Shown here: positions 1 through 64,000 of the stretch, one piece after another
How positions within the stretch are numbered: the stretch's first letter is position 1
Layout: every line of letters begins with the position of its first letter
Assembly: GCA_043814055.1 (NCBI GenBank)
Contig: JBDRKL010000010.1
Coordinates: 32,001-96,000 of the forward strand
DNA from: an archaeon
GTDB lineage: Archaea > Undinarchaeota > Undinarchaeia > Undinarchaeales > JBDRKL01
Direction of reading: 5' to 3'
Length of the DNA stretch: 64,000 nucleotides
The notes under the pieces: generated by a model
Database searches by the model: none
Seen by the model: the letters and a program-made list of their open reading frames with translations, nothing else
Told to the model about the DNA's origin: nothing
Made by a program: the position numbers and the translations under genes

Positions 1-755
1 TTGACAACCACCCCACACTCCTCGCGCTGCTCAGGACCGGCTGGGGCAACTGCATGGCACGCGCCCTATTCTTTAGGGTGCTCGCGCGGCACATAGGCCT
101 TGACGACAAGACGCAAGGCACCAGATGCAGGGTTGCACTGATGCCAGAACACGCAGTAGTTTTCCTAACCATAAATGAGAAGAAAGTCCTCGCAGACCCG
201 ACGCACGGCGTGCTTGGCAAAGAGCCAGCCCATATGTATTACCCCCTGAAAGAGATGTACGACGAGGCCTTTGAAGTTGAGGATGTTTACGCGGTTTATT
301 GGCTGAAGGCGAGCCTTGCAGAAAAGCCAAAGATTGGCGTGAAGTACTACACCCTGTTCCACAAAAAATATCCAGACTATGCCGAGTGCCTGAACAACAG
401 AGGCATCCTGTACAAGACTATAGGTGAGCTTGGCAAAGCACTCAACGACTACAACAAAGCCCTCCAATTAAAACCAAACGATGCCGAGTGCCTGAACAAC
501 AGAGGCAACCTGTACAAGACTATAGGTGAGCTTGGCAAAGCACTCAACGACTACAACAAATCCCTCCAATTAAAACCAGACTATGCCGAGTGCCTGAACA
601 ACAGAGGCATCCTGTACAAGACTATAGGTGAGCTTGGCAAAGCACTTGCTGACTTGAAAAAGGCATTAGCCCTTTTCAAGGCGCGCGGGCAAGAGCAATA
701 TGCAGAAATCGCTGAACTAAACATTATGGGTGTAAAATCTAAAATGAAACAATGA
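1..755 (+). CDS. Transglutaminase-like domain + TPR repeat protein (5' truncated by the window)
   Basis: The frame is open upstream of ATG 54 and reads ...LLRTGWGNCMARA. Cys in GxGNC, His in PEHAVV and Asp in LADPT fit a transglutaminase-like triad. Three near-identical TPRs (AECLNNRGxLYKTIGELGKAL) follow. Confidence 0.7.
   Translation, partial: DNHPTLLALLRTGWGNCMARALFFRVLARHIGLDDKTQGTRCRVALMPEHAVVFLTINEKKVLADPTHGVLGKEPAHMYYPLKEMYDEAFEVEDVYAVYWLKASLAEKPKIGVKYYTLFHKKYPDYAECLNNRGILYKTIGELGKALNDYNKALQLKPNDAECLNNRGNLYKTIGELGKALNDYNKSLQLKPDYAECLNNRGILYKTIGELGKALADLKKALALFKARGQEQYAEIAELNIMGVKSKMKQ
372..646 (+). repeat. Near-perfect 102-bp tandem repeat (~2.7 units) encoding TPRs
   Basis: ATGCCGAGTGCCTGAACAACAGAGGC starts at 379, 481 and 583. 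Confidence 0.95.
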
Positions 756-1657
756 ATTCTGAACTAAAAGACCTTTTAACTTCTCAACAATACCGCGTTG
801 TTGGCAACCACGCGGCTGTTAAAATTTGTCACTGGACAAAGGAGTCCCTGCGGAACAAAGGCTTTTGCTATAAACAGCAATTCTACGGAGTTGACTCGCA
901 CCGATGCCTGCAGATGACTCCTTGTGCGGACGTGTGCAACCAGCGTTGTGTTTACTGCTGGCGACCTATGGAGGGTTCGCTGAATTCTTTTCCAACTGCA
1001 GAAATTGACGAGCCTGATGAAATGATTGACAGGCTAATTGAACAGCAGCGCGCTCTTATTATGGGTTTCAAAGGTCATAGTGAAATCGATATGAAAAAAT
1101 TTGAGGAAGCGCTCGAGCCAAAGCACGCTGCAATCTCGCTCTCGGGTGAGCCAACCTTATATCCAAAGCTCGGCGGGCTCATTGAGTCTTTCCACAAGCG
1201 AGGATTGACAACTTTTCTGGTTACTAATGGCACTCGGCCCGATGTGCTTGAATCCATCCCGGAGCCAACCCAGCTCTACATTTCGCTTGACGCGCCAAAT
1301 GAAGAAATGTACAAGAAAATCGATAATCCTCAAATTTCAGAAGGCTGGAAAGCAATACAGAAATCCCTTGAAATGCTCAAATCTTTCTCTTGCAGGACTG
1401 TAATTAGGCTCACATTAATGAGGCGGAATATGGTGCAGGCTTCTGATTTTGGCAAGCTCTTGGATGCTGTGGATCCGACTTGTATCGAAGCCAAGGCGTA
1501 TATGCACGTTGGCGCATCACAGGATCGCCTGCCTCACTCTGAAATGCCGCTCCACAGCGAAATAAAAGCCTTTTCAGAAGAGCTAAAAAACAATACAGGA
1601 TTTAAGATTTTGGATGAGAAACCAGAATCTAGAGTGGTATTGCTAGGGAAGCGCTGA
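752..1657 (+). CDS. taw1: tRNA 4-demethylwyosine synthase (radical SAM, Taw1/TYW1)
   Basis: VKICHWTK, CYKQQFYG, SHRCLQMTP, CxxxCxxC (CNQRCVYC), HAAISLSGEPTLYP, E-K-AYMHVG. Confidence 0.95.
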   Translation: MNSELKDLLTSQQYRVVGNHAAVKICHWTKESLRNKGFCYKQQFYGVDSHRCLQMTPCADVCNQRCVYCWRPMEGSLNSFPTAEIDEPDEMIDRLIEQQRALIMGFKGHSEIDMKKFEEALEPKHAAISLSGEPTLYPKLGGLIESFHKRGLTTFLVTNGTRPDVLESIPEPTQLYISLDAPNEEMYKKIDNPQISEGWKAIQKSLEMLKSFSCRTVIRLTLMRRNMVQASDFGKLLDAVDPTCIEAKAYMHVGASQDRLPHSEMPLHSEIKAFSEELKNNTGFKILDEKPESRVVLLGKR

Positions 1658-1667
1658 ACCTCGTATT

Positions 1668-1677
1668 GTTTTTTTTG
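1668..1677 (+). terminator. Oligo-T archaeal terminator after taw1
   Basis: T-run immediately after the stop at 1657. Confidence 0.5.
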
Positions 1678-1759
1678 TCACTGCCGGAGCGTAACAACTT
1701 ATTTAAACCCTTATCCTAACTTAATGCAGAAAACAATACAAAATTGAGGTGGTTTAAGA

Positions 1760-2929
1760 ATGCAGGAAAATCCTTTTTCAGATTCAGTGCCAACGCACTT
1801 TGCCATAGCGGCAACTGTCTACACAAAGCCGCTCACCGAGCTTTCAGACACGACTAAATCAAACAAGTCCAAGCTCATACTTGTTACAGGCGGATACGGC
1901 AACGGCAAATCCCACGCGCTTGAGCGGCTCAAGAACGACTTGAACATTAACGAGAAGAAAAAGCTCGCAATATACTGCTCAGCTTTCGCGACCAAGAGTT
2001 TGCAGACAATTTACGAGCAGGTATGCTCTGAGCTTTCAAGCGGAAAGCTGAATAAGTTCGCTTACACCACGGACGGACGCGCGTTTATGACTAACAAGGG
2101 CATTCCATCCAAGATTATAGACATATTCTACAACAAGGAGGCAATCCGACCTGCCGAGGATATCAAGGCAAACTTCACCTACGGCAAGATTGTCGCGTCA
2201 TCCTCTGATGTTATTCATTTTTTCTGCGCTCTCTCTTTGCTCGTGGACCAGTTCGTGCTGCTCATGGACGACATAGAGGAAGCGACTACGATGGAGCAGA
2301 ACGAGCGCAAGATGTTCTTCGGGCACATCCGCGCCCTCTACGACGAGGCAGTTAGAAAGGAACTGAGCATGATAGTTGTGATGACACTCACGCTTGACAA
2401 GCTTGAGCTGCTCAAGAATGACCGAATGGACCTCTACGAGCGAATGGACAAGGTAATTAAGTTTGACAAGCTCTCCCCTAAGGAATTTGAAAATATTATT
2501 GAGAAGCGGCTTGAGATAAGCGCGCTTGATGACATCAAGGTTGACAAAAGCGTAATAAAACAAATTTGGGGCTATTCTGACAACATCCGCGGAATGCTGA
2601 ACATACTCCGCGACCTTCTTGAAGAGGTCTACAACAAGGGTGAGAAGAAAATCACTACAGTTGTGCTTCCTGAAAAAACCGTGTCTCAGCTCATAGAGTC
2701 ACAGAAGATACGGGACAGCTACAAGCCTGCTGATGATTTAATCCTCAACATTCTTGAATCTGAGGATGGCCTCTCTGCAGAGGCAATCATAGAGCGCTCA
2801 AAGAAGAGCGGCTCCTGGATACGGCACCGCCTCGCAGATTTGGTTAATGATGGCGTGCTGCTCAAGGAGCAGGTCGCTAGGAACAGACCTGCAAAATACA
2901 TACTAAGCAAGGTGGAGAAGAAACAATGA
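1760..2929 (+). CDS. P-loop (AAA+/STAND-like) ATPase with C-terminal winged-helix
   Basis: N-terminal ENPF, Walker A GGYGNGKS, Walker B LLMDDIEE and a C-terminal HTH-like segment (LSAEAIIERSKKSGSWIRHRLADLVNDGVL). TATA-like TTATTTAAA at ~1699 and GAGGTG SD upstream. Confidence 0.75.
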   Translation: MQENPFSDSVPTHFAIAATVYTKPLTELSDTTKSNKSKLILVTGGYGNGKSHALERLKNDLNINEKKKLAIYCSAFATKSLQTIYEQVCSELSSGKLNKFAYTTDGRAFMTNKGIPSKIIDIFYNKEAIRPAEDIKANFTYGKIVASSSDVIHFFCALSLLVDQFVLLMDDIEEATTMEQNERKMFFGHIRALYDEAVRKELSMIVVMTLTLDKLELLKNDRMDLYERMDKVIKFDKLSPKEFENIIEKRLEISALDDIKVDKSVIKQIWGYSDNIRGMLNILRDLLEEVYNKGEKKITTVVLPEKTVSQLIESQKIRDSYKPADDLILNILESEDGLSAEAIIERSKKSGSWIRHRLADLVNDGVLLKEQVARNRPAKYILSKVEKKQ

Positions 2930-3066
2930 GACGCAAAGCAGAGCTTCGCGTTAATTCCAAAGCTGATGAAATAGGAGAAACTTTGAAATCATACACAAAA
3001 TCCCTAGAAATTGATGAGCTTTGTGTTGATTCCAAAGCTGATGAAATAGGAGAAACTTTGAAATGA
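2926..3066 (+). CDS. 46-aa micro-ORF (MRRKAELRVNSKADEIGETLKSYTKSLEIDELCVDSKADEIGETLK) with internal repeat
   Basis: ATGA overlaps at both ends (2926-2929 and 3063-3066) suggest translational coupling. It is absent from the supplied ORF track. Confidence 0.55.
   Translation: MRRKAELRVNSKADEIGETLKSYTKSLEIDELCVDSKADEIGETLK
2954..3064 (+). repeat. Two exact 36-bp direct repeats separated by 39 bp
   Basis: ATTCCAAAGCTGATGAAATAGGAGAAACTTTGAAAT at 2954-2989 and 3029-3064. Confidence 0.95.
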
Positions 3067-3749
3067 GAGCAACGATTACCCTGAATAAAAAACCAATGAC
3101 TGAGAAGACCTACTGCAACCTGGTGAATGCATTCACCTCGGAAGGCTACACGCCAATTATTGACCCGCGCCAGTTTGACTCGCCAATTTCAATCAAGGCG
3201 AGGTTCAAGGCAAAGGAAGAAAAAGTGCGGTTCATAGAGTTCTCGCCGCAGATGGAGCTGAGCATAGAGCACGAGCTCACCAAGTCCAAGGCGGAGAAGC
3301 AGCTTGACGCGCTGAGCACAAAACTGGAGGAGCTTATGGTGGTTGGGGATGCAAAAGTTGAGGACTATGAGTTGGCTACTTTGCAGATGATATCCCAGCA
3401 TAACATGCTCCAGAAGAACCCAGTGGTGTTTCCTGCAAACGAGGCCGAGGCAAAGCTCTTTGAGGGGCTTGAGCAGAAGAAAATATTTTCCAAGGCATTC
3501 GCGATAAAGTGCCCAAAATGCAATCGCGCGTTTATGGTTCCGCACAACAAGATAAAGCTTGAATCCGATAAGATGTTCTGCGTTGGCTGCGAGGCGTGGG
3601 TTTCTATACAGAATGAAACGCTTGCGTACATAGTCAACGAGGAATATATGGCAGTCATAGACACGGTCTGGGACAAAGTTCAGAAGCTAATTCGGGCGAG
3701 CTGGCGCGAAGTCATCAAGCGCGGAATACCAATAATAAAAGTGGAGTAG
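3063..3749 (+). CDS. Hypothetical protein with Zn-ribbon (CPKC...CVGC)
   Basis: 228-aa ORF coupled to its neighbours; two CxxC pairs in the C-terminal half. Confidence 0.65.
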   Translation: MRATITLNKKPMTEKTYCNLVNAFTSEGYTPIIDPRQFDSPISIKARFKAKEEKVRFIEFSPQMELSIEHELTKSKAEKQLDALSTKLEELMVVGDAKVEDYELATLQMISQHNMLQKNPVVFPANEAEAKLFEGLEQKKIFSKAFAIKCPKCNRAFMVPHNKIKLESDKMFCVGCEAWVSIQNETLAYIVNEEYMAVIDTVWDKVQKLIRASWREVIKRGIPIIKVE

Positions 3750-3750
3750 A

Positions 3751-4359
3751 ATGAAAATAGGAGTTTTGGCATCAACACGCGGCACTGACTTGCAGGCGAT
3801 TATAGACGAGATTGAGGCAGGCAGTCTGGACGCTGAAATTTCCTGCGTGATAAGCAACAAGGAAAGTGCAGGAGCGCTGGACAAGGCGAGAGCGCACAGC
3901 ATTGACGCAATTTTCATTGACCCTGATGACAAGAGCCGCGAGGAATTTGACGAGGAAATCGCAGCAGAGCTTGGCAAGCGCGGGGTTGAGCTGGTTTTGC
4001 TCATCGGTTACATGCGAATTCTTTCGCCTAGTTTTGTGCGCAAGTACGAGAACCGGATAATGAACGCGCATCCTTCGCTATTGCCGGCGTTTGCGGGCGG
4101 CATGGATACTAATGTGCACAGGGAAGTGCTTGAGTCCGGGGTTAAGGAGACTGGCTGCACGATTCATTTTGTAACTGAGGATGTTGACTCAGGACCGATA
4201 ATACTCCAGAAAAAAGTTCTTGTTGAGAAGAACGACACTGAAGAAACACTCAAGGCGAAGGTTCAGGAACAGGAAAAAATCGCGTTCATAGAAGCGATTA
4301 ATTTGTTTAAGGATGGGAAATTAAAAATTGAAGGCAGTACTGTTACTATACTAAAATGA
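3751..4359 (+). CDS. purN: Phosphoribosylglycinamide formyltransferase
   Basis: IGVLAS-RGTDLQAII, LIGYMRILS, NAHPSLLP, GCTIHFV, DSGPII. Confidence 0.95.
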   Translation: MKIGVLASTRGTDLQAIIDEIEAGSLDAEISCVISNKESAGALDKARAHSIDAIFIDPDDKSREEFDEEIAAELGKRGVELVLLIGYMRILSPSFVRKYENRIMNAHPSLLPAFAGGMDTNVHREVLESGVKETGCTIHFVTEDVDSGPIILQKKVLVEKNDTEETLKAKVQEQEKIAFIEAINLFKDGKLKIEGSTVTILK

Positions 4360-5525
4360 ATTCGGAAGAAGCAACAAATTACTTGCAGGACCTGCAGAAA
4401 CATGGTATTCATCTGGGTCTTGACATAATTGAAGAGATTCTGAACGCTCTGGGCAATCCGCAGAATGATTACAAAACAGTCCATATTGCAGGTACTAATG
4501 GCAAAGGGTCTGTAGTGGCTATGGTTTCTGAGGCATTAAAGCTTTCAGGTTTTAAAACAGCGATATATACCTCGCCGCATCTCATTAGTATCCAGGAGCG
4601 GTTCTTGATTAATGGTGAGCTTATATCACAAGAGAGGTTTTCTGAATTAGTTGGGCAGGTCAGGGAAGTTGTGGAATCTCTTGGCATAAAACCAACGTTC
4701 TTTGAATTTGTCACTGCAAGTGCGTTCAAGTACTTCTCAGACGAGAAAGTTGATTATGCAGTTTTTGAGACCGGCATGGGTGGACGCCTGGATGCAACAA
4801 ACATGATAACTCCTGAAATTTCAGTCATTACCAATATTGACCTTGAGCACACAAAGCACCTCGGCGATACAGTGGAAAAAATCGCTGAGGAGAAAGCAGG
4901 CATAATAAAACGCAGAGTTCCTGTTGTGACAGGTGCAATGCACGGAGCTCTTGAGTTCATAAGGCGGAAAGCTGTGGATATGGAGGCGCCACTTCACATA
5001 ATTCATAAACCTTACACAGGAGAAGTTGGCCTAAATGGGGAGTTCCAAAAAGTAAACGCTGCAATTGCAGCAGAAGCACTCAGAGTTTTAGGTTTAAAGC
5101 CGGACATAATCTCAAAAGCAATCAAAACTGCAAAGTGGCCTGGTAGGATGCAGTTTGAGGGCAATATCCTGCTGGACGGCTCGCACAACCCTGCTGGGTT
5201 CAAGGTTCTGATTGATGAGCTTAAGAAGCTGGACAAGCGATTCATATTCGTGACCGGCCTGAGCGAGGGCAAGGATTATGCCGCTATTTTCAAGCTCATA
5301 AACCCGATCGCGAATAAAATCATACTCACAAAGACCAAGGTTTCTCGGGCGGTTGACCCAAGCGAGTACTCAGAGCATGCGAAAGATCCGATTATAACAA
5401 GGAATGTTCCAGTTGCGCTTAAAAAAGCACAGGGGCTTGCCAAGGAAGGCGATTTAATTGTGGTAACCGGTGTTTTCACAGTCGGAGAAGCAATGGAATA
5501 CCTGGGCATAACCCCGAGCTTTTAA
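4356..5525 (+). CDS. folC: Folylpolyglutamate synthase/dihydrofolate synthase
   Basis: HIAGTNGKGS, YTSPHL, ETGMGGRLDATN, WPGR, DGSHNP. Confidence 0.95.
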   Translation: MNSEEATNYLQDLQKHGIHLGLDIIEEILNALGNPQNDYKTVHIAGTNGKGSVVAMVSEALKLSGFKTAIYTSPHLISIQERFLINGELISQERFSELVGQVREVVESLGIKPTFFEFVTASAFKYFSDEKVDYAVFETGMGGRLDATNMITPEISVITNIDLEHTKHLGDTVEKIAEEKAGIIKRRVPVVTGAMHGALEFIRRKAVDMEAPLHIIHKPYTGEVGLNGEFQKVNAAIAAEALRVLGLKPDIISKAIKTAKWPGRMQFEGNILLDGSHNPAGFKVLIDELKKLDKRFIFVTGLSEGKDYAAIFKLINPIANKIILTKTKVSRAVDPSEYSEHAKDPIITRNVPVALKKAQGLAKEGDLIVVTGVFTVGEAMEYLGITPSF

Positions 5526-5526
5526 T

Positions 5527-5626
5527 TGTAGGTAGTAGTTAGTAGTAAGTAGTTGGTAGTATGTAGTTAGTAATAACCACAAACTACAGACTATGAACTA
5601 CAAACCACAAACTAATAGCTACAACT
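5527..5626. repeat. Degenerate heptamer tandem repeats arranged as an imperfect inverted pair
   Basis: TAGTTAG/TAGTAAG/TAGTTGG-type units are followed by AAACTAC/AGACTAT/GAACTAC/AAACCAC-type units, between convergent genes. Confidence 0.75.
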
Positions 5627-6245
5627 ATTTCTTAAGCCACTTAACCCCAAGATAGCAGAACGGGGTGTCAAGCGCTGCGAACAGGACTTTTACAATCCAG
5701 TAGGGTATTATGAGCGCAGTTATGAACGCAACGCCTGCGTATGGAGTAACTCCATAAAATGCGATGAACATGAATATCGTGGTGTCAATGAGCTGGCTCA
5801 CTAGTGTTGACGCGTTGTTGCGGAGCCAGAGGTATTTTCCATTTGTCTTTTTCTTCCAGAAGTTGAACGCCCAGACATCGTGGGTTTGCGAGATTCCAAA
5901 AGCGATTATGCTAGCTATAAAAATTCTCAGGGATGCTGAAAAGACTTTGGTATACTCAGCTGGGAAAAAGTCCCGCGCTGCAGAAGGCAGGTAAACCGCG
6001 ATTGCGGTTATTATGAGTACAAATACGAGTGATATTATGCCTGCGTTCACCAAGCTCTGGGCTCTTTCCCTGCCATGCACTTCCTCAATTATGTCTGTCA
6101 CAAGGAAAGTTATTGGAAAAGCGAGTATGCCTGTGGAAGCGATGAAAATTCCAAAGTCAGCTATCTTCGTGCCCATCAGGTTTGCAGCGACTAGCGCGCC
6201 TATGAAAAGCGCGGAAAGGATTGTTGTTTTTTGTTCAATGTTCAT
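5625..6245 (-). CDS. Queuosine/archaeosine precursor transporter (VUT/YhhQ family)
   Basis: FPITFLVTDIIEEVHG, ASIIAFGISQ, LWLRNNASTLVSQLIDT, DTPF. Confidence 0.9.
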   Translation of the reverse strand: MNIEQKTTILSALFIGALVAANLMGTKIADFGIFIASTGILAFPITFLVTDIIEEVHGRERAQSLVNAGIISLVFVLIITAIAVYLPSAARDFFPAEYTKVFSASLRIFIASIIAFGISQTHDVWAFNFWKKKTNGKYLWLRNNASTLVSQLIDTTIFMFIAFYGVTPYAGVAFITALIIPYWIVKVLFAALDTPFCYLGVKWLKK

Positions 6246-6287
6246 AATTCTGGGTTTTATGGGGGTGTAGTTTAAATGGTTTTTTGT

Positions 6288-7838
6288 TCACGCCTGCAAA
6301 TACACGTCCGTTTGCCTCTCTATGCCAAGCTCTACTTCAAGTGCACTCACATGGTTCCAAAATTCATTGGCACTCTTTTGGTAGAGGTCTATGTCTTTTA
6401 CTATATCCTTCAGGGTTTTTTCCCTGGGTGTATTTCCTTCCTGAGGGGTATTCTCTTTCAATTGGTCTGCTTTTTCCCGCAAGAAAATTGTTGCTACGTC
6501 TTCTGTGCGCACATCACTTCCGGCCTCTCTAAGCTTTTCTTGTTTTTCCTTCAATTTTTTGGCGAGCAACACACCCAATTCGGCAAGTGAAACTTTTTGT
6601 TTTTTCAGGCCTTTTGTATAATCCTCAGTCAAGCCTTTTATCGCCAGATTTTGCGCCTTCTGCCACACAAGTTTTGCTATTATCAAATTTGAAAGAAGCT
6701 TAAGTCGCAAATTAGGTTCATAGTCCGGCAGGCTGTCAAGTGGCTCGTAGCACTTTCTGGCAAGGCCCAAGTTAGCTTCAACCGCTGATGCCTCATTTTT
6801 TAAACTTTTATAAAGTTCAAGTATCCCATTTAAAATGTCGCCCTTTTTTGAAGGCCTTGCATTAGCAGTCCCTTTGCCGGCAGCCTCGTATTTTTTATTG
6901 GCGTCTTTCAGCATTGCCTCAAACTTAGCGTTCCCTAAATAAACCTCAAAGTGGGTGGCCTTGAGCATGAGGCAGTCGCCAACTCCTTCAATCGCTGTTG
7001 AGTGCTCATTTGATCTTGACACGCTTAGCTGCTCTACCTGACTGAACCTTTTAATTGCTGTATCAACCAGCCTGTGCTGGGGGTCATAGTTCTTAAATGC
7101 CTTTAGGAGGCATACTTGGCCAACGTAGAACGCTGAGCGTTTTATCAGTTCTGTATGCCCTTTCTGCGTTGCATATTCCAGGGCTTCCTTCAGTTCTGTA
7201 TAGGCAGCCGTATAATTCTGCCTCTTGGTCTGCACTTTGCCGAGCTCAAGCTGAATCTCTGCAATCTTTAGCTTATTTTCGATCTCTACTGCGAGATTCT
7301 TTGCGCATTTAAGCGCCGTAACGGCCTTTTCATATTCCGGACATTCCCGCTTTGCAGAGGTGCCTTTTTCATCTCCGCGCAGAACGTAGATTTTTGCCAG
7401 ATATTTCTTTGCATCTATTTTCAGATCGATTTCTTCAGAGGCCCCAACTATCTCAAGATAAGTCACTGCAGTTCCTAATTGTATTTTTGATTTATTCTTT
7501 CGCCCCTCCTCAAAGGACGAAATGCCAAGCATCAAGGCAATCGGCACGCGAATCTTGCGGCTAAACGGAGCGCTAGAATCCAGGCAGAGCATACAGTAGT
7601 CTATGGCTTCTCCATACTCTTTGGCTTCAAAAGAAACAACTGTAAGCCCGAGCAGTGCGCGGTATTTGTCGTCAGACCTATCAGGTGCAGCTTTGAGCGC
7701 TCTTCCAAAATTAGCTAAACCGCCCTCCAAATCTTTTTTTTCCAGGCTCTGTATCCCTTCTTTCAAGCCGTCAACTGCACCCTTGGCAATCTCTCCTTTT
7801 AGCCACTTTATCATGCCCCTTAGCTTGAACAAATTCAT
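6288..7838 (-). CDS. Helical TPR-like hypothetical protein
   Basis: 516-aa ORF with repeated amphipathic helices of TPR-like spacing. Confidence 0.6.
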   Translation of the reverse strand: MNLFKLRGMIKWLKGEIAKGAVDGLKEGIQSLEKKDLEGGLANFGRALKAAPDRSDDKYRALLGLTVVSFEAKEYGEAIDYCMLCLDSSAPFSRKIRVPIALMLGISSFEEGRKNKSKIQLGTAVTYLEIVGASEEIDLKIDAKKYLAKIYVLRGDEKGTSAKRECPEYEKAVTALKCAKNLAVEIENKLKIAEIQLELGKVQTKRQNYTAAYTELKEALEYATQKGHTELIKRSAFYVGQVCLLKAFKNYDPQHRLVDTAIKRFSQVEQLSVSRSNEHSTAIEGVGDCLMLKATHFEVYLGNAKFEAMLKDANKKYEAAGKGTANARPSKKGDILNGILELYKSLKNEASAVEANLGLARKCYEPLDSLPDYEPNLRLKLLSNLIIAKLVWQKAQNLAIKGLTEDYTKGLKKQKVSLAELGVLLAKKLKEKQEKLREAGSDVRTEDVATIFLREKADQLKENTPQEGNTPREKTLKDIVKDIDLYQKSANEFWNHVSALEVELGIERQTDVYLQA

Positions 7839-7853
7839 ATATAAAGATTAGTG

Positions 7854-8537
7854 CTATCGATTTCTCTTTAACATCTGCTTTATTTTTTCACTCTTCAGCT
7901 CCCTTATCGCGTCGTTCGCAATCCACTTTGCAGCTTTTGAATCAATCTTCTGAATTTCTTTTGCAACTTTAATAGCTTTTTTGTTCAGCGCCAAATTCCT
8001 TTTGCCAATCTGCCTAAGCGCCCAGTTCACAGCTTTCTTCACAAAGTTGCGCTCGTCTGTTGAATATTTTTTAATAATTGGCAAAAACTTCTTAAACTGC
8101 GCATCAGGTGCTTTCTTGTCGTGCACAGCAGAGGTTGCCATAAGCACAAACCCTGTCCGCTTTACAAATTCCTCGTCGCGCTTGGTCCATTCCACAGCTT
8201 TTCTGTAAACAAAAGGCGTCTTGTCAAACAGGTTGCTGCAGCACTGGTCCACGATGTCCCAGGAATTAAAATCCTTAACCCAGCGATCCATCTGTGCCTC
8301 TGTAACCTTGTCAACTTCATCAATGAGCGGCGCGAGTATTCTTGCCTCGTGGATTCCCGTGTCCCAAAGCTTCTGCGCAAGCGTGTGGCTCTTCCCAATC
8401 TGCTTTGCCATTTTGCGCACAACCGGCACTGACACTCCGAGCATTTTCCCGCCCTGAATTCCAAACCTCTGCATACCTTCAACGTTCTTCGGGTTTGCGT
8501 GCGACTGGAGCTGTTTGATTATTTCAGTCTTGTTCAT
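7854..8537 (-). CDS. DNA alkylation repair protein (AlkD-like HEAT-repeat glycosylase family)
   Basis: GVSVPVVRK, LWDTGIHEAR, NSWDIVD, DERNFVKKAVNWALRQIGKRN. Confidence 0.9.
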   Translation of the reverse strand: MNKTEIIKQLQSHANPKNVEGMQRFGIQGGKMLGVSVPVVRKMAKQIGKSHTLAQKLWDTGIHEARILAPLIDEVDKVTEAQMDRWVKDFNSWDIVDQCCSNLFDKTPFVYRKAVEWTKRDEEFVKRTGFVLMATSAVHDKKAPDAQFKKFLPIIKKYSTDERNFVKKAVNWALRQIGKRNLALNKKAIKVAKEIQKIDSKAAKWIANDAIRELKSEKIKQMLKRNR

Positions 8538-8538
8538 A

Positions 8539-8596
8539 TTGGCTATTGGCGGTTAGCTGTTAGCCAACTGCCAACCCCCTGCTAACTACTAATCCA
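8539..8596. repeat. Heptamer-unit imperfect palindrome
   Basis: TTGGCTA TTGGCGG TTAGCTG TTAG | CCAACTG CCAACCC ... CTAACTA CTAA between divergent alkD and folD. Confidence 0.65.
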
Positions 8597-8630
8597 AACC
8601 TTGATAAATACTTTAGCACTATATCCTGTT

Positions 8631-9476
8631 ATGACTGTCCAAATAATTGACGGCAAGGCAATCGCGGAGGAAATCCGCGGAAAGCTCAGGGATAAAATCA
8701 CCGAGCTCAAGCTAACCCCTGGCCTCGCAGTGATTCAAGTTGGGAACAACTCTGCTTCTAAAATCTACGTGAGCAGCAAGCGCAAGGCGTGCGAAGAAAC
8801 CGGCATCTACATCGACGTTCACAGGCTACCTGCAGGCACGAAAGAATCTGAAGTCATCGCGCTTGTCAAAAAGCTCAACAAGGACTCTAAAATTCACGGC
8901 ATTCTCGTCCAGCTCCCTCTGCCTGATAAGATTGACGAGCGCGCGGTTCTGGATACAATTAATTCTGAAAAGGATGTTGACGGTCTCACGAAGAAAAATC
9001 TCGGCGCGCTGTTCATAGGAAATCCTCGCATAATTCCCTGCACCCCGCGCGGCATTATGAAGCTCATCAAGAGCACAGGGGTAGAGCTTGAGGGGAAGCA
9101 CGCGGTGGTCATCGGAAGGAGTATGCTTGTTGGAAAACCAATTGCGATGCTTCTCCAGCAGAAGAACTGCACAGTCACGATGTGCCATTCACGAACCAAG
9201 AATCTTGAAGAGCACACAAAGACTGCGGATATTTTGGTCTCCGCGGTTGGGGTCCCCCAACTAATTACAGGAGAAATGATAAAGGAAGGCGCGGTAGTGA
9301 TTGATGTTGGAATAAACCGCTTGGATAACGGCAAGGTGGTCGGCGATGTTGATTTTAAATCTGCAAAAGAAAAAGCAGCGTTCATAACCCCTGTGCCAGG
9401 CGGGGTCGGACCGATGACAGTCGTCTCATTGCTGGAGAATGTTGTGGAAGCCGCAGCGAGAATTGCAAACCCATAA
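8631..9476 (+). CDS. folD: Methylenetetrahydrofolate dehydrogenase/cyclohydrolase
   Basis: IIDGK, YVSSK, GILVQLPLP, KDVDG, PCTP, GRSxxVGKP, TPVPGGVGPMT. ATG at 8631 is preferred over TTG 8601. Confidence 0.95.
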   Translation: MTVQIIDGKAIAEEIRGKLRDKITELKLTPGLAVIQVGNNSASKIYVSSKRKACEETGIYIDVHRLPAGTKESEVIALVKKLNKDSKIHGILVQLPLPDKIDERAVLDTINSEKDVDGLTKKNLGALFIGNPRIIPCTPRGIMKLIKSTGVELEGKHAVVIGRSMLVGKPIAMLLQQKNCTVTMCHSRTKNLEEHTKTADILVSAVGVPQLITGEMIKEGAVVIDVGINRLDNGKVVGDVDFKSAKEKAAFITPVPGGVGPMTVVSLLENVVEAAARIANP

Positions 9477-9507
9477 TATTTATACCAGTATTCTTTAAAA
9501 CAATTCA

Positions 9508-10050
9508 ATGGGCGAAACTAAAAACAATAATCAAACTCTTCACCCGCCGCACAAGCAGATGACTTTTGGCGAGCGCGCGGCTGACAAGCTTACTGTGATT
9601 GCAGGAAGCTGGACATTTATCATAAGTCTCCTAATCCTCCTCGCTATATGGGTAATGATAAATGCATATGCGCTGGGCATTCTGCACTGGGATCCCTATC
9701 CCTTCATACTTCTCAATTTAATCCTATCCTGCCTTGCAGCGTTTCAGGCGCCTGTTATCCTGATGAGCCAGAACAGGCAATCTATTATTGACAGGCGCAG
9801 GTTTGAGTACGACTATGCTGTTAACAGAAAAGCAGAGCACGAGGTTGCGAACATGCAAAAAGATTTGGAAGACATCAAGGACTTAATCTGGACAGTTAAG
9901 CAGGATTACAAGCTCAACGTGAAGACTGACAAGAGTGTTGATCACTTGAAACAGCACATATCGGACATAAAGAAGACTCACACAGAAACCACAAAACACC
10001 TTGAAGGTATTAAGAAAGATTTGAGCCATTTAAAGAAAGGGATGAAATAA
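9508..10050 (+). CDS. DUF1003 family membrane protein
   Basis: TFGERAAD, GSWTF, DPYPFILLNL, AAFQAPVILMSQNRQ. Confidence 0.85.
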   Translation: MGETKNNNQTLHPPHKQMTFGERAADKLTVIAGSWTFIISLLILLAIWVMINAYALGILHWDPYPFILLNLILSCLAAFQAPVILMSQNRQSIIDRRRFEYDYAVNRKAEHEVANMQKDLEDIKDLIWTVKQDYKLNVKTDKSVDHLKQHISDIKKTHTETTKHLEGIKKDLSHLKKGMK

Positions 10051-11097
10051 TTATACTTTGAACTTTCCATTTTCTAGAAGCACAGTGCCATTCTTTCTTT
10101 GCATGCCCTTTTTTATATTTCTATAAACAGTTATTGTTGGCTTGAGCAGTAGTCTGTCACGATGAGTTCCGCCTATGATCCTACCCTGTAGTTCTTTGTT
10201 ATTGCCAACTGCAAAGTGGCAGGTTTCAAATGCTTTTTCAGATTCAAGCATAGTTTCCACAACTTTTGCTTTTGGATTTATTCCAATACCAATCTCGCCT
10301 ATTACTAGGTCGTCGTCGCACTTCACGTCATCCCAATACAGCTTCGGCGCGTCGCTTTCCTTGCGTATTATCCTGCCTTTGCACACAGTGAACTTCATCG
10401 GTTCCTTTGCTTCCCAGCGCGGCAGCATTGCATCAACAACCAGAGTGCCATTGTTATGCTCGCTGAACTCAAACGGCACAAAGAAAACCTCGCCGCCTGG
10501 CAGGTTCCCCATCTTGTTCTTGGCCTTGTAAATCTCGCCAAGATCCTTTGTCACGCTTTTCACGTCAATTGTTGTGAAATAGTCAGTTCCAGCAGGAGTT
10601 GTAATGTGCATACACCTGCTCTTTTTGAGTATTTCGTAAAGCTTGTCTGCGCGGGTCTTCATGTCACGCATTTGCATCGGCGCGAGGTCAAGTGGTTCTG
10701 TGAAAGAACGGTGCAGCAGCATTGGCATTGAGGCAAAGCAGGCCTTGTGCTGCATTGCGGGCTTTACGCTGATGGTGGTTGTGTATGACACGCCTGATTC
10801 TGGTGAAGTTATGAGAAAAATCTTGGTTGGGTATTTTCCCCCTGGCGGCTTAACCAATGCATCGTGCACGTCCTTGTGCGGTATTCTTTTCTCGCCATTT
10901 AGGGGCGGGCTGGTTGGCTTTATGAAAAGGAGAACACGATCAGGATCCTCGGTTAAATCTATAGCAGCATTTGCTATTTCCTGTGCAATTTTTGCAACAA
11001 TCTCATTTTGTTTATCTGCGTAAATAAGAACAATATCTTTTGGATTAACATTCATGCAAAATTCAGTTGCGATTATTGTAGCCCTAGATGATACCAT
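10051..11097 (-). CDS. Thermophilic metalloprotease (M29-like) aminopeptidase
   Basis: TPAGTD, GNLPGGEVF, GEIGIGINP, ESEK..TCHFAVGNN, HxD. Confidence 0.8.
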   Translation of the reverse strand: MVSSRATIIATEFCMNVNPKDIVLIYADKQNEIVAKIAQEIANAAIDLTEDPDRVLLFIKPTSPPLNGEKRIPHKDVHDALVKPPGGKYPTKIFLITSPESGVSYTTTISVKPAMQHKACFASMPMLLHRSFTEPLDLAPMQMRDMKTRADKLYEILKKSRCMHITTPAGTDYFTTIDVKSVTKDLGEIYKAKNKMGNLPGGEVFFVPFEFSEHNNGTLVVDAMLPRWEAKEPMKFTVCKGRIIRKESDAPKLYWDDVKCDDDLVIGEIGIGINPKAKVVETMLESEKAFETCHFAVGNNKELQGRIIGGTHRDRLLLKPTITVYRNIKKGMQRKNGTVLLENGKFKV

Positions 11098-11106
11098 ATA
11101 AGATAA

Positions 11107-11793
11107 CTAGAACTCTTTGTATTTATTCCTTACTTCTTCCATCTTGCCGCAGGTCTTTGAGCCTTCAGGGCACGGTCCATTCAGGCACCCAGGTCCGGCG
11201 TTTTCAAAAATATTAGGCGCAACTTTCTTAATTTCCTTGAGCATCAGGTCAGCCATTTCGTGAATCTCCCACTGAGCTCGGTTGCAGCAGCGCAATTGGA
11301 AAAAGTGCAAAAGTGCGCGCGCGTTCATTGTAATCACAATGTTCGTGTGCGCAGCGTTCGGGTAAACATAGCGGGCGTCCTCTGGAGCAATGCCTGAATC
11401 AATGAGCTCTTTGTATGAGTCCGCTGCTTTCTTGATTGCTGCATCATACTTCTCCTTCTTTGCAGGGTCTTTCTCAATCTCAGGCGGGGTAACATATTCA
11501 AGCTCGTCAAACTTGACATACCTCTGGCTCTGCTGGGTATAGCTTGCGATACGGTGTCGTACTAACTGATGTGAACAAGCGCGTGAAATGCCCTCTATGC
11601 TGAAAGTAAACGAAGCGTGCTCAACAACTGACTCGTGGCCGTATTCAATAACTTTCTTAAGAATTTTAATCGCTTTCTCACCTTCAGTCTTCTCATATAA
11701 ATCAGAGTAACTGCCCTCTTGAGTTGAAACCAGCGCTGCAGTGCCGCAGACCTTTTCAGGATCTTTTGTGTATGCTATGAGTTTTATTTTCAT
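11107..11793 (-). CDS. thyX: Flavin-dependent thymidylate synthase
   Basis: GHESVVEH, ISRACSHQLVRHRIASYTQQSQRY, EDAR, MNAR, AQWEI. Confidence 0.95.
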   Translation of the reverse strand: MKIKLIAYTKDPEKVCGTAALVSTQEGSYSDLYEKTEGEKAIKILKKVIEYGHESVVEHASFTFSIEGISRACSHQLVRHRIASYTQQSQRYVKFDELEYVTPPEIEKDPAKKEKYDAAIKKAADSYKELIDSGIAPEDARYVYPNAAHTNIVITMNARALLHFFQLRCCNRAQWEIHEMADLMLKEIKKVAPNIFENAGPGCLNGPCPEGSKTCGKMEEVRNKYKEF

Positions 11794-11814
11794 TATTTTT
11801 GATATTGGTTAAAG

Positions 11815-11895
11815 TTTGTAAGATGTAGTCCGTAGTTCATAGTATCTAGTTTACCACTTATTACCTACTACCAACAGTCTATTATCCACTATTTA
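11815..11895. repeat. Degenerate heptamer repeats related to the 5527-5626 element
   Basis: GTAGTCC GTAGTTC ATAGTAT CTAGTTT ... TACCTAC TACCAAC. GTAGTTCATAGT (11832-11843) is the exact reverse complement of 5590-5601. Confidence 0.7.
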
Positions 11896-11937
11896 TTTAG
11901 GGAACATAATATAAATAACTAATTATTATCACATCCC

Positions 11938-13083
11938 ATGGACATACTCCTGTCGCTTGCAATGCTGCTTTTCGCTGCCAAGATTGGCGGTTTTATCAGC
12001 AAGAAGATAGGTCAGTCAGCGGTCCTTGGGGAAATTGTTGCTGGCGTCATAATAGGGCCGAGCGCCTTCGGTCTCTTCACATATACTGAGTTCTTCAGCA
12101 CGTTCTCTGAGCTGGGCATAGTTTTTCTCATGTTTTTGGTCGGGCTGGAGCTAAACATCAAATCATTTGAGCACTTTTTGAAAAGGGGCGCCCTAATAGC
12201 CCTGGTCGGGGCTTTCCTGCCATACTTAGTTGGGATTGCAGTAGCATCCCTGCTGTTCCATTGGAGCGCCCTGCAGAGCTTTTTGTTTGGGGTCATACTC
12301 ATGGCTTCCAGTGTCACCATAACAGCAGCAATCCTAAGGGATTTGAAGAAATTGAAAAGCCCGATCGGTCTCACGATACTTGACGCGGCAGTTGTTGATG
12401 ACGTGATTGGCATTACTATGCTGACCTTTTTGCTGGCTGTGACAAAAGCGACCACTTTCTCAATAATAGATTTTGGCGGCATAATGCTAAAAGTTCTCGT
12501 ATTCTTCATCGGCGTCTTCCTCGCAGGCCCGCAGCTCGCAAAGTATGTTATTGCGCTAGGGGAGCATCTTGACCTCAGGGTTGAGGAGGGGCATCTCTCA
12601 GTAATAATAATATTAATCCTAACCCTGGCCATACTTGCCAATGCTATCGGGCTCTCCATAGTGGTGGGGGCTTTCCTCGCAGGCATGATTCTGGACAAGA
12701 GGCGCGTAAAAGCAGCCGGCCACGAAATATACAGCATGGCCTATGGGCTGTTCGTCCCTGTGTTCTTCGTGCTTATCGGGAGCTACGTAGTAGTCGGTAC
12801 CCTGTTGAGTAATCTGCCGCTAATATTCTTGATTGTGGCAATAGCAATAATCACAAAGCTGGTGGGCGCCGGGCTAGGTGCCAGGCTCTCCAAGATGAAC
12901 TGGCGCCAATCCCTGATTATCGGCGTCGGGATGATACCCCGCTGTGAGGTCGCTCTCATCCTGGCACTTATGGGCACGACACTCCACATAATAGACACTG
13001 AGATATACTCCGTACTTGTCACTGCAATTGTCTTGACAGCCATAGTAACTCCAATATTGCTCAAGGCGGTCATGAGGGACTAA
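11938..13083 (+). CDS. Cation:proton antiporter (CPA2, NapA/KefB-like)
   Basis: GEIVAGVIIGP, LMFLVGLE, AAVVDD, GAFLAG, GMIPRxEVA; about 12 TM helices. Confidence 0.9.
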   Translation: MDILLSLAMLLFAAKIGGFISKKIGQSAVLGEIVAGVIIGPSAFGLFTYTEFFSTFSELGIVFLMFLVGLELNIKSFEHFLKRGALIALVGAFLPYLVGIAVASLLFHWSALQSFLFGVILMASSVTITAAILRDLKKLKSPIGLTILDAAVVDDVIGITMLTFLLAVTKATTFSIIDFGGIMLKVLVFFIGVFLAGPQLAKYVIALGEHLDLRVEEGHLSVIIILILTLAILANAIGLSIVVGAFLAGMILDKRRVKAAGHEIYSMAYGLFVPVFFVLIGSYVVVGTLLSNLPLIFLIVAIAIITKLVGAGLGARLSKMNWRQSLIIGVGMIPRCEVALILALMGTTLHIIDTEIYSVLVTAIVLTAIVTPILLKAVMRD

Positions 13084-13751
13084 TGGTAAAATGGCATTCA
13101 CTTTCTGAGGACGACACAATTGAAAAAATGAATTCAAGCAAAAGCGGCTTGGACTCAAAAGAAGCAGCCGAGCGGCTCAAGGTATATGACCCAAACCTTC
13201 TTGAGGTCGGCGACAAAGTTCCTGCAGACGCGCGCATAATTGAGCAGAGCAACCTGCACCTTGACGAGGCAATGCTTACAGGCGAGTCAGTGCCGGTATG
13301 CAAGACTGCAAAGGCAATCAATAAAGAAAATGCAATCCTGGTCGAGCGCAAGAACATAGCCCATATGGGCACTGTGGTCACGAACGGCTGCTGCGAAGCC
13401 GTTGTAATCGGCACGGGAATGAAAACAGAGATGGGCAAGATTGCAAAGCTGATACAGGATGTTGAGGAAATGCAGACGCCTCTCCAAGTTAAGCTTCGCG
13501 ACCTTGGAAAACAGCTTGGCATTATAATACTTGGAATCTGCGCGGTTGTGTTCTTCTCAAACAAGTTCCTGCTGCTTGCAATTGCAGTGTCACCAATAGG
13601 CCAAATATTGATACTTTACGTGCCCATGTTCCAGTTGGCATTCCACACAATGGCAATGGGCTTGTACGACTGGCTGCTCATCATAGCTGTTGCAAGCACT
13701 GGCTTCATCTATCTTGAAGCTTATAAAGCAATTAGTCTTAGGAGGAAGTGA
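13083..13751 (+). pseudogene. Internally deleted P-type (Ca2+-like) ATPase remnant, still in frame
   Basis: Retains the Cation_ATPase_N start (GLxSxEAxERL), the actuator (GDKVPAD, LTGES) and the extreme C-terminus (FSNKFL..YVP). No DKTGT, PEGL or GDGxND; only 222 aa. Confidence 0.8.
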
Positions 13752-14668
13752 GTAACTTGAACTCTCTAACTTTCATCTACTTTGCAATCGGCTTAGTTGC
13801 TCTTATCAAAGGCGCGGACATATTCACTAACAGCGCGTCAAAGATTGCAAGGCACTACGGCCTCTCCGAGCTCGTTATAGGGCTTACCCTGGTTGCATTT
13901 GCAACTTCCCTGCCTGAGCTTGCAGTATCCGCCACTGCATCATTTTTTCATTCCTATGAAATAGCACTTGGCAATGTAATCGGCTCAAACATCGCCAATG
14001 TTGGCCTTGTTATTGGGCTCTCTGCTCTGGCTTTTCCAATTGTCGCGCGGTCTGAGGAAATTTCAGAATGTCTTGTGATGATTGGCGTTCTTATGGTGGC
14101 TTCAATTTTATTCATCTTTGGCCTGGTATTCTGGGAAGGCATTCTGCTTGTGATGTTCCTTTTTGCCTATGTCTGGAGCGCGCTGCGTGAGCACAAGCGC
14201 ATCCTAGGGAAGAAAATCAAGACTAACATGTCAAAAAACATTATTCTCTGCCTAATCGGCGTTGCAGGCGTGGTAGCTGGCAGCCGATTTGTTGTTATAT
14301 CATCTGTTGAAATAGCCAGATGGGCTGGCATATCTGAAATGGTTATCGGGATGACACTTATCGCAATAGGGACGTCCCTGCCTGAGCTGGCAACCTCGTT
14401 TGTCGCCGCGTTCAGGGGTATGCGAGAGCTTGCATTGGGCAACATCATAGGCAGCAACGTGTTCAACATCTCAGCTGTTCTCGGCATTTCAGCGCTCTTA
14501 AACCCAATACCAGTTGCTTCAAGCGTTCTAATGTTTGACGTTCCAATAATGATTGCTTTCTCAGTTCTAATGCTAATTTTTATGTGGACGCGAAAGAAGA
14601 TAGGCCGGATTGAAGGTGGAATCTTGCTCCTGCTTTACCTTGGGTTCTTGTGTATGAATTTCCTCTAA
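13748..14668 (+). CDS. Calcium/sodium antiporter (YrbG-like)
   Basis: Two alpha repeats: ATSLPEL..GNVIGSN and GTSLPEL..GNIIGSN. Confidence 0.92.
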   Translation: MSNLNSLTFIYFAIGLVALIKGADIFTNSASKIARHYGLSELVIGLTLVAFATSLPELAVSATASFFHSYEIALGNVIGSNIANVGLVIGLSALAFPIVARSEEISECLVMIGVLMVASILFIFGLVFWEGILLVMFLFAYVWSALREHKRILGKKIKTNMSKNIILCLIGVAGVVAGSRFVVISSVEIARWAGISEMVIGMTLIAIGTSLPELATSFVAAFRGMRELALGNIIGSNVFNISAVLGISALLNPIPVASSVLMFDVPIMIAFSVLMLIFMWTRKKIGRIEGGILLLLYLGFLCMNFL

Positions 14669-15570
14669 AGCAGCGGCGTAACATACACTTCAATGTATGA
14701 TCCAAATATTATCAGCGCAATCGCAAGCCCAAGCAGAAGCCCAACATCCATTATTACCCGCGTAAAATGTTTTGTCCTATAATGACGCCTTACTATTGAT
14801 GCTGAAAATATTCCTCCTGCAATTGCTCCGACAAAGTAGCCGAGCACTTCAAAGATTCCGTGCACAAAGAAAGAGAAGAAGCTGATTGGGAAGCCAGTGA
14901 AGTATGTCGCGGTTTTCAGGAATATGGAAGCTGTTGCTCCAACCATTCCGCGAATTAGGTTGCCTATGGCAACTCCAACCACCGCAGCGTTCCAAGTGAG
15001 AAGAAGTATTGCGCCTGCGCCGAAGACAAAGGCGAACGCCATAAAGAGGAAGAGTAGCCTCAGGTTGTTGAGCATTATGAGCTTTAGCATCGTGCCCTTG
15101 TTCGCAAACATCGCAGTCACTGCCATTCCGCTGGTCCCTATCAAGCTCCCAACTATTGTGGTCCGCAGGCTCTGTATCCTGAGCACCTCTGTTATCTGGT
15201 CTGAGAATAATACCTGGACTAAGTGGTAGGGTAGCACGGTGAACCAGAAAGAAACCGCGATTATCATTCCAAAGAACATGAACATGTACAGAAATATGAC
15301 ATCTGTGTGCCGCCCAAGTAAAGTTCCCTTGTCCACGAGCATTTCTTTTTCCTCTCTCATTAAAACCCTGTTGAGCAGCTGAACAAGCGCAAGCGAGGTC
15401 AGGAACAGGAACCACGCGTTTATGTGCCCTGGGAATATGTATGTCGGCAGCCACTTTGACATCAGAAATGCTATAAAGAGCGATATGGTTGAAACTACAA
15501 AGCCCCAGAGTACCATATCTATTGGATGTCTTTCTGCTTTTTCCGCCCCGAGTAAGTCTTCAAGTACCAT
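14665..15570 (-). CDS. SpoIIM-like (stage II sporulation protein M) membrane protein
   Basis: IMLNNL, FGAGAILLLTWNA, HGIFEVLGY, YIEVYVTP. Confidence 0.75.
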   Translation of the reverse strand: MVLEDLLGAEKAERHPIDMVLWGFVVSTISLFIAFLMSKWLPTYIFPGHINAWFLFLTSLALVQLLNRVLMREEKEMLVDKGTLLGRHTDVIFLYMFMFFGMIIAVSFWFTVLPYHLVQVLFSDQITEVLRIQSLRTTIVGSLIGTSGMAVTAMFANKGTMLKLIMLNNLRLLFLFMAFAFVFGAGAILLLTWNAAVVGVAIGNLIRGMVGATASIFLKTATYFTGFPISFFSFFVHGIFEVLGYFVGAIAGGIFSASIVRRHYRTKHFTRVIMDVGLLLGLAIALIIFGSYIEVYVTPLL

Positions 15571-16323
15571 TTAAGCTCCTAGTATGTACGCCTTCGCCAG
15601 CGCGCTTATCACGACGAGCACGACAGCAAAGAATATCATTATCATGACATCCAGCAATATGTGCGGAAATGCCTTAGTCTTGTAATGCTTCCGGATTATC
15701 GCGGCGGAGAGCATTCCTCCTGCTATCGCGCCAAGGGAGTAGCCCATTATTTCAGGAATTTCATAAAGCAGGACTCCTCCAATACTAACTCCAGCGTAGG
15801 ACTTTCTGATTATGCTTCCTATGAGCGCTGCGGTTATGGATGCATCCCACGCGAGCAAAAGGATTGCGCCTGCGCCGAACACGAACGCGATAAGTATGAA
15901 TGCAGAAAGTATCTTGAGATTCGTAAGCAATGCCAAGCTTGGGTCAACCGTGGTTGTTAACAAAGCGAGCTGATTGTTGAACAAGATTGCCCGCACAGCG
16001 TCCGGCACGAACAGGAACCACGCGGTGAATGAGGTCAACATTCCAAAGAACAGGAACACGTAATCGCTTATGACGTCAGCGTGCCGCTTAAAAAGTGATT
16101 TTTCCTTTATGTCAAATTCTTCCTGCTCTTCCCTAACCAGCACTCTATGTATGAGCGGCGCGAGCGCGAGCGTTGTGAGAAATATTGACCAGCTGCTGGA
16201 GCCATTTGGAAATATATAATAAGCCAGCCAGGTGCCAAGTGAGGATACGAACAGCCCGAGGATGAACATGTCCCAAGGATGCCTTCTTATCTCATTGCTT
16301 GTGAAGAGTGATTCAAGTACCAT
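15571..16323 (-). CDS. SpoIIM-like membrane protein, paralog of 14665-15570
   Basis: Shares MVLExL..RHPxDM, FVFGAGAILLLxW, GAIAGG and HYxTK with the adjacent gene. Confidence 0.75.
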   Translation of the reverse strand: MVLESLFTSNEIRRHPWDMFILGLFVSSLGTWLAYYIFPNGSSSWSIFLTTLALAPLIHRVLVREEQEEFDIKEKSLFKRHADVISDYVFLFFGMLTSFTAWFLFVPDAVRAILFNNQLALLTTTVDPSLALLTNLKILSAFILIAFVFGAGAILLLAWDASITAALIGSIIRKSYAGVSIGGVLLYEIPEIMGYSLGAIAGGMLSAAIIRKHYKTKAFPHILLDVMIMIFFAVVLVVISALAKAYILGA

Positions 16324-16467
16324 TTAGAGCACCGCAAATTTTATTATCACGTACGCGAGCGCAAGGGTGACAGCCCAGAATACGACTTTCATGCTGGCTT
16401 TGAGCGCTTTGTACATGAAAAGCCCTCCAAAGCCAATTACTGCAAGGAATATCACGAGGTCAATCAT
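16324..16467 (-). CDS. 47-aa two-TM membrane protein (MIDLVIFLAVIGFGGLFMYKALKASMKVVFWAVTLALAYVIIKFAVL)
   Basis: Its stop abuts the ATG of 16323; TATA-like TTATATA about 30 nt upstream; below the ORF-track cutoff. Confidence 0.65.
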   Translation of the reverse strand: MIDLVIFLAVIGFGGLFMYKALKASMKVVFWAVTLALAYVIIKFAVL

Positions 16468-16526
16468 ACAAGCGCTTTTAGGCAAAGAGCCTCATATATA
16501 AGTTTCGCTCCGTGGTATGCAGTGAT

Positions 16527-18488
16527 TTATTTGCCAACTAGCCTGTCGTGCTCAGCAACCAGCTTGTCCACAACACTTGGGTCTGCTAGCGTGCTTGTGT
16601 CCCCAATCTGGTCCTCTTCATTCGTTGCAATCTTGCGCAGGATTCTCCTCATAATCTTGCCACTACGCGTCTTCGGCAGTGACGGTGCGAACTGGATTAC
16701 GTCCGGCTTTGCAATCGGTCCAATCTCTGTCCTGACGTGTCCTTGCAGCTCCTTTGCCAGCTCATCGCTCGGCTCCCTGCCAGTCTTCAGCGTGACATAC
16801 GCGTAAATCGCCTCGCCCTTGATGTCGTGTGGCATTGGCACAACAGCGGCCTCTGCGACAGCGTCGTGCGAAACAAGCGCAGATTCAACTTCTGCAGTTC
16901 CCATCCTATGTCCTGACACATTCATAACATCGTCAACGCGACCCATTAGCCAGTAATAACCGTCGTCATCCTTCCTTGCGCTGTCCCCTGTAAAATATAG
17001 CCCTGGGAACATCTTGAAGTATGTGTCCCTAAAGCGTTGTTTGTCCTTATAGACTGTGCGCATCATACTTGGCCACGGCTTCTTTATCATAAGGTAGCCG
17101 CTCTCATTTGCTGCAACTTCCTCGCCCTTGTCATTTATTACTATTGGCTCAATCCCTGGGAACGGGAATGTTGCTGAACCAGGCTTGAGCGGAGTTGCTC
17201 CAGGCAGCGGTGTTATGAGTATTCCGCCTGTCTCGGTCTGCCACCAGGTGTCCAAGATTGGGCATCGCTCCTTTCCAACGTGCTTGTAATACCAGCGCCA
17301 CGCCTCTGGGTTTATCGGTTCTCCAACCGAGCCAAGTATCCTGAGTGTTTTCATCTCGTGCTTGTCCGGCCAGGTCTCTCCATCTTTCATAAGTGCCCTA
17401 ATTGCTGTCGGCGCAGTGTAGAATACCGTGACACCATATTTCTCAACAATCTTCCAGGCTCTGTCAGGCTCTGGGTAATTTGGTACTGACTCAAACATTA
17501 TGCTTGTTGCGCCTGCACACAGCGGACCGTAAATAATGTAGCTGTGTCCTGTAATCCAGCCAATGTCTGCTGTGCACCAATAAACATCATTGTCCTTGTG
17601 GTCAAAAATCCACTTGAACGTGAGCGTTGTGTAAAGCATGTAGCCGCCGGTTGTGTGCAGAACTCCTTTTGGCTTGCCTGTGCTTCCGCTCGTGTACAGT
17701 ATGAACAATGGGTCTTCTGCGTCCATTTCCTCAGCAACGCACTCTTCGCTCTGCTCTGCAATTGCATCGTGCCACCAGACATCCTTCTCGCTCATCTCAA
17801 CATCAAGCCCGTCTTCTATGCGCTTCGCGACAACAACTTTTTCAATTGAAGGGCAGTTCGCGACAGCTGTGTCAGCGATCTGCTTTGCGTTTATGACCTT
17901 GCCTGCGCGGTAGTATCCGTTCGCTGTGAGCAGGACTTTGCACTTGCTGTCATTTATCCTGTTTGAGAGGGATTCAGCGCTGAACCCGCCGAAAACTATG
18001 TTGTGTATGGCTCCAATGCGGGCGCACGCGAGCATTCCTATAGCGAGCTCAGGAATCATCGGCATGTAAATTGCAACTCGATCGCCTTTCTGCACGCCCA
18101 TTCCCTTGAGCGCGTTGGCGAACTTGCATACCTCCTTGTGAAGCTCCGCGTAAGTGTATTTCTTCTCTGCGCCTGCCTCAGGCTCCCAAATAATCGCTGT
18201 CTTGTCCTTGTTGGAACCCTCTAAGTGCTTGTCCAGGCAGTTGTATGCTGCGTTGAGCTTGCCGCCCTCAAACCATGTGCACTCTGCCGTGTCCGGATTC
18301 CAGGAGTGGACATTGTCCCATTTCTTGAACCAGTGCAGGGTTTCCCCTGCCTTTTCAGCCCAGAACTTCTCAGGATCTGCGATTGACTCATCATAAATCT
18401 TCTGATATTCCTCCATGCTCTTGATGTGCGCGTTTGCGCTCAGCTCAGCCGGGGGGTTGAATATTTTTTCATTTGTTTCTTCTGTCAT
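16527..18488 (-). CDS. acs: Acetyl-CoA synthetase (AMP-forming)
   Basis: YTSGSTGKPKG, WCTADIGWITGHSY, DTWWQTETG, PKTRSGKIMRR. Confidence 0.97.
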   Translation of the reverse strand: MTEETNEKIFNPPAELSANAHIKSMEEYQKIYDESIADPEKFWAEKAGETLHWFKKWDNVHSWNPDTAECTWFEGGKLNAAYNCLDKHLEGSNKDKTAIIWEPEAGAEKKYTYAELHKEVCKFANALKGMGVQKGDRVAIYMPMIPELAIGMLACARIGAIHNIVFGGFSAESLSNRINDSKCKVLLTANGYYRAGKVINAKQIADTAVANCPSIEKVVVAKRIEDGLDVEMSEKDVWWHDAIAEQSEECVAEEMDAEDPLFILYTSGSTGKPKGVLHTTGGYMLYTTLTFKWIFDHKDNDVYWCTADIGWITGHSYIIYGPLCAGATSIMFESVPNYPEPDRAWKIVEKYGVTVFYTAPTAIRALMKDGETWPDKHEMKTLRILGSVGEPINPEAWRWYYKHVGKERCPILDTWWQTETGGILITPLPGATPLKPGSATFPFPGIEPIVINDKGEEVAANESGYLMIKKPWPSMMRTVYKDKQRFRDTYFKMFPGLYFTGDSARKDDDGYYWLMGRVDDVMNVSGHRMGTAEVESALVSHDAVAEAAVVPMPHDIKGEAIYAYVTLKTGREPSDELAKELQGHVRTEIGPIAKPDVIQFAPSLPKTRSGKIMRRILRKIATNEEDQIGDTSTLADPSVVDKLVAEHDRLVGK

Positions 18489-18553
18489 TTAATTATACCT
18501 CTAGATTGTGATTTTTATGTTTTTATTAAGAATAGTATAAATAAGTTGTGCGG

Positions 18554-19117
18554 TTACTTGACCAACTCGCTAATCTTTTTGAACTCATCATTCCCAGCCT
18601 CTTTAATCAGCTGGAACAGAATCATTTCAGTTGAAGCAATAAAACATCCAGATTGTCGCATTCTTTCCAAAGCGATTTGCGTGTTCTCTGCAGTTCTTGA
18701 AGATGTTGCGTCTGCAATCACGTGAACTTCCTTTCCAAGCGCGAGCGCGTCCAGCGCGGTTTTTAAAACGCAAACGTGCGCTTCAACCCCGAACAAAACA
18801 AGCGTTTCAATCTCAGCGGGAATGCTTGTATCAATCTCCTCAAGCTTTTTAGAAAAGGAATCGCAGTCAAAGCAGGAGAAGGAGATTTTTTCAATAACTT
18901 CCTGGTTCTCCGGTAGTTCAAGCACGGTTTTGCCCAGGCCTTTCGGGTACTGCTCGGTCACGATGAGCGGGATGTTCAGAATTTCAGAAGCTTTGATTAA
19001 AATCTCCGCGTTCTTCTTAATCTTTTCAAACTCGTTAATAACTGGCTCAAATTTCTCCTGAAGGTCAATCAGGACAAATGCGGTTTTCTCGCGTTTTAGG
19101 ATTCCAATTTTACTCAT
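18554..19117 (-). CDS. Isochorismatase-family hydrolase
   Basis: LIDLQEK, TEQYPKGLG, KISFSC, GVEAHVCV. Confidence 0.9.
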   Translation of the reverse strand: MSKIGILKREKTAFVLIDLQEKFEPVINEFEKIKKNAEILIKASEILNIPLIVTEQYPKGLGKTVLELPENQEVIEKISFSCFDCDSFSKKLEEIDTSIPAEIETLVLFGVEAHVCVLKTALDALALGKEVHVIADATSSRTAENTQIALERMRQSGCFIASTEMILFQLIKEAGNDEFKKISELVK

Positions 19118-19156
19118 ACAACTAATCTAATCTTCAATCCTTAAATAATTCTCGCT

Positions 19157-19606
19157 TTACGCAGCCGGCACTATTCTTTCAATCCACTTCTTGTCCGCGT
19201 AGAACCGAACATCCAGCTCAACCCCTGAGTCAAGGTCTGCCTCGTCAATCTCTTCCGGGACAATGAGCTCGTAGGTTTCAAATGTCTCAAGGTTCATCAG
19301 CTGAACTCTTGCCAGCTCGTTCGGCACGTTCGGGTCGTTGTGCTTCACGCTTGGAATGACTGAAAGAACCTGCGCCCGCTCTTTTTCAATAACCGGCTTT
19401 TCCATTTCCTTGTGGCCTGAGTAGGTCACTTCGCCGCCGCTACCTGTGAGTAGGTTGTTATACATTATGCGCACTTTGGCGTGGCCGTGCTTGCCTGGGG
19501 CTGATGTGCTTAGGTTCTTCACCTTGAAGATTTCATCGCCCTGTCCCTCTAGTAGTATTAAATCGCCTGGTTTCAATCTTGTTGCTGGTACTCCGCTTGT
19601 TGTCAT
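19157..19606 (-). CDS. eif5a: Translation factor aIF-5A
   Basis: Hypusine loop STSAPGKHGHAK; QLMNLETFET. Confidence 0.9.
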   Translation of the reverse strand: MTTSGVPATRLKPGDLILLEGQGDEIFKVKNLSTSAPGKHGHAKVRIMYNNLLTGSGGEVTYSGHKEMEKPVIEKERAQVLSVIPSVKHNDPNVPNELARVQLMNLETFETYELIVPEEIDEADLDSGVELDVRFYADKKWIERIVPAA

Positions 19607-19681
19607 AGTGGACTTTGATTTATCTCAGTGGTATAAAAAGGTTTAGGCGGATTTAAATATGCACTCAACTTAGTTCTGCTT

Positions 19682-20569
19682 ATGTGGATTTACTACGTGC
19701 TACTGGCAGTAATGATGTGGTCTGTGAGCGACACCATAGCCAAGATAATGATTGACCACTTTGTAAAGCACCCGTTTAACCTGCTTATGTTCATTGGTTT
19801 GACTGCAGGGGGCGTTTCCCTTGCAACTGGTATGGTGGCGGGCGGTTTCTCAGCCCCGTGGCCTGCCCCGGTTGCACTGGCTGGTGGCCTGCTATGGTTT
19901 CTTGGCTCAACAACCTATATGAAGGCGCTTGAAGTTGAGGAGCTTTCAAGAGTTGCTCCACTTATTTTCATAAAGCCAATAGTTGTGCTGGTAATTGCAT
20001 ACTTCCTGCTCGGCGAGGTGTTCACACTGCCAAAATACGCAGGCATCGCAGTCCTCTTAGTAGGTGCAGTGCTTCTGACACTCAGAAGAGAGGGGAATCT
20101 GCTCAAGAAAAGCTCTGCAATAAAATACGTCGCCGGATTCGTGCTTGCCTGGGGACTGCTTGACGTGTTCGCAAAATATTACCTTGACAATTACGTGTCT
20201 TTCCTGGGCTGGATAACCTACTTCCTGATGGGCATTGCGCTGAGCACTTCTGTGTTCTGGCTCTCAAAGGAAATGCGCGCAGGCTTTTTTGTCTCGTTCA
20301 GCCCGCCAAAAGTTTTCATTGCCGAGCTTGTTGGTGCGCTGTTCATAATGCTCGCGATGTTCCCGTTCGCATACGCGCTCACTCTTGGGCCTGTCACGCT
20401 CATCTCTGCTGCGAACGCGACCCAGACGCTTTTCACTGTTCTGCTGGCTAGCGCAGTGACACTTTTTATGCCGAAGATGCTCAGCGAGGGCATTGACAAA
20501 AAATCAATCCTGTTAAAGTTCATTGCAGTTGCATTGATAATCCTTGGAGTTTACCTGGTGAGCATATGA
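19682..20569 (+). CDS. EamA/DMT family transporter
   Basis: About 10 TM helices in two repeats; ELSRVAPL, FLLGE, GPVTLISA. Confidence 0.8.
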   Translation: MWIYYVLLAVMMWSVSDTIAKIMIDHFVKHPFNLLMFIGLTAGGVSLATGMVAGGFSAPWPAPVALAGGLLWFLGSTTYMKALEVEELSRVAPLIFIKPIVVLVIAYFLLGEVFTLPKYAGIAVLLVGAVLLTLRREGNLLKKSSAIKYVAGFVLAWGLLDVFAKYYLDNYVSFLGWITYFLMGIALSTSVFWLSKEMRAGFFVSFSPPKVFIAELVGALFIMLAMFPFAYALTLGPVTLISAANATQTLFTVLLASAVTLFMPKMLSEGIDKKSILLKFIAVALIILGVYLVSI

Positions 20570-21000
20570 AACTGGTGCTTGACGCCTCGGCGATCATAAA
20601 TGGCTTCAGCGAAGAAGGCGAGCTAATGACCACGCTTGCGGTTTCAAAAGAAATAGGCGACCGAGATATCGGTGAGGTTGTAGTGCGGAACCCTAAAGAG
20701 GAATTCGTGCAAATTGTGGCTGAAAAAGTGAAAGAAAAGAACGACAACCTCTCAGAGCAGGACATCGGACTGCTCGCGCTCGCTCTTGAGTTCAAAGCGC
20801 AAGTAGTCACGGACGACTACGGCATACAGAACATCGCGAAGCTTTTAGGCATCAAGTTTATTCCAATTGCTCAGGAAGGAATCAAGGAAGTTCTCAAATG
20901 GCAATATTACTGCCCAGGGTGCAGAAAGCACTACAAACAAGACGGGGTTTGCGGGGTTTGCGGGACTGGGCTGAAGCGGAGAGCCAAGGAAAGTATATAA
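20566..21000 (+). CDS. nob1: Nob1-like PIN endoribonuclease with Zn ribbon
   Basis: VLDASAII, LSEQD, TDDYGIQN, CPGC..CGVCG. Confidence 0.88.
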   Translation: MKLVLDASAIINGFSEEGELMTTLAVSKEIGDRDIGEVVVRNPKEEFVQIVAEKVKEKNDNLSEQDIGLLALALEFKAQVVTDDYGIQNIAKLLGIKFIPIAQEGIKEVLKWQYYCPGCRKHYKQDGVCGVCGTGLKRRAKESI

Positions 21001-21032
21001 ACAGTGGAGGTCATCTTTTTTTGGGAGCAAGA

Positions 21033-21710
21033 ATGGTCAAACTATGTAGTAATGCGTATGCTGGGTTTTTTCCCAGATTGCTAGGCATTTTAATGCTCTT
21101 TTCCCTGTTATTACAATTGCCGGTTCTAGCAGCTGATTCCCCTGCTGGCACTTCGCTTGAAGCATCCCCGGGCAATACCCTTGATCTTAGCCTTAACTCT
21201 GTGCCATACACCCTAACTATTACAGAAGTTGATGTCAGCTCTGTCACATTGACAATTAGGTCAGAAACTACCAAGATGTTCGTGAAGTTTTTTGACAGCA
21301 TAACGCTGGACATTGATGAGGACTCTGTGAACGACCTGAGCCTTGTGATAGAAAGCACCCAAGACGGCAAATCGCTCCTAAGAATAGAGGAATTAAATCC
21401 CAGTATCACAGAGAGCAGCAGCTTAACCGGCTCTTTAACCCAATTAAGCAGAAAGGCCATAAATACCATCATCAAAAAAGTGGCAGTACCATTACAGGGC
21501 TTGGACACAGAAAGAAGCGAGAGGGTATTAAGTAATGGGCAAGCAGAAGCTGGCGCAGCGCACACCCCAACGGGCATGATATCTTTGCTTGGGCTAGGGT
21601 TGAGCGCAGGCGCAGTAATCGGCGCAGCGCTATTGATAGGGTTGCTGGTAGCGATGAGGGAAAAAAGTTTCAAGGAAACCAGAGAAGGCAGGACGGGGGG
21701 AGTTAAATGA
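21033..21710 (+). CDS. Secreted protein with C-terminal membrane anchor
   Basis: ATG 21033 is the likely start because the ORF-track start overlaps nob1. Signal peptide, beta-rich domain, then PTGMIS + TM helix + basic tail. Confidence 0.7.
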   Translation: MVKLCSNAYAGFFPRLLGILMLFSLLLQLPVLAADSPAGTSLEASPGNTLDLSLNSVPYTLTITEVDVSSVTLTIRSETTKMFVKFFDSITLDIDEDSVNDLSLVIESTQDGKSLLRIEELNPSITESSSLTGSLTQLSRKAINTIIKKVAVPLQGLDTERSERVLSNGQAEAGAAHTPTGMISLLGLGLSAGAVIGAALLIGLLVAMREKSFKETREGRTGGVK

Positions 21711-23893
21711 GGCAGGAAGGCGCGCTACAGGTGCTACTTACGCTAATTGCCCTGATTTTTTTCAGCATGGTGGTTCAAGGCGCTTTTGCAGCTTCTTACA
21801 CTGTTCGGGTTGAGGATGCCGCCCTCACTACTGATGTCTATAAGCAGCCTGGTGACTTTGTTAATATTGTAATATGGGCTTCTTCTTCTGGCTCGGCTTC
21901 GCTCTCATATAACAATGATTTGAAGCTGGTGGGCGGCGATTCCAATAGTGTATCTTTGTCTTTGGGCAGGAATGTACTGAAATTTTATATCCCTGAAGAT
22001 GCGGATACCGGCTTTTATTCCGTGACTGTTGGCTCAACCACTGTGAGCTTTAAAGTCATTACAAATCCTTCGCTGATTATTATTACACACCGCAACAGGC
22101 TTTTTCAGCGGTATGGTCAGAACTCAAACAGCCAGAGCGGCACTGTAATTTCTCTTTTGGCAAAGGCGTATGAAAAGGCCGACGATGGCAACGGCATTGT
22201 GTATGACCTCGGCAATTTTGATTCCATGCCTGAATACCTCTGGAGCTCTTATTCCCAATATTCAGAGGAGCCGCTTTCCCCTGAAGAACTTGACAATTCC
22301 TATGCCGTAAGCGCAGGCATTTTCGTGCAGAGCAGGTGCAAGGCGCCAAACTGCGAGAACGTGCTGGTCCTTGGTGATGACTATGTCGTCCCGTATTACA
22401 GGCGAAGCGTGACAATGACACAGGGCTGGCTGTGGAACCAAGGGGAAGCTACTGAAACAATTTACACAGACCTTTCATATATCCCAACAAAACGCATGTA
22501 CTTTTCTGACCTGGACTCGCTTTTTCCCGGCTCCCAAGTGACGATTGTCACGCCGAGTTATGTAAGTTCCGAGTTGAATAACCAGATTAACGACCTAAAG
22601 AACGATCTTAAGTCAGAATACAATGTGGTTGTTAACATCAAGAGTTCTTACAACCTTGCCTGCAATTCCTACCTTGAACTTGGCGGCACGTTGGTTACAA
22701 AAAACCTGATTCTGATAGGTAATGCTGACAACAACAGGGCAATCGCCTGCCTGCCATGGGTTGAGAGCGGGGAGTCAACGATTTCAATCGAGCGGAACGT
22801 GTGGGGCAACAAGGGCAGTGCGATTGTCTTGGAGACCGACGGAAAAAGGCTGGACAGCATCCTAACGCTGAGGAAGCTGATGGCAGAGCAGGACAAAGAT
22901 GAGTTTGATTTTGGGAGTGCTGTTGTTGCATGTTTATGGGACGGAAAGTTTGAGGGCGAGCACCCGATGATGCAGGAAGTCAGCTGCAATATGATTCCCA
23001 TTGTCGAGCTTGCACCAGACTTCAGGGACTCAATAAAGTGCCTGCTGGAGTCTGAAAAAACAACCATTGATGAGTTTGTCTGTAAAGTAAACCACTTTGC
23101 AACCTTTTATGATCTTGCCGGATATGGGGCTGCTTTCGTCAGTTTTGGCGCTGGCGGGGTGGCTGCCGAGGTCGGAGATACTGGCGTTTCTGTCTTGAAG
23201 GTTGGCTTGAAGAACGCCGCAGAGGGAATTAATGACCCCAAGGTTTTGAAAGCTGCGGCTGATTCTTTCGATGGGTTGTCAATAACAAAGAAGGTTAAGC
23301 ATACTAGTAGCCTGGCGGATATTGTGTACAAGAACCCTGCGAAGTATGAGGAACTAACCGAATCTTGGATTAAAATAATTTCCAAAGGGGACGGTGTCAC
23401 GACCACCACTTTTAAGGCAATTGATATTGACGTAGTGGATGTTAAGCATTTGATGCCGGACAAGTTCGCTGATTACGCAGAGGGCGTGAAAATTGCAGGC
23501 TATGCCGATCCTTTGACAGACGGCGCAGGGGTTCATAAAGTGGTGAAGGCATTTAATGCTCCCGGAGTAGTCACGAATGTCATTGATCCGGGCTCTGTCG
23601 TTGTTAAACAGATAGATGGGATGGCGATACTGAAACAAGGAGAGCATATAGGACCTAACAGTGGGTTTGGCCAGGTGCATATGGTGAAAGAAGGTCATTA
23701 TGACCAAATTAAAAATGCGTTTGGCCTTGCGGATAATAACAAGGCAGTGGATGAATTCATCCAGGAGGGGTTGGAGAAAGGGACGAAGTCAGGTAATACG
23801 ATCACTTGGGATGTACCCAACAATGAACACAATCTGAAAATCATTTTAAGTGACACGTCTCCCGGCAGCATTCAAATAGCTCGTCCCGATTAA
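21707..23893 (+). CDS. Secreted putative polymorphic toxin (N-half C25-like domain, S-layer-like domain, pre-toxin helices, C-terminal BECR-like nuclease)
   Basis: Signal peptide; VLVLGDDYVVP..IYTDLSY; NLILIG..NN; MIPIVELAPDFRD; Gly/Ala-rich helices; C-terminal LKQG..GFGQVHM..H..F..GSIQIARP. Confidence 0.6.
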   Translation: MRQEGALQVLLTLIALIFFSMVVQGAFAASYTVRVEDAALTTDVYKQPGDFVNIVIWASSSGSASLSYNNDLKLVGGDSNSVSLSLGRNVLKFYIPEDADTGFYSVTVGSTTVSFKVITNPSLIIITHRNRLFQRYGQNSNSQSGTVISLLAKAYEKADDGNGIVYDLGNFDSMPEYLWSSYSQYSEEPLSPEELDNSYAVSAGIFVQSRCKAPNCENVLVLGDDYVVPYYRRSVTMTQGWLWNQGEATETIYTDLSYIPTKRMYFSDLDSLFPGSQVTIVTPSYVSSELNNQINDLKNDLKSEYNVVVNIKSSYNLACNSYLELGGTLVTKNLILIGNADNNRAIACLPWVESGESTISIERNVWGNKGSAIVLETDGKRLDSILTLRKLMAEQDKDEFDFGSAVVACLWDGKFEGEHPMMQEVSCNMIPIVELAPDFRDSIKCLLESEKTTIDEFVCKVNHFATFYDLAGYGAAFVSFGAGGVAAEVGDTGVSVLKVGLKNAAEGINDPKVLKAAADSFDGLSITKKVKHTSSLADIVYKNPAKYEELTESWIKIISKGDGVTTTTFKAIDIDVVDVKHLMPDKFADYAEGVKIAGYADPLTDGAGVHKVVKAFNAPGVVTNVIDPGSVVVKQIDGMAILKQGEHIGPNSGFGQVHMVKEGHYDQIKNAFGLADNNKAVDEFIQEGLEKGTKSGNTITWDVPNNEHNLKIILSDTSPGSIQIARPD

Positions 23894-23906
23894 GCCTTAG
23901 CAATCC

Positions 23907-24377
23907 ATGAAAAACACATACAACACTCAAATATTGGATATAATTCCTTCGACAGTAGATGAAGGGAAAGGGCGGATTATAGATGGTTATGTAAAATTAA
24001 AAATAAATGACATTGAATTTTGGGCTTTTGCTTTAGAGGATTGGAGAACAGGCAAATGGTCTCTGTCTATGAAGGGCTCCAATTTATCATTAAAACTTAG
24101 TTTTTTGAATCTAAACATACAAGCATCTGAAAAAAAGATTAAACAAATAGTTCCAATACCAAATCAGAAAAAACCCTGTGATTACATAATTTATGGCGAA
24201 GTTGTTGATAAAGTGCCTTCGTCAAAACTTCCTGATAAATATGAGCGACTTCAGGTTGGATGTGGCTTTGTAGTAGGTGGTGTCAGTGTAGCTAAGAATC
24301 AATTCAAAATCGGCGACTACATCCAGGCAGAAGGCCGCTTGGACGCTTACCGCGTGAAGGAGGCAGATGAACTCTAA
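23907..24377 (+). CDS. Putative immunity protein (cytoplasmic, beta-rich, AT-rich gene)
   Basis: Small gene without signal peptide directly after the toxin-like C-terminus; markedly AT-rich; ends GDYIxAEGRLD. Confidence 0.55.
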   Translation: MKNTYNTQILDIIPSTVDEGKGRIIDGYVKLKINDIEFWAFALEDWRTGKWSLSMKGSNLSLKLSFLNLNIQASEKKIKQIVPIPNQKKPCDYIIYGEVVDKVPSSKLPDKYERLQVGCGFVVGGVSVAKNQFKIGDYIQAEGRLDAYRVKEADEL

Positions 24378-27300
24378 CCTAAAACCCCCACTGCTCGCAG
24401 CACTTATCATAGCCCTGCTCTTGGTAGTCCCAGCTCTTGCACTTGAGCCTGACTATGAGTCCGCTGCAGTTGGCCGCATTGTCGGCGACACCGCAACGGA
24501 GATGGCATCTGTGCTGGACTCAGGCGATTTCTCCTTCCAGCACGCCACATTTTACTCAAATAACGGTCTGCCTTACTCGCCTGCCATGGACACAAAATAT
24601 GTCCTTGGCGCGTATTTCCCCTCCCAGCTCACGTCCCAAATAAACGGCTGGAGCTGGTCTGACGTCAGCAGCAGCATGTCCTCGTGGAAGAATAACGAAA
24701 TGTTCATTGTTGAGGCGGACAGCATGTTCAGCAGTGGCGACTTAAAGGTTAAGGACAGCCCCTATTATGGAACTTCTTACTTAGAGGCCTCAGATGTTTC
24801 TGGCTGGAAGTCCAGTTTTAGCGCAAAAGACCCTTTGTTTGTGTTTGATGCTGAATACGCAGGCCTGTACCTGCCAAAGAGCTTTGACTCAACGGACTCT
24901 TTTGTTGGTCAGCTTGGCCAGGACTCCAGCATAATTGCCCCAACTGCTGTGCCAAGCGATGAGTTTGTCAAGTCCCTGGTGTGCTCCATGTATTATTCTG
25001 ACGGTTCTCTTGGGACTGCTTTCAGGGACGCAAGGAATTCCTACTATAGGAATGCTGAGAACTATGGGGAGCTGCCTGGCCTGTCCCTGATGTCCTATGA
25101 GCTGTACGGCGACCCAAGCGCCTCATTTTCCATGCCAGGGTCGCCAAGCCCGTCTGCAGTTGACCAGTATTGTTACCCCTACACAGAGGGCGGCACAGTA
25201 AACGTGCCAATGGAGATTGATATTACCAAGAAAGGCGCTGTAGCTGATGACGAGGTCTGGAAGGTCCAGCTGAGCGTTGGCAACATAAAAAATCTCAGGG
25301 TCAAGCTAAGCTGGGCGCAGACCAATGCAAACCTTGACCTGACTTTAGTTGACCCGAATGGCAAATCTTATTCCCCTAGTTCTACAGGCTCCTCAAACGA
25401 GGAAGTCACTGTATGGAACTTCGCCAGTAACCTGCGAAACAAGCCTTGGATAGTAAAGGTAACAGGGACAAATGTCCCGAGCAGCATTGGTTATGCAAAG
25501 TTTGATGTTCTAGCCACTTCTCCTTCTGATGAATCAGGCGGCGGGGGTGGTGGAGGCGGAGGTGGCGGCGGAGGCGGTGCAGGTGGCGTAAATCTCACAT
25601 CCATAAGCCTCAATTACCTCTCAGCGTGCTCCCCTGAAAATGGTCTGACTTTTGTAATCAAGGGGACAAAGGCAGGCGAGGGGGATGAAATCATAGTAAA
25701 CCCGGACCAGGCAGCAGGGGAAGCCTTGAAGTATTTCAAGACCGGTCTTGTGATACCAAATTATGCGCAGTGGATTACAATGGACTTCAAGCCAGGGCAC
25801 TTGGACTGGGACAACTGCGGAACTGTTGAAAGAGTTGACCCTATCTTCAGGCAGACTGAGGTCGCCCGCGTCATGTTCGACGCCGACGTGAAATTAAAGT
25901 TTGATGAGTTCGGCTCTGTTTCCGAGACTCTCCAAAAAGAGATGCGGCAGTATTGGATTGATGACATACAAGCAGGGCCGTATTGGAGCGAACTGTCTGC
26001 CAAAGGCTTCAATGAATTCCCTGATTACAAAAGGCGCGCATATATTCATCCAGCGGCATTTGAGGTAAATGGAAGCGGCTGTAATATATTCATATCCGAG
26101 GCAAAGATGAATGTAACGCATGTGTTTGACTGGGTTGTCCTGGATACTGCGAGATATAGCCTAAGCCCTGAGGTACAGGCCTATTTGGACCAGCGCCTTG
26201 AGAACTGGGAAAATGTTTTCCAGATGCGGCAGGAAACTGAGCTTGTTTCCAAGCATCTTGAGTCATTAAACAACGATCCAAAGTATGCAGAAATGAGGCG
26301 GGTCTACACCGCATTGGCGCTTGTACAATGGTACAAACAACAGGACAGGAGCAAGATACCATTTGGAGATATCATTGACTCAAACAACATAAGCGGCTTG
26401 GAGTCAGACCCCCTATTTGACCAGAGCTATTGGGATGCGCAGGCTTGTCAATTCATGTTCACGACTCCAATGCCATGCGGCTTCTATGGCGGAACCTGCA
26501 ACTGGGACTTCGGCGGAGGGGTCTCTCTTGGCTCTGTCCCGCCGGACGTGCTCGGCGAGCTTGACGGGCAGATAAGTGAGCTGATGTCAGAGGCAATCAC
26601 TGCGCCGTATGTGCAGGAGGGGAACGATTATTATTTTGGCGGGGAGATTGTGGCAAACGAGCCTGACCTAAAGCCTGTTGGCATGGGCTTTTCCGAGCTA
26701 TCTCCTGCCACGCAGGAAACCATCAACATAACTGCGGATCTAGCCAATACAGGGCGCACTGGTTCAGCCGGATTCACAGCAAGGTTCTATGACAAGTACA
26801 CGTATCCAAATGGTCATGTGGCTGCGTATTTGATTGGGGATGCTAGCGCTCCGCCGCTTGATGCAGGCGCTTCTGAAGCAGTATCAGTCAGCTGGAGCAC
26901 CGGGGATCTCCTGGGTACACATGAAATTTACGTGAAGGTAGACTACAATGGCGAGGTTGATGAATCCAATGAGCTGAACAACCTGTTAATCAAGGAACTT
27001 GCTGTGGTTGACCCTAACCCAACAGCAATGATAATGTATCCTAAAAACGGGGCTGGTTTTTCACAAGGGAGCATTGTGGCTTTATCTGGCATAGGAAGTG
27101 ATGAGCAGGACGGTTTCCTCCCAGAGTCCTCAATTGGGTGGAGCTCAAGCATTGATGGTGGGCTGGGCACAGGATTCCGCCTGGAGCTTTCCAACTTGTC
27201 AGCAGGAACTCATACTATAACCCTGACTGTAACTGACAGCACGGGATTGCGGGATTCAAAGCAGGTGGCATTAACTATCTACAAGCCTGATTATCCCCGG

Positions 27301-30300
27301 GTTTTATTGAGCTCGCCAACAGAAGGGCAGAAGTTTGCAGAGGGTGAGCTAGTATATTTCACTGGCTCTGCTTTTGACCCTGAGGACGGCGTACTGCCTG
27401 ATTCTTCACTTGCCTGGAGCTCCAGCATTGATGGCGAATTAGGAACGGGAAAATCAATAATGAGTACAGGCCTGTCAGTTGGTACTCACATCATAACTCT
27501 CTCAGCCACGGACAGTAGCAGCTTAACATCAACTGCTAACACCAGCATAGTGGTAGAGGAAGGCAGCCCGGTTGCAAGCATTGCCTCTCCTGCGAGCGGC
27601 AACAAGTACTTTCAGGAGAAAGACATATCATTCAACGGCTCTGGCTCTGACCTGCAGGACGGCTCACTGCCAGGAAGCTCCCTTTCATGGTTATCCAGTA
27701 GTGACGGATATCTTGGTCTGGGAGCTACAATCTCCAAAGCTCTGACAAGCGGCACGCATGTAATCACACTCACTGCCACTGACAGCCACGGCCTTACTGG
27801 CACAAGCCAGGCAACCATCGAGGTGCTCCCGCCTGGCTACGCATACTCCTCTATAATGTCGCCGCGCAGCGGACAGGAGTTCATACATGGAAGCACTATA
27901 ACATTCACAGCAAGCGGAGAGGGTGCGCAGGGGTCTTTACCAAGTTCTGCATTCGCATGGTCCTCAAGCATTGACGGCGCGATTGGAACAGGCAATTCAT
28001 TTAATTTTGACTCAACCACCCTGAGCGTGGGAGAGCATGAGATAACGCTCACGGTCAACAGCAGTGGCGGACTGGTTAGCGCGCTGAAGACTGACATAAA
28101 TATAACCCCTGCGCCGCCGGTCGCAAGCATTGTATCGCCATCAGCCGGTCAGGCATTTGCTGCAGGCGAAGATACCATATTATTCAACGGGTCAGCAGTT
28201 GACCTAGAAGACGGCGTTCTTGGCGGGGATTCACTCGTATGGTCCTCAAGCATTGAGGGGGGAATTGGGACCGGCGCCTTGTTCAACAGGACTAACCTGT
28301 CCGTAGGGACGCACAAAATAACGCTCACAGCCACTGACAGCGATGGAAAACAAGGCACCGCAGAAGCCAATGTTGTTGTGGTTGGAATTGGTGAAGCAAC
28401 GCTAATCATATTCTCCGACGGCTCTGCAGTGAAGAACTTTACATTCTCATCAGCTGGGAGCCAGGTCGCTTCTTTGAAGATCCCGAAAGAGGGGGATGTA
28501 ACTTATGCAACAGTGCAGATTGAGGGCAAAACTGCTGGGGGCTATTATGGCGGAGGGAGCCCCAACTTAGTTTCTTACTTTAAATTTGAGGAGAGCTCTG
28601 GGCAAACCGCAATTGACAGCAGCACCTACCAGAATCATGGGCAGCTTGGATCTACAAATGGGACAGATTCCAGCGATCCAACTCGGGTAAACGGTCTTAT
28701 TGGAAAAGCGCTGGAATTTGACAGGTCTGATGATTTCGTCAGTGTGCCTGATGATGACTCACTTGATTTCGGGACAGGAAGCTTTACTGTAGAGTTCTGG
28801 ATGAAGCACAATACAATTGTCAGGTCCAGCGAAGCCGGGGACGAGGAGTATGCAGTCATCAAGATGAATTTCGGCAACCACGAGGGCTTTTATATCAGGA
28901 TGGACCCGTACCAAAGCACAGCAGGTCAATTGGTTTTTCGAGTCAGGGATACCATACCCAGTACCACAGATCTCCATTCTCAGGTAGCACTTGACGACAA
29001 TAAGTGGCATTATATCGCCTGTGTCAAAAATGGCACTTCATCACAGAAGATATACGTGGACGGGGTGGAGAAAGCCTCAGGTACGCCACCGGCTGGCAGC
29101 ACATCCCACAATCAGGATTTGTTCATCGGAAGCAGCCTCCAAGCCAACAGGGTTTGGGGTGGAATTATTGATGAGGTCCGCATATCTAATGTAGCCCTGA
29201 GCGCTTCTGAGATTAGCGGGCATTATGCCCATGCTGTAAATTGGATTGGCTACTGGAATTTTGACGAGGGGAGCGGACAAATCGTGGGAGACAAGAGCAA
29301 CAACAATCATAATGGAATGCTGGGGGCTTCAGAGAATATTGATAACGATGATCCTTTATGGGTGGGTGGGATTTCAGAAAGTGCATTGGAATTCGACGGA
29401 AACAATGATATTGCTAAAATTTCAGCCGGAACCTGGGATGATTTTGGCAGCAATAGTTTTACAGTAGGATTCTGGGCAAAAACAAACGAATTATTTACAG
29501 ACAGTATACATCTCTTGGTCCATAATATGCAGTATTCAGGGGGTCCAAATGCCCTTGGCTGGGACATTGGCATCCTAAAGAATGGGAGCGTGCTTTTGGA
29601 TATCCGTGATGGGCACGACGAAGCCCAGGCGTATTCAAATTCAGTGATCAGTGATGGGACATGGCATTATATTGTTGGCGTTCGAGATGGGTCTTCTATA
29701 AAAATATATATTGATGGGAAAAAAGAAGCCACATCGGATTGTTCCAATGTAGACTCAACCAGCAATAGTGACCCCATAAGAATAGGGGGCAGATACCCGT
29801 CTGAAAGCTATTACTTCTATAAAGGTGCTATAGACGAAGTTATGCTTTGGGACTATGCGCTTTCTGATGTGGAAATCCAAGAGCTATATCCTGGCTCCTC
29901 TTTATCATACCCGTTAAACCCCAGCCTGGACGCTGGCTCGGACGGCAATTCTGAGTGGAGCTATGCAGGAGCTTTTGGTGCAAAGGAAACAACGCAGGAC
30001 TTTCATAGCGAACTGAACGAGCACCTGCTGGCGTGCACGCCTGTAAACAACATGTGTACAATCCCACTAAAAGTGTCTTCCAAATCGGCAGGCATCCTGG
30101 AGCTTTCCAACATCAGTATCCAATATTCTATAGTAGACAAGTATCCGCCTGTAATCCACAGCATAGTCATCATACAGAACACCTACAAGCCAGGCGAGCT
30201 GCTAAAGATTAAGGCCAATGTGTCAGACAACGTTGAAGTGCAGCGGGTTGAGACGGCGCTCAGCAATTCAATAGTACAATTGGCTTATAATGAGGTGACT

Positions 30301-33300
30301 GGGCTGTATGAGGGCAACATGACCGCGCCGCAAAGCGGAAATTACATTGCCAACATAACTGCATTTGACTCTGTCGGGCTGAGCAGCCAGGCCAATATTT
30401 CCATAGAGATAAACTCAGTTAAGCCGGACCTGAGCATAAGCCCGGGCGATATCGTGTACGCGCCGGCTGAGCCAAAGGACGGCAGTATTGTTGTTGTAAA
30501 TGCCACGATTTACAACTTCGGCGAGACTGCAGCAAATAACTTTGGGCTGGAGCTGCTCATTGACGGGGTTTCAAGCGAGGCAAAAATTATTTCAGTCCCA
30601 GCAATGTCTGCCACGATGGTGCAATTTGAGTGGGCTGCTGCCTACGGTCAGCACGAAGTTAAAGTGCGCGCTGACTACACCAATGCCCTAGATGAGTGGG
30701 ATGAGTCAAATAATGAGGCTGGGTTCACCTTAACTGTGATAGACGCTGTGCCTCCAACAATACACAGCATATCGGTTGAGCCTATGATAGTGCATGAGGG
30801 GGACATTGTCTATGTCAGTGCCAATGTTACTGACAACGTTGAAGTGAAGCAGGTCAAGGCAGAAGTTGGCACTGCCAGCAAGGTACTTATGTATAACAAC
30901 GAGTCTGGGCTATATGAGGGCACGATAACAGCGCCTTTTAAGGGATTCTACCATGTCGTGGTTACTGCAACTGACAGGGATGGCCTGGTAAGCTCCAGGC
31001 AGGCAGGGCTCAATGTGAATAGCAATAAGATAGACCTTGTAGTGGGCACTGCTGACATCGCCTTCCTCCCAGCAAGCCCGAGAGATGGTGAGTTTGTTAA
31101 TATTAAGGCGACCATCCACAATACTGGTGCTGCAGACGCAGACAACTTTATAGCAGAGTTCCTGGTTGATGGCAATTCGCATGAAACTGTCAATGTTTCT
31201 GTTCCAGCAAAATCCCAGGCACTGGCAGAATTCACCTGGGTTGCCAGCTATGGCACGCACACGCTTTCAATCAATGCAGATTCAGAAAATATCATTGCAG
31301 AGGTTAATGAAACCAATAACCTGGCTGGGAAGGTTCTGCTGGTTCCGGATACTATTCCGCCGACAATAGAGAGCATAACCAATAGCCCCGAAATAGTCCA
31401 CGAGAGCAACCTTGTCACAATAGAAGCTGTTGTTACAGATAACCGCGGCATAGATGTGGTAATTGCAGAATTAAATGGTGCAAACATAAGTCTTTCGCCT
31501 GATTCAGGCGCATATACAGGTGTGCTAACCGCTCCTGCTGAAGGGAAATATAACGTCAAGGTAACTGCTTTTGATGACAGCAGCTTGTCCAGCACGCGGC
31601 AGGAGCCGCTTGCTGTGCATAGCATTAAGCCGGATATCCAGATAAGAGAGGAAAATGTCACCTTTGTCCCAGAGAATCCTGTTGATGAGTCTGTGCTGAG
31701 GATAAGCGTTGTGCTGTATAACACAGGTGCAAGCAGCACGGGCAGTTTTGAGGCAGGGCTTATTATAGATAACAAGGCAGTGCAAAGCAATACTATTTCA
31801 GTGGAAGCAGGTTCTAATGTGAGCACAGAATTTTCTTGGAATGCCACTTATGGCAACCACACCCTGAAGATAAAGGCAGACACCAAGAATGATGTAGCTG
31901 AGATAAATGAGTCAAATAACGAGTACACAAAAGAACTATTTATCCCTGACATTACCCCGCCGGACTCTCCAGTGGTTAGCGCAGACCCCAGCAGCTGGGC
32001 CGCAGACAGCACGCACAAAATATCCTGGGGCAAGATACAAGACCGCAACGGCATAGACCGCTATGAGTACCAGATTGATTATGGTGAGTGGCATAGTGTC
32101 GGGGCTTCTGATAGTTTCAAGACACCAGAGCAGGCAGAGGGAATCCATACTATTTATGTCAGGGCAGTTGATGGGGCCGGCTTGGCCGGCAAGCCCGGGA
32201 ATACCAGCATTTACATAGACCAGAGCGCGCCAAACACACCTGTTACAAAGGAATGGCACAGCGGGAAAAGCTGGAGCGCACACGATACGCCCTATTACGC
32301 TTGGTCTGACCCAGGGGATTTAGGAAGCGGAGTAGCCAGCTATTTGGTAAGTGTTGACAACCAAACGCCAGTCAGCGTAGGGAATACGTCCTACCACCCA
32401 ACATTAGGAACCGGTATGCATACTTTCAAAGTCAAGGCAGTTGATGCGCTTGGGCATGAAAGCGCTTGGTCTGATATAATAACAGTTTATATAGACACAA
32501 CATCACCGAGGGTACTAGATGTGGGCTCTCCAACCCACCCGGATCAAGAAACAGTCTACATGGATAATATGCCTTACTTCAATTGGACTGAACCAAGTGA
32601 CAACTCAGGAATTTATGGCTATTACTATCTTATAGACAATCTTGAGGGCACAATCCCAACTGAACTGTACTCCTGGGCTCCTGAACCTTTTGTAAACTTT
32701 ACAGGATTTGGCAATCAGGTATATTCAGGCGCAACAAAGAAAGAGATGGGCTTGCCTGATGGCACATGGTACTTCCATGTAAGGGCAATAGACGTGGTTG
32801 GAAATCTTGGGGCAGCCACTCACTACAAGGTAAACATCCTGACGAACGACCCGCCTGAGATTACTTTGTTGCAGCCAAATGGCGGTGAAATGTGGAGTGG
32901 GGTGAAAGAGATAGCTTGGAACGCTTCTGACCCTGATGGTAATTTGCTTGAGTTTAGCGTTTCATACAGCACGGATGGGCTCGTTTATACCGAGATTGGT
33001 AACACAACTGAATTAAGTTATGGGTGGGACACTTCCACAGTAGAGGATATAGACACCTACACGATAAAAGTCGTTGCGAGCGATGGCAATGCAACTAGCG
33101 AAGACACTTCCGATATAAACTTCCTGATAGACAACACCAAGCCGGAAACAACAGACAATCACGACGAAGCGTGGCACACCCAGGAGGTAACAATAGAACT
33201 GGATGCAAACGATTCTTTCTCTGGTATTGCCGATACCTATTACATCATATACCAGGATGAAACGCCGCAGGAAACAAAGACAGTTAGCAGTGATGGCCAG

Positions 33301-34050
33301 CCGGTTGTGTCTTATGAGGATGATGACAACTGGGTTGAGTACTGGAGCATGGACAAAGCAGGGAACGAAGAGGGGCACAAGTTCGCCAAGAATATCAAAC
33401 TCGACAAAACCGCACCCAGCGTGAACATCTGGCTCGACCCAGCTCAAGAAGAGTACCCGAACACAGAACCACTCCCAGTACAACACTCAGCAACAGACCC
33501 GCAAGTCCAAGGCACGCCAAGCGGCATCGTGCAGACAACCTTTGACATAGACAGCACTCAGATTGAAGACCCAGCGAACATCTACAACTGGCTCGGAACA
33601 CACACAATAACACTGACAGCGACAGACATCGCAGGGAACATCAACGCTGCGCAGGTAGGATTCAACGTATACCTGCAGCTAATTGGCGAGGGACAAATAA
33701 AAATAACGCCAGAAGTTCTGAAAGTCAACCCAGGACTTCTAACCGCGCACACAACATTCCCAGAACCATACACAGGAGCTGAAATACTCAGCGCAACCTG
33801 CGACTACGCCACACACGACCAAATCGCAGACACGAACATCAAATTCAGACGCGAGGATGTTGAAACGGCGCTTGCTACGCGGGGAGAGGTACTTGACACA
33901 CACTTTGAAGTAGAAGGAACATTTGAGCACAATGACAATGTCTACAAGTTCAAGGGAAGCGATGATATAAGTAAAATAGTCAGTGCGGAAGAAACTGAGA
34001 CTGGAGAAATAGCCAGTGAAGAAGGAATAGGGGAAGAGGCGATACAATAG
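24367..34050 (+). CDS. Giant secreted surface protein (C-half C25-like, PPC-like, poly-Gly, 4x CARDB, 5x PKD/Ig, 2x LamG, Ig/Fn3-like)
   Basis: Signal peptide; AVGRI..YELYGDP; LSW..NLDLTLVDPNG; PDL...ExNExNN x4; WxSSxDGxxGxG..GxHxITLT x5; LamG motifs (ALEFD, WHYI, IDEV). Confidence 0.85.
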   Translation: MNSNLKPPLLAALIIALLLVVPALALEPDYESAAVGRIVGDTATEMASVLDSGDFSFQHATFYSNNGLPYSPAMDTKYVLGAYFPSQLTSQINGWSWSDVSSSMSSWKNNEMFIVEADSMFSSGDLKVKDSPYYGTSYLEASDVSGWKSSFSAKDPLFVFDAEYAGLYLPKSFDSTDSFVGQLGQDSSIIAPTAVPSDEFVKSLVCSMYYSDGSLGTAFRDARNSYYRNAENYGELPGLSLMSYELYGDPSASFSMPGSPSPSAVDQYCYPYTEGGTVNVPMEIDITKKGAVADDEVWKVQLSVGNIKNLRVKLSWAQTNANLDLTLVDPNGKSYSPSSTGSSNEEVTVWNFASNLRNKPWIVKVTGTNVPSSIGYAKFDVLATSPSDESGGGGGGGGGGGGGGAGGVNLTSISLNYLSACSPENGLTFVIKGTKAGEGDEIIVNPDQAAGEALKYFKTGLVIPNYAQWITMDFKPGHLDWDNCGTVERVDPIFRQTEVARVMFDADVKLKFDEFGSVSETLQKEMRQYWIDDIQAGPYWSELSAKGFNEFPDYKRRAYIHPAAFEVNGSGCNIFISEAKMNVTHVFDWVVLDTARYSLSPEVQAYLDQRLENWENVFQMRQETELVSKHLESLNNDPKYAEMRRVYTALALVQWYKQQDRSKIPFGDIIDSNNISGLESDPLFDQSYWDAQACQFMFTTPMPCGFYGGTCNWDFGGGVSLGSVPPDVLGELDGQISELMSEAITAPYVQEGNDYYFGGEIVANEPDLKPVGMGFSELSPATQETINITADLANTGRTGSAGFTARFYDKYTYPNGHVAAYLIGDASAPPLDAGASEAVSVSWSTGDLLGTHEIYVKVDYNGEVDESNELNNLLIKELAVVDPNPTAMIMYPKNGAGFSQGSIVALSGIGSDEQDGFLPESSIGWSSSIDGGLGTGFRLELSNLSAGTHTITLTVTDSTGLRDSKQVALTIYKPDYPRVLLSSPTEGQKFAEGELVYFTGSAFDPEDGVLPDSSLAWSSSIDGELGTGKSIMSTGLSVGTHIITLSATDSSSLTSTANTSIVVEEGSPVASIASPASGNKYFQEKDISFNGSGSDLQDGSLPGSSLSWLSSSDGYLGLGATISKALTSGTHVITLTATDSHGLTGTSQATIEVLPPGYAYSSIMSPRSGQEFIHGSTITFTASGEGAQGSLPSSAFAWSSSIDGAIGTGNSFNFDSTTLSVGEHEITLTVNSSGGLVSALKTDINITPAPPVASIVSPSAGQAFAAGEDTILFNGSAVDLEDGVLGGDSLVWSSSIEGGIGTGALFNRTNLSVGTHKITLTATDSDGKQGTAEANVVVVGIGEATLIIFSDGSAVKNFTFSSAGSQVASLKIPKEGDVTYATVQIEGKTAGGYYGGGSPNLVSYFKFEESSGQTAIDSSTYQNHGQLGSTNGTDSSDPTRVNGLIGKALEFDRSDDFVSVPDDDSLDFGTGSFTVEFWMKHNTIVRSSEAGDEEYAVIKMNFGNHEGFYIRMDPYQSTAGQLVFRVRDTIPSTTDLHSQVALDDNKWHYIACVKNGTSSQKIYVDGVEKASGTPPAGSTSHNQDLFIGSSLQANRVWGGIIDEVRISNVALSASEISGHYAHAVNWIGYWNFDEGSGQIVGDKSNNNHNGMLGASENIDNDDPLWVGGISESALEFDGNNDIAKISAGTWDDFGSNSFTVGFWAKTNELFTDSIHLLVHNMQYSGGPNALGWDIGILKNGSVLLDIRDGHDEAQAYSNSVISDGTWHYIVGVRDGSSIKIYIDGKKEATSDCSNVDSTSNSDPIRIGGRYPSESYYFYKGAIDEVMLWDYALSDVEIQELYPGSSLSYPLNPSLDAGSDGNSEWSYAGAFGAKETTQDFHSELNEHLLACTPVNNMCTIPLKVSSKSAGILELSNISIQYSIVDKYPPVIHSIVIIQNTYKPGELLKIKANVSDNVEVQRVETALSNSIVQLAYNEVTGLYEGNMTAPQSGNYIANITAFDSVGLSSQANISIEINSVKPDLSISPGDIVYAPAEPKDGSIVVVNATIYNFGETAANNFGLELLIDGVSSEAKIISVPAMSATMVQFEWAAAYGQHEVKVRADYTNALDEWDESNNEAGFTLTVIDAVPPTIHSISVEPMIVHEGDIVYVSANVTDNVEVKQVKAEVGTASKVLMYNNESGLYEGTITAPFKGFYHVVVTATDRDGLVSSRQAGLNVNSNKIDLVVGTADIAFLPASPRDGEFVNIKATIHNTGAADADNFIAEFLVDGNSHETVNVSVPAKSQALAEFTWVASYGTHTLSINADSENIIAEVNETNNLAGKVLLVPDTIPPTIESITNSPEIVHESNLVTIEAVVTDNRGIDVVIAELNGANISLSPDSGAYTGVLTAPAEGKYNVKVTAFDDSSLSSTRQEPLAVHSIKPDIQIREENVTFVPENPVDESVLRISVVLYNTGASSTGSFEAGLIIDNKAVQSNTISVEAGSNVSTEFSWNATYGNHTLKIKADTKNDVAEINESNNEYTKELFIPDITPPDSPVVSADPSSWAADSTHKISWGKIQDRNGIDRYEYQIDYGEWHSVGASDSFKTPEQAEGIHTIYVRAVDGAGLAGKPGNTSIYIDQSAPNTPVTKEWHSGKSWSAHDTPYYAWSDPGDLGSGVASYLVSVDNQTPVSVGNTSYHPTLGTGMHTFKVKAVDALGHESAWSDIITVYIDTTSPRVLDVGSPTHPDQETVYMDNMPYFNWTEPSDNSGIYGYYYLIDNLEGTIPTELYSWAPEPFVNFTGFGNQVYSGATKKEMGLPDGTWYFHVRAIDVVGNLGAATHYKVNILTNDPPEITLLQPNGGEMWSGVKEIAWNASDPDGNLLEFSVSYSTDGLVYTEIGNTTELSYGWDTSTVEDIDTYTIKVVASDGNATSEDTSDINFLIDNTKPETTDNHDEAWHTQEVTIELDANDSFSGIADTYYIIYQDETPQETKTVSSDGQPVVSYEDDDNWVEYWSMDKAGNEEGHKFAKNIKLDKTAPSVNIWLDPAQEEYPNTEPLPVQHSATDPQVQGTPSGIVQTTFDIDSTQIEDPANIYNWLGTHTITLTATDIAGNINAAQVGFNVYLQLIGEGQIKITPEVLKVNPGLLTAHTTFPEPYTGAEILSATCDYATHDQIADTNIKFRREDVETALATRGEVLDTHFEVEGTFEHNDNVYKFKGSDDISKIVSAEETETGEIASEEGIGEEAIQ

Positions 34051-34173
34051 CTTAGACTAGTGGGTTTTGCGGGACTACCCTAAAGTGGCAGATTGTTCAG
34101 GCATTCCGTCCTTTCCGTGAACGCTGTTAAAAAATCTTTATAAAGGTGGAACTACACTTTTATTTAGATAAAG

Positions 34174-37100
34174 ATGGCTTTAAAATCTCAGCTTAAATCT
34201 AGATTTCTTATAATCTCCATTATTTTTTTCCTGCTCTTCGGGGCTGTGGCGGTTTTTGCAGTTTATACCCCAACACCATCCGCGCCAATGCTTTGCACTC
34301 CTGATGTTGCGCACGACAAAGTAAGTTGCAGGGTTGGCGGAGACGGCAACAGGGACCCGTCTTTCTCCTGGCGCGACGGAATAAACATAGACCCAGTCAG
34401 CCAGTATTGGTCTGGGGACAACCCTGGCATGCGAATTGTTGGCCTTGATATTCCAAACAAATGCAAGATAGACCTCAGAATAGAAGGCATTTTGTGCAAC
34501 CGGCTAGACCCTTTTCCCTCATTTGAAGTGCACAAGGAGGGCACAGTCAGCGGTAATGCGTGCTTTATGGACATGGTTGACTTGCCTTTTGGGGTGGGTG
34601 GGATTTGGAACGGGTGCACAGACGTTAATGCCCCGCCTTTTGTTAACGGGGGAGTGACCTATTATTATGAAGAGCCAGCACCAGTATGCAATGATGAGTG
34701 CAGTACAGGCCAATATTCCTGTAATGGCAGTGCGCGAATTGAGTGCGGCAACTTTGACGGGGATTCCTGTCTTGAGTGGGGCAATAAGATTGATTGTGAG
34801 TATGGATGTGCGCTTGGGGTTTGCGAAGAGCCAGAACCCTTATTATATAATATTTCAGAAAAGCTTTATTTCCAGGCAGAGCCTTATCTGGAAAATACCT
34901 ATGTTAATATGGAAGATGAGTGGCAAAAAATAAGCCTCTCTCAATACCAGAAGGTCACCGCCACCGAGCCGTCATTTTTCTTTATGCAGGTTGATGAGAA
35001 CACACGAACCTTTGCGTATGATTATCCCTCTGCTTCTCTGGGTGTAAGCGACAGCTGGGCTGAGCGAAAAGCGAAAATATACGTTGAGCATCCAAAGGGC
35101 TATTCTATGAGTGGAGCATCGGTTTACACAAGCATACCTGTTAGCGATACTATTTCAATATGTGTTGGTAACGCGGTCAATGACAAGATAAACAACCTGC
35201 CAATAGAAGTTTTTGAGACACTTGGCAAAAAAGCCATTGAAGAAGCAGCCAAAGAAGGGGTTATCTGGGCTTCAGGAGTTGGCATACTCCTCGAGTCAAA
35301 GAAAGCGATGGATGTTGCAAAATTTGTTGCCTGTACTCAGGAAGATGAGAATAATTATGTTTATATTGGCACGACAAACGAGGACGGCTATGCAGAGGTC
35401 TGGCTTAGGGAAGGTCAGGATACAGAGATGATGGCTCGTTGGTATGATCTTAACACGCTCTACGGCGGGGTTTCTGTTGTGAATCAATACGGATTCCAGG
35501 GCTCAAAGAACGTGAAAATTGAAGAATGGATGGGTGGAGTTCCTGAATTCACGATAAGCACAAAGGGCAAGGCGCGTGTAATAACTATTCGCGACGAGAC
35601 TCAGAAGGATATCGACGAAGAGTTAGAGCAAATTTCCAGCTTCTTTGAGAACGAATACGGCATTGAAGTGAATCACTGGACTGCTGATGACTGGGCTTAC
35701 GCTCCAAAACCGCCTGTTGGCGGGGATGGTACTGACTTGAAAATTTACCTTGCACGCCTGGATTCCCTGCCTGGTGGTTCGCCAAATAATATTGGAGTGA
35801 ACTTCCAGAACTACAATCCAACCCTAGTTTATGAGGGTGTTGCGTGGCAGGTTTTTGATGGCACTAATTGGTATGAAGGTGATGTTTTTGGACTGGTTGC
35901 TGCCGAATCAAGCTTAAAGAAATTTTTAATAGCTGGCCTTGGTAAAAACGGATTTGAAACTGCTGTTGACGCATTCACATCAAAAGAAATGAACAAGGTC
36001 GTCAAGTGGACAGATCCTGTGCAATATGAAACTCTCAAATCGCACGTTTATCAGATTAAAGGCGCAAGCACAGTAGATATCTGGGAAGCAAAAGTTTGTA
36101 TTTCAGGCCCTAAAGACGATTGCAAAAACACAAACTCAAATGGAATTGCAGATTTTGGAAAAGTTCCAACAGGAACTTACACAATCAGTGTTGAAAAGAA
36201 AGGTTATTCAGTTGATTCAACAACTCCTTCTCCACGCCAAGTTGATTTAAACAGCCCAGGCTCAACCCAGTGGGTGAACTTTGGGATGACTGCTAACGAG
36301 TGGAATTACGAAATGCCAGAAGAAGTCCGAGTAAGTGAGCGATTCTATGTATACACCAACTTCACAAACGTGGGTGACGAGCTTGTTGAGTTCTCCTACA
36401 GCACAGAGCTTCGCGGCGCAAAGTTCACGCGGCTTATGCTTCAAGGAACAACAGTCTTCCTTGCTCCTGGAAATTCAGAGCGCGCCCGATGGGAATTCAG
36501 CGCAGACCAGGAAGGCGAAGGAACGCTATGGATAATCAAGGGCAATCAGGAAATAAATACAGGCAAGAAAATCAAGGTCGGTCCACTGCCTGATTTGGTT
36601 GCTTACATCCAGAAAATAGATGTGTGGGACTACGGCGGGCGAGTGGGGACTGATTTCCAGGTGAGTGTGGAGGTTAGGAACCGGGAGAACTACTCCGTCA
36701 ACATTACAGTTGAAATGGTAAACAAGAGCAATAACGCTGTTCTCGAAAAACATAGTTTGATACAGGTGCCCTATGGGTGGAGCATATACGGTTTTCAGGT
36801 TTGGCGCGAGGCAAATCCAGTTGATTACGTGTTCAATGTACGGTATGACGGCGCGGTAATTGACAGCAAGGACTTTACAGCTCAGGCAGGCACACAGGTT
36901 AATGTGCCTCCTGCGCCAACCAGCATAGGAGGCGGCTCTCCAAGCGTTAGAAGCCCAGCGCCTGCGAACTTGCCAGCAGATGCACCAATCGCAGGTGATA
37001 GCTCAAGTGGATCTCAAAACGCACTGCCTTCAATGCCACGCAATATCCAGCAAGATACATTTTCTACACCTGCTCAAAATGGGCCAACTGGAATGATTTC

Positions 37101-37182
37101 AGCAATAAGCAGCTTTCCAGCCCATATTGTTAATGTTTTGAACAATGCCTGGAGCTTTATTATAGGATTATTTAGCTGGTGA
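34174..37182 (+). CDS. Large secreted surface protein with Cys-rich repeat, carboxypeptidase-regulatory-like Ig domain and C-terminal PTGMIS + amphipathic helix
   Basis: Signal peptide; CNDEC..C..CGNFDGDSCLEW..C..GC; TNSNG..GTYTISVEKKGY; Pro/Ser linker; own TATA (CTTTATAAAG ~34136). Confidence 0.75.
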   Translation: MALKSQLKSRFLIISIIFFLLFGAVAVFAVYTPTPSAPMLCTPDVAHDKVSCRVGGDGNRDPSFSWRDGINIDPVSQYWSGDNPGMRIVGLDIPNKCKIDLRIEGILCNRLDPFPSFEVHKEGTVSGNACFMDMVDLPFGVGGIWNGCTDVNAPPFVNGGVTYYYEEPAPVCNDECSTGQYSCNGSARIECGNFDGDSCLEWGNKIDCEYGCALGVCEEPEPLLYNISEKLYFQAEPYLENTYVNMEDEWQKISLSQYQKVTATEPSFFFMQVDENTRTFAYDYPSASLGVSDSWAERKAKIYVEHPKGYSMSGASVYTSIPVSDTISICVGNAVNDKINNLPIEVFETLGKKAIEEAAKEGVIWASGVGILLESKKAMDVAKFVACTQEDENNYVYIGTTNEDGYAEVWLREGQDTEMMARWYDLNTLYGGVSVVNQYGFQGSKNVKIEEWMGGVPEFTISTKGKARVITIRDETQKDIDEELEQISSFFENEYGIEVNHWTADDWAYAPKPPVGGDGTDLKIYLARLDSLPGGSPNNIGVNFQNYNPTLVYEGVAWQVFDGTNWYEGDVFGLVAAESSLKKFLIAGLGKNGFETAVDAFTSKEMNKVVKWTDPVQYETLKSHVYQIKGASTVDIWEAKVCISGPKDDCKNTNSNGIADFGKVPTGTYTISVEKKGYSVDSTTPSPRQVDLNSPGSTQWVNFGMTANEWNYEMPEEVRVSERFYVYTNFTNVGDELVEFSYSTELRGAKFTRLMLQGTTVFLAPGNSERARWEFSADQEGEGTLWIIKGNQEINTGKKIKVGPLPDLVAYIQKIDVWDYGGRVGTDFQVSVEVRNRENYSVNITVEMVNKSNNAVLEKHSLIQVPYGWSIYGFQVWREANPVDYVFNVRYDGAVIDSKDFTAQAGTQVNVPPAPTSIGGGSPSVRSPAPANLPADAPIAGDSSSGSQNALPSMPRNIQQDTFSTPAQNGPTGMISAISSFPAHIVNVLNNAWSFIIGLFSW

Positions 37183-37183
37183 G

Positions 37184-37519
37184 CTAAATAACAATCTCCA
37201 GGTCGTTGACGCTTTTGCGTCCAAGGGCAGTTGCGAGAGCTTGCTTCTTTTCCTGCAGGTCCAGAACTGACATATTTGGAAGGCTTACAATCACAATCGG
37301 CTTGCCCAGCTCATCCTCGCCAATTGTAATATCCTGCAGTTTTAGCTGAACGTCCGCAATGCTGTTCACACGCTCAATAAAAGTCCTGAACTTGCTGGGT
37401 TTTGTGAGCATAGTGCTCTTCTGTTCCAGCAGATTGCGCTCGGTGTAGCCTTCAAGCAGCCTAAATTTTACATTTATCATGCTTCTAATCGCCATATTAA
37501 CATCCTCAGAAATGCTCAA
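37184..37519 (-). CDS. Hypothetical protein
   Basis: 111-aa ORF overlapping the upstream gene's end. Confidence 0.6.
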   Translation of the reverse strand: MSISEDVNMAIRSMINVKFRLLEGYTERNLLEQKSTMLTKPSKFRTFIERVNSIADVQLKLQDITIGEDELGKPIVIVSLPNMSVLDLQEKKQALATALGRKSVNDLEIVI

Positions 37520-38564
37520 TAAGCTCTCTTAGTATGTGCCGTTTCTCAACATAGAGCTGAAGTATTGCCTGGGCGAGTCCTAGCACTAAAGGTCCAATGA
37601 CTATGCCCTTCATGCCCATTATGAGCGGCCCGCATATGAATCCCAGAATTATAAGCATTGGATGTATCTCAGAGCCAATCATTACCAGCTTCGGCCTTAT
37701 GTAAAAGTCCGGGATGAGTGTCAAAACTATTGCGCCGAATGCCAGAAACACAAGCCCGCCTGTTGGGTCACCTAGGAACATTATGTGCCAGAGCCCCAGC
37801 GGGACATACATGAACCACGGTCCAATCAGCGGCAGGAATGCTATGATAAACATCATTATTGTTAGCAGTCCCAGGAATAGCATATCAGGCCTGAATATTG
37901 CCCAGTACCCTGCCCCGAACAAGAGCGCTATTATCACTGACGTGAAAAAGTGCCCGACAAACAGGCCATAGCATATCTTGTGGAACGACATCATTAGTTC
38001 TTGTATGAATTTTTCGCGCTTTGGAATCTGTGTGTCTAGGAATTTCTTGACAAGCGGAGCCTCAAATACGAAATAGAACGCTGATATGAAGAAAATCGCG
38101 AATTTAAGGAATATTTCTATGAGCCAGGTCGGATGGAGCACATTGGCCCCTATGCCGTTTGTGAAACTTATGAGAAGTTTTCCAACTTCAGAAGCAATCC
38201 GCTCGCTTACAATGCTAAGCCCTGCTGCGTCCAGCCCAATCTTGAGGTCAGACAGGAACCTGCCGGACTGGATGTGCTGCATGTTATTTATGAACCAGTG
38301 GAGCATATAGTTGATGCCGTACACTGTGGCGAGTATCAATGGCACCATTACGATTATGACAGCAGTGAGCGAGGCCATTAGCCAGCGCATACGCGGTTCA
38401 GTCTTGCCCTTGTTGAGCTTCTTAGCTACTGGGAATGTAATGTACGCAAGCGCAAGCCCAAATAAAAGAACATCCAAGAATCGCCATATTACAACCAGAG
38501 ACATTGCAAGTATGAGTATTAATAGGGCTAATCCAAAAAATTTCCAGCTTCTAGTTTGTGTCAT
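37506..38564 (-). CDS. AI-2E (PerM) family transporter
   Basis: LAYITFP, FLPLIGP, DFYIRPKL, IHP, GIVIGPL. Confidence 0.85.
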   Translation of the reverse strand: MTQTRSWKFFGLALLILILAMSLVVIWRFLDVLLFGLALAYITFPVAKKLNKGKTEPRMRWLMASLTAVIIVMVPLILATVYGINYMLHWFINNMQHIQSGRFLSDLKIGLDAAGLSIVSERIASEVGKLLISFTNGIGANVLHPTWLIEIFLKFAIFFISAFYFVFEAPLVKKFLDTQIPKREKFIQELMMSFHKICYGLFVGHFFTSVIIALLFGAGYWAIFRPDMLFLGLLTIMMFIIAFLPLIGPWFMYVPLGLWHIMFLGDPTGGLVFLAFGAIVLTLIPDFYIRPKLVMIGSEIHPMLIILGFICGPLIMGMKGIVIGPLVLGLAQAILQLYVEKRHILRELIEHF

Positions 38565-38647
38565 CTATCTCCCGGTTCTTGTATTGCGTATTTAGGTATT
38601 TAAAGGTAGTGATAATGCTTTTATACCTGAAATCTTTATACACAGTT

Positions 38648-39157
38648 ATGGATAAAGACACAATTCATTTTATATTAACTGGTGGAACTATTGATAGTTA
38701 CTTGGATGGTAAAAAAGATGCAATAGTTACTCTGAAAAAATCATTTTTACCAGAGTATCTGAACTCATTATCTCTCTATATTAAATTCAAGTTCACTGAG
38801 CTTTTTATGAAGGACAGCCGGCAGATAACCGAAGCTGACTTAAAATTAATCAAAAAAACTATAGATGGGTCTGAATACAAAAAAATTATTCTCACACACG
38901 GAACTTACACAATGGCAGATACTGCAAGATATTTGAAGGCAAATCTAAAACGAAAAGATCAAGTAGTAGTTTTAATGGGTTCATTCTTGCCTCTGAAAGA
39001 ATTCCCTCTTTCTGATGGTGCATTTAACTTGGGTTTTGCAATAGCAAAAGCGCAAACCTTGAAACCCGGGGTTTACATCTTTATGAACGGTAAGGAATTC
39101 GAGGCAGACGAAGCTGCAAAATTAGTAAGTGAAGGTCGATTTATATCGGTTAAGTGA
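38648..39157 (+). CDS. Asparaginase N-terminal domain protein (short type)
   Basis: TGGTID, MKDS, THGTYTM, SDGAFNLG, GVYIxMNG. ATG 38648 is preferred. Confidence 0.85.
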   Translation: MDKDTIHFILTGGTIDSYLDGKKDAIVTLKKSFLPEYLNSLSLYIKFKFTELFMKDSRQITEADLKLIKKTIDGSEYKKIILTHGTYTMADTARYLKANLKRKDQVVVLMGSFLPLKEFPLSDGAFNLGFAIAKAQTLKPGVYIFMNGKEFEADEAAKLVSEGRFISVK

Positions 39158-40255
39158 TTACCCTTCAACTTTAAACCGCAAAATCGCTGCGTACCCACCG
39201 AACTGTGAAATTTGCTGTCCTTCGCGGGTCTCGTTTGAAATGATTTGAACTTCTGTTGCAGTCTGCTGTGCAGTCTCAGTCAATTCTTCAATCTTTTCCT
39301 CGTCCAAATCCTCTGAAAGCATTAAAACTTCAATCGCGCCCATCGCAAGCGCCTTGCGCACATCCTCTTCGCCGTATGTAGCGAGCCCGGTGTCCTTGCC
39401 CAAATGCCCAAGGAACTTGTCCACAAGATGCTTCTCCTTCATCACCGCGGCTTCCTTGAGAATGTCATCTGACTTCTCTATGAGCTCGCGGAGCCCTTGC
39501 TCGCCTGTGTAGCCGATATCCAGAATGCCGAGCACTTTCTCACGCAAGTCAGTGTGTATGTGCTCTTTGTCCATCAATTCAGTTTTTGTAGGCCCTGGCC
39601 CGCCAACAATAATTCCTTTTAAGTTCTCCTCTTTCTTGAATATGGTGTTCGCTGCTTCGCTCACTTCCTTGTAAAAGTCATTCGCCATTCCCTCAATCAT
39701 CCTAGCGAACCTCTGCGCTGACTGCCCGCCTGCCCTGAACTTGCCAGGGATTAGCGAGTCAAAGCTCTCTACAATGTCAAGCCGTGTGCCTTTCAGGAAC
39801 GCGATGTCCGCATGCTGTCTTTCAATAACTATGAGCCCGTAGGTCTCGCGGCTCTCAAGCATGTCCTCCAGTGGCTCAAGCACGAACTTCTGCGAGCAGC
39901 GGTAAAGGTTCATATTGAGCGGCTTTGGCGGGGTAATGCTCTCCATCAGGAAGTCATCGCGGCCCTCGTTCTCCGAGACATTGCCGCAGAACACCGCGAG
40001 CCCGTTCTTCGGGGTCTGCTTAAACTGCTTGAAATGCTGTAGAATTTTAGTCAGCGCTGTGCCAACGTTCTTGCGCGTTGTCGCGCTCTTGATGTTTGAC
40101 GCAGTGCCCTGCTCCTCAAACAAGCGCCCGGCTGCCTTGTCCAGGTTGTAGCCGTCTGCGATGTAAACTGTGATTAGCTCAGTGTGCCTGCCACGCTTTG
40201 ACCTGAGCTCGCGGAGCTTTTTCTTCAGTTCGTGGAGTTGTTGTTCGTCGGTCAT
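39158..40255 (-). CDS. prf1: Archaeal peptide chain release factor aRF1
   Basis: GRHTELITVY, TASNIKS, YRC, GGQSAQRF, FGGYAAILRF. Confidence 0.96.
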   Translation of the reverse strand: MTDEQQLHELKKKLRELRSKRGRHTELITVYIADGYNLDKAAGRLFEEQGTASNIKSATTRKNVGTALTKILQHFKQFKQTPKNGLAVFCGNVSENEGRDDFLMESITPPKPLNMNLYRCSQKFVLEPLEDMLESRETYGLIVIERQHADIAFLKGTRLDIVESFDSLIPGKFRAGGQSAQRFARMIEGMANDFYKEVSEAANTIFKKEENLKGIIVGGPGPTKTELMDKEHIHTDLREKVLGILDIGYTGEQGLRELIEKSDDILKEAAVMKEKHLVDKFLGHLGKDTGLATYGEEDVRKALAMGAIEVLMLSEDLDEEKIEELTETAQQTATEVQIISNETREGQQISQFGGYAAILRFKVEG

Positions 40256-40584
40256 CCCAGCTTGTCGCCCTCCTTAACTTCCTGCTCCGGCTGCATTAGC
40301 ACAACGCCCTGGTCTGAATACGTGCCTAGCACGAGAACTTCAGACATGAAATTGCCAATTTGCTTTGGGGGAAAATTCACAACAGCCATAACTTGTTTTC
40401 CCACCAAATCTTCTGGCTTGTAAAGCTCTGTGAGTTGTGCGCTTGTTTTTTTTATTCCCATATGACCAAAGTCAATCTCCATTTTGTATGCGGGTACTTT
40501 TGCACCTTCAAACGACTCTGCTTTCAGCACTTTGCCTACCCTAATATCAACCTTCATGAAATCCGCGAATGTTATCTCAGGCAT
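40252..40584 (-). CDS. csaA: tRNA-binding protein / chaperone CsaA
   Basis: FxKVDIRVG, SAQLT, VVNFPPKQIGNFMSEVLVLG. Confidence 0.9.
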   Translation of the reverse strand: MPEITFADFMKVDIRVGKVLKAESFEGAKVPAYKMEIDFGHMGIKKTSAQLTELYKPEDLVGKQVMAVVNFPPKQIGNFMSEVLVLGTYSDQGVVLMQPEQEVKEGDKLG

Positions 40585-42973
40585 CCAAACTCACCTTCAG
40601 CCCTTCCCCTTCCTTAATCACAACTTCTTCAGCCCGCGCAGTGCCTTTTATGTCAAGTTCCAGCAACCCAAGCAACTTCTTGTTGCCTTCAATCGTGACT
40701 GTCTTAACCTCAGCTCCGAGCGATATGCTCTTCTCCTGCTTTGCCTGCCGCACTCCAGCCACAACCTGCAGGAGAAGCTCGCCAGCTTCCTTTGCCTCTG
40801 CATCAATCCATTCTTCCTTAACTTCAGGCCACTTTGAAGTGTGAATGCTCTTCTCTTTCTCTCTCTTTGCGTAGCTCCAGCTGAAAATTTCCTCAGTTAT
40901 GAACGGCATAATCGGCGCCATCATCTTCAAACATGAAAGCAGAACGTGATAAAGCGTGTACTGCGCGCCTTCCTTGCCCTCAGGGTACTTGTCCGGGTTG
41001 TACAGCCTGTCCTTAACAATTTCCAGATAATTGTCGCAAAGAATGTGCCAGAAGAAATTCTCCACATTCATCTTGGTTTTTGAATACTCATATTTCTCAA
41101 AGAAATCAGTTGATTCCTGCACTATATCATTCAATTTTGCAAGAATCCACTTGTCCACAACCCTGAGCTTCTCTTCCCCAGTCGGCTTGTAGCCCTCTAG
41201 GTGCATCTGTACGAACTTTGACGCATTGAATAGCTTGGTCGCGAACTTCATTCCGGTCTGCAGGTCTTTTTCCTGGAACGGCATATCCTCGCCGAGCGTT
41301 GAGCCAGCTGCCCAGAAGCGCAGCGCGTCCGCGGAGTATTTCTCAATTGTTGCCTGCGGCTCAACCACGTTGCCCTTTGACTTTGACATCTTCTTGCCTT
41401 TTGGGTCAAGCGCCCAGCCGCTAATCATTATGTCCTTCCACGGCGGCTTGTTGTAGTACAGTTTTGATTTTACCACAGTATTGAAGAGCCAGAACGTAAT
41501 TATGTCGTGCGCCTGTGGTCTGAGGCTCATCGGGAAGAGCTTGTCAAACAGTTCAGGGTATAGCCCGGCTGCAATCTGCGGTGTATGAGAGCTGGTCATC
41601 CAGGTGTCAAACACGTCCTTCTCAGGCTCAAAGTCGCTTGAGCCGCACTTGCACTTCTGCTTTGGCTTGTCCTTGAGCGGGTCAACAGGCAATTGCGACT
41701 CGTCAGCAATAATTGATTCCCCGCACTTTTTGCAATACCACACTGGAAGCGGAACTCCGAAGTGCCTCTGCCGCGAGATGCACCAGTCCCACTTAAGCCC
41801 GTCAATCCAGTTGTCATACCTGTGCTTCATGTACGCTGGGAACCAGTTCATCTCTCCCCCTGCGCCGAGGAAGTCAGCTTTCAGGTCCATGTAGCGGATG
41901 AACCACTGCTCAGTCATCAGAATTTCAAGGTCTGTTCCGCACTTGTCGTGCGTATTCACAACGTGCTTCATCGGCTCTGCTTTCTCAAGCCGTCCATCCT
42001 TTTCCAGGTCCTGGGTGATTGCGTCGCGCGCCTCTTTCATCTTCAAGCCTTTGTACTGACCAGCTTTCTCATTGAGCGTGCCGTCCTTGTTAAGTATTTC
42101 AATCGGGGTTATGCCAAAGTCCTCAACCCACTGAACATCGTCCATATCTCCAAATGTGCAGTGATACACAGCTCCAGTTCCGAACTCAGGATCAGCGTCT
42201 TTGTTAGCATAAATCTCAACTTCCCTGTCAAAACCAAGTGGTAGAATCGCTTTTTTACCCACAAATTCCTTGTAGCGCTTGTCATTTGGGTGCACGAAAA
42301 CTGCAACGCAGGCTGGCAAAAGCTCAGGCCTTGTTGTTGCGATTGTGATTGGCTTTCCCTCAGTTGTGTCCATTTTGAAGTAAACGAATTTTGATTCGCG
42401 CTCCTCGTCCTTCATCTCCACCTGCGCAATCGCGGTCTGGCACTCCGGGCACCACATGAATGGGCTCCGCTTGCGATAAACGCGGTTTATCTTGTGCAAA
42501 TCCAGGAAAGATTTCTGCGCTATTTTCTGGCAGTGCTCATTGATTGTTGTGTAAGTAACATTAAAATCAGCAGAAGTTCCGATGCGCTTCCAGTCCTCAA
42601 TATACTGCGGTCTAAGCTCTTTCTCAAGTGTTTCAAGGCAGAGCTTGACGAAATCAGCGCGCTCCATCCGGGTTGATTTGACTTTCTTCATCTTCTCAAT
42701 CAAGCGCTCAGTAGGGAGTCCGTTGTCGTCAGTTCCGAAAGGGTAGAAGAGGTTGTAGCCGCGCATTCGCTTGTACCGCGCGACAAAGTCCATTTGAGAG
42801 TATGAAAAAGCGTGTCCTATGTGCATTTTGCCTGAGACAGTTGGTGGCGGAGTGTCTATTGAATAAATAGGCGCATTGCTCTTTGGGTCAAAGGCGTAAG
42901 TTTTGTCCTTGTCCCAAGTGTCGCGCCACTTCTTCTCGGCTTCCTTTGCGTTATAGTGCTTGGATGGGTCCAT
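40577..42973 (-). CDS. valS: Valine--tRNA ligase (archaeal type)
   Basis: SIDTPPPTVSG, HIGH, DDNGLPTE, ATTRPE, DWCISRQR, KMSKS. Confidence 0.96.
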   Translation of the reverse strand: MDPSKHYNAKEAEKKWRDTWDKDKTYAFDPKSNAPIYSIDTPPPTVSGKMHIGHAFSYSQMDFVARYKRMRGYNLFYPFGTDDNGLPTERLIEKMKKVKSTRMERADFVKLCLETLEKELRPQYIEDWKRIGTSADFNVTYTTINEHCQKIAQKSFLDLHKINRVYRKRSPFMWCPECQTAIAQVEMKDEERESKFVYFKMDTTEGKPITIATTRPELLPACVAVFVHPNDKRYKEFVGKKAILPLGFDREVEIYANKDADPEFGTGAVYHCTFGDMDDVQWVEDFGITPIEILNKDGTLNEKAGQYKGLKMKEARDAITQDLEKDGRLEKAEPMKHVVNTHDKCGTDLEILMTEQWFIRYMDLKADFLGAGGEMNWFPAYMKHRYDNWIDGLKWDWCISRQRHFGVPLPVWYCKKCGESIIADESQLPVDPLKDKPKQKCKCGSSDFEPEKDVFDTWMTSSHTPQIAAGLYPELFDKLFPMSLRPQAHDIITFWLFNTVVKSKLYYNKPPWKDIMISGWALDPKGKKMSKSKGNVVEPQATIEKYSADALRFWAAGSTLGEDMPFQEKDLQTGMKFATKLFNASKFVQMHLEGYKPTGEEKLRVVDKWILAKLNDIVQESTDFFEKYEYSKTKMNVENFFWHILCDNYLEIVKDRLYNPDKYPEGKEGAQYTLYHVLLSCLKMMAPIMPFITEEIFSWSYAKREKEKSIHTSKWPEVKEEWIDAEAKEAGELLLQVVAGVRQAKQEKSISLGAEVKTVTIEGNKKLLGLLELDIKGTARAEEVVIKEGEGLKVSLDA

Positions 42974-43015
42974 TTTAAGATTTTAAAAGAATATGAGCCG
43001 GGCTAAACCCGATGT

Positions 43016-43045
43016 TCAAACTACAACAACTGAAGAGTTGCTCAT
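43016..43045 (-). promoter_or_regulatory. Leader-peptide uORF MSNSSVVVV upstream of valS
   Basis: Minus strand ATG AGC AAC TCT TCA GTT GTT GTA GTT TGA. It is followed by the hairpin CGGGTTTAGCCCG and a T-rich tract, and its stop lies 42 nt before the valS ATG. Confidence 0.75.
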
Positions 43046-43067
43046 AAGGAGAGTATTGAGTGCTGGG

Positions 43068-43075
43068 TATAAAAA
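43068..43075 (-). promoter_or_regulatory. TATA box for the valS-csaA-prf1 transcript
   Basis: TTTTTATA on the minus strand ends ~22 nt upstream of the uORF ATG. Confidence 0.6.
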
Positions 43076-43081
43076 GGTTAC

Positions 43082-43879
43082 TTAAAAACTCCCCAGCGTG
43101 CTCTGCGCAATCTCGTCCAAGCTTACGCGTTGCCCGTCCTTTGCCGCGATTGTCCTGACTCCAGTTTCATCCTGAATCTTGCTGGCTTCGTGCTCCGGTC
43201 CTGCCTCAAGACTCTTCATTCCGAAATGAGTTAGAACGCAGAGCTTCGGCCTGACTTCATTGAGTATGTTCACAACGTCCTCGCTGCACAAATGCCATTT
43301 TATCCTCTCATTACCTGATCTGAGCAGGCCGATTATCAAAATATCAATATCTTTATACTCTTCTGCAAGCCCTTCAAAATACTCTGTGTCGCTTGTGTAA
43401 GCAATCTTTTTCCCATCATATTCAAGCACAAAGCCGAACGTGCTCGGGTCCTTGTGCTGTGCTTTTGTTGCCCTGAACTTGACACTGCCGAGCTCATACT
43501 CATCACCTGGCTTAACCAGGTGCTTTTCTGCGAGATTCTCAGCGTGGAAACTGGATATGCAGGGCTCAATGTCCTCAACCCCGCTCAGGACGGACTCTGA
43601 AGCAAGAAGAACGCCGCGCTTTTTCGTGGCGCTGCTGGTCATTGCCTCAATCATCACGTTCATATCAGTGCAGTGGTCTGGGTGGCCGTGGGTTGTGATT
43701 AAATGCGTAACTTTGCTCGCCCACTCCTGACTCTGCCTGCACCGAACTAATGCGCCCGGCCCAGGGTCTGCGTGGATTACAGTATCACCCAAGTTGAAGC
43801 GGATGCCTCCTGTTGCGCGCTTTTGCGTAAGCATCACAAACCTGCCGCCGCCGGTGCCGAGGAATACTATGGTGTCCAT
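43082..43879 (-). CDS. Metallo-beta-lactamase fold hydrolase
   Basis: FLGTGGGR, DPGPG, THGHPDH, SDT, THFG. Confidence 0.88.
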   Translation of the reverse strand: MDTIVFLGTGGGRFVMLTQKRATGGIRFNLGDTVIHADPGPGALVRCRQSQEWASKVTHLITTHGHPDHCTDMNVMIEAMTSSATKKRGVLLASESVLSGVEDIEPCISSFHAENLAEKHLVKPGDEYELGSVKFRATKAQHKDPSTFGFVLEYDGKKIAYTSDTEYFEGLAEEYKDIDILIIGLLRSGNERIKWHLCSEDVVNILNEVRPKLCVLTHFGMKSLEAGPEHEASKIQDETGVRTIAAKDGQRVSLDEIAQSTLGSF

Positions 43880-43947
43880 TAGAGCTTTGAGTTGCTTTTT
43901 CGCATTAATAAAAGTAACTATAAATATTACGAGACCAACTATATACT

Positions 43948-45840
43948 ATGGGCTTTTTCAGCAAGAAGAAAACGTGCTTGAACTGCGGAGCAAAATATTC
44001 TGAAGACGAGTTTTATTGCCCTAAGTGCGGCAATGCCAATTTGCAAGGGAGCAAGCGCAAGAAGCTGAAACCTAGGGTTCATAAACTAACTGGAAAGTCA
44101 ATGCCTAAAGACACTAGGCTAAGTCCAGTACCTCCAAAAAGGCCGAAAGGCCAGCACGGCAAGAAGCCTACAAAGCCAAAAAAGACTCTGGTAGAACCTA
44201 TACCTCCTGCAGTTGCAAAGATGGGGCCTTACGACACTACTGGTATGGGCAAGGAAGAATATTTGGATTCTCTTGACACGATACTAAGGGATGAGTACAA
44301 ATTCCCAGATTCTGATGTATCCAAAATTGTAACTATTCTAGATGAGGAGATAAAAGCGGGCCGTTCAAACCGGACTGCTGCGGAAAAGCTGAGTGAAATA
44401 GTTCCAAAGAAGCAGGCTAAAGCGGTCAGGGAAACAATGGGCAAGCTTCCTCCGATTGCGAACATAGGCAAACCTCCTGAAGAGAATCCTCTTTTTATTG
44501 AAGCCCAGAAAGCGTTTGACAAAGGTGATTTCGGCGAGGTTATTACCCTAATTAACCAACTTGCTGAGAAAGGGCATTTTAGTGGAACTATTGAAGCCTT
44601 GCGGTTAAGGGCTGAAGCTCGTTTGCGATTAAAAGCTATACATCTATCCGACCTTCCGCCTAAGGAGAAAAAGCAAAATTTTGCAGCTGAAATTGAATCC
44701 GTTGACTCGGCGATTCAAGAGCTTGAGTTTGCGCTTGAGGGTGAGAGAGGGATGACAGAGCTTGAGGCTGAGTTGGAAGCTGAACTTGACTCTCTGGAAG
44801 ATGAGCTTGAAGCTAGCCTTGAGGATGAGCTGGAAGCGGAGCTTGAAGATAGCTCTAAACAACAAAATGTTTTCAGACTGATGGTTAGGAAAATACCTAA
44901 TCCTGAGTTTTTCTTCAAGATTTACAAAGGCAAACCGCACGATGCTGATGTCGCAGTACTGCGTCCAATTACAATGAAGCGCCATGGCATAGAATTCGGC
45001 GACACGTTAAAGCTTGCAATTTATAAGAGCAAACAGTCTAAATCAGGGGGGACTCCTCTCTCGCAATTAAAGGCAAAGAGCTTCAAGGTTGTCGGGAAGA
45101 AATACTTAGATGAAATGAAAAAAGTTCGTGATACTGCGGTTGACCAAACGCTGGGTCGCGAGAGCATTTACTTGTTGCCTAGCAGGCTCAGGCAAGATGG
45201 CTTTGTTGAGGGCAAGTTTGTTAATGTTAAATTGGTTAAAGGGGGTATGCGGGCACAGTCTCCGTGGAAAAACCGTGGAAAATTAGACCGCTTATTTAGT
45301 AAAGAAATGCCACCTAGTGGAAATCCTAGCTTAGATGCAATTTTTAAAAAAATTAGTTCATATCGCTCATATTCCAATGGCGGGTATAAGCTAAAATTAG
45401 CTCTTAAAGAAGCTAATACCGCTTTACAACATTATCCAATGCATAGGGAGCGGATATTAGCTCAGCGATCTATACTGTATCATAAAATGGAGAATTACAC
45501 TAAGGCTCTTAAGGATTATAATGAGTTATTGTCTATTGATCCTAATTGTCCAGCGTATATGGTGAACCGCGGACTTTTGTATCGAAATATAGGGGAGTAT
45601 CACCTTGCACTAGATGACCTTAACCGAGCATTAGAACTTTTTAAAAAGAAGGGTGAAATGCGTTGTGCAAGTCAGGTTGAACATGAACTTTTTACCTTGT
45701 TAGTGAATGAGGGTGCACACTGCTCCACATGTTCGGAGCTTCTTGACCCCTCTAAATTAACTAAATTAAAAGCCGGCGAAAAAGCTGAGGTAATATGCAA
45801 AAAATGTGGTGCTAAAAACTGGATAGAAATGTTTAACTAA
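43948..45840 (+). CDS. Mosaic protein: Zn ribbon, acidic coiled coil, DPBB-like segment, TPRs, C-terminal Zn ribbon
   Basis: CLNC..CPKC; ELEAELE repeats; MKRHGIEFGDTLKL; ALKDYN..YMVNRGLLY; CSTC..CKKC. Confidence 0.65.
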   Translation: MGFFSKKKTCLNCGAKYSEDEFYCPKCGNANLQGSKRKKLKPRVHKLTGKSMPKDTRLSPVPPKRPKGQHGKKPTKPKKTLVEPIPPAVAKMGPYDTTGMGKEEYLDSLDTILRDEYKFPDSDVSKIVTILDEEIKAGRSNRTAAEKLSEIVPKKQAKAVRETMGKLPPIANIGKPPEENPLFIEAQKAFDKGDFGEVITLINQLAEKGHFSGTIEALRLRAEARLRLKAIHLSDLPPKEKKQNFAAEIESVDSAIQELEFALEGERGMTELEAELEAELDSLEDELEASLEDELEAELEDSSKQQNVFRLMVRKIPNPEFFFKIYKGKPHDADVAVLRPITMKRHGIEFGDTLKLAIYKSKQSKSGGTPLSQLKAKSFKVVGKKYLDEMKKVRDTAVDQTLGRESIYLLPSRLRQDGFVEGKFVNVKLVKGGMRAQSPWKNRGKLDRLFSKEMPPSGNPSLDAIFKKISSYRSYSNGGYKLKLALKEANTALQHYPMHRERILAQRSILYHKMENYTKALKDYNELLSIDPNCPAYMVNRGLLYRNIGEYHLALDDLNRALELFKKKGEMRCASQVEHELFTLLVNEGAHCSTCSELLDPSKLTKLKAGEKAEVICKKCGAKNWIEMFN

Positions 45841-45999
45841 GTTATACAGCTAGACGTGTTAATCTACTACATTCACTATTTATTTTCTCTAAAACGGGCC
45901 CGTTGCCTAGCTTGATACGCGTGTCTTCGCACCTGATACAACTGACTCTCTAATAAAGATATTTAAGCAACCTGCTCTTAATTTTTCTGAGGTGATTTT

Positions 46000-46506
46000 A
46001 TGAATCTTGGTTTTATGAAAGGTAAGCTGGATGTTTCGCTTGAAAACGTCAACTTCTCACCCGGCGATACCATAGCAGGGACTGTAAAGCTTGAGCTTAA
46101 AAAGCCGGTCAAGGCAAGAAAGCTTGTTGTTGCATTTATCGGCGAAAAGACCGTGAGCCAGGCGTCTGTCTCCATAGGGATGGGGAGTTCACGCCACAAG
46201 CCCCAGAACAGGAAGATTTGCATACACAAGTTTGAGATGACGCTGGACGGCGAGAAAGACTACACAATGGGCGAATACCCGTTTCAGATTGCCGTGCCGA
46301 GCGACTTGCTCAGCAGGAACCCGCAGGTGGAAGGCGCGCTCGGCTCAGTAGTGAAAGCCGTGCAGGTGCTTGGCGGCGGCTATTCAAGGGTGAATTGGTT
46401 CGTAACCGCATACCTTGACGTGCCCTTTGGCGTTAATGTCAGCAAGACTGTGCAGGTGAACATAAGCGAGGGCGCAGTCCAGGGCGGAAGTGTCATAAAG
46501 GGCTAG
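46000..46506 (+). CDS. Arrestin-N / Spo0M-like fold protein
   Basis: FSPGDTIAGTVKLELKKPVKARKLVVAFIGE..GEYPFQIAVP..WFVTAYLDVP. Confidence 0.65.
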   Translation: MNLGFMKGKLDVSLENVNFSPGDTIAGTVKLELKKPVKARKLVVAFIGEKTVSQASVSIGMGSSRHKPQNRKICIHKFEMTLDGEKDYTMGEYPFQIAVPSDLLSRNPQVEGALGSVVKAVQVLGGGYSRVNWFVTAYLDVPFGVNVSKTVQVNISEGAVQGGSVIKG

Positions 46507-46529
46507 TCTTTATTGTGTTTCGTTAAAGT

Positions 46530-46660
46530 GGGCCCGTGGAGCTCTCCGCCTGGCCGCGGAGGATGGCCAGGCCGCATCACTCAACACACGTGAAACGTGT
46601 GTGCATGAATCACCGCTTTGCGGTGATCCATGTTTGTGATGCTGCGGCCTTACCGGGCTC
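46530..46660. ncRNA. Unidentified highly structured element upstream of tRNA-Ala
   Basis: Outer stem GGGCCCG/CGGGCTC. CTCCGC/GCGGAG hairpin whose loop CTGGCC complements GGCCAG. Long stem AGGCCGCATCAC/GTGATGC(TGC)GGCCT. Hairpins ACACACGT-GAA-ACGTGTGT and ATCACCGC-TTT-GCGGTGAT. Confidence 0.6.
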
Positions 46661-46683
46661 GTTAGCTGGAAGCCAAATAAAGT

Positions 46684-46836
46684 GGGCCCGTAGCTCAGTC
46701 TGGTAGATCGCATCCTTCGCAAGTCAGAACCTAACGGTTCCGACACCTCCCTTGCGGCTTCGCTGCTAAGAGGTAAACGTTCGCAGGAATGTTTCGAAAC
46801 AGGATGAGGCCTCGAGTTCAAATCTCGACGGGTCCA
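46684..46836 (+). tRNA. tRNA-Ala(CGC) with 79-nt intron at 37/38 (intron 46722-46800)
   Basis: Acceptor GGGCCCG/CGGGTCC with G3:U70 and A73; anticodon stem CATCC/GGATG; T-arm TCGAG-TTCAAAT-CTCGA; BHB-type helix TTCG/CGAA with CAA and ACA bulges. Confidence 0.92.
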
Positions 46837-46886
46837 TTCTTTTCCAAATCCAAACTATTTTATAATCTCTTAACTTATCTAAATCT

Positions 46887-48728
46887 ATGAGGAGATGGCT
46901 TGTACTTATCATATTACTTGCATTAATGCCCCTAGCCCAGGCTCAAGAAATCGGCACAGCAGAAATCAGCGTCCCGGCAGTAAGTATAAACGGCACAGGG
47001 GTTATGACTTCTTTGGAAGTTGAGATAATCGAAGGCAAAGGCCGGGTTCTTCTGAGTGCCGAACCCTTGACAGGCCTGCAGACCCAGAACTCTGAGAGAA
47101 TTGCAACCGCAATTGCAGAGGAAAAAACTAATGTTGATTTTTCAAAAGTTGATGTAATTTACATGTTTTTTATTCAGGATGCAAACGCGATTGAAGGTCC
47201 GAGCGCGGGCGCTGCGATGACTGTGGCGACCATTGCCGCTGCTGAGAACAAGGAAGTGCGGAAGGACGCGAGCATCACTGGCACAATTCAGAGCGACGGC
47301 ACAATCGGCGAGGTCGGCGGAGTGATTGAGAAAGCACAAGCTGCGGCAGAAGCCGGGCACAATTACTTCCTGATTCCATACGGCACCGAGCTCCAGCCGT
47401 ACTTTGTTGAAAAAGTTGAGCACCCAGCACCTGGTTGGACAACAACAAGCATTGAGATTGAATACCGCAATATTACAAAGTACGCAGCAGAGGAGTGGGG
47501 CTTGACCATAATCCAAGTGCAGGACATAGATGATGCAGTTGAGATAATGCTTGAGGGCAAGAACTACACAACTGCTAAATTGCCAAAACTTGAAGATGCT
47601 TTAAGCGAATTTTTAACAGTTTCAATTTCTGAAGAGCTTGAGCCAATGAAACAACTCGCTGCGGATTCGCTGGATAAAGCTGCTGTTGATTTGAACGAAG
47701 CGAATGAAGTTTTTGCAGAATATAATGTTAACCCTGACCTGCAGGAAATGCTCGCAATAATACTAGGCAACGCAGAGGATGAACTTGCCCTTGGCAAAAA
47801 AGCCCTTATGAAAGGTCATCTCTACGGCGCGGCTAACCACGGTTTCAGGGCAAGTGTTGACGCAAAATTTGTCCGGGACTCCATTCTCTATAGGGCAAAG
47901 GGCGAAAGCGAGCGAACTAAATTTCTGGGCGAACGAATAAGTGAGGTTGATGGACTGCTCACTTCAACCCAGGACAAATTCTCTGATGCGGAAAAGCTAT
48001 TGAGCGACACAGGCGCGTTTGAATGGGCTCTTGGCGCTGAAGAGCGGCTGGCACAGGCAGAGGAAGAGCTTTCTGAGAAAGCGAACGAGAGCAGCGAGAT
48101 ATTATATTCGCTTGAAATTGCTGAGGCTTGGATTCTAATTGCAGATGATTTCTATGACATTGCACAAGACCAGACGAGCGGCGAGCACAAGGACCTTGGT
48201 GTTTTTGAAAATTTGAGTATTGAGAAAATGCAGAAGCTCAATGCGGAACTTGGGCAATTTCCCAGCGAAGGCGCCTATGGGCCTGAGTGGCGGTACAGCG
48301 TTGCTGTGCGGATGTATGAGAAGGGCTGGTACACTGCGTCATACGTAACTGCAAGTTCTGCGATAAACCGGCTTGAAACCTCAAGAGAATTCAATTTTAG
48401 GTCAAAGGAAGGCATTGTTAATTATGTTGAGCGCGAGATTGGTTCTGTTGAAAAAACTTCAATCTGGGGTTCAATGTACCTTGATTATGCTGAGCTTCTT
48501 ACTTATTACGCAAAGGAAGACCAGAGCTTGGTCCAACTGAACAATGCGCTGATTTACGCGCGGAGCGCGGAAGTTTATAATGAAGCAAGTGTTATCGCAA
48601 GCGAAGCTCCGGATAAGTTTGTTGCGGATAATAATGATTTTGAACTGGTTGTGGTAGTTATCAGTCTGTTTGTAGTTGCATTTGCGCTTAGATTAAGGCG
48701 TTCAAAAAGAAATTTTAAAAGAAATTAG
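46887..48728 (+). CDS. Secreted/membrane-anchored archaeal S16 (Lon-like) serine protease
   Basis: Signal peptide, VPAV, EGPSAG (Ser), ITGTI..GGVIEK (Lys), C-terminal TM. Confidence 0.85.
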   Translation: MRRWLVLIILLALMPLAQAQEIGTAEISVPAVSINGTGVMTSLEVEIIEGKGRVLLSAEPLTGLQTQNSERIATAIAEEKTNVDFSKVDVIYMFFIQDANAIEGPSAGAAMTVATIAAAENKEVRKDASITGTIQSDGTIGEVGGVIEKAQAAAEAGHNYFLIPYGTELQPYFVEKVEHPAPGWTTTSIEIEYRNITKYAAEEWGLTIIQVQDIDDAVEIMLEGKNYTTAKLPKLEDALSEFLTVSISEELEPMKQLAADSLDKAAVDLNEANEVFAEYNVNPDLQEMLAIILGNAEDELALGKKALMKGHLYGAANHGFRASVDAKFVRDSILYRAKGESERTKFLGERISEVDGLLTSTQDKFSDAEKLLSDTGAFEWALGAEERLAQAEEELSEKANESSEILYSLEIAEAWILIADDFYDIAQDQTSGEHKDLGVFENLSIEKMQKLNAELGQFPSEGAYGPEWRYSVAVRMYEKGWYTASYVTASSAINRLETSREFNFRSKEGIVNYVEREIGSVEKTSIWGSMYLDYAELLTYYAKEDQSLVQLNNALIYARSAEVYNEASVIASEAPDKFVADNNDFELVVVVISLFVVAFALRLRRSKRNFKRN

Positions 48729-48729
48729 A

Positions 48730-48756
48730 AAAGGACGGCTCCTTGAGCCGCCCTTT
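48730..48756 (-). terminator. Hairpin terminator between convergent protease gene and metK
   Basis: Minus strand AAAGGGCGGCTC-AAG-GAGCCGTCCTTT then TCT. Confidence 0.65.
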
Positions 48757-48765
48757 GAGTTTTTA

Positions 48766-49926
48766 TTAAATTCCAGCGTCTTTCTTGAGCGCTTCTGCCT
48801 TGTCAGTCTTTTCCCAGGTAAAGTCCGGGTCTTCGCGACCGAAGTGGCCGTAAGATGCAGTCTTCCTGTAGATTGGCCTGAGCAGGTCAAGTGTCTCTAT
48901 GATGCCTGCCGGGTTCAGCTTAAAGTGCTTTCTGACAAGCTCAACGATTTTCTCATCGTCTATCTTGCCCGTGCCCTTGGTGTCTATGTGCACCGAGACA
49001 GGCTCAGCAATGCCGATTGCGTACGCAAGCTGAAGTTCGCACTTATCCGCAAGCCCTGCTGCCACGATGTTCTTTGCAACGTATCTTGCCATGTAAGCTG
49101 CACTGCGATCCACTTTTGTCGGGCACTTTCCTGAGAAAGCTCCGCCGCCGTGTGCGCCCATTCCACCATAAGTGTCCACAATAATCTTGCGGCCAGTCAA
49201 TCCAGAGTCTGCAGGCGGTCCGCCTATAACGAATCTTCCTGTTGGGTTCACGTGAATGACTGTGTCATCGTTAATATAGTCGCCGCAAACCGGCTTGATG
49301 ACTTTTTCCGTGATTGTCTCGCGGATTTCGTCAAGCTCAACTGTGTCAGCGTGCTGGGTTGAAATAACAACAGTTGTAACGTGCGTTGGCTTGCCGTTCT
49401 CGTACTCAACTGAGACCTGGGACTTGCCGTCTGTGCGAATCCAGGGGATTTCCTTGTTCTTCCGCACTTCAGCGAGCTTCATTGTGAGCTTGTGCGCCAA
49501 GCTGATTGGAAGCGGCATAAGCTCAGGAGTTTCATTGCATGCGTAGCCGAACATCATTCCCTGGTCGCCTGCGCCCTGCTCCTTGTGCAGACCCTTGTCT
49601 GCCTCAACGCCCTGTGCTATGTCCGGGCTCTGCTCGTGCAAAGACACGAGAACCGAGCACTGGTCATAGTCAAAGCCAACATCCGGCGAGTCATATCCAG
49701 CTTCAAATATTACCTTGCGCGCGGTCTTTTGCACGTCAACGTAGCCGGTTGTCTTAACCTCGCCTGCTACAAGAACCAAGCCTGTGGTGGCCAAGGTCTC
49801 AACTGCAACGTGCGAGTTCTTGTCCTGCCTAAGCAGTTCGTCTACTATCGCGTCTGAAATCTGGTCGCAGAGCTTGTCCGGGTGACCCTCTGTGACTGAT
49901 TCTGACGTAAATATTGTTTTTGCCAT
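48766..49926 (-). CDS. metK: S-adenosylmethionine synthase, bacterial/eukaryotic type
   Basis: [44 protein letters not shown]. Confidence 0.96.
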
Positions 49927-50002
49927 ATTGTATCACCTTCTTTACGAGGAGAACGACCGGAAGGTATAAATAATTTATGGATTATAATATTCTGATTGGA
50001 AT

Positions 50003-50644
50003 ATGGATGCACAAAAAAGAAACAACATAATGATAGCCTTTGGCGGGGTATTTATGATGCTAGGAGCTGCATTGTTCACCCCGTCGCCGCTCAAGATATT
50101 TGCAGTGGTTTTTTTTCTCTTGGGTACAATTACCATAGTTGCGCGTATACTTACTGAAAATTATGGTGAAATAAGTCCTGACCAAGCATTCATTAAAGAG
50201 CCGTCTGAAAAAACAGCAGGTTACTTTCTTGGCATAGGCATAATAAGCATATTGGGAATCCTCTTGATGATTTCCATGATACTCGGCAACCGCATAGAAC
50301 TCCAAGCGAATGGGACCTTTTCATACCCTTATGCGAGTATAGTAAAACCATTATTTTATACATCATTCCCTCTTTTTGTCATTAGTATTATCGTATTTGC
50401 AATCTCTCAAAGAAGGCGAATAGTTGGGCACGGATTTCTGCTACACCTCCCATTTTTGGGACCGTGGGGTGAGAAAACAGGAAGGTTTCTGTTCAGGGTA
50501 TACGGCCTGATAAGCGTAATAGCCGGGTCTGCTGCAATTGCACTAGCAGCCCTGCAAAAACTCCCAGTTACTAGTTATCCACTCGGGGGCATTATGGTAC
50601 TGTTCGGCTTGGCATTATTTTTGTATGGGGGGTACAAAGAATAA
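50003..50644 (+). CDS. Hypothetical multi-pass membrane protein
   Basis: About 6 hydrophobic segments. Confidence 0.65.
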   Translation: MDAQKRNNIMIAFGGVFMMLGAALFTPSPLKIFAVVFFLLGTITIVARILTENYGEISPDQAFIKEPSEKTAGYFLGIGIISILGILLMISMILGNRIELQANGTFSYPYASIVKPLFYTSFPLFVISIIVFAISQRRRIVGHGFLLHLPFLGPWGEKTGRFLFRVYGLISVIAGSAAIALAALQKLPVTSYPLGGIMVLFGLALFLYGGYKE

Positions 50645-50646
50645 AA

Positions 50647-51183
50647 ATGTTGCTTGAAAACATTCAAAAGCGCAGAAAAGCCATAGGGCTCACCCAGAGC
50701 GAACTCTCACGGCTGAGTGGAGTTTCCCAGAGCACCATAGCGAAAATAGAGAGCAACAAAATCAGCCCGAGTTATCAAATTGCAAAGGCCATCTTTGATG
50801 CGCTGGACGCGCAGGAGCACGAGACATCTGCAAAGGCCGCGGACATAATGACGCGGAAGGTTATCACAATAGACTCAAATGACACTGTTCAAACCGCTGG
50901 AAAAATAATGAGGGAAAAAGGTATATCTCAGCTTCCTGTGTTTGAGAAAGACCATTTAGTTGGGATTATTTCCGAGCGGATTATAGTTGAAAACTTTGAC
51001 AAGCCCAGCTTGAAGCAGAAGCGAATCAGCGAAATAATGAGCGAGGCGCCGCCCACGATTGCGGAGAACGCCCCAATCAAGCTGGTCTCAGAGCTGTTAA
51101 AATATAGTTCACTCATTGCGGTTTACCACAAATCTGAGTTCAAAGGCATAATAACCAAGTCGGATTTGCTTGGAGTGATATAA
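50647..51183 (+). CDS. XRE-HTH + CBS-pair transcriptional regulator
   Basis: GLTQSELSRLSGVSQSTIAKIE; ISQLPV, GIIT CBS motifs. Confidence 0.9.
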   Translation: MLLENIQKRRKAIGLTQSELSRLSGVSQSTIAKIESNKISPSYQIAKAIFDALDAQEHETSAKAADIMTRKVITIDSNDTVQTAGKIMREKGISQLPVFEKDHLVGIISERIIVENFDKPSLKQKRISEIMSEAPPTIAENAPIKLVSELLKYSSLIAVYHKSEFKGIITKSDLLGVI

Positions 51184-51221
51184 GAAATCTTTTTATAAGT
51201 GAGAGATGATTAAGAGACGAT

Positions 51222-51363
51222 AAAGTTTGACCAAAGGCAATCAAATTGCTCAGTAGTGCTGCAGCATAACCAATTTGATGCAGCACCTCAAGACACATGC
51301 GAAGCATGTGTTTGCCTCACGCGCTTTGCGCGTGAAGTTTGATCAAACTTTTCATAAAAGTTT
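51222..51363. ncRNA. Structured 5' leader/element upstream of tRNA-Ile
   Basis: 14-bp IR AAAGTTTGACCAAA/TTTGATCAAACTTT (1 mismatch); pseudoknot ATCAAATTG/CAATTTGAT + GTGCTGC/GCAGCAC; hairpins ACACATGC-GAA-GCATGTGT and TCACGCGC-TTT-GCGCGTGA; TATA TTTTATAA at ~51191. Confidence 0.6.
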
Positions 51364-51440
51364 GGGCCCGTAGCTTAGTCTGGTGGAGCGTTCGACTGAT
51401 AATCGAGAGGTCCTGTGTTCGAATCACAGCGGGCCCACCA
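51364..51440 (+). tRNA. tRNA-Ile(GAT), CCA encoded
   Basis: GGGCCCG/CGGGCCC-A-CCA; anticodon arm TTCGA-CTGATAA-TCGAG; T-arm CTGTG-TTCGAAT-CACAG. Confidence 0.95.
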
Positions 51441-51585
51441 CAACCTTTTTCCGGCTTTCGGCCGCAAAAAGCTTGACCAAAAAGTCTCGCTTCGCTCGTT
51501 ATTAAGGGCTTCAGCGCAGCTGAACGCCCTTGCTTTACCTCCTCAAGCAGGCGGAGTGATCAAAATCTCGCTGTCGCTCGTATTT
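51441..51585. repeat. REP-like palindromic cluster downstream of tRNA-Ile
   Basis: TGACCAAAAAGTCTCGCTTCGCTCG and TGATCAAAATCTCGCTGTCGCTCG near-repeats; hairpin AAGGGC-TTCAGC-GCA-GCTGAA-C-GCCCTT. Confidence 0.6.
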
Positions 51586-51601
51586 AAAGTTCCCACCACT
51601 T

Positions 51602-52090
51602 TTAATAATCCCCTTCACCAAACCACCTGTAATTATCAAAGAAATACTGCTCATTGCTCGGATGATATCGTTTCGTGTTCACAATCAATTTGTCGTCGTA
51701 ATTATACCCCTCAACCCAGGTCGCTTTCACTTCAGGGAAGACCTTGTAAACCACGCCGACCCAGTAGAAGCTCTCCACGCTCGGGTCTGCCGCGCTGTAA
51801 GTGTAATTCAAATGCCCAATACCTTTCTCGTCAATTGTGAAAGAGCGCACGCGGCTCGTGACATTCGCAAAGTCCTCAACCGGATGCGCTGCAAGGTATT
51901 CAACAATCAAGTCCTCATTGGTTTGGGGTCTCTCGACAACTTCAAGAATAACATTGGCTTTTTGCTCGGGTTGAATTTCAATAATCGGGATTATCTCACC
52001 AACAATCGGGGTCTGTGCAACCTGCAGAAGCGAGAACAATAACAGAGCTGTTACAGTCCACATTAAAACATTGATGCCACCTTTTTCCAT
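51602..52090 (-). CDS. Hypothetical N-terminally anchored protein
   Basis: N-terminal TM/signal; 162 aa; TATA upstream. Confidence 0.6.
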   Translation of the reverse strand: MEKGGINVLMWTVTALLLFSLLQVAQTPIVGEIIPIIEIQPEQKANVILEVVERPQTNEDLIVEYLAAHPVEDFANVTSRVRSFTIDEKGIGHLNYTYSAADPSVESFYWVGVVYKVFPEVKATWVEGYNYDDKLIVNTKRYHPSNEQYFFDNYRWFGEGDY

Positions 52091-52141
52091 AGTGCAAAAA
52101 TGTCATCAAAATTATATATACTTAACCCCTAATGCTTAATT

Positions 52142-52906
52142 ATGGGTCAAGATAAAAGCAGTGAATACGTGCCGCGCGACCGAAAAGTGGTGAAATCGTG
52201 GTCAACTTTTCTTAATGCATTAAAAGGGAAAATCACAAGGGATCGAGCCAATGAAATACTTAAAAACTTAGACTTGGAGACGCTCATAAACGCTTTTGAA
52301 GGGCATTTTGGGGATACGCCAAATTTGATAAGATTTTATTTTTTTAAGGTCCATTCCGAAGATGTTCTATGGGCAGTTAAGCCAAATGAATTTCTTAAAC
52401 ATTTCAATGCCAATGATACAATAAAAGAGCATGGTTTAAAGCTAGACAGTACTGTGCCTATGCATAATGCCTTAGCTAACAGGTCTTTCAAGTCAATGCA
52501 GCACGTTAGCTGGTCAAATATCATAGAAGAGGTGATTGGTACGAATTATACAATAGGTAGTTCTGGAGGTAAGGGAAACAGACCTATATTCTATGATACA
52601 AACGAAATATACTTGCGGGTTTTAAAGGAGGGCGAATGTTTTGACTCGCCTAGGGTAAAATATTATAGAAGATCTCATGATATTAACAGGAAAGTAACTG
52701 TGGATGGGGGGAACAGGTACTATAAAACCCATATTGCAGACCAGATTGGGAACGACTATATCGAGCTAACCAAATTTGGCCGCGAATTAATGGATACTCT
52801 TGTTTCAGAGGAATTCACAGAAAAGTGGGATGCCTGGCAAAAATACAGGATTCCTTTCAAAGCTCGCATAACAAGCCCTAAGAAGAAGCGGCCCTGGGAT
52901 ACATAA
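52142..52906 (+). CDS. Hypothetical protein (AT-rich; possible C-terminal winged-helix wing)
   Basis: 254-aa ORF; IELTKFGRELM. Confidence 0.55.
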   Translation: MGQDKSSEYVPRDRKVVKSWSTFLNALKGKITRDRANEILKNLDLETLINAFEGHFGDTPNLIRFYFFKVHSEDVLWAVKPNEFLKHFNANDTIKEHGLKLDSTVPMHNALANRSFKSMQHVSWSNIIEEVIGTNYTIGSSGGKGNRPIFYDTNEIYLRVLKEGECFDSPRVKYYRRSHDINRKVTVDGGNRYYKTHIADQIGNDYIELTKFGRELMDTLVSEEFTEKWDAWQKYRIPFKARITSPKKKRPWDT

Positions 52907-52938
52907 AGCATTTAAATTCCAATCCTGAACTACAATTG

Positions 52939-53769
52939 ATGTCAAAAAAAGTTATCAAAAGCGTCGGGATTGTGGCGCGCACTGTGCGGCCAGATATTGT
53001 AAAAAAGGCGCGTGAAGTCCTAAGATTTTTAGAAGGCAAGGTGGATATTTACATTGATGAATCGCTCGCTGAAGCCCTGCGCTACAGCAAGAGGATTGAC
53101 TGGAACCATCCAAAAATGGAGGTCCTCATAACAATAGGCGGAGACGGCACAATGCTATACGGGGAAAGTCTTGTCTCTGGCAAGAAAATCCCGCTGCTCG
53201 GCGTAAAGTGCGGTCGCGTTGGCTTTCTGACTGAAATTGACAAGAATATGGAAGAGCGCTTTGAGAAGCTTTTGAAAGGCGAGTTCTTCATTGAGGAGCA
53301 TATCAAACTGGACATCAGGATAAATGGCGAAGACGTTGGCGACGCGCTGAACGATGTGGTCATACTAACTGCAACGCCCGGCAAGGTGCAGAAGTTCAGC
53401 ATAGACATTCACGGCGACAAGATTGATGAGATTGTAGCTGACGGCGTGATATTTTCAACCGCAACCGGCTCAACCGCGTACGGGATGAGCGCGGGCGGAC
53501 CTCTAATTGACCCAATACTTGACGCCTATGAGATAGTTCCTATTTCGCCGTACAAACTGAGCTCGCGGCCGCTCGTGGTTCCTGCGGACACTCTGTGCAG
53601 GGTCAAAATCCTCAGGGAAAAAGACGCAGTTCTGGTCATAGATGGCGCTACTCAGCACAGGGTTACGCGGAAGGATAAAATAGAAATCACCAAGTCCTAC
53701 AACAAGGCATACTTCATCAAGTTTGAGAAAGACTTTTTTAACAAGATGAAGAAAAAGTTGATTAAGTAA
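52939..53769 (+). CDS. nadK: NAD kinase
   Basis: IGGDGTML, GRVGFL, ALND, DGVIFSTATGSTAYGMSAGGP. Confidence 0.93.
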   Translation: MSKKVIKSVGIVARTVRPDIVKKAREVLRFLEGKVDIYIDESLAEALRYSKRIDWNHPKMEVLITIGGDGTMLYGESLVSGKKIPLLGVKCGRVGFLTEIDKNMEERFEKLLKGEFFIEEHIKLDIRINGEDVGDALNDVVILTATPGKVQKFSIDIHGDKIDEIVADGVIFSTATGSTAYGMSAGGPLIDPILDAYEIVPISPYKLSSRPLVVPADTLCRVKILREKDAVLVIDGATQHRVTRKDKIEITKSYNKAYFIKFEKDFFNKMKKKLIK

Positions 53770-53770
53770 G

Positions 53771-54568
53771 ATGCAAATCAAACGCGAAAAGAATTCTCAC
53801 AAGGGCTCAAACGGAGTAGTTCTGGTCATCGGCGGTTCTGAGCTTTATACAGGCGCGCCAGCGCTGAGCGCGCTTGCCGCGCTCAACGTGGGATGCGACC
53901 TTGCGTATATCGCAGCTCCAAGAAGAGCTGCGGATATCTGCGCAAAGTTCTCCCCTGACTTGATTACAATCCCACTCACAGGAACTTACTTCAAAAAGGA
54001 GCACCTTGCAAAACTCGCGCAGTGGGTGAAAAAGGCAGACGCGCTTGTGATTGGTCCAGGGCTTGGCAGGGAATCTGAAACAATCCTCGCTGTGCTGGAC
54101 TTTGTAAAAACCTGCAAAAAGCCGATTGTGATTGACGCTGACGCGCTCAAGGCAGTTGCAGGGCATTTGGAAGTTCTCAAGACCTGCAAAGCGGTTCTAA
54201 CCCCGCATGACAGGGAGTTTGAGATTCTTTCAGGAACAAAGCCGAGCGAGGCGAATGTTAAAAGTTTTGCAAAGAAGCACAGGGTAATCGTGGTAAAGAA
54301 AGGCGCAGTGGATATTATCACAAACGGCAGCTCAGTTAAGTTAAACTCAACCGGGAATGAGGGCATGACTGTAGGAGGCACAGGGGACGTGCTCACAGGG
54401 GTTATCGCAGGATTAATTGCGCAGAAAATGGTTCTTTATGAAGCTGCAGAGCTTGGAGCAAAGGTGAACGGCACTGCTGGGGACTTGTGCGAGGCAGAGA
54501 AAGGGTATGACTACACAGCCACGGATGTGATTGAGAAATTGGCTGTAGCGATGAAGGGGGCGAAGTGA
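53771..54568 (+). CDS. nnrD: ADP-dependent NAD(P)H-hydrate dehydratase (stand-alone)
   Basis: SHKG, IGGS..YTGAP, IGPGLG, VIDADAL, LTPH, GGTGDVL. Confidence 0.93.
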   Translation: MQIKREKNSHKGSNGVVLVIGGSELYTGAPALSALAALNVGCDLAYIAAPRRAADICAKFSPDLITIPLTGTYFKKEHLAKLAQWVKKADALVIGPGLGRESETILAVLDFVKTCKKPIVIDADALKAVAGHLEVLKTCKAVLTPHDREFEILSGTKPSEANVKSFAKKHRVIVVKKGAVDIITNGSSVKLNSTGNEGMTVGGTGDVLTGVIAGLIAQKMVLYEAAELGAKVNGTAGDLCEAEKGYDYTATDVIEKLAVAMKGAK

Positions 54569-54807
54569 ATAGAAAAGAAGCTGAAAAATTATACAGTAAA
54601 TTGCACAATATTTTTTACAAATCTAAAATATCCCGTGATTATGCAACTGCAGCAAAAGCACTGGTTGAGATGCTAAATATTGCAAAAATTCTGAAGGACA
54701 AAGGCAAAAAAGAGGAAGTTTTAAAGCACTGGACACACCTTCAGATGGAAATGTCCCCGGGGAATGTTGAGCCATTTCAGGAACAAATTGACAAAATACT
54801 TAATTAG
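54565..54807 (+). CDS. Small helical hypothetical protein
   Basis: GTGA overlap with nnrD; 80 aa. Confidence 0.5.
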   Translation: MNRKEAEKLYSKLHNIFYKSKISRDYATAAKALVEMLNIAKILKDKGKKEEVLKHWTHLQMEMSPGNVEPFQEQIDKILN

Positions 54808-56987
54808 GGCAGTAAAATCTTATACTTCCCGCCGCAGTGCGCGGTGATTAACTCACAAATCTCGGTTATCGCGTCGTTCACTTCTTTTTGCGGGATATTC
54901 TTGCTACCCTGCACGCACACTATGCAGCTTGTTGCGCCTTTCTCAATCTTCACGTTATCGTGCTCCTTGGTCAGCCAGCGCGTTAAAACTTTGTTCGCGT
55001 CGTCAGCGAGCACCCACTCTGTTGGCTCAATCTTCACAGCTTCCTTTGTCCCTATTGGCACGAAGTTCTCGTCGCCCTTTGCAACCCGCAGGTTCACGTT
55101 GCCCTTAATCTTCGCCAGGTCATACGCTCCCATAATGAGCCCGGTCTTGAAAGAAACCAAGTTGTAAATGTCCGTAACCGTGTTTATGTTTGGCACCTGC
55201 CCGGTGTTCCGCGTAAACTCAACTATGTTCTCTGATGAAAGCCCTTCTGTGCCGCAGTCCCGCTTCTCGTCAAGCAAATAACTGTATGCGCTAATGGTCT
55301 TCAGGACTTTCTGCTCGTCAAACTCGCTGATTATTTTCTTCTTGAGCCGCTCAACAGGGCCGCTCCTTCTTTGAACTTTAAATCCAATCACCTCTGCAAT
55401 TGAGCAGGTTACATCGCCTTTTTCAAAGAGCTTCTGAATTTCTTTATCAAGCACGATCTTCTTGCCGGAGAATTTGAGCTCAGGCTCTTTGTATTCAATC
55501 TTCTCAATCAGCGGGCTCGGAGTCCCAATCGCTTGGTCTGGGGCAACTTCCTCAAGCGCGGCTTTCCAGCCCTTTTTGTCAATTTTATCTTTCTCTCCGA
55601 GCTGCTCCCATATTTTCTCAGAAGTTTCAGGTATGAAAGGCCAGAACAGGACTGCCAGCGAGCGGATTAGGGTTGCGCAAACGCGGATTGACCCCAGGTC
55701 CTTGCTCTTCCACGGCTCTTTCTCGTTCAAGTATTGGTTCCCCAGGCGAGCCAGGTTAAGAGTTTCCTGCAGGGCCTCGTAGAACTTGAGCTGTTCAATC
55801 TTCTTGTCAACAGATTCTGAAACTTTTCGGATTTCTGAGAGGACTTTCTTTCCTGCAGGGTCTATTTCAGCCCCAGGAACTTTTCCATCAGAGAGCTTGT
55901 TGATTAAAATCAGCACGCGGTGCACGAAGTTTCCAACATTATCTGCGAGCTCTGAATTGATTAGCTGCGCCACATCTTTCCGCGAGAAATCCCCGTCTGC
56001 GCCAAAGGGCATTGCCTTGAGCAGGGCGAACCGCGTGCGGTCTGCTCCGTAGCTCGTGTACAGTTCTTCTACTGTGATTGCGTTTCCTTTTGATTTTGAA
56101 ATCTTGTCGCCTTCAACTGTCCACCAGCCGTGGCCGAACACTTTCTTTGGCAGGTCTTTCACCCCAGCGGAGAGCAGCATTGCAGGCCAGATTACTGTGT
56201 GAAACCAGAGGATGTCCTTGCCAACTAGGTGCACATCTGGCGGCCAGAGCTCAGCATATTTCCGCCCTTTCTTCAGCCCTGAAATATAGTTCACGAGCGC
56301 GTCAAACCAAACATAAGTTACGTGCTTGTTGTCCAGAGGGAATGGAATGCCCCACTTGAGCTTTGTGCGCGTTATGCTGAGATCGTTCAAGCCGTCCTTG
56401 ACGCGGTTTATGATTTCCTGGCGCTTGCCCTCTGGCGAGATGAACTCCGGGTTTTTTTCATAGAAGTCTAGCAGAGGTTTCTGATATTTTGAAAGCTTGA
56501 AGAAGTAGGTCTCTTCCTTGAGTTTTTTTACCTCGCGGTTGCAGTCCGGACACTTGCCGTGGCTCAGCTGTGTTTCAGTCCAGAAAGTTTCGCACGGTAC
56601 ACAGTACCAATCCTCGTACTCGCCAAGGTAGATGTCCTTGTTCTTGAAGCACTTACGGATTATCTCGTTCACGATTTTCTCGTGGTCCGGGTCTGTTGTT
56701 CTTATGAACTGGTCGTAGGAAATGTTCAGCTTGCTCCACGCGTCCTTGAAATGCTCAACGAGCTCGTCGCAGAACTCCTTGGGCTCCTGCTCGCGTGCGT
56801 TTGCTGCCTCCTGAATCTTCTCTCCGTGTTCGTCAGTCCCAGTTAGGAAAAAAGTGTCCGCGCCCTTCAGGCGGGCCCAGCGGGCGAGCACATCCGCGGC
56901 TATGGTAGTGTAAGCGTGGCCTATGTGCGGCACGTCATTCGGATAGTAGATAGGGGTCGTGACATAATATTTTTTGAACGGAATCAC
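54804..56987 (-). CDS. metG: Methionine--tRNA ligase with C-terminal B3/B4 domain
   Basis: YYVTTPIYYPN..HIGH, GTDEHG, one Zn knuckle, YVWFDAL, KISKS; C-terminal PNINTVTDIYNLVS..GAYDLAKI..GDENFVPIG. Confidence 0.92.
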   Translation of the reverse strand: MIPFKKYYVTTPIYYPNDVPHIGHAYTTIAADVLARWARLKGADTFFLTGTDEHGEKIQEAANAREQEPKEFCDELVEHFKDAWSKLNISYDQFIRTTDPDHEKIVNEIIRKCFKNKDIYLGEYEDWYCVPCETFWTETQLSHGKCPDCNREVKKLKEETYFFKLSKYQKPLLDFYEKNPEFISPEGKRQEIINRVKDGLNDLSITRTKLKWGIPFPLDNKHVTYVWFDALVNYISGLKKGRKYAELWPPDVHLVGKDILWFHTVIWPAMLLSAGVKDLPKKVFGHGWWTVEGDKISKSKGNAITVEELYTSYGADRTRFALLKAMPFGADGDFSRKDVAQLINSELADNVGNFVHRVLILINKLSDGKVPGAEIDPAGKKVLSEIRKVSESVDKKIEQLKFYEALQETLNLARLGNQYLNEKEPWKSKDLGSIRVCATLIRSLAVLFWPFIPETSEKIWEQLGEKDKIDKKGWKAALEEVAPDQAIGTPSPLIEKIEYKEPELKFSGKKIVLDKEIQKLFEKGDVTCSIAEVIGFKVQRRSGPVERLKKKIISEFDEQKVLKTISAYSYLLDEKRDCGTEGLSSENIVEFTRNTGQVPNINTVTDIYNLVSFKTGLIMGAYDLAKIKGNVNLRVAKGDENFVPIGTKEAVKIEPTEWVLADDANKVLTRWLTKEHDNVKIEKGATSCIVCVQGSKNIPQKEVNDAITEICELITAHCGGKYKILLP

Positions 56988-57091
56988 CTTGCGTATTCTA
57001 TGTTTAACCAGGTATAAATATTGTTTTGCCAGTTTTATTCAGTTCTGATTAATAATGTTTAAATAAGCGGCTAGCCACTATATTCCATACA

Positions 57092-59251
57092 ATGAGTGTG
57101 GATTTTAAAATCTGGGTAATTATCGGAGTGGTCGCAATTATGGGAATCGCTGCTCTTGTTTTTCTTGACGAGCCATTGCTCGGCGGCTCATTGCACGACG
57201 CGTTCTCAGGCGCGGGCGGCGGAGGTGGCAGCAGTAGTGCATCCTCAGGCAGGGGCTCTCAAGTTCAGGGCATAGATGGCAAAAGTTATACAGTTACAGG
57301 CGACTGGTTTGGGCTGATACTCTTAGTTGTAATTCTGTTCGGGGGCGCGTGGAAAGGCATTAATTTGTTGAAGAAGCGGAAAGCTGAAAACGCTTCAGAT
57401 TCGCAAGCAGTGGACGAAGGCGCTAAAGGCAAACGTCCTCGCCATCGAAATGACATTGAAGTAAAAGTTCTTCTCGGCAAGAAGCCATTTTCCGGAGTGA
57501 CCGTGACTGCAGTTGGGCTTGATGGAACTACCACAATTGGCGAGGCTACTACAAACAAGGAAGGCATTGCTAAAGTGCGTAACAAGGACAAAAAGCTAAT
57601 TTCCCGCATAACTGCAGAAACTCCTGAAACAGAAGTGCGGACAAAAAATGTGGTTAATCCTACGGGTAAAGTAACCCTGATTTTCAAAGCAGAGCGCGCA
57701 AAAAAAACAGGCGAGTTCCAGGCAATTAACCTAAAGCTTATAACTCCTACAATGGAACCTGTCAAGTTTGACAAAGGTCAGCCTGATGTGTCTTATGCAA
57801 CTCTCACTATTGAGGTTATTAACAAATGGAAGGGTGACCTGGATACTGTTGTTGCTGAAATAGTGGAAGGTCCAAATTGGCTTTCTTTTAACAATAAGTC
57901 AACAAAAGCAAAGATAACTCTTAAAGACTCTAATAAAATACACCTCACAGAGGAAGAGGGCGACACGGATTTCGTTCCATTGCCTGTCCAGATAAATCCC
58001 GTGGCTAAGCCAGACAGCAATAAGCACATAAAAATCAATTTCAGGATTCCAGGTCGCAAAGATATTTTTTCAATAAGAACTGCAAACCCTGTTCAGATTG
58101 ATTTAGATGAGGATAATAATGTAAGTGCAAGCAGCCCAACTTCTACCACTATAGGGGGTTCTGGCAGTGCTGGATTAGCCAATCTTGACGATGTTTATAG
58201 AATAAAGGATGAGAAATTCTATGAGGATGTTGTTAAGGCAATTTCAGAAATATTTAAAAAAAGGTCGGACGGATATGAACCATTATTTGATTTGTTTGAG
58301 GGGGATGACAAGTGGCTTCGGGATGAAATTCACAAGGATTTTGAGGATATTCGTTTCAAGTTCAAGTATCCTAAGTACAACGACCGGCAAACTATTTATG
58401 AGAACATTCTTCATTTTGATACCACTAACCCAGAAAAAACAATTGATAAATGGCAATTAGGTGAATCTCGGATGAACACGTCAATTAATCCAGACTTTTA
58501 TGTTACTGCCGGCGCTCTTGAATATTTGTTTGAGACCTTTAGCGCTCCTAAATTGAAGGGCGAGGTTGAGTTGTTTCTTAGGTTCTTTTCACCTAATATT
58601 AATATGGGTGTGAAAGAACAGCACTTCCAGGCAAAACTCCAGGAAATCTATAAAGATGCAAACAATAAGGATTTTGTAGAAATTAAGGGTGAAATTTTTG
58701 AGCGCCTGTTAGATGACTTTGAGTCTTGGGATGCTGATATAGAAAAACTAAAAGAGGAGGTTCTGTGGCTCCCAAAAATCATAAACAGAATAGCCAGAGA
58801 GCGCTCAATGCTGTCGCTGGGCAATGGGATTCGCGGAGATGACAAGGCACAAGAACGACTGAGGGAGTACGCTTCAAGTTTAAAGGGTATTCTGGACGGG
58901 AATTCCAGCCAGTCGGGTCTTAGAGACCTTGTGAATGAGGCATATTACCGTTTTTGTTCCGCAATACTTGAACAGTACACTGATGAAACTGTAGTAGAGA
59001 AGTTTGTGGAATCTTGGGTGGATGAGAATATAATTGAAGACACAAACCCGACAAAAGAGAGAATCCAAAATGGCGCGGAGCAGCTTCTTTATGGCACATT
59101 TGAGCCCTTGGCAAATTTCCTTGCAGTAATGAAGCTCTACGTGTTTTTAATGGACAAGCTTGTCTACTATTTGCTGGATGATTGGGAAGCTGGAGAAGCT
59201 GAAGATTCCAATGATTTTACCGACGGCATAGATAACAGTATTTTTAAGTAA
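57092..59251 (+). CDS. Membrane-anchored hypothetical protein (2 TM, beta-rich middle, helical acidic C-terminus)
   Basis: Two hydrophobic helices flank a Gly/Ser linker; GVTVT..ATTNKEGIA Ig-like segment. Confidence 0.6.
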   Translation: MSVDFKIWVIIGVVAIMGIAALVFLDEPLLGGSLHDAFSGAGGGGGSSSASSGRGSQVQGIDGKSYTVTGDWFGLILLVVILFGGAWKGINLLKKRKAENASDSQAVDEGAKGKRPRHRNDIEVKVLLGKKPFSGVTVTAVGLDGTTTIGEATTNKEGIAKVRNKDKKLISRITAETPETEVRTKNVVNPTGKVTLIFKAERAKKTGEFQAINLKLITPTMEPVKFDKGQPDVSYATLTIEVINKWKGDLDTVVAEIVEGPNWLSFNNKSTKAKITLKDSNKIHLTEEEGDTDFVPLPVQINPVAKPDSNKHIKINFRIPGRKDIFSIRTANPVQIDLDEDNNVSASSPTSTTIGGSGSAGLANLDDVYRIKDEKFYEDVVKAISEIFKKRSDGYEPLFDLFEGDDKWLRDEIHKDFEDIRFKFKYPKYNDRQTIYENILHFDTTNPEKTIDKWQLGESRMNTSINPDFYVTAGALEYLFETFSAPKLKGEVELFLRFFSPNINMGVKEQHFQAKLQEIYKDANNKDFVEIKGEIFERLLDDFESWDADIEKLKEEVLWLPKIINRIARERSMLSLGNGIRGDDKAQERLREYASSLKGILDGNSSQSGLRDLVNEAYYRFCSAILEQYTDETVVEKFVESWVDENIIEDTNPTKERIQNGAEQLLYGTFEPLANFLAVMKLYVFLMDKLVYYLLDDWEAGEAEDSNDFTDGIDNSIFK

Positions 59252-59296
59252 AGTATTATCGCAACCTAATTAAAGCACTTAAATCATAAATTAATT

Positions 59297-59962
59297 ATGG
59301 CAAAAAACGTTATGGAGCTGTATAGCAGGGCAGAGCTGTTGTTTACTAAAGTTCAGGAATCGTCAAAGGTTGAGCAAGATGACCTGGAGGATGCGTTTTC
59401 TACAATATCCCAGGCACTTGAGCTTGCACCAAACAACAAGAAGGTTCAAGTACTTCACCGCAGAATTTTGAATAACTTGGTTGAATTTTTATACACACAA
59501 GCCGAGGGTTTAGTAACCCGCGGCGATATGGAAACGGCAGACCAGATTGTAACCCGCGGCTTGATCCTAAACAGCAGACATGCTGGCTTGAAAGGGCTTC
59601 ATACAAAAATACTCGCAGCAAAGTCTAGGCGCGAGGGCAAGAGCGGTGTTGAAAATGCAAGACGCGCTGTGCTTTCTGACCCAAAGAACCTGGTTTTGTA
59701 CGAGCGCCTGATAATGGCTCTTATGCATCGCGGCAAAAAAGGAGATTTCAAGGCGGCTGATGAATGGCTTGACAAGCAAAAAGCAAAAGCCAGGGATTTT
59801 ATCAAATCGGGCAAAACAGACAAAGTTCCTGCTGATATTCTCAAAGACCCTGCTGGTTATTTCAAGGCAAAAAGAAAGGCAATTAATGATGTGCGGCAAA
59901 AGCGAATAACCGAAGCGGTTGCCGAACAAAAGAAGCGAAAAGCAGCAAAAACTAAGAAATGA
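59297..59962 (+). CDS. TPR-like hypothetical protein
   Basis: ALELAPNN, GLILNSRH, AVLSDPKN helical hairpins; basic tail. Confidence 0.6.
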   Translation: MAKNVMELYSRAELLFTKVQESSKVEQDDLEDAFSTISQALELAPNNKKVQVLHRRILNNLVEFLYTQAEGLVTRGDMETADQIVTRGLILNSRHAGLKGLHTKILAAKSRREGKSGVENARRAVLSDPKNLVLYERLIMALMHRGKKGDFKAADEWLDKQKAKARDFIKSGKTDKVPADILKDPAGYFKAKRKAINDVRQKRITEAVAEQKKRKAAKTKK

Positions 59963-60975
59963 AAGAGCGCATTAGCACACTAATCAAAACTCTTGAGTCA
60001 AAATACTCAACCTCAGGGGACTCCAGCTTCATGCTCTCAAGCTCTGGGTTGAAGCGCTACGAACTACATCCAATTGAAAAAACCAATTTTAACACTTTCT
60101 CACCTTATGACGCGGAGAAAAAGTTTAACACCGCAGCTGCGGACTCCGGTTCGCTCCTGATTTATGAAACTCCAGGCTGGAGCATTGGCTACTACAAAAT
60201 GTCATTTCGCCTGTTTGAAATCTGCCTCAAAGGCAAAACGTGCAATACGATTCAGACGCGCAAGGCGTTCAAGGAGGACTTCGTGCTCATAGTGAATGGG
60301 GAAGGGACAAATAAAGACAATGTGATGTACAAAAAGCCCGGCAAAGACGCTGAGACTGCGCTGAACGAGTTCAGGTCACAGCGCGAGGTTGAATTCGTGC
60401 TTGAGCACTGCAAAACATTGAACAAAGAGGATTTGCTCCTCCTGGACGGCTCGCTTGACCACGAGAACTCCAAAATAATTGAAAAACATCCTAATGTTCT
60501 AGGACTTTCAAAGAAAACCGGGCTTTCAATCGCAGGCCATTCTGCACCATCATTTTTCGCACTCAAGGCAACAGAGCACAATGTGCCTGAAAAACCCTGG
60601 TTTTACCACCCGCTTGTAAAGCGCTCACAGGCAGACTCTACAACAAATCCGGAAATCATATTTGGAACCTTAAAACCAAACTCTGTTGTTTTCAGAATCG
60701 ACTTCCCTAACTCGGCAAAGAAGGACTCAATCGCGCAGAAGATGAAACAGCTCGGCGTTTGCTCATTGGACGCGAAATACCGCTCATACCCCTACCCGCT
60801 CGGCGCAGTTCATTCAGACTCAGTGATGCGCAAGAATACTAAAGAGCTCGTGAAGCGCTTCATCAAGCGCGAGTTGAACGAATACAAGGCGGGCAGCGCA
60901 AGGGACGTTTTCGCGCTGATTGAGAAAGACATATTGCATGCGGATTGGTATGATAACTTGAGGAGGTGCAGCTGA
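59959..60975 (+). CDS. NurA-family nuclease (divergent)
   Basis: AAADSGS, LLLLDGSL, LGLSKK, VFRIDF, YPYPLGAVH. Confidence 0.75.
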   Translation: MKERISTLIKTLESKYSTSGDSSFMLSSSGLKRYELHPIEKTNFNTFSPYDAEKKFNTAAADSGSLLIYETPGWSIGYYKMSFRLFEICLKGKTCNTIQTRKAFKEDFVLIVNGEGTNKDNVMYKKPGKDAETALNEFRSQREVEFVLEHCKTLNKEDLLLLDGSLDHENSKIIEKHPNVLGLSKKTGLSIAGHSAPSFFALKATEHNVPEKPWFYHPLVKRSQADSTTNPEIIFGTLKPNSVVFRIDFPNSAKKDSIAQKMKQLGVCSLDAKYRSYPYPLGAVHSDSVMRKNTKELVKRFIKRELNEYKAGSARDVFALIEKDILHADWYDNLRRCS

Positions 60976-61910
60976 TGGCAAGCTCAAAAACAGGACTTAC
61001 CCCAGAGGAGCTCAGCGGTTTTCTGCTTGACGGAAACCGGTTAATCGAGCTCAAGCCAGAGCACAGGCTCCTCTTGTGGCACATATTGGCGGCAAAGGAC
61101 AGCAAAAAAAAGTTTAGGGCCAATTGGACTCGGAACTCTGCCAAGATAACAAGCCTTGAAATTGCACGTTCAATCTTAGAATTGAACCAAGAGCTGAAGC
61201 TGAACCTGACACACATTGCATTTGTGACAGACCTCCTGCGCTCAGGCGTTGCAGACGGATACGAAACGCTCACTCTAAGAGTTTCGCCAAGGGCAGTGTA
61301 CTTCTTTGGGAGAGAAGGGTGCAAAAAGCTTGTGCTGAAGAGCAGGCGCATCTGGATAAACAGGCAAAACAAAGCCCAGTGGAGAAAAACAAAAAAATAC
61401 CTAGCCGATATGAGAGAAAAACTGGGAAATGTCATAACCGAGTGCGGCGAGGTCCCAAATGCAGGGGAGATCCGAGACAGGAGGTTCAAGAGAAACCGAG
61501 TGCCAAACAAAATGCTCAACGAACTGAACGCCCTGAAAGACCTGGGAAATATTTACAACAACCTTTACAACGAAGGCACAGGATTCTTATTCACAGAACT
61601 TCATCTCATATCAATGATGTACGAAAAAGAGATTAAAGGAAAAGCCAGCGAGGAGAAACTGAAAAGCGGGCAAGAGAGGGTGGTAATGCTTGTTAATGAG
61701 TATAAAAAACTTACCGGGAGCGTACCGACAATCAGGATGATCCAAAATCCTATTCACCTGCCAAGCATTGCCAGCGACCGGGCAGAGAAGATAAGAATAC
61801 TGAATGCCCTGCAAACGCCAGCCTCAAGGCTCACTGGGAAAAGATTAAGTAGGATAGATGAGATGAAAGACTGGAGGTCGGCTCTCCGGAGGCTCGGACT
61901 AATAGAATGA
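60975..61910 (+). CDS. Basic hypothetical protein between nurA-like and herA-like genes
   Basis: TGATG overlap with the NurA stop, AGGAGGTG SD at 60961, ATGA overlap with HerA. Confidence 0.65.
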   Translation: MASSKTGLTPEELSGFLLDGNRLIELKPEHRLLLWHILAAKDSKKKFRANWTRNSAKITSLEIARSILELNQELKLNLTHIAFVTDLLRSGVADGYETLTLRVSPRAVYFFGREGCKKLVLKSRRIWINRQNKAQWRKTKKYLADMREKLGNVITECGEVPNAGEIRDRRFKRNRVPNKMLNELNALKDLGNIYNNLYNEGTGFLFTELHLISMMYEKEIKGKASEEKLKSGQERVVMLVNEYKKLTGSVPTIRMIQNPIHLPSIASDRAEKIRILNALQTPASRLTGKRLSRIDEMKDWRSALRRLGLIE

Positions 61911-63541
61911 CACAAGTAGGCAAAGTTGATTATTTTGACGGCGCAAAGCGAAAATTGTATTTCTTCGTGGAAGAAGAGGACGGAGTAGAGGAGGAAGGAT
62001 TCTACAAGGTTGACACCCCGACTAAAGTGTTCTATATCTTTGTCACGAGCCTGAGCGAGCAGCCGCTTGACTCAGAGCTCGGCTCACGCTACTCAAAAGA
62101 AGGCTTCTCATACGACCTTGACGAGCGTTTTCTCCTGTACGCACAGGCGTCAATACTGCTTGAATACCGCAAGGCAGAAGACCACAAAATCGTTGGCTAT
62201 AAGACTATTCCAAGGCACGGCGCAGGCATATTTGAGCTTGAGGACTCTGATTTTGACATACTCAAGCTGCCCAAATTGGACTTTGCGAACGTGCGCTCAG
62301 GGAGCAAGGAGCTCGCAACAAAAGTCGGGTTCAAGAAGGAATCATACATCACGCACTGGCTGCTCAGCGGTTGGACAAACTCAGGAAAAACCAACTCTGC
62401 AAAAGTTCTGCTTGGGGTAACGCTCAAGGGTGAAGAGGGTGACAGTTTCGCAGGCGGGGTAGTTATTGACCCGCACGGCGAATATTACAAGGATTTGAAA
62501 ACAATGAACTCGGACGGCGATGTTCGCCTGGTTCACATGACAATAAATCCTGAGACAGGTGATTCAAACGAGCGCGCATTGGGCATCCCGCTCAGCATGT
62601 TAACTCCAAATGACCTCTACGAGGTCGCGGACTTCAACCCTGAGACACAGGGCGCGTTCATGTGGCGCTGCAGGGACTACTTTTGGCGGCTTGAGAAGAG
62701 GAATACCCCTGACACGCTCAATATACTTTCCGCGTCAAAGAACTGGATTGACATGATAATCAACAGCGACCACAAGCTACTGCCTCAGCTCGGCGACGAC
62801 TACAAAGACTCAACTGGACCGAAAGTGATGGATGCTACCAAGCGACGTCTGATGCGCATAATCAAGGATGACCAAAGCGTATGGCTTCCTGAGTACACTC
62901 CGATTGTTGAGGACATACTTGCTGGAGTCTCACGCGGCGTCTGGTACGTGATTGACGTGAGCTCAATAAGCAACAGCACTACCAAGCTCATAACTTCACT
63001 TATTGCATACAAGCTCTTCAAAAAGTACAAAGACACAGCGATAAACAACCGCGCGGAGTGGAAGACCTACAAGCCAGCAGGCATTCTGGTTGAGGAAGCG
63101 CACAACTACCTCTCATCAGATGAGTCCAGCAAGGGCAACATAATCGCGAAGATTGCAAAAGAGGGCAGGAAGTTCAACGTGTTCTCTATCATTGTTGAGC
63201 AAGATCCGAGCGGCATAGACGAGCGCGTCCTGAAGCAGATTCACAACAAGATAACGCTCCAGCTCATCCCGGTTGACGCGAGCGCGATTGTGAAAACAAC
63301 GCCGTACATCGCCGAGCTTGAGAACAAGATACCCTATTACCAGACAGGGGAAGGTGTGTTTGTCTCAACAGGCAGTTTCACTTTCGCATTGCCTGTCAAA
63401 TTCCCGCACATCTCAACCTGGCTTAATAATAATTCGCAGAAGTGCAAGGAATGCGACGAAGGCAGGAGCTTTGGGGCGAAAGGGATTTGCGGAAAGTGTT
63501 CTGGGAAGAAATTGAAGAAGGACGCGAAAGCGTTTATGTAA
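61907..63541 (+). CDS. HerA/FtsK-family ATPase with C-terminal Zn finger
   Basis: HWLLSGWTNSGKT, IDPHGEY, LVEEAHNY, KEGRKF, EQDPSGID; CKEC..CGKC. Confidence 0.88.
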   Translation: MTQVGKVDYFDGAKRKLYFFVEEEDGVEEEGFYKVDTPTKVFYIFVTSLSEQPLDSELGSRYSKEGFSYDLDERFLLYAQASILLEYRKAEDHKIVGYKTIPRHGAGIFELEDSDFDILKLPKLDFANVRSGSKELATKVGFKKESYITHWLLSGWTNSGKTNSAKVLLGVTLKGEEGDSFAGGVVIDPHGEYYKDLKTMNSDGDVRLVHMTINPETGDSNERALGIPLSMLTPNDLYEVADFNPETQGAFMWRCRDYFWRLEKRNTPDTLNILSASKNWIDMIINSDHKLLPQLGDDYKDSTGPKVMDATKRRLMRIIKDDQSVWLPEYTPIVEDILAGVSRGVWYVIDVSSISNSTTKLITSLIAYKLFKKYKDTAINNRAEWKTYKPAGILVEEAHNYLSSDESSKGNIIAKIAKEGRKFNVFSIIVEQDPSGIDERVLKQIHNKITLQLIPVDASAIVKTTPYIAELENKIPYYQTGEGVFVSTGSFTFALPVKFPHISTWLNNNSQKCKECDEGRSFGAKGICGKCSGKKLKKDAKAFM

Positions 63542-63546
63542 AGAAA

Positions 63547-64000
63547 ATGGATGATGAAATCTGTTTTAGCAAAGAGGAAGAGGAGATTCTAAAGAGTGTA
63601 AAAGAGCTGGGCTCAGCTGAAAAGTTATTGATTATTCTGGAGTTACTACAGGATTTGATTTCAAGAAACCTTATTGTTGTAAAGAAATATAGGGCATTTC
63701 AAATATATTTGATTAATGGAGCTATGAGGCATCTAGCGACTCAGTTCAATCCAGATGACATTGATAGATATGATTTGGATCACCCAACCACCCAAATTAC
63801 GAATACTAATTTGAGCAGAAAAGAGCGTAATGTGTTAAAAGGTATGATTTTGTCAAAAAGCTATACCAACTATAGCGTAACCGCAGTTGGTAATATTTAC
63901 ATCTTTATAGCAGGGGCTACGATTCGGCAACTTGCAAACTTAACTCTTACTGAGATCCGAGTCCTTGAATACCTGACCACAGATAAAGCTATTATAGAGT
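63547..64000 (+). CDS. Hypothetical protein (3' truncated, AT-rich)
   Basis: ATG 5 nt after the HerA stop; frame open to the window end (MDDEICFSKEEEEILKSVKELG...). Confidence 0.6.
   Translation, partial: MDDEICFSKEEEEILKSVKELGSAEKLLIILELLQDLISRNLIVVKKYRAFQIYLINGAMRHLATQFNPDDIDRYDLDHPTTQITNTNLSRKERNVLKGMILSKSYTNYSVTAVGNIYIFIAGATIRQLANLTLTEIRVLEYLTTDKAIIE

Follow-up and report, generated by a model that had tools for sequence, protein, structure and literature searches.

We propose, with a confidence of about 50%, that the locus described here is one copy of a conserved three-gene module of DPANN archaea, in which a toxin-type protein (P0001) would be docked on a giant adhesin (P0002) by a split pseudo-protease related to the gingipains (peptidase family C25). 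The locus was analysed within a window of 64,000 nucleotides (positions 32,001 to 96,000 of contig JBDRKL010000010.1, from an undinarchaeal genome assembly), and all coordinates below refer to this window. The host archaeon has a tiny genome. The genes concerned are as follows.

20898..21710, + strand: P0004, 270 aa, encoded upstream; its stop and the start of P0001 share 4 nt
21707..23893, + strand: P0001, 728 aa, open reading frame (ORF)
23907..24377, + strand: P0003, 156 aa, ORF between P0001 and P0002, candidate cognate immunity protein
24367..34050, + strand: P0002, 3227 aa, ORF for a giant surface protein
34174..37182, + strand: P0005, 1002 aa, surface protein encoded downstream; carries a second 'PTGMIS' and a hydrophobic C terminus; listed for context only

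P0001 and P0002 carry separate signal peptides, and a third gene stands between their ORFs. The operon structure was judged from overlapping or near-abutting gene ends only. P0004, with a hydrophobic segment at its N terminus and 'PTGMIS' plus a transmembrane (TM) helix at its C terminus, is possibly a membrane-anchored operon member. P0004 and P0005 were ruled out as conserved members of the module, since loci L003–L010 hold no homologue of either.

The clearest relationship to known proteins lies at the N terminus of P0002, which is organized as follows.

24367..24441, + strand: signal peptide, aa 1–25 (from hydrophobicity and sequence)
24442..25182, + strand: N-terminal domain, aa 26–272, a complete, catalytically dead gingipain-type caspase fold (as modelled)
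24463..24483, + strand: N-terminal strand, aa 33–39 (AAVGRIV), the predicted donated strand
25183..34050, + strand: stalk, with a Gly-rich linker, four CARDB domains, Big_7, PKD, two Laminin_G_3 and OmpL47-type domains

Structure comparison, including Foldseek, indicated that the modelled region 25–259 is clearly a complete caspase-type fold, best matched by gingipains. It aligned with RgpB at Z 16.4 (4ief_D; rmsd 3.1, 212 residues aligned) and Z 15.9 (1cvr; rmsd 3.2, 214 residues aligned, chain range 100–351) and with Kgp at Z 14.6–14.7, while other caspase-type matches included CHAT (Z 14.8, 176 aligned), separase (Z ~13.5) and legumain (Z ~12.5). At the sequence level, the C25 family PF01364 scored 14.6–15.2 bits against the P0002 N terminus, below the cut-off of 23 and over profile positions 312–372 only; it also matched weakly in 4 of 8 N-domain relatives. 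The motifs that first drew attention to this protein are all where they had been placed, namely EPDYESAAVGRIVGD at aa 27 (nt 24445), PLFVFDAEYAG at aa 156 (nt 24832), SLGTAF at aa 214 (nt 25006) and YELYGDP at aa 244 (nt 25096). Loss of the catalytic residues, part of the original prediction, was confirmed: the nucleophile Cys is absent from the FD(S/A)(D/E)(Y/F)(A/G)G motif in 16/16 relatives, and P0002 has EADS in place of the HG dipeptide that marks the His position in 5 of the 16.

P0001 is built from several domains, each encoded on the + strand.

21707..21790, + strand: signal peptide, aa 1–28 (hydrophobic peak; helix 2–26 in the model)
21797..22057, + strand: Ig-like β-sandwich, aa 31–117 (pLDDT ~95; Ig-like matches at Z 8–9)
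22061..22492, + strand: α/β unit, aa 119–262, resembling the N-terminal (A) subdomain of C25 peptidases; holds VLVLGDDYVVP and TDLSY and forms the main predicted interface
22358..22381, + strand: strand aa 218–225 (NVLVLGDD), the predicted acceptor edge for the P0002 N-terminal strand
22493..22900, + strand: flavodoxin-like domain, aa 263–398, best match 9fsa_A, a Methanococcus voltae S-layer anchor domain
22910..23422, + strand: helical 'pre-toxin' region, aa 402–572, conserved family-wide, with conserved Cys as well as a helix at ~466–490 that is Gly/Ala-rich and moderately hydrophobic
23423..23890, + strand: variable C-terminal domain, aa 573–728, candidate toxin, polymorphic across the family

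For the α/β unit, the resemblance to the N-terminal part of C25 domains stands at the level of a lead. The hhhGDxxxVP and (S/T)DxxY motifs are present in the secondary-structure order of the N-terminal subdomain, as VLVLGDDYVVP at aa 219 (nt 22361) and IYTDLSY at aa 252 (nt 22460), and conservation among 58 sequences reaches at least 90% at G223, D225 and P229. Profile alignment against C25 with hhalign was weak (P 0.015–0.028), with the P0001 helix and VLVLGDDYVVP falling on the equivalent C25 segment at P = 0.028. Among ESM-Atlas structures, 7 of the 10 matches listed for residues 119–265 were PF01364-rich clusters, all at TM scores of 0.55–0.58 and under the bar. The matches listed in the solved-structure search covered residues 28–120 and 263–394 only, resolving the Ig-like and flavodoxin-like parts, and Foldseek with the whole P0001 model returned only multi-domain, high-rmsd matches. 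Pfam PF01364 matched neither P0001 nor five relatives (0/6), and when P0001, the P0002 N terminus, A3 and A4 were run against PDB sequences by phmmer and profile search, the hits were Gly-linker or other artefacts and included no C25 entry. Of the C25 resemblance originally claimed for both proteins, the C-terminal half is clearly a gingipain-type fold, and the N-terminal half is a lead.

The same genome holds an ordinary single-chain C25 gene at another place (178 bits). Pairwise BLAST of its C25 domain against the two fragments was not significant (E 0.34–0.35 with a two-sequence database). PF01364 is rare among relatives (5 of 61 genomes), so the split form does not stem from a common gene that was duplicated locally.

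The two fragments were then considered as a pair. Co-folding of P0001 and P0002 fragments predicted a confident interface, as had been anticipated, with an ipSAE of 0.93 in 3/3 runs and 0.00 for the best of three controls; 58 of 80 solved complexes attain this mark, as do 2 of 110 mismatched pairs. The models had 185–198 contacts, a partner pLDDT of 91 and at least 96% agreement of contacts between runs. The tightest contacts (error 0.3–0.5 Å) were in a predicted pairing of P0002 strand 33–39 with P0001 strand 218–225, which would join the two proteins much as the parts of one C25 domain are joined. Both families conserve the residues of the predicted interface more strongly than their other residues (p = 0.003 and p = 0.001). 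What these models show is complementarity of the halves in the manner of C25 rather than binding itself, which is inferred. The complementary halves of the original prediction are upheld as co-folding partners, although the break had been misplaced: the caspase-like fold is not cut midway. P0002 has the whole caspase-like subdomain plus one N-terminal strand, and P0001 lacks essentially that one strand and the B subdomain.

In homologous loci both genes stay linked and retain their order, in line with the original prediction. None of the outcomes named beforehand as refuting that prediction was thus seen in these computational checks. The arrangement of a P0001-like gene, a small variable ORF and a P0002-like gene is repeated across DPANN archaea of several phyla. 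In 7/7 genome loci with upstream DNA, a P0001 homologue was found just upstream on the same strand; in an eighth genome it lies on another contig. In a sample of 301 genomes from a single phylum, the N-domain and the P0001 core each occurred in 18. Of the 19 genomes with either gene, 17 hold both, and in 13 of these 17 the genes share contig, strand and order. Without the unpublished G308 and G309, the same sample gave 16 genomes with the N-domain, 17 with the core and 16 with both, and contig, strand and order were shared in 12/16. A Mantel test over 17 loci gave r = 0.69, a value reached by 0 of 5,000 permutations. The module was absent from the 16 other genomes examined of the host's own phylum. 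The N-domain motif stands directly after the signal peptide in all 16 homologues with a called N terminus, which comprise 15 of the 16 sequences in the catalytic-motif alignment and 16 of the 17 listed for the Mantel test. A search for the N-domain in 154 P0001-family proteins gave no match, with an over-long HMM whose only matches were at repeat positions 670–865.

This conservation also bears on whether the C25-like pieces are relics, left either by the ancient splitting of a gene or by the insertion of a toxin cassette into a single giant surface-protein gene, that no longer interact and are adjacent only through co-transcription. The co-fold score may in part reflect the model's memory of single-chain gingipain structures, and a relic could pass co-folding as the memory of an ancestral single-chain fold. 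Moreover, each piece was modelled with good confidence alone (pLDDT mostly 70–92 for P0002 40–230 and above 90 for P0001 120–170), and sequence similarity to C25 is very low. Relics would nevertheless be expected to decay, yet the strand motifs at the break rank among the most conserved positions of both families, with P0002 E31, R37, V39 and G40 invariant in 15 sequences. The fixed position of the N-domain behind its signal peptide, and the order and pairing kept across several DPANN phyla, likewise argue against decay. Finally, locus L017 shows a further break within the A-like unit, at another position and accompanied by a new signal peptide, which fits a connector in use. We consider the relic explanation unlikely.

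We next turn to the cargo. Clustering of the last 150 aa of P0001-family proteins gave 36 clusters among 128 proteins, compared with 6 clusters for the preceding 150 aa. A first, single-linkage clustering had placed 122 of 128 tails in one cluster, and its reading that tails are not polymorphic was overturned once each tail was divided into an initial and a final 150-aa part, the former proving conserved and helical and the latter variable. The relative closest to P0001, P0006 (51% identity), belongs to a different C-terminal cluster. A Scabin-like ADP-ribosyltransferase (ART) domain passed the Pfam cut-off in 4 of 19 locus tails, as did Pertussis_S1 in 1; among 74 P0001-family proteins scanned whole, no Pfam toxin family matched at E ≤ 1e-3. 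An RTX N-terminal match in one relative was set aside as weak (22.1 bits against a cut-off of 26.8) and was not seen in those 74 proteins. The C terminus of P0001 itself matched no Pfam toxin family, while Atlas structures gave weak leads to BECR/EndoU-type nucleases, with scores below 0.9.

A same-strand ORF of 130–290 aa lies between the two large genes in 17/19 loci. Similar tails go with similar small ORFs in two groups, L020/L021/L022 and L005/L016/L023, the remaining small ORFs being unique, and L026 holds an array of extra short cassettes. The local small ORF product, P0003, has neither a signal peptide nor a TM segment and has no relative in Pfam, NCBIfam or the PDB; it is presumably a small cytoplasmic cognate partner, an immunity protein that would neutralize P0001. 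At the family level, these observations support polymorphic-toxin behaviour. The exchangeable toxin of the original prediction is supported at that level, by the polymorphic C termini, the ART domains and the co-varying small ORFs; P0001's own C terminus, which matches no known toxin family, is a candidate.

Alternatively, docking may be real and P0001 not a toxin here. It would then be a structural or base subunit that organizes or anchors the adhesin, for example through its flavodoxin-like domain, and the variable tail and P0003 would have some other task, for instance in specificity or in assembly. As stated in the original prediction, P0001 does switch to other domains after its C25-like part, and these proved to be the flavodoxin-like domain and then the helical region. 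Residues 263–393 superpose best on the M. voltae S-layer anchor domain (9fsa_A; Z 12.7, rmsd 2.7 Å, 120/135 residues aligned, 14% identity), which is described, in the part of the source available, as dimerizing the anchor (PMC11410804). P0002 has no C-terminal anchor of its own, the P0001 tail matched no toxin family, and 11 of 18 long family members carry an N-terminal subtilase domain, which makes them large surface proteins in their own right.

Weighing against a base subunit, the flavodoxin-like fold is common (BcsB and GH115 matched the same P0001 domain at Z 11.0 and Z ~10), the context differs from that of the S-layer protein and no TM helix follows the domain in P0001. Apart from the signal peptide, P0001 holds no TM segment; an anchor at 466–490 was ruled out by a Kyte–Doolittle value of ~1.0. 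Also against a base subunit are the polymorphic C termini on a conserved scaffold, the bona fide ART domains in 4/19 loci and the small ORFs that co-vary with the tails. On balance, we judge a purely structural role for P0001 improbable.

The suggestion that docking restores activity as a peptidase or transpeptidase, which would cut the toxin free, draws on the caspase/C25 fold being a protease fold, on the HG dipeptide retained in 5/16 N-domains and on releasing peptidases, reportedly described in bacterial polymorphic toxins by Zhang et al. in 2012, but it is very improbable given that the Cys is missing in 16/16 and the His also in P0002, and that the A part would not supply catalytic residues because those of gingipains all lie within the B subdomain.

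For the toxin-docking module that we favour, we envisage the following sequence of events. P0001 would be a secreted polymorphic-toxin-type protein, consisting of a signal peptide, an Ig domain, the C25 A-like unit, the flavodoxin-like domain, the helical region and the variable C-terminal domain. P0002 would be an adhesin-like fibre whose mature N terminus supplies the rest of the C25 fold, that is, one β-strand and the whole caspase-like subdomain, its Cys gone. The two proteins would be exported separately; outside the cell, the free P0002 strand (aa 33–39) would add to the P0001 edge strand (aa 218–225), and the two subdomains would then pack as in an intact C25 domain. The pseudo-protease would in this way act as a non-covalent connector by which the toxin module hangs from the adhesin base. 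A membrane anchor is absent from both P0001 and P0002.

A broader and more tentative reading, to which we give somewhat less credence than to the module itself, is that DPANN archaea use dead C25 pieces as connectors in a plug-and-play extracellular assembly. Giant surface proteins, often with subtilase domains, and giant adhesins would be joined through a small exchangeable toxin-cassette protein that supplies or accepts the missing strands, the fold being split three ways in some genomes (L017). The toxin would reach its target by contact-dependent delivery based on fold complementation, with no dedicated secretion machine.

Compared with the C25 gingipains, the proposed connector shares the caspase-like subdomain, the N-terminal motifs and, as predicted, the strand pairing, but the fold is distributed over two separately secreted polypeptides, and the A-like part in P0001 is followed by a flavodoxin-like domain. 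Like bacterial polymorphic toxins (CdiA-CT/CdiI, Rhs, LXG and MafB), the family combines a conserved core with highly variable C termini, ART domains in some members, a small variable gene directly downstream that co-varies with the C terminus, and a cassette array. It differs in being archaeal, in the predicted docking of a separate toxin-type protein on the N terminus of a giant protein rather than placement at the fibre C terminus, and in the lack of an evident dedicated secretion system. Cohesin–dockerin pairs in cellulosomes and donor-strand complementation in chaperone–usher pili are modular non-covalent systems for loading secreted modules on a large scaffold outside the cell. The DPANN arrangement would do the same through a donated β-strand, but with a C25 pseudo-peptidase fold, in another lineage, with toxin-type cargo and no chaperone or usher.

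A literature search covering titles and the opening of abstracts, with supplements outside its scope, found nothing linking DPANN with peptidase C25, and results for DPANN with gingipain were off topic; archaeal polymorphic toxins are mentioned in general terms only in the part of PMC6393860 available. A split dead protease fold that loads interchangeable toxins on an adhesin would be an undescribed route.

DPANN archaea live attached to other microbes, and the means by which they hold, manipulate or kill hosts and rivals are little understood; most of their giant surface proteins lack annotation. If the connector is real, these genomes would gain a recognizable polymorphic-toxin system, with ADP-ribosyltransferases among its cargo, and the module would be a natural example of how a protease fold can be converted to docking in two pieces. 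The expected binding between two small domains would also offer a simple, testable handle on proteins still out of reach of work in culture. As a naturally split, self-assembling domain pair, the connector may further serve as a protein-ligation tag.

The gene pair lies in a closely packed run of five ORFs on the + strand, in the order P0004, P0001, P0003, P0002 and P0005:

20898-21710, + strand: ORF, P0004 (flanking gene)
21707-23893, + strand: ORF of 728 aa, P0001 (secreted toxin-type protein)
23907-24377, + strand: ORF of 156 aa, P0003 (candidate immunity ORF)
24367-34050, + strand: ORF of 3227 aa, P0002 (adhesin-like giant)
34174-37182, + strand: ORF, P0005 (flanking gene)
21567-21583: PTGMIS site in P0004, from a back-translated pattern search
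37084-37100: PTGMIS site in P0005, from the same search

The gene ends overlap at P0004/P0001 and P0003/P0002, with a 13-nt gap between P0001 and P0003. The surrounding genome is 0.98 Mb and 82% complete, and the module's neighbours in the window are archaeal housekeeping genes, including aRF1, ValRS, MetRS and ThyX. All six motifs quoted in the original prediction were found where it had placed them. On either side of the module, P0004 and P0005 have in common a C-terminal PTGMIS and a hydrophobic tail, which may be a lineage-specific sorting or anchor signal; the back-translated pattern matched only these two genes in the 0.98-Mb genome, and the reversed control matched nothing. Neither gene was conserved at other module loci in a homologue search, and no membrane anchor was found in the sequence of P0001 or P0002.

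Elsewhere in the window, the S-adenosylmethionine synthetase (48766-49926, − strand) is of the bacterial/eukaryotic MetK type, with three S-AdoMet_synt domains, in an archaeal genome, and the methionyl-tRNA synthetase (54804-56987, − strand) has a B3_4 domain at its C-terminus. Four ORFs with no Pfam family (719, 221, 338 and 314 aa) followed by a HerA/DUF87 ATPase (57092-63541, + strand) could form a secretion, pilus or defence module. A 222-aa ORF (13083-13751, + strand) has matches to P-type cation ATPases in their N-terminal, E1-E2 and C-terminal regions and, being far shorter than a full pump, may be a fragment or minimal form. A 168-aa protein (46000-46506, + strand) matches Arrestin_N (E 2.9e-8).

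The two proteins had been proposed to hold complementary halves of one domain of the gingipain peptidase family, C25. Using AlphaFold2, we obtained a model of the P0002 N-terminal domain (N-domain) from 15 sequences, in which residues 28-270 are folded (pLDDT mostly 70-92). Its top solved-structure matches are gingipains, namely RgpB (4ief_D: Z 16.4, rmsd 3.1, 212 aligned; 1cvr: Z 15.9, rmsd 3.2, 214 aligned, chain range 100-351) and Kgp (Z 14.6-14.7), and Foldseek concurs; other matches are CHAT protease (Z 14.8, 176 aligned), separases (~13.5), legumains (~12.5) and metacaspases. By these matches, the P0002 N-terminus is an entire caspase-type subdomain: it is C25-like, as proposed, but holds that whole subdomain and not half of it. 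Pfam C25 matched it at 14.6-15.2 bits, below the cut-off of 23, over profile positions 312-372 of 374, with equally weak matches in 4 of 8 relatives. The motif xE(S/T)xxV(G/S/A)RIVG follows within a few residues of the signal peptide in 15 of 16 aligned members and in 16 of 17 in a second listing, the exceptions being an ORF whose N-terminus was not called and another whose called start was over-long. In P0002, some 15 consecutive glycines (window 25520-25570, aa about 388-405), which drew spurious PDB matches to scFv linkers, lie between the N-terminal domains and the remainder of the protein.

P0001 is probably the C25-like N-terminal part, an identity less firm than that of P0002 because the hhalign P-value is weak, the ESM Atlas rows fall below the tool's bar and Pfam is empty. 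Its model (58 sequences, mean pLDDT 71) runs from a signal peptide through an Ig sandwich (31-117), a high-confidence alpha/beta region (123-395) and a helical region of lower confidence (402-572), which includes a Gly/Ala-rich helix, to a poorly modelled end. Strands at 123-127, 163-167 and 218-221, with helices in between and a hairpin, give residues 121-262 what we take to be the strand and helix order of the gingipain A subdomain. Against 119 C25 domains, hhalign set the P0001 helix and VLVLGDDYVVP on the equivalent C25 segment (P = 0.028). For this A-like unit (119-262), 7 of 10 ESM Atlas structural rows were PF01364-rich clusters (TM by query 0.55-0.58, about 115 aligned), all below the tool's bar, as was a feature match to ‘Peptidase family C25’ (0.89); Pfam C25 found nothing in P0001 and five relatives. 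VIA-wide divides the alpha/beta region, and residues 263-393 form a flavodoxin-like domain best matched by 9fsa_A (Z 12.7, rmsd 2.7, 120 aligned), then BcsB (Z 11.0) and GH115 N-domains (~10). In the S-layer protein of Methanococcus voltae, 9fsa_A serves as the anchor/dimerisation domain (PMC11410804).

Co-folding of P0001 119-400 with P0002 26-272 predicted the confident interface that had been anticipated, with an ipSAE of 0.93 in each of three runs and 0.00 in the best of three controls, although halves of a known fold may pass through likeness to solved single-chain structures. Of 80 solved complexes, 58 attained the tool's mark, as did 2 of 110 mismatched pairs. The models have 185-198 contacts, a partner pLDDT of 91 and at least 96% contact agreement among runs; as predictions, they show C25-style complementarity of the halves, not binding. 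The best-determined contacts pair strands between the chains, P0001 218-225 (NVLVLGDD) with P0002 33-39 (AAVGRIV), and further P0001 contacts are predicted at 122-161, 182-190, 250-264 and 319-371. If the gingipain A subdomain has the conserved Gly-Arg strand as its final strand, as Eichinger and colleagues are said to have described in 1999, P0002 would donate this strand to the P0001 sheet, with the B subdomain coming along. Conservation was higher at predicted interface positions than at the rest in both the P0001 family (mean 0.40 versus 0.32, p = 0.003) and the N-domain family (0.65 versus 0.52, p = 0.001), and in both the columns with no or almost no variation include the break-point motifs. 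These two independent observations fit an interface that is used.

Word-indexed searching recovered only 3 relatives of P0001, while an exhaustive profile search returned 197 proteins at E ≤ 1e-3, 121 of these at E ≤ 1e-30. Module relatives come from DPANN metagenome-assembled genomes of Aenigmatarchaeota, Micrarchaeota, Woesearchaeota and Nanoarchaeota. The conserved core (P0001 about 30-410, extending to about 520 in many members) usually has 400-2100 aa of other sequence before it and a 200-450-aa tail after it. Subtilase (Peptidase_S8) stands at the start of 11 of 18 long members scanned (including P0020, P0022, P0028, P0038, P0041, P0046, P0057, P0100, P0102 and P0106); MopE-type metal-binding motifs and CARDB domains often come next.

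As predicted, homologous loci keep the two genes together. A genome scan for the N-domain gave 8 loci; wherever the upstream DNA sufficed (7 loci), the same-strand gene upstream was a P0001 homologue (E 1e-8 to 7e-53), and in the eighth genome the homologue was on a separate contig. Among 301 sampled genomes from the phylum of locus L009, 18 had the N-domain, 18 the core and 17 both; the two with only one had their match at or near a contig end. The core lay 1.2-9 kb upstream of the N-domain on the same contig and strand in 13 of the 17, and in the remaining 4 the two were on different contigs, with the core match near a contig edge. Leaving aside unpublished G308 and G309, the counts are 16, 17 and 16, with 12 of 16 on the same contig and strand. 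Distances for the two domains were correlated across 17 loci (Mantel r = 0.69; 0 of 5,000 permutations as high), which shows that they travel together, as expected of linked genes. Of 17 genomes in the phylum of the present genome, only the present one has the module, in single copy, so the module's distribution is patchy.

Relic gene fission without docking is a possible but unlikely explanation. A fused form was not seen, with 0 of 154 P0001-family proteins matching the N-domain HMM in its N-domain part; this HMM was over-long, and the matches obtained fell on repeat positions. The core is complete in 99 of 151 P0001-family proteins, and 25 are short forms in which a signal peptide leads into the A-like unit's second half. 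At L017 (1027-10502, G075), the first half of this unit forms the end of a 1636-aa protein; the second half starts the 691-aa product of the gene that follows, which has its own signal peptide and bears the tail, and the third gene encodes an N-domain giant. Without reassembly of the parts, this C25-like fold in three pieces is difficult to account for.

The P0001 family has the variable C-termini that had been foreseen. Among 128 family members, the 150 aa that directly follow the core, which are helical, fall into 6 BLAST clusters (86, 36, 3, 1, 1 and 1) and the last 150 aa into 36, of which 20 are singletons. The C-terminal end of P0001 is common to 15 other proteins, and its closest relative, P0006, ends differently. 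At 17 of 19 loci, at least one ORF of 130-290 aa on the same strand separates the two large genes (none in L017 and L019). At L020, L021 and L022 the tails are 38-47% and the small ORFs 28-39% identical, and tail and small ORF of L005 both resemble those of L016, and likewise L023; outside these groups, the small ORFs of the 19 loci are unique. In L026 (2595-20001, G364), two short paralogues of the main gene (575 and 536 aa, own signal peptides), each followed by a small ORF, form an array which, with additional small ORFs, occupies the interval from the main toxin-type gene to the giant; it resembles bacterial orphan toxin/immunity cassette arrays. This anatomy is that of a polymorphic toxin-immunity system, a concept reportedly set out by Zhang and colleagues in 2012. 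Sequence and family searches found no signal peptide, TM segment or known family in P0003.

That docking is real and toxicity absent seems improbable, at about one chance in a handful. No Pfam toxin family was found in whole P0001-family proteins (0 of 56 and 0 of 18) or in the tail of P0001 itself. Of 19 tails, 4 end in a Scabin-like ADP-ribosyltransferase (34.7, 34.9, 28.4 and 32.8 bits; cut-off 27) and one has Pertussis_S1 above cut-off. ESM Atlas neighbours of the P0001 tail (Ntox35, PBECR1, EndoU and LXG toxin) all score <0.9 and are leads only.

Rebuilding of an active peptidase by docking is very improbable: the catalytic positions are lost, as predicted, with Cys absent from the nucleophile motif FD(S/A)(D/E)(Y/F)(A/G)G in 16 of 16 aligned N-domain members and EADS in P0002 in place of the HG dipeptide, which 5 of the 16 keep. 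The same genome encodes a normal single-chain C25 peptidase (L001, G000:C4:137806-138957; 178 bits, 1050 aa) with both His and Cys motifs.

Our preferred reading, to which we give a probability of about 0.5, is that P0001 would be a polymorphic-toxin-type protein docked on the giant adhesin via complementation of a dead C25 fold, and the original prediction is supported in silico. The literature searched contained no description of such split-C25 toxin loading. On this reading, the module would be a polymorphic toxin system, which is a known kind, with a loading device so far undescribed.

Follow-up and report, generated by a model that had tools for sequence, protein, structure and literature searches.

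The valS gene of this archaeon, coding for valyl-tRNA synthetase (ValRS), is preceded by a nine-codon open reading frame that ends in four consecutive Val codons, and it is fairly likely, judging from its sequence, its relatives and its predicted folds, that this leader is a leader-peptide attenuator in which charged tRNA-Val would be sensed through the position of the ribosome. The output of such a device would probably be premature termination of the transcript. An Ile-codon version of what appears to be the same device stands before ileS in the same genome and in most of its order, and ribosome-sensed attenuation is the simplest account to fit both the Val and the Ile leaders. What the computation shows is which elements the sequence contains and how they are conserved, the bias toward cognate codons, the geometry of the promoter and the ability of the RNA to fold.

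The Val leader before valS

The window, i.e., the whole stretch of 64,000 nucleotides that was analysed (contig C10:32001-96000), belongs to a genome of 0.98 Mb that is 82% complete (G000). The elements that the original prediction had placed before valS are all present, base for base, on the minus strand at the coordinates that follow. A TATA box of a putative leader promoter, TTTTTATA, was identified at 43068..43075 by its sequence and by the promoter geometry described below. The leader ORF (uORF) occupies 43016..43045 and consists of nine codons and a TGA stop (ATG AGC AAC TCT TCA GTT GTT GTA GTT TGA), which would be translated into MSNSSVVVV; four of the nine codons are Val codons, and these are the consecutive codons 6-9 (GTT GTT GTA GTT, 43019..43030). 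An outer helix, P1, is formed in both the minimum free energy (MFE) and the centroid folds by the 5′ arm TATGAGC (43040..43046), which includes the start codon of the uORF, and by the complementary 3′ arm GCTCATA (42992..42998), a pairing supported by a duplex test as well. The inner hairpin P2, CGGGT-TTA-GCCCG (42999..43011), is stacked directly on P1, and directly 3′ of the P1 3′ arm follows the U-rich tract TTCTTTT (42985..42991), a candidate site of premature termination.

The uORF lies 42 nt from the ATG of valS and on the same strand, and such a directly upstream short ORF is a trait of attenuators. The gene itself (40577..42973, minus strand, ATG at 42973) codes for a valine--tRNA ligase of 798 aa according to its profile matches, which exceed the curated cut-offs (1048.8 bits for NCBIfam NF009687, where 738 are required; also TIGR00422). 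The end of valS is overlapped by 8 nt by a gene for a csaA-like tRNA-binding protein (40252..40584, minus strand; ORF and profile), the end of which is in turn overlapped by 4 nt by the gene for the peptide chain release factor aRF1 (39158..40255, minus strand; ORF and profile). It is solely this overlap of reading frames which suggests that csaA and prf1 may be co-regulated with valS. On the upstream side the spacer is bounded by an ORF for an MBL-fold hydrolase (43082..43879, minus strand), which is outside the element; the same neighbor also precedes valS in family f5, where the uORF is absent. In one metatranscriptome run (5% of sampled words), a 208-nt contig fell within the valS coding region (41302-41509) and one further, partial match of 36 nt was found, with the leader uncovered.

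The idea that the leaders are built of rare codons was rejected: the Val and Ile codons of the leaders are common ones, with GTT and GTA making up 41% and 14.5% of the Val codons in the long ORFs of G000, and the commonness of the Val codons counts against the attenuator.

The run of Val codons is not a product of chance. When the 108-nt spacer was shuffled 200,000 times with its dinucleotides preserved, a short ORF (sORF) starting with ATG and containing VVVV was found in none of the shuffles, and one containing VVV in 28. Genome-wide scans for sORFs were made in G000 alone, using a set of 1033 ORFs with a minimum length of 70 aa that covers 91% of the genome. Within the 150-nt regions upstream of these 1033 ORFs, a run of four identical residues occurs in four ATG-sORFs with a length of 4-25 codons, and only two of the four are intergenic, namely the Val frame before valS and an Ile frame before ileS. 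The other two, with RRRR and SSSSS, were set aside since they fall within coding sequence, one of them ahead of a gene of the inositol-monophosphatase family and one inside a gene for a PLP enzyme. A wider scan, reaching up to 250 nt upstream, gave 1717 ATG-sORFs of 3-25 codons, 46 of which have a TATA element at the leaderless distance; at least four of five consecutive residues are alike in only two of these 46, and these are again the valS Val leader and the ileS Ile leader. A further frame in G000, MNSTKVGVVV before proS, turned out to be the 5′ end of a tRNA gene.

Promoter geometry and probable leaderless placement

Counted in bins of 3 nt, TATA-like hexamers in G000 show a sharp peak at −30..−28 from start codons (237, as against ~11-96 in the other bins), from which it follows that many genes of this archaeon are leaderless; a Shine-Dalgarno (SD) peak is found at −14..−10. 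The uORF before valS had been predicted to be nearly leaderless, and the geometry supports this placement, with TTTATA at −28 and TTTTTA at −30 from its ATG, coinciding with the genome-wide peak. The distance from the TATA box is what places the putative transcript start at the start codon of the uORF, and the transcript probably opens with the uORF. The valS ATG has neither a TATA element at about −30 (the sequence is GC-rich at −30..−25) nor an SD sequence; lacking its own promoter and SD at the usual distances, valS would have to be transcribed through the leader. That the valS start would have to be translated behind a 72-nt leader without SD counts against the attenuator.

The ileS uORFs show the same placement, with a TATA hexamer at −29..−32 from the ATG in ten of ten leaders. 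In the three related genomes that share the valS leader (genus g3, see below), the TATA element stands 36-39 nt before the uORF ATG, so that the uORF there would have a leader of 8-10 nt, and the 5′ arm of P1 in g3 is just outside the canonical ribosome footprint; both observations count against the attenuator.

The valS leader in relatives

The comparison set consisted of 17 genomes of the phylum, 13 of which belong to the order, and upstream regions of valS were taken from 30 loci found in a search of 41 genomes. The original prediction proposed to look for conserved Val-codon uORFs with synonymous variation in related archaea, and such frames, of the same length and in the same place, are indeed present in 4 of the 13 genomes of the order. 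Besides G000 these are G010, G006 and G002, all of one genus (g3) of the same order and with a ValRS that is ~61% identical. Their uORFs, MITNTVVNV, MKTNVMVVV and MTSNIVVVI, each have nine codons followed by TGA, and their Val codons vary synonymously: GTA GTA..GTA in the first, GTA..GTT GTC GTA in the second and GTT GTC GTT in the third. The layout is that of G000, i.e., TATA box, an arm AGCTAG, the nine-codon ORF, a small GC hairpin, an arm CTAGCT and a T-run. The outer helix AGCTAG/CTAGCT occupies the same place as TATGAGC/GCTCATA in G000 and is wholly different in sequence. The counterparts of P2 are CCCT-GCA-AGGG (G010), CCCC-ATGA-GGGG (G006) and CCCCT-GTGT-AGGGG (G002), and one pair of this inner hairpin is compensatory (U-A vs C-G).

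That the uORF is found in only 4 of 13 genomes, three of them in one genus, counts against the attenuator. It is absent from the other nine genomes of the order, most of which have a TATA element at ~30 nt from the ATG of valS, or else an upstream tRNA gene. In a ValRS tree (single gene, midpoint rooting), family f2 branches first within the order, followed by G000 and then by f3, f4 and f5, whose order the tree leaves open; given this branching, the valS leader either disappeared from f4 and f5 or arose on two occasions. The genomes are kin, and counts across them overstate their independence.

Farther afield, named archaeal genomes provided 80 valS loci, 72 of which were scanned after the removal of seven without a clear start and one with a short flank, and the Val uORF was absent from all 72, which again counts against the attenuator. 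Metagenomes provided another 80 loci, reduced by eight to 72; it was absent from 71 of these, the lone match (L134) being the peptide of G006. The nearest named loci come from metagenome-assembled genomes labelled Woesearchaeota, Nanoarchaeia, Undinarchaeales and similar, which marks the organism as a DPANN-type archaeon, and even the best loci from named genomes and metagenomes are at most 64% identical to G000, a distance at which fine-scale variation within family f1 is not visible. Several frames in these scans were judged to be due to chance: four in named loci (L070, L073, L112 and L120; 14-28 codons, GTG or TTG starts and a single VV), two in metagenome loci (L155 and L183; TTG or GTG starts, one VV each) and a 17-codon ATG-sORF with VVV in L201, which lies opposite the start of a divergent gene.

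An Ile-codon leader before ileS

It had further been proposed that other aminoacyl-tRNA synthetase (aaRS) genes of this genome might carry uORFs with cognate codons. One was found: ileS, a 976-aa ORF on contig C12 (TIGR00392, 936 bits against a cut-off of 621), is preceded at 122-87 nt by the frame MNTDSEIIIIR, with 86 nt left between frame and gene. Ten of the order's 13 genomes, this one included, show an Ile-codon uORF at ileS. They represent four of the five families, and the sequence contexts of the leaders differ, but all of the frames are Ile-rich. The frames of family f3 read MNTDT[SQ]IIIIIR, those of f4 are MSTIIETIIIRN, MSTISGIISIIIRE and MSAISGTISIIRE, and those of f2 are MARTASIIIVIGIVA, MKSTASIIIVIGIVA and MVYTAGIIIAIGIAA, which follow the pattern M..TA[SG]III[VA]IGI[VA]A; family f5 has neither a valS nor an ileS leader. 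Outside the order, 20 stretches upstream of ileS were taken, 14 of which were usable, and no Ile leader was present in these; a 23-codon sORF with three scattered Ile before one of them was rejected as a leader. At seven of the ten loci with an ileS leader, the stretch from the leader to ileS contains a TATA-like box (after the hairpin H2 described below), which counts against the attenuator, and given this box ileS may also have its own promoter.

Other synthetase genes gave no such frames. None of eight leuS loci is preceded by a cognate sORF, and none of 34 loci, from five genomes, of the genes for Thr, Ser, Pro, further class II, Trp, Tyr and Phe-alpha synthetases; an F-rich sORF located 257 nt upstream of the gene for a 480-aa class II enzyme was rejected. 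The Met, Arg, Glu, Asp/Asn, Lys, Ala and Cys synthetases were covered by the sORF scans of G000 only.

RNA structure of the leaders

The combination of P1 and P2 is both the MFE and the centroid structure in all four valS leaders, and P1 encloses the uORF together with P2. The z-scores of these folds, −0.8 to −2.4, are modest and count against the attenuator; for the G000 leader, 9 of 200 shuffles fold equally well. In four of four leaders the 3′ arm of P1 is followed, at a distance of 0-2 nt, by a T4-T5 run; each of the four has a helix and a U-tract between uORF and valS, with U-runs that are short and in a domain where the rules of termination differ from the bacterial ones. In G000 the longest run within TTCTTTT is T4 and P1 is a 7-bp AU-rich helix, both of which count against the attenuator. 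Tested against shuffled 5′ segments, the P1 duplex of G000 gave p=0.03. Among the 14 leaders, pairing between the start of the uORF and the segment after its stop codon beats the shuffles at p≤0.03 in seven, namely in all those of f2 and f4 and in the one before valS in G000. For the ileS leaders of f1 and f3 the pairing is weak (p 0.1-0.36), which counts against the attenuator, and it is weak, too, for each g3 valS leader on its own. Combining the tests gives a p of 3e-10, a value that takes no account of the relatedness of the genomes and is not to be read as a probability. No mutually exclusive antiterminator is evident in the folds of the valS leaders.

The ileS leaders fold into two hairpins with z-scores of −2.3 to −4.9. 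The stem of H1 contains the Ile codons together with the stop codon. H2, present in ten of ten leaders, consists of GUGCYCY, an AU-rich loop that starts with a U-run, and RGGGGCAC; it is nearly invariant and contains a conserved U.G pair. In family f2 the ileS ATG follows only ~15 nt after H2. An alignment of five ileS leaders contains five pairs changed on both sides, four of them in H1, and for H1 and H2 together 92.6% of the cells are paired, as against 36-45% when the structure is slid along the alignment. A covariance model of H2, with which 151 genomes were searched, has exactly one match in each of the ten genomes, always at ileS, and none in the other 141. The segment CUGUGCUCC of the ileS leaders can pair with the 5′ region of the uORF or with GGGGCAC, and since the start/post-stop pairing overlaps the H2 5′ arm in several of these leaders, alternative folds exist.

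A comparison with Rfam gave no match for the valS leader of G000 at E≤10, and at E≤1 only tRNAs were found at the ileS leader loci of G000, G006, G007 and G001 and at a g3 valS locus (L003). Having no match to any Rfam family, the leaders are neither T-boxes nor known riboswitches.

Proposed mechanism

With foldability as the starting point, we infer the transcription start, the translation of the uORF, the termination at the U-tract and the direction of the regulation. The TATA box at 43075-43068 would set the start of the valS transcript at or next to the AUG of the uORF, probably at U-1/A+1, and so make the uORF leaderless. In this numbering, P1 would be formed by nt −1..6, which include the AUG, and by nt 48-54, P2 by nt 35-47, and the U-rich run would be nt 55-61. 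A single ribosome is envisaged to load on the leader co-transcriptionally. When Val-tRNA is plentiful, it would pass the four Val codons, stop at the UGA and leave; with the ribosome at the UGA or released, the 5′ arm would be free, and UAUGAGC could pair with GCUCAUA to form P1, stacked on the CGGGU/GCCCG of P2 and located just before UUCUUUU. The P1/P2 helix and the U-tract would then end most transcripts upstream of valS. When Val-tRNA is scarce, the ribosome would wait on codons 6-9, and its footprint would mask the 5′ arm including the start codon. With Val codon 6 or 7 in its A site, the ribosome would extend over about nt 1-30. With P1 blocked by the stalled ribosome, the polymerase would read into valS-csaA-aRF1, and because the product is ValRS itself, the loop would hold the level of charged tRNA-Val steady. 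As for the terminating step, archaeal RNA polymerase is described as terminating at oligo-T, which a hairpin can enhance (PMC13675443, summarising Santangelo and Reeve 2006).

Alternative explanations

The main rival to premature termination retains the stalling sensor and changes its output, so that downstream folding, reinitiation or decay from the 5′ end would set the translation of valS or the stability of its mRNA. We consider it unlikely. The closest experimentally studied analogue is described as working by the unmasking of a ribosome-binding site (bioRxiv 10.1101/834739), and P1, by sequestering the 5′-terminal AUG, would also limit the reloading of ribosomes. In the g3 valS leaders a second hairpin stands directly before an SD-like GGGAGG, but this motif is outside the stem, 3′ of it, and in G000 valS has no SD and no predicted helix over its start codon. 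The closeness of H2 to the ATG of ileS in f2 would also suit a translational output, as would the shortness of the U-tracts (T4 in most leaders), whereas in the valS leaders the helix is followed immediately by the U-tract in four of four cases, which gives it the look of a terminator.

A second explanation, quite improbable in our estimate, is that the conserved unit is a structured RNA or a DNA operator bound by a protein, through autoregulation by ValRS and IleRS or through a transcription factor on the inverted repeat, with the reading frames being incidental. H2 of ileS (GTGCTCC...GGGGCAC) is nearly invariant across four families, which is unusual for a mere stem; of 151 genomes, 10 have it, each in a single copy that is invariably at ileS, and in f2 its AT-rich loop sits where an ileS TATA box would be. 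Autoregulation of a synthetase via its leader RNA is known in bacteria, as described for ThrRS of E. coli (PMC2965389). What this explanation leaves unaccounted for is that start, frame, stop and cognate richness are kept while the surrounding nucleotides change, as seen for Ile in G011, G007 and G003 and in f2 compared with f1 and f3, and as seen in the four different orders of the Val codons. Equally unexplained are the match of the amino acid to the enzyme on two occasions and the ATG that is always at the leaderless distance from the TATA box (−36..−39 in the g3 valS leaders), and the conserved U.G pair of H2 fits an RNA of this strand, not a DNA palindrome. A protein could act in addition to the ribosome.

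It is hardly credible that the uORFs are independent micropeptide genes or chance frames in AT-rich spacers without a regulatory link: the peptides are hydrophobic and very short, and each leader, with its own promoter-like TATA and U-tract, could be a unit of its own, but the Val run arose in none of the 200,000 shuffles, the amino acid matches the enzyme twice, the position is kept in four genomes for valS and in ten for ileS, such sORFs occur at 0/8 leuS loci and 0/34 loci of seven other aaRS types, and valS has no other promoter. Both the operator with incidental frames and the chance origin are a poor fit to the codon-level conservation.

Comparison with known systems

Leader-peptide attenuation is a textbook mechanism of bacteria that needs coupled transcription and translation and hairpin terminators. 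The trp, his, ilv and thr operons are controlled in this way, and pheST with its Phe-rich leader is the classical aaRS case. Like these, the valS leader has a short 5′ ORF rich in cognate codons of the downstream gene and a helix with a U-tract that overlaps or depends on the ORF region, and charged tRNA would be sensed via the ribosome. Unlike these, it belongs to an archaeon and its uORF would have no leader or almost none; the controlled genes would be valS and ileS instead of biosynthetic operons, and termination would have to take the oligo-U path of archaea. An antiterminator hairpin of its own cannot be made out in the valS leader, in which the 5′ arm, start codon included, would be masked by the ribosome. 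The pheST operon is given as the gamma-proteobacterial example of an aaRS under leader-peptide attenuation (PMC1262725).

The polycysteine leaderless sORFs of mycobacteria, the “Cys ribulon”, are bacterial and are described as controlling translation by the unmasking of a ribosome-binding site (bioRxiv 10.1101/834739). Going by that description, they share with the leaders as proposed here a leaderless sORF as the first cistron, runs of cognate codons and several loci answering to one signal, and stalled ribosomes block an mRNA duplex there, as is proposed for the valS leader. They differ in that valS of G000 has no SD to unmask, its start being unpaired in the folds and its helix being followed by a U-tract, and in that the targets here are tRNA synthetases.

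In E. coli pyrBI, the ribosome physically prevents the terminator hairpin from forming, and the signal is the pausing of the polymerase at low UTP. The proposal for valS is alike in that the ribosome itself, with no alternative hairpin, would keep the terminator stem from forming; it differs in that the pyrBI ribosome follows closely and covers the terminator, whereas here it would stall at cognate codons and cover the 5′ arm, where the ORF begins. T-box riboswitches act on aaRS genes in Firmicutes and on ileS in Actinobacteria. They bind uncharged tRNA directly and without translation, whereas the leaders described here have in-frame cognate codons in an ORF with start and stop, and none of these leaders has a match to the T-box covariance model of Rfam. 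T-boxes are described as regulating aaRS genes by the charging of the cognate tRNA, with ileS as a typical target (PMC1262725).

Novelty and implications

The original prediction regarded leader-peptide control as little documented in archaea; among open-access full texts and bioRxiv, only bacterial cases of leader-peptide attenuation were found and no archaeal precedent, an earlier mention elsewhere being possible. In a review of 2026 that treats termination across the domains, the word stem “attenuat” is absent. Possible uORFs are touched on, in general terms, in a Ribo-seq paper on Methanosarcina (PMC11456600), and in PMC2965389 archaea appear in the reference list alone. It is plausible, from the sequences at hand, that a known logic is at work in another domain, where it would control valS and ileS through leaderless sensing ORFs and the archaeal mode of termination. 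More tentatively, this might be the first case of ribosome-mediated transcription attenuation in archaea, a “branched-chain ribulon” in which leaderless Val and Ile ORFs set valS and ileS in a DPANN-type order, the 5′-terminal start codon lies in the terminator stem and a single pioneer ribosome serves as the antiterminator, with no alternative hairpin.

If the leaders work in the way proposed, an archaeal RNA polymerase would be open to regulation by a trailing ribosome via RNA folding at U-tracts, leaderless mRNAs could act as sensors, and genome-reduced, probably host-dependent archaea would adjust their tRNA synthetases to the amount of charged tRNA available. The natural variants of the leader, 14 in all, differ in codon order and in helix arms and constitute a ready-made mutational series.

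Leader of ileS

In the genome from which the window derives, ileS is preceded by an Ile-rich uORF, MNTDSEIIIIR, that is predicted from its TATA distance to be leaderless (contig C12, 21951–21986, minus strand; locus L205, outside the window), and this uORF is followed by two hairpins, first H1, whose stem holds the Ile codons and the stop, and then the near-invariant H2 (C12, 21891–21944, minus strand). An Ile-rich uORF lies before ileS in 10 of the 13 genomes of the order (loci L204, L205, L206–L212 and L216).

At 10–20 nt 3′ of H2 there is a purine-rich stretch and then a TATA-like sequence (e.g., GAGAGGTCTATAAC or GGAAAGTCTATATAAA), and both are kept across all families (L205–L212 and L216). 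Only 6–7 nt separate this segment from the downstream ileS ATG in family f2; the other families carry an extra 35–45 nt there, or about 95 nt in genome G010. The segment may be the remnant of a Shine–Dalgarno (SD) sequence, a second promoter, or both. At L216 (genome G005), H2 contains a GC-rich insertion of about 45 nt that is predicted to fold into a hairpin of its own, and the ileS coding sequence is broken into two frames of 452 and 597 aa.

The valS gene and its surroundings

The reading frames of valS, a gene for a CsaA-like tRNA-binding protein and aRF1 (window 39158–42973, minus strand) overlap by 8 nt and 4 nt, and because of these overlaps they probably constitute one operon, which would join the charging of tRNA to a tRNA-binding protein and to the termination of translation. 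The same-strand neighbours ileS, a tRNA gene and valS were seen in f2 (L211/L007, G001; L212/L006, G009; L216/L009, G005); in this family, valS might be transcribed from the ileS leader promoter.

In the valS leaders of genus g3 (L003–L005), a second hairpin with a U-rich loop, CTTCACAG-T7C-CTGTGAAG, is located between the 3′ arm of the outer helix P1 and valS, with an SD-like GGGAGG immediately 3′ of it. The CACAG/CTGTG words are found again in these genomes upstream of ileS, within its leaders.

In a midpoint-rooted, single-gene ValRS tree (L013 and L014 versus L018, L020 and L027), three genomes of the same phylum fall farther from the order than two genomes sharing only the domain, a placement that hints at transfer of valS or a quirk of classification.

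tRNA genes near synthetase genes

tRNA genes that carry intron-like inserts were observed immediately 5′ of both proS and leuS (in the window's genome, contig C10, ~104800–104990, outside the window, and contig C6, ~51150–51300; also L217 and L219). A V-rich small ORF before proS, MNSTKVGVVV, was rejected as a candidate, being mimicked by such a tRNA gene. ARAGORN called 40 tRNAs in the whole genome from which the window derives (82% complete), including the odd calls Pyl-cta and His-atg and only one tRNA with a CAT anticodon.

Follow-up and report, generated by a model that had tools for sequence, protein, structure and literature searches.

Structured elements beside two tRNA genes of an Undinarchaeota genome are composites of a dispersed, probably mobile repeat family

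Results

The tRNA-Ala and tRNA-Ile loci

The window analysed here is a stretch of 64,000 nucleotides from a 0.98-Mb Undinarchaeota (DPANN) genome, designated G000, in which two highly structured elements, A (46530-46660) and B (51222-51351), lie upstream of tRNA genes on the forward strand. Element A precedes a tRNA-Ala(CGC) with a long intron (46684-46836, +; Rfam RF00005, 42 bits), which was missed by ARAGORN at its default settings and recovered when introns were allowed, and element B precedes a tRNA-Ile(GAT) (51364-51440, +) found by both ARAGORN and Rfam. Direct reading gives a TATA-like box ahead of each: TCTTTATTG (46508-46516, +), now upstream of A and presumed from archaeal promoter architecture to be the promoter of the tRNA-Ala unit, and CTTTTTATAAG (51189-51199, +), about 25 nt ahead of B as the initial annotation had proposed, the presumed promoter of the tRNA-Ile unit. 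An RNase P RNA match (141 bits) was also found.

Element A folds at -71.6 kcal/mol (z = -5.56; 0 of 200 shuffles equal). At its left lies a pseudo-copy of the tRNA-Ala leader and 5' end (46524-46543, +; TAAAGTGGGCCCGT, then GG, then AGCT) that repeats 46678-46695, the intact counterpart in this duplication being the tRNA-Ala gene itself; the anchored flank-repeat score of this pseudo-copy is 12.0 versus a null 99th percentile of 10. There follows a 'head' module (46544-46570, +), CTCCGC-CTGGCC-GCGGAG-gat-GGCCAG, in which stem S1 (CTCCGC/GCGGAG) closes a loop, CTGGCC, that pairs with GGCCAG, giving either a pseudoknot or two alternative hairpins. The head is defined by pattern matches and covariation, and R1, our covariance model of the pseudoknot head and hairpin, matches A at 46544-46573. 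Alignment with A-type paralogues delimits a 'core' stem, GCCGCATCAC ... GTGATGCTGCGGC (46571-46648, +), which is the reverse complement of the B core, and its loop holds a two-hairpin cassette (46581-46632, +) composed of TCAA, the hairpin ACACACGT-GAA-ACGTGTGT (46584-46602) and GCATGAA-[TTT hairpin]-TCCATG, the latter hairpin being TCACCGC-TTT-GCGGTGA (46610-46626); both hairpins were read directly from the sequence, and CTCAA lies at 46580-46584. The tail, CTTACCGGGCTC GTTAGCTGGAAGCCAAA (46649-46677, +), is placed by the minimum-free-energy fold and is homologous to the tails of other A-type copies, and the outer closing stem forms where its CGGGCTC pairs with the duplicated GGGCCCG.

Element B folds at -56.1 kcal/mol (z = -6.26), again with 0 of 200 shuffles equal. 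On its left, ATAAAGTTTG (51220-51229, +) is a possible copy of the tRNA-Ile leader, since it repeats ATAAAAGTTTG at 51354-51364; read by eye, this is a short repeat with one indel. Next comes a 'B-head' module, ACCAAAGGCAATCAAATTGC (51230-51249, +), with 36 genome matches at up to 5 mismatches, 17 of which were judged real copies by inspection. In the head-first orientation the B-head is in fact the 3' tail of full-length family members, and its reverse complement stands after the core or the second hairpin (H2) at C4:82273, C4:112944, C11:12019 and C13:17180. The B core stem, GCTCAGTAG-GTGCTGC-AGC-AT..AT-GCAGCAC (51248-51288, +), is matched by R2, our covariance model of the core stem, at E = 1.0e-10. 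Sequence and fold then define a hairpin cassette (51287-51335, +) made up of CTCAAG (CTCAA at 51287-51291), the GAA hairpin ACACATGC-GAA-GCATGTGT (51293-51311), TTGCC and the TTT hairpin TCACGCGC-TTT-GCGCGTGA (51317-51335), the two hairpins being direct sequence readings. Finally, the palindrome AAGTTTGATCAAACTT(TT) (51335-51352, +) pairs with 51222-51235 to form the outer stem AAAGTTTGAcCAAA/TTTGATCAAACTTT; it occurs at 18 genome sites with at most 1 mismatch, 12 of them no more than 200 nt from a tRNA. Just beyond the span of the initial annotation, 65 nt downstream of the tRNA-Ile, we found a third family copy of the '1a' type, head plus H2 hairpin (51505-51556, -; R1 63.4 bits, E = 4.2e-15), with a direct repeat of about 25 nt on either side (GAYCAAAA..TCTCGCTnnGCTCGT).

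The hairpins, CTCAA motifs and outer stems that had been described for A and B are thus present, and both folds are more stable than those of shuffled sequences. The single collinear layout that had been drawn for the two elements was not confirmed: their pseudoknot regions are non-homologous, the core stem that they share runs in opposite orientations, and the GAA and TTT hairpins of A belong to a 51-nt nested insert that A shares with C12:102352 and that the other two of the four aligned A-type copies, C12:18908 and C4:81072, lack. In B, and likewise at C1:6820, a cassette resembling that of A comes after the core.

A dispersed family of composite repeats

Searches with blastn-short showed that the pieces of A and B are dispersed over the genome, and the head pattern alone has 19 exact matches in G000 versus 0 for a reversed control. 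In its head-first form a full member has the head CTCCGC-CTGnnn-GCGGAG-N3-nnnCAG, followed by one of two modules, an H2 hairpin (GnnGC-A-TTCGss...ssCGAA-GCnnC) or the core stem, and by a tail ending in ..ATTGCCTTTGGTC; shorter forms, such as the solo head at C11:12132 or head plus H2, retain the head end. In the A-type paralogue at C12:18850-18890, R2 matches the strand opposite to the head, in line with the reversed core of A. Loops of the elements hold small perfect triloop hairpins, in our view nested there secondarily. Nesting is seen in the core loop of A, which holds the cassette, in the head loop at C4:24812, which holds hairpins, and in tRNA introns, which hold modules. The elements have a G+C content of 53-81%, against 45-48% for the genome.

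A covariance-model search of this genome and its relatives, which had been suggested as a check, gave 38 R1 and 24 R2 matches in G000. R1 also matched in G010 (17), G006 (12), G002 (4), G001 (3) and G009 (2), and had 0 matches in the remaining 11 of the 17 phylum genomes; R2 had a single marginal match (E = 0.0014) in the other 16 and nothing else there. The head is 100% identical over about 25 nt across different families of the order. No Rfam family matches A or B, the outcome on which the initial annotation had made their novelty depend, and a metagenome scan for close relatives turned up none. A and B are composites of genome-wide repeat modules and are not a dedicated tRNA-leader RNA family.

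Insertion sites and target duplications

Most copies lie between imperfect direct repeats, about 9-59 nt long, of the neighbouring DNA, and for 15 of 26 head copies the flank repeats exceed the 99th percentile of 1500 random controls; overall, duplication lengths range from 2 nt or less to about 59 nt. The duplicated targets are diverse and include start codons, TATA boxes and coding sequence. We compared filled and empty sites in the sister genus g3 (G006, G010, G002), at sites other than those of A and B, and found that 4 of 4 comparable orthologous sites are polymorphic. At G006:C7:11612 a 69-nt in-frame insertion follows codon 2, and at G006:C7:57252 an element occupies the T-loop of a tRNA and about 33 nt are duplicated, both sites being empty in G010 and G002; on G010:C19 two neighbouring tRNAs each carry an element in the T-loop, the duplications measuring about 26-29 nt, and G006 and G002 are empty. 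The three T-loop insertions thus duplicate about 26-33 nt. Empty sites could in principle also be precise deletions between direct repeats instead of the ancestral state.

The suggested test for enrichment next to tRNAs gave a clear excess, with 14 of 32 non-coding loci lying within 200 nt of a tRNA compared with 9.2% of the non-coding space (binomial P = 3e-7), and by inspection half of the R2 matches (12/24) lie within 100 nt of one. About one copy in two has no tRNA nearby, and in-frame copies were found inside FtsY, L18Ae and one g3 gene. Independent insertions share junction bases, namely TCCGAAC at the three T-loop sites and GTGGAGCT at A and its paralogue C12:18908. There are no consistent terminal inverted repeats; by eye the most is a 6-nt CCGAAC/GTTCGG in genus g3.

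Covariation and the case for a functional RNA

The head helices covary, with double changes at 12 of 22 pairs and 95.8% of cells paired versus 39-52% with slid partners, and core helix 1 is 97.8% paired with double changes at 5 of 7 pairs (13 copies). Despite this covariation the stems are DNA-like and nearly pure Watson-Crick: over 44 rows, S1 has 256 Watson-Crick, 1 G-U, 1 A-C and 1 other pair, and H2 has 404 Watson-Crick, 3 G-U, 3 A-C and 19 other.

These patterns bear on the proposal that A and B belong to a family of functional structured RNAs, acting as co-transcribed 5' leaders or sRNAs in processing, self-cleavage or regulation. In its favour are the very stable folds, the covariation in the head, pseudoknot, H2 hairpin and core, the enriched tRNA proximity and the position of both A and B between a TATA-like box and a tRNA, as well as the head sequence conserved across families of the order and a pseudoknot pair for which one strand, and not the other, shows U-G in 9 of 15 copies. 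On the other hand, about half of the copies lie away from tRNAs, G-U pairs are scarce (3 of 429 scored H2 cells), copies are read in frame in three genes, all comparable sites vary in presence, Rfam offers no family, and the shared core is antiparallel in A versus B. By inspection the cores near tRNAs are co-oriented in 9 cases and anti-oriented in 4 (n = 13), a weak bias that is not significant, and the head-to-loop pairing of B, a 9-nt run, is kept in 1 of 8 copies with the same head and core, the other seven having runs of 2-5 nt. The compensatory changes that had been stressed for A and B are real as hairpin differences; they are no sign of selection on a tRNA-leader RNA, because such perfect hairpins are about 6.7-fold over-represented in the non-coding DNA of G000 (144 versus 21.4 +/- 4.6 in shuffles). 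The identical heads, the one-strand U-G pair and the C(UUCG)G loops of several copies would also be compatible with a strand-specific RNA, or with protein recognition of single-stranded DNA. We regard a functional RNA family as improbable, and the reading of the two elements as an undescribed tRNA-leader ncRNA is not supported.

Search for mobilising enzymes

Across the order we searched for Cas1, Phage_integrase, RVT_1, DDE_Tnp_1, IS110 DEDD and Resolvase, and none matched in G000, G006, G010 or G002. Within the order RVT_1 matched in one genome only, G011, where the element is absent, and the sole Cas1 is in G009, with 2 weak R1 matches. In G000 we also searched for Y1_Tnp (PF01797), without a match, and for the TnpB TNB domain, which gave a single sub-threshold match of 16.5 bits inside a 638-aa ORF. 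No donor, autonomous partner or enzyme was identified; a divergent, novel, or host- or virus-supplied transposase may exist, since the four element-rich genomes are 78-82% complete and the searches covered eight Pfam families.

These results weigh on the ways in which the repeats might have moved. If they were SINE-like retroposons, derived from a B-orientation RNA whose 3' end is the head hairpin and inserted by target-primed reverse transcription at a nick, one would expect target duplications of variable length and a range of copies truncated at the 5' end, and indeed the duplications run from 2 nt or less to about 59 nt, the short forms always retain the head end, and many copies lie in the transcribed leaders or trailers of highly expressed stable-RNA genes. 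Retroposition nevertheless seems to us to have little chance of being correct, as no RVT_1 match was found in the element-rich genomes, neither an A-rich nor any other simple tail is present at the 3' end, and the stems lack the G-U pairing that selection on an RNA would predict. HUH elements are not known to duplicate their target on insertion. The analogy that had been made with REP/HUH-type palindromes (REP/REPIN, IS200/IS605), in which an HUH (Y1) transposase would move single-stranded hairpins, draws on GC-rich hairpins whose triloops, GC-GAA-GC among them, are very stable, on hairpin loops as insertion points and on Watson-Crick stems, but it is very unlikely to hold given the duplications of about 26-33 nt seen against empty sites and the absence of PF01797 matches in G000. 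Least credible of all is an origin in integrase-mediated integration into tRNA genes, with the direct repeats as att sites and the elements as remnants: the duplicated block does span T-loop to tRNA 3' end, reportedly the classic identity block of tRNA-targeting integrases, but the inserts are merely 50-150 nt, many unrelated targets are duplicated and Phage_integrase has no match in the element-rich genomes.

Discussion

A model for the spread of the repeats

A and B are probably composite copies of a lineage-specific, non-autonomous, structure-bearing mobile DNA repeat family that prefers tRNA gene ends. The suggestion of a tRNA-targeting non-autonomous mobile element was hence essentially right, tRNA ends being a preferred and not the sole target. 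New copies would enter DNA with duplication of the adjoining target, over a highly variable length, and the hot spots would be the exposed hairpin-loop positions of tRNA genes, the T-loop above all; a duplication spanning the insertion point to the gene end would regenerate an intact gene beside a decaying pseudo-copy. The insertion point would be the D-arm region of tRNA-Ala for A and the tRNA-Ile leader for B, in each case downstream of the promoter, and the two elements would then be transcribed as long 5' leaders, removed by RNase P, and have no function of their own.

As to mechanism, an unrecognised trans-acting enzyme might make widely staggered cuts. We lean, with considerable doubt, towards copies spreading without a transposase, whereby a replication template switch or ectopic gene conversion would start at stalled hairpin loops and exploit short homologies of a generic kind (for example T-loop TTCGAA, CCA end, D-arm, TATA boxes or SD-ATG). 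Such a route would account for the junction bases that travel with the element.

Relation to known systems

CRISPR spacer integration leaves a small insert between two copies of a block of about 25-35 bp (repeat-spacer-repeat), and casposons target tRNA 3' ends. The likeness of these Cas1 systems to the present family is one of geometry only, no Cas1 being found in the four element-rich genomes. REP/REPIN sequences with RAYT and IS200/IS605 palindromes are likewise extragenic GC-rich hairpins for which single-stranded recognition is plausible, and the present family differs from them in having target duplications and no Y1 transposase in G000. Archaeal MITEs are described from Sulfolobus, Halobacterium and Haloquadratum, and prokaryotic MITEs resemble our repeats, in the sections of PMC10969869 devoted to them, in being non-autonomous, multi-copy, 50-150 nt long and flanked by target direct repeats, with transcripts predicted to fold stably. 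MITEs have terminal inverted repeats matching a partner IS and a fixed short duplication and are typically AT-rich, whereas the family here has no consistent terminal inverted repeats, duplicates 2 nt or less to about 59 nt, is GC-rich and yielded no partner IS or transposase in the Pfam searches. As far as the relevant part of PMC10969869 describes them, the Rickettsia palindromic elements (RPE) are, like the repeats here, small palindromic sequences of a reduced genome that occur in frame in protein genes and are translated. They differ in being about 150 bp, bacterial and unrelated in sequence. To our knowledge neither T-loop targeting nor long target duplications have been reported for RPE.

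The closest known systems also include the GC clusters of fungal mitochondria, that is, those of yeast and the Neurospora PstI palindromes flanking tRNA genes, together with the 'repetitive hairpin-forming elements' of sponges (PMC4478555, citing Yin et al.). As portrayed in the pertinent portion of that source, these are also short GC-rich hairpin modules with a G+C content above that of a compact host genome, multi-copy and composite-forming, with putative target duplications, tRNA neighbours and an unsettled mode of mobilisation. The likeness is one of features only, with no sequence similarity. Unlike the mitochondrial clusters, the present family inhabits a free archaeal (DPANN) chromosome instead of an organelle, carries a conserved, covarying pseudoknot head, and has long and variable duplications, of about 26-33 nt at T-loops and up to about 59 nt, compared with the AG dinucleotide given in that portion of PMC4478555.

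Elements A and B are members of a modular repeat family

Our data show that element A (46530-46660) and element B (51222-51351) belong to a family of mobile repeats with conserved structure, which duplicate their target on insertion and prefer the ends of tRNA genes. A precedes an intron-bearing tRNA-Ala(CGC) at 46684-46836, and B a tRNA-Ile(GAT) at 51364-51440. Direct reading recovered every sequence detail that the initial annotation had listed: in A a GAA hairpin (46584-46602), a TTT hairpin (46610-46626), CTCAA (46580-46584) and an outer stem of GGGCCCG (46530-46536) with CGGGCTC (46654-46660), and in B a GAA hairpin (51293-51311), a TTT hairpin (51317-51335), CTCAA (51287-51291), an outer stem of AAAGTTTGAcCAAA with TTTGATCAAACTTT, and a TATA-like box at 51189-51199. 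The folds of A (-71.6 kcal/mol, z -5.56) and B (-56.1 kcal/mol, z -6.26) were each equalled by none of 200 dinucleotide shuffles. The expectation that neither element belongs to a known Rfam family was borne out, as a gathering-score search of the whole window returned two tRNAs only, and a search of region 46400-51700 at E values up to 10 gave no match overlapping A or B.

Two neighbouring genes deserve mention in their own right. The open reading frame at 46000-46506 (+), directly before A, has a match to Arrestin_N (E 2.9e-8) and a weaker one to Arrestin_C, which is unusual for an archaeon. Between A and B lies an S-adenosylmethionine synthetase (48766-49926, -) matching the MetK Pfam families S-AdoMet_synt N, M and C; a metagenome scan with this protein kept 80 loci, all 56-66% identical and none a close relative, and with its best metagenome-contig relatives at 56-66% identity the gene may represent an old horizontal transfer.

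The genome carrying the window (G000) comprises 0.98 Mb in 14 contigs at 45-48% G+C, is an estimated 82% complete, and by blastn-short holds pieces of A and B on most of its contigs. Reading of the individual loci revealed a modular family, ordered from a head (CTCCGC-CTGnnn-GCGGAG-N3-nnnCAG), whose hairpin loop pairs with downstream bases as a pseudoknot or as two alternative hairpins, through an H2 hairpin in the 1a type (GnnGC-A-TTCGss..ssCGAA-GCnnC) or a core stem in the 1b type (GCCRCAT..ATGCTGYGGC), to a tail (TTACCRAGC..ATTGCCTTTGGTC). The exact head pattern matched 19 times in G000 versus 0 for a reversed control pattern. A covariance model of head plus H2 hairpin (R1) found 38 copies in G000 and 17, 12, 4, 3 and 2 in its relatives G010, G006, G002, G001 and G009, with none in the remaining 11 of the 17 genomes grouped in the phylum, while a model of the core stem (R2) found 24 copies in G000 and a single marginal match (E 0.0014) in the other 16. 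Across 185,579 species genomes a strict pattern of 1a, the most frequent module, matched eight loci, non-trivially only in two Undinarchaeota that are themselves among the 17 genomes (two loci in 'archaeon UBA543' and one in 'Candidatus Undinarchaeota archaeon'); the five bacterial matches lack the pseudoknot and hairpin and are attributed to chance, and the viral contigs scanned with this pattern gave no match. From these matches we take the host to be an Undinarchaeota (DPANN) archaeon.

A is a 1b-type member, and B has a reverse-complement layout in which the tail is followed by the core, with hairpins replacing the head. A third member, of 1a type and matched by R1, lies at 51505-51556 (-), just after tRNA-Ile. 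The single layout initially proposed for A and B holds in part. The core of B (51248-51288, +) corresponds to that of A in reverse complement: GCTCAGTAG, which flanks it in B, has its counterpart in GCCCGGTAAG of A, and no other orientation places the 3-nt AGC bulge on the same side. An A-type paralogue (contig 12, C12:18850-18890) likewise has its R2 match on the strand opposite its head. The pseudoknot regions are non-homologous, that of A being the family head, and the 9-nt run of head-to-loop pairing in B was seen in one of eight copies with the same head and core.

The two hairpins of A form a 51-nt cassette nested in the core loop, present in A and at C12:102352 and absent from C12:18908 and C4:81072; cassettes resembling it follow the core in B and at C1:6820. 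Hairpins are found nested in long tRNA introns and, at C4:24812, in a head loop as well. The non-coding DNA of G000 contains 144 perfect hairpins with at least 7 bp of stem and 3-5 nt of loop, versus 21.4 +/- 4.6 after shuffling, their commonest triloops being TTC/GAA and TTT/AAA. ARAGORN placed introns of 38-193 nt in 13 of 40 predicted tRNA genes of this genome, for example at C6:51029-51297, C12:115016-115203, C4:126247-126427 and window 46684-46836, and an intron of any length (24-193 nt) in 17 of 40. Several of these introns contain H2-type hairpins together with a CCTTTTT-hairpin-AAAAAGCTTGACCAAAAA module, both of which also occur outside tRNAs.

Stem conservation is DNA-like

Further homologs, in G000 and its relatives, and covariation had been named at the outset as checks on this similarity, and both were found. 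In 15 1a-type copies pairing was kept in 95.8% of cells, versus 39-52% with slid partners, and both sides have changed in 12 of 22 pairs, including three of the five pseudoknot pairs. In the first core helix 97.8% of cells pair, with double changes in five of seven pairs. Many G-U pairs are normally tolerated in functional RNAs but not in palindromic DNA elements. In 44 aligned copies from six genomes the head stem (S1) had 256 Watson-Crick, 1 G-U, 1 A-C and 1 other pair, and H2 had 404 Watson-Crick, 3 G-U, 3 A-C and 19 other pairs; G-U and A-C counts are balanced and near zero in both. Conservation of the stems is DNA-like and almost purely Watson-Crick. The sole asymmetric position is one pseudoknot pair, which on the strand that reads head first is U-G in 9 of 15 copies and may hint at strand-specific folding of RNA or single-stranded DNA.

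Association with tRNA and other stable-RNA genes

Enrichment beside tRNA genes, named at the outset as a test, was found: of 32 element loci in non-coding DNA, 14 have a tRNA gene within 200 nt, versus 9.2% of non-coding space (binomial P = 3e-7), and by our own count 12 of 24 R2 matches lie within 100 nt. This association is real and non-exclusive. At C12:3743-3874 a 1a element with a palindrome module immediately follows the RNase P RNA gene (C12:3873-4205, -) at its 3' end, so that stable-RNA genes in general, beyond tRNAs, appear to attract the repeats.

Both A and B lie downstream of TATA-like boxes, which start at 46508 and 51189 respectively, and so should be transcribed as leaders of approximately 140-160 nt, presumably removed by RNase P, whose RNA gene is present in G000. 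A function of these leaders as RNA is nevertheless hard to reconcile with the orientation of the core relative to the tRNA, which is not fixed (9 co-oriented and 4 anti-oriented, A among the latter). The view of A and B as tRNA-leader ncRNAs finds no support here. The other proposal, a non-autonomous mobile element targeting tRNAs, holds in that the family is mobile and favours tRNA genes, and is corrected in that its targeting is not exclusive to them. Overall, the initial annotation is partly confirmed, its mobile-element reading standing with corrections. Terminator function was rejected because, of 8 copies of 1a type scored by eye, 3 share the orientation of the upstream gene and 5 do not.

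The perfect palindrome AAGTTTGATCAAA(CTT) occurs at window 51223-51235 and 51335-51350 and at 18 sites genome-wide, 12 of them within 200 nt of a tRNA. It often lies within AAACTTTTTATT..AAAAAGTTTGATCAAAAACTCGCTnnnGCTCG, which directly follows tRNA genes and the RNase P RNA gene at their 3' ends, and a 67-nt tandem array is located at C10:138500-138650 of G000. The palindrome may act as promoter or operator, or be a further repeat module. Separately, we observed an abundant intercistronic repeat, TTTCAAAGCTG-ATGAAATGGAGGAAA-CTTTGAAATG (25 copies genome-wide; window 2955-2990 and 3030-3065, +), positioned directly before start codons with a Shine-Dalgarno GGAGG in its hairpin loop, the start ATG at its 3' foot and usually a second hairpin ATGAGACACAAAGC..GCTTCGTGTTCAT ahead, which could be a portable translation-initiation cassette.

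Insertion with target duplication and in-frame coding copies

The bases directly 5' of the head recur downstream of the element, 15 of 26 head copies exceeding the 99th percentile of 1500 random controls. In this anchored test in G000 the flank repeats span approximately 9 to 59 nt and are imperfect copies; overall, duplication length ranges from 2 nt or less, in an empty-site case, up to 52-59 nt. Duplicated targets include tRNA 5' ends (A, C12:18908 and C10:135395), tRNA 3' ends from the T-loop outwards (C9:11369, C10:103901, C9:50928 and others), a Shine-Dalgarno-plus-ATG region (C7:110631, 55 nt) and TATA boxes (C9:45814 and C13:42075). In the tRNA cases read, the intact gene always lies on the tail side and a decaying pseudo-copy on the head side.

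Comparison of orthologous sites with and without an element was made at loci of the sister genus g3, which includes G006, G010 and G002; A and B are not among them. At G006:C7:11612 a 69-nt (23-codon) in-frame insertion follows codon 2, is absent in G002 and G010, and carries a duplication of 2 nt or less. At G006:C7:57252 an element interrupts a tRNA T-loop following GAAC (displayed strand) and duplicates approximately 33 nt, where G010 and G002 have a single target copy, and on G010:C19 two elements occupy the T-loops of two adjacent tRNAs with duplications of approximately 26-29 nt, both sites being empty in G006 and G002. These differences are insertions; precise deletions between repeats could produce the same pattern less parsimoniously, since each would have had to occur in two lineages. 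Orthologue searches for loci L186 and L162 matched a single flank in other genomes.

A further sign of mobility at the DNA level is that copies are also found within protein genes. In G000 a 1a copy is translated in frame within the acidic N-terminal region, or A-domain, of FtsY (..IEASPGANASALPPRAGGE..; C9:25308-26807, -), near residue 180 and ahead of the SRP54 domains at residues 221-498, and another forms the C-terminal tail (..AASPDANASAHPPGAAGE*) of L18Ae/LX (C9:27257-27619, -), whose domain occupies residues 3-58.

How the repeats might spread

The search for a mobilising enzyme took in eight targeted Pfam families, six across the order and Y1_Tnp and TnpB TNB in G000 only, in metagenome-assembled genomes (MAGs) 78-82% complete. 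Cas1, Phage_integrase, RVT_1, DDE_Tnp_1, the IS110 DEDD domain and Resolvase had no match in G000, G006, G010 or G002; in the 82% complete G000, Y1_Tnp (PF01797) had none and TnpB TNB a sub-threshold match only. Conversely, the related genome G011 has several transposases and a reverse transcriptase, yet no element. Given this completeness and a search of only eight families an enzyme is still possible, and an unrecognised one, or retroposition, may be the route of spread.

Insertions that arose independently have junction sequences in common. At three T-loop sites of g3 the pseudo-copy ends in TCCGAAC, where the native T-loops read ATTCGAAC, GTTCGAAC and ATTTGAAC, and GTGGAGCT replaces native GTAGCT in A and its paralogue. 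Together with the variable duplication length and the preference for hairpin loops, these common bases fit homology-assisted copying, that is, template switching or ectopic gene conversion between loci with common generic motifs, which we infer to be a somewhat better fit than a classical fixed-stagger transposase. A would have entered the D-arm region of tRNA-Ala, where duplication of the leader and 5' end (46524-46543 and 46678-46695) would have regenerated an intact gene; B would have entered the tRNA-Ile leader, with a possible repeat, found by eye, of ATAAAGTTTG and ATAAAAGTTTG.

Taken to its full extent, a transposase-free scheme would have self-propagating hairpin/pseudoknot DNA copied wherever hairpin loops stall, the prime site being TTCGAA of the tRNA T-loop. 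Replication template switching or ectopic gene conversion would be guided by short generic homologies, so that part of the donor flank would travel along and approximately 25-60 nt of target would be re-copied. Alternatively, an unrecognised 'ruler'-type integrase unrelated to Cas1 might nick 25-35 bp apart at tRNA 3' ends. That either of these moves the repeats is a speculation we consider rather improbable; if true, it would constitute a previously undescribed mode of DNA mobility in Archaea.

Significance and comparison with known systems

A keyword search of the open-access literature found no account of such repeats from Undinarchaeota or DPANN, and the family appears to have been undescribed until now. 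Its recognition removes A and B as a false lead towards a new tRNA-leader ribozyme or riboswitch, and matters for DPANN MAG annotation, which will be misled by the pseudo-tRNA fragments, spurious ORFs, long tRNA 'leaders' and introns that the repeats create. The family is unusual among prokaryotic repeats in three respects: its pseudoknot head covaries, it enters tRNA T-loops with duplications of approximately 26-33 nt that comparison with empty sites verifies, and it has colonised essential genes such as FtsY in frame. As none of the six order-wide transposase and recombinase families was found in the four genomes, the family offers a tractable case of hairpin-repeat spread in reduced genomes.

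The closest analogues are functional, not homologous. Prokaryotic MITEs (PMC10969869) are one of these, and the family is similarly small, non-coding and multi-copy (38 R1 and 24 R2 matches in 0.98 Mb). Against classification as a MITE, aligned copies have no consistent terminal inverted repeats, no partner IS or transposase of the eight searched families (two searched in G000 only) was found in element-bearing genomes, and there is no fixed short duplication (2 nt or less, approximately 26-33 nt, and up to 52-59 nt). A SINE-like retroposon would agree with the variable-length target duplications and truncation at one end, but PF00078 is absent from G000, G006, G010 and G002 (78-82% complete). 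REP/REPIN-RAYT or IS200/IS605 PATE elements are argued against by the lack of Y1 in G000 and by duplications verified against empty sites, and integrase att remnants by the lack of PF00589 matches in element-bearing genomes and by duplicated targets that are diverse and extend beyond one tRNA. We also rejected an IscB/TnpB omega-RNA-like guide, in which the flank copy abutting the head would direct the RNA to the neighbouring gene, because repeat length is not fixed (approximately 9-59 nt), the second copy abuts the other end of the element in the manner of a duplication, comparison with empty sites reveals a plain insertion, and the search of G000 for TnpB gave nothing above threshold. DGR-like mutagenic copying is dismissed, as mismatches between long repeat copies (e.g. 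C7:110631) are by eye not adenine-specific and no reverse transcriptase was found in G000, G006, G010 or G002.

For the in-frame coding insertions in FtsY, L18Ae and the G006 gene, the analogue is the Rickettsia palindromic elements (PMC10969869). For the family as a whole it is the GC clusters and palindromes that are mobile in the mitochondria of fungi and sponges, including the Neurospora palindromes flanking tRNA genes (PMC4478555; PMC2800124). How mitochondrial GC clusters spread is the same question, and according to PMC4478555 a still open one. With these clusters the family shares GC-rich palindromes (element G+C 53-81% versus 45-48% for the genome), nesting, presence polymorphism and the flanking of tRNA genes.
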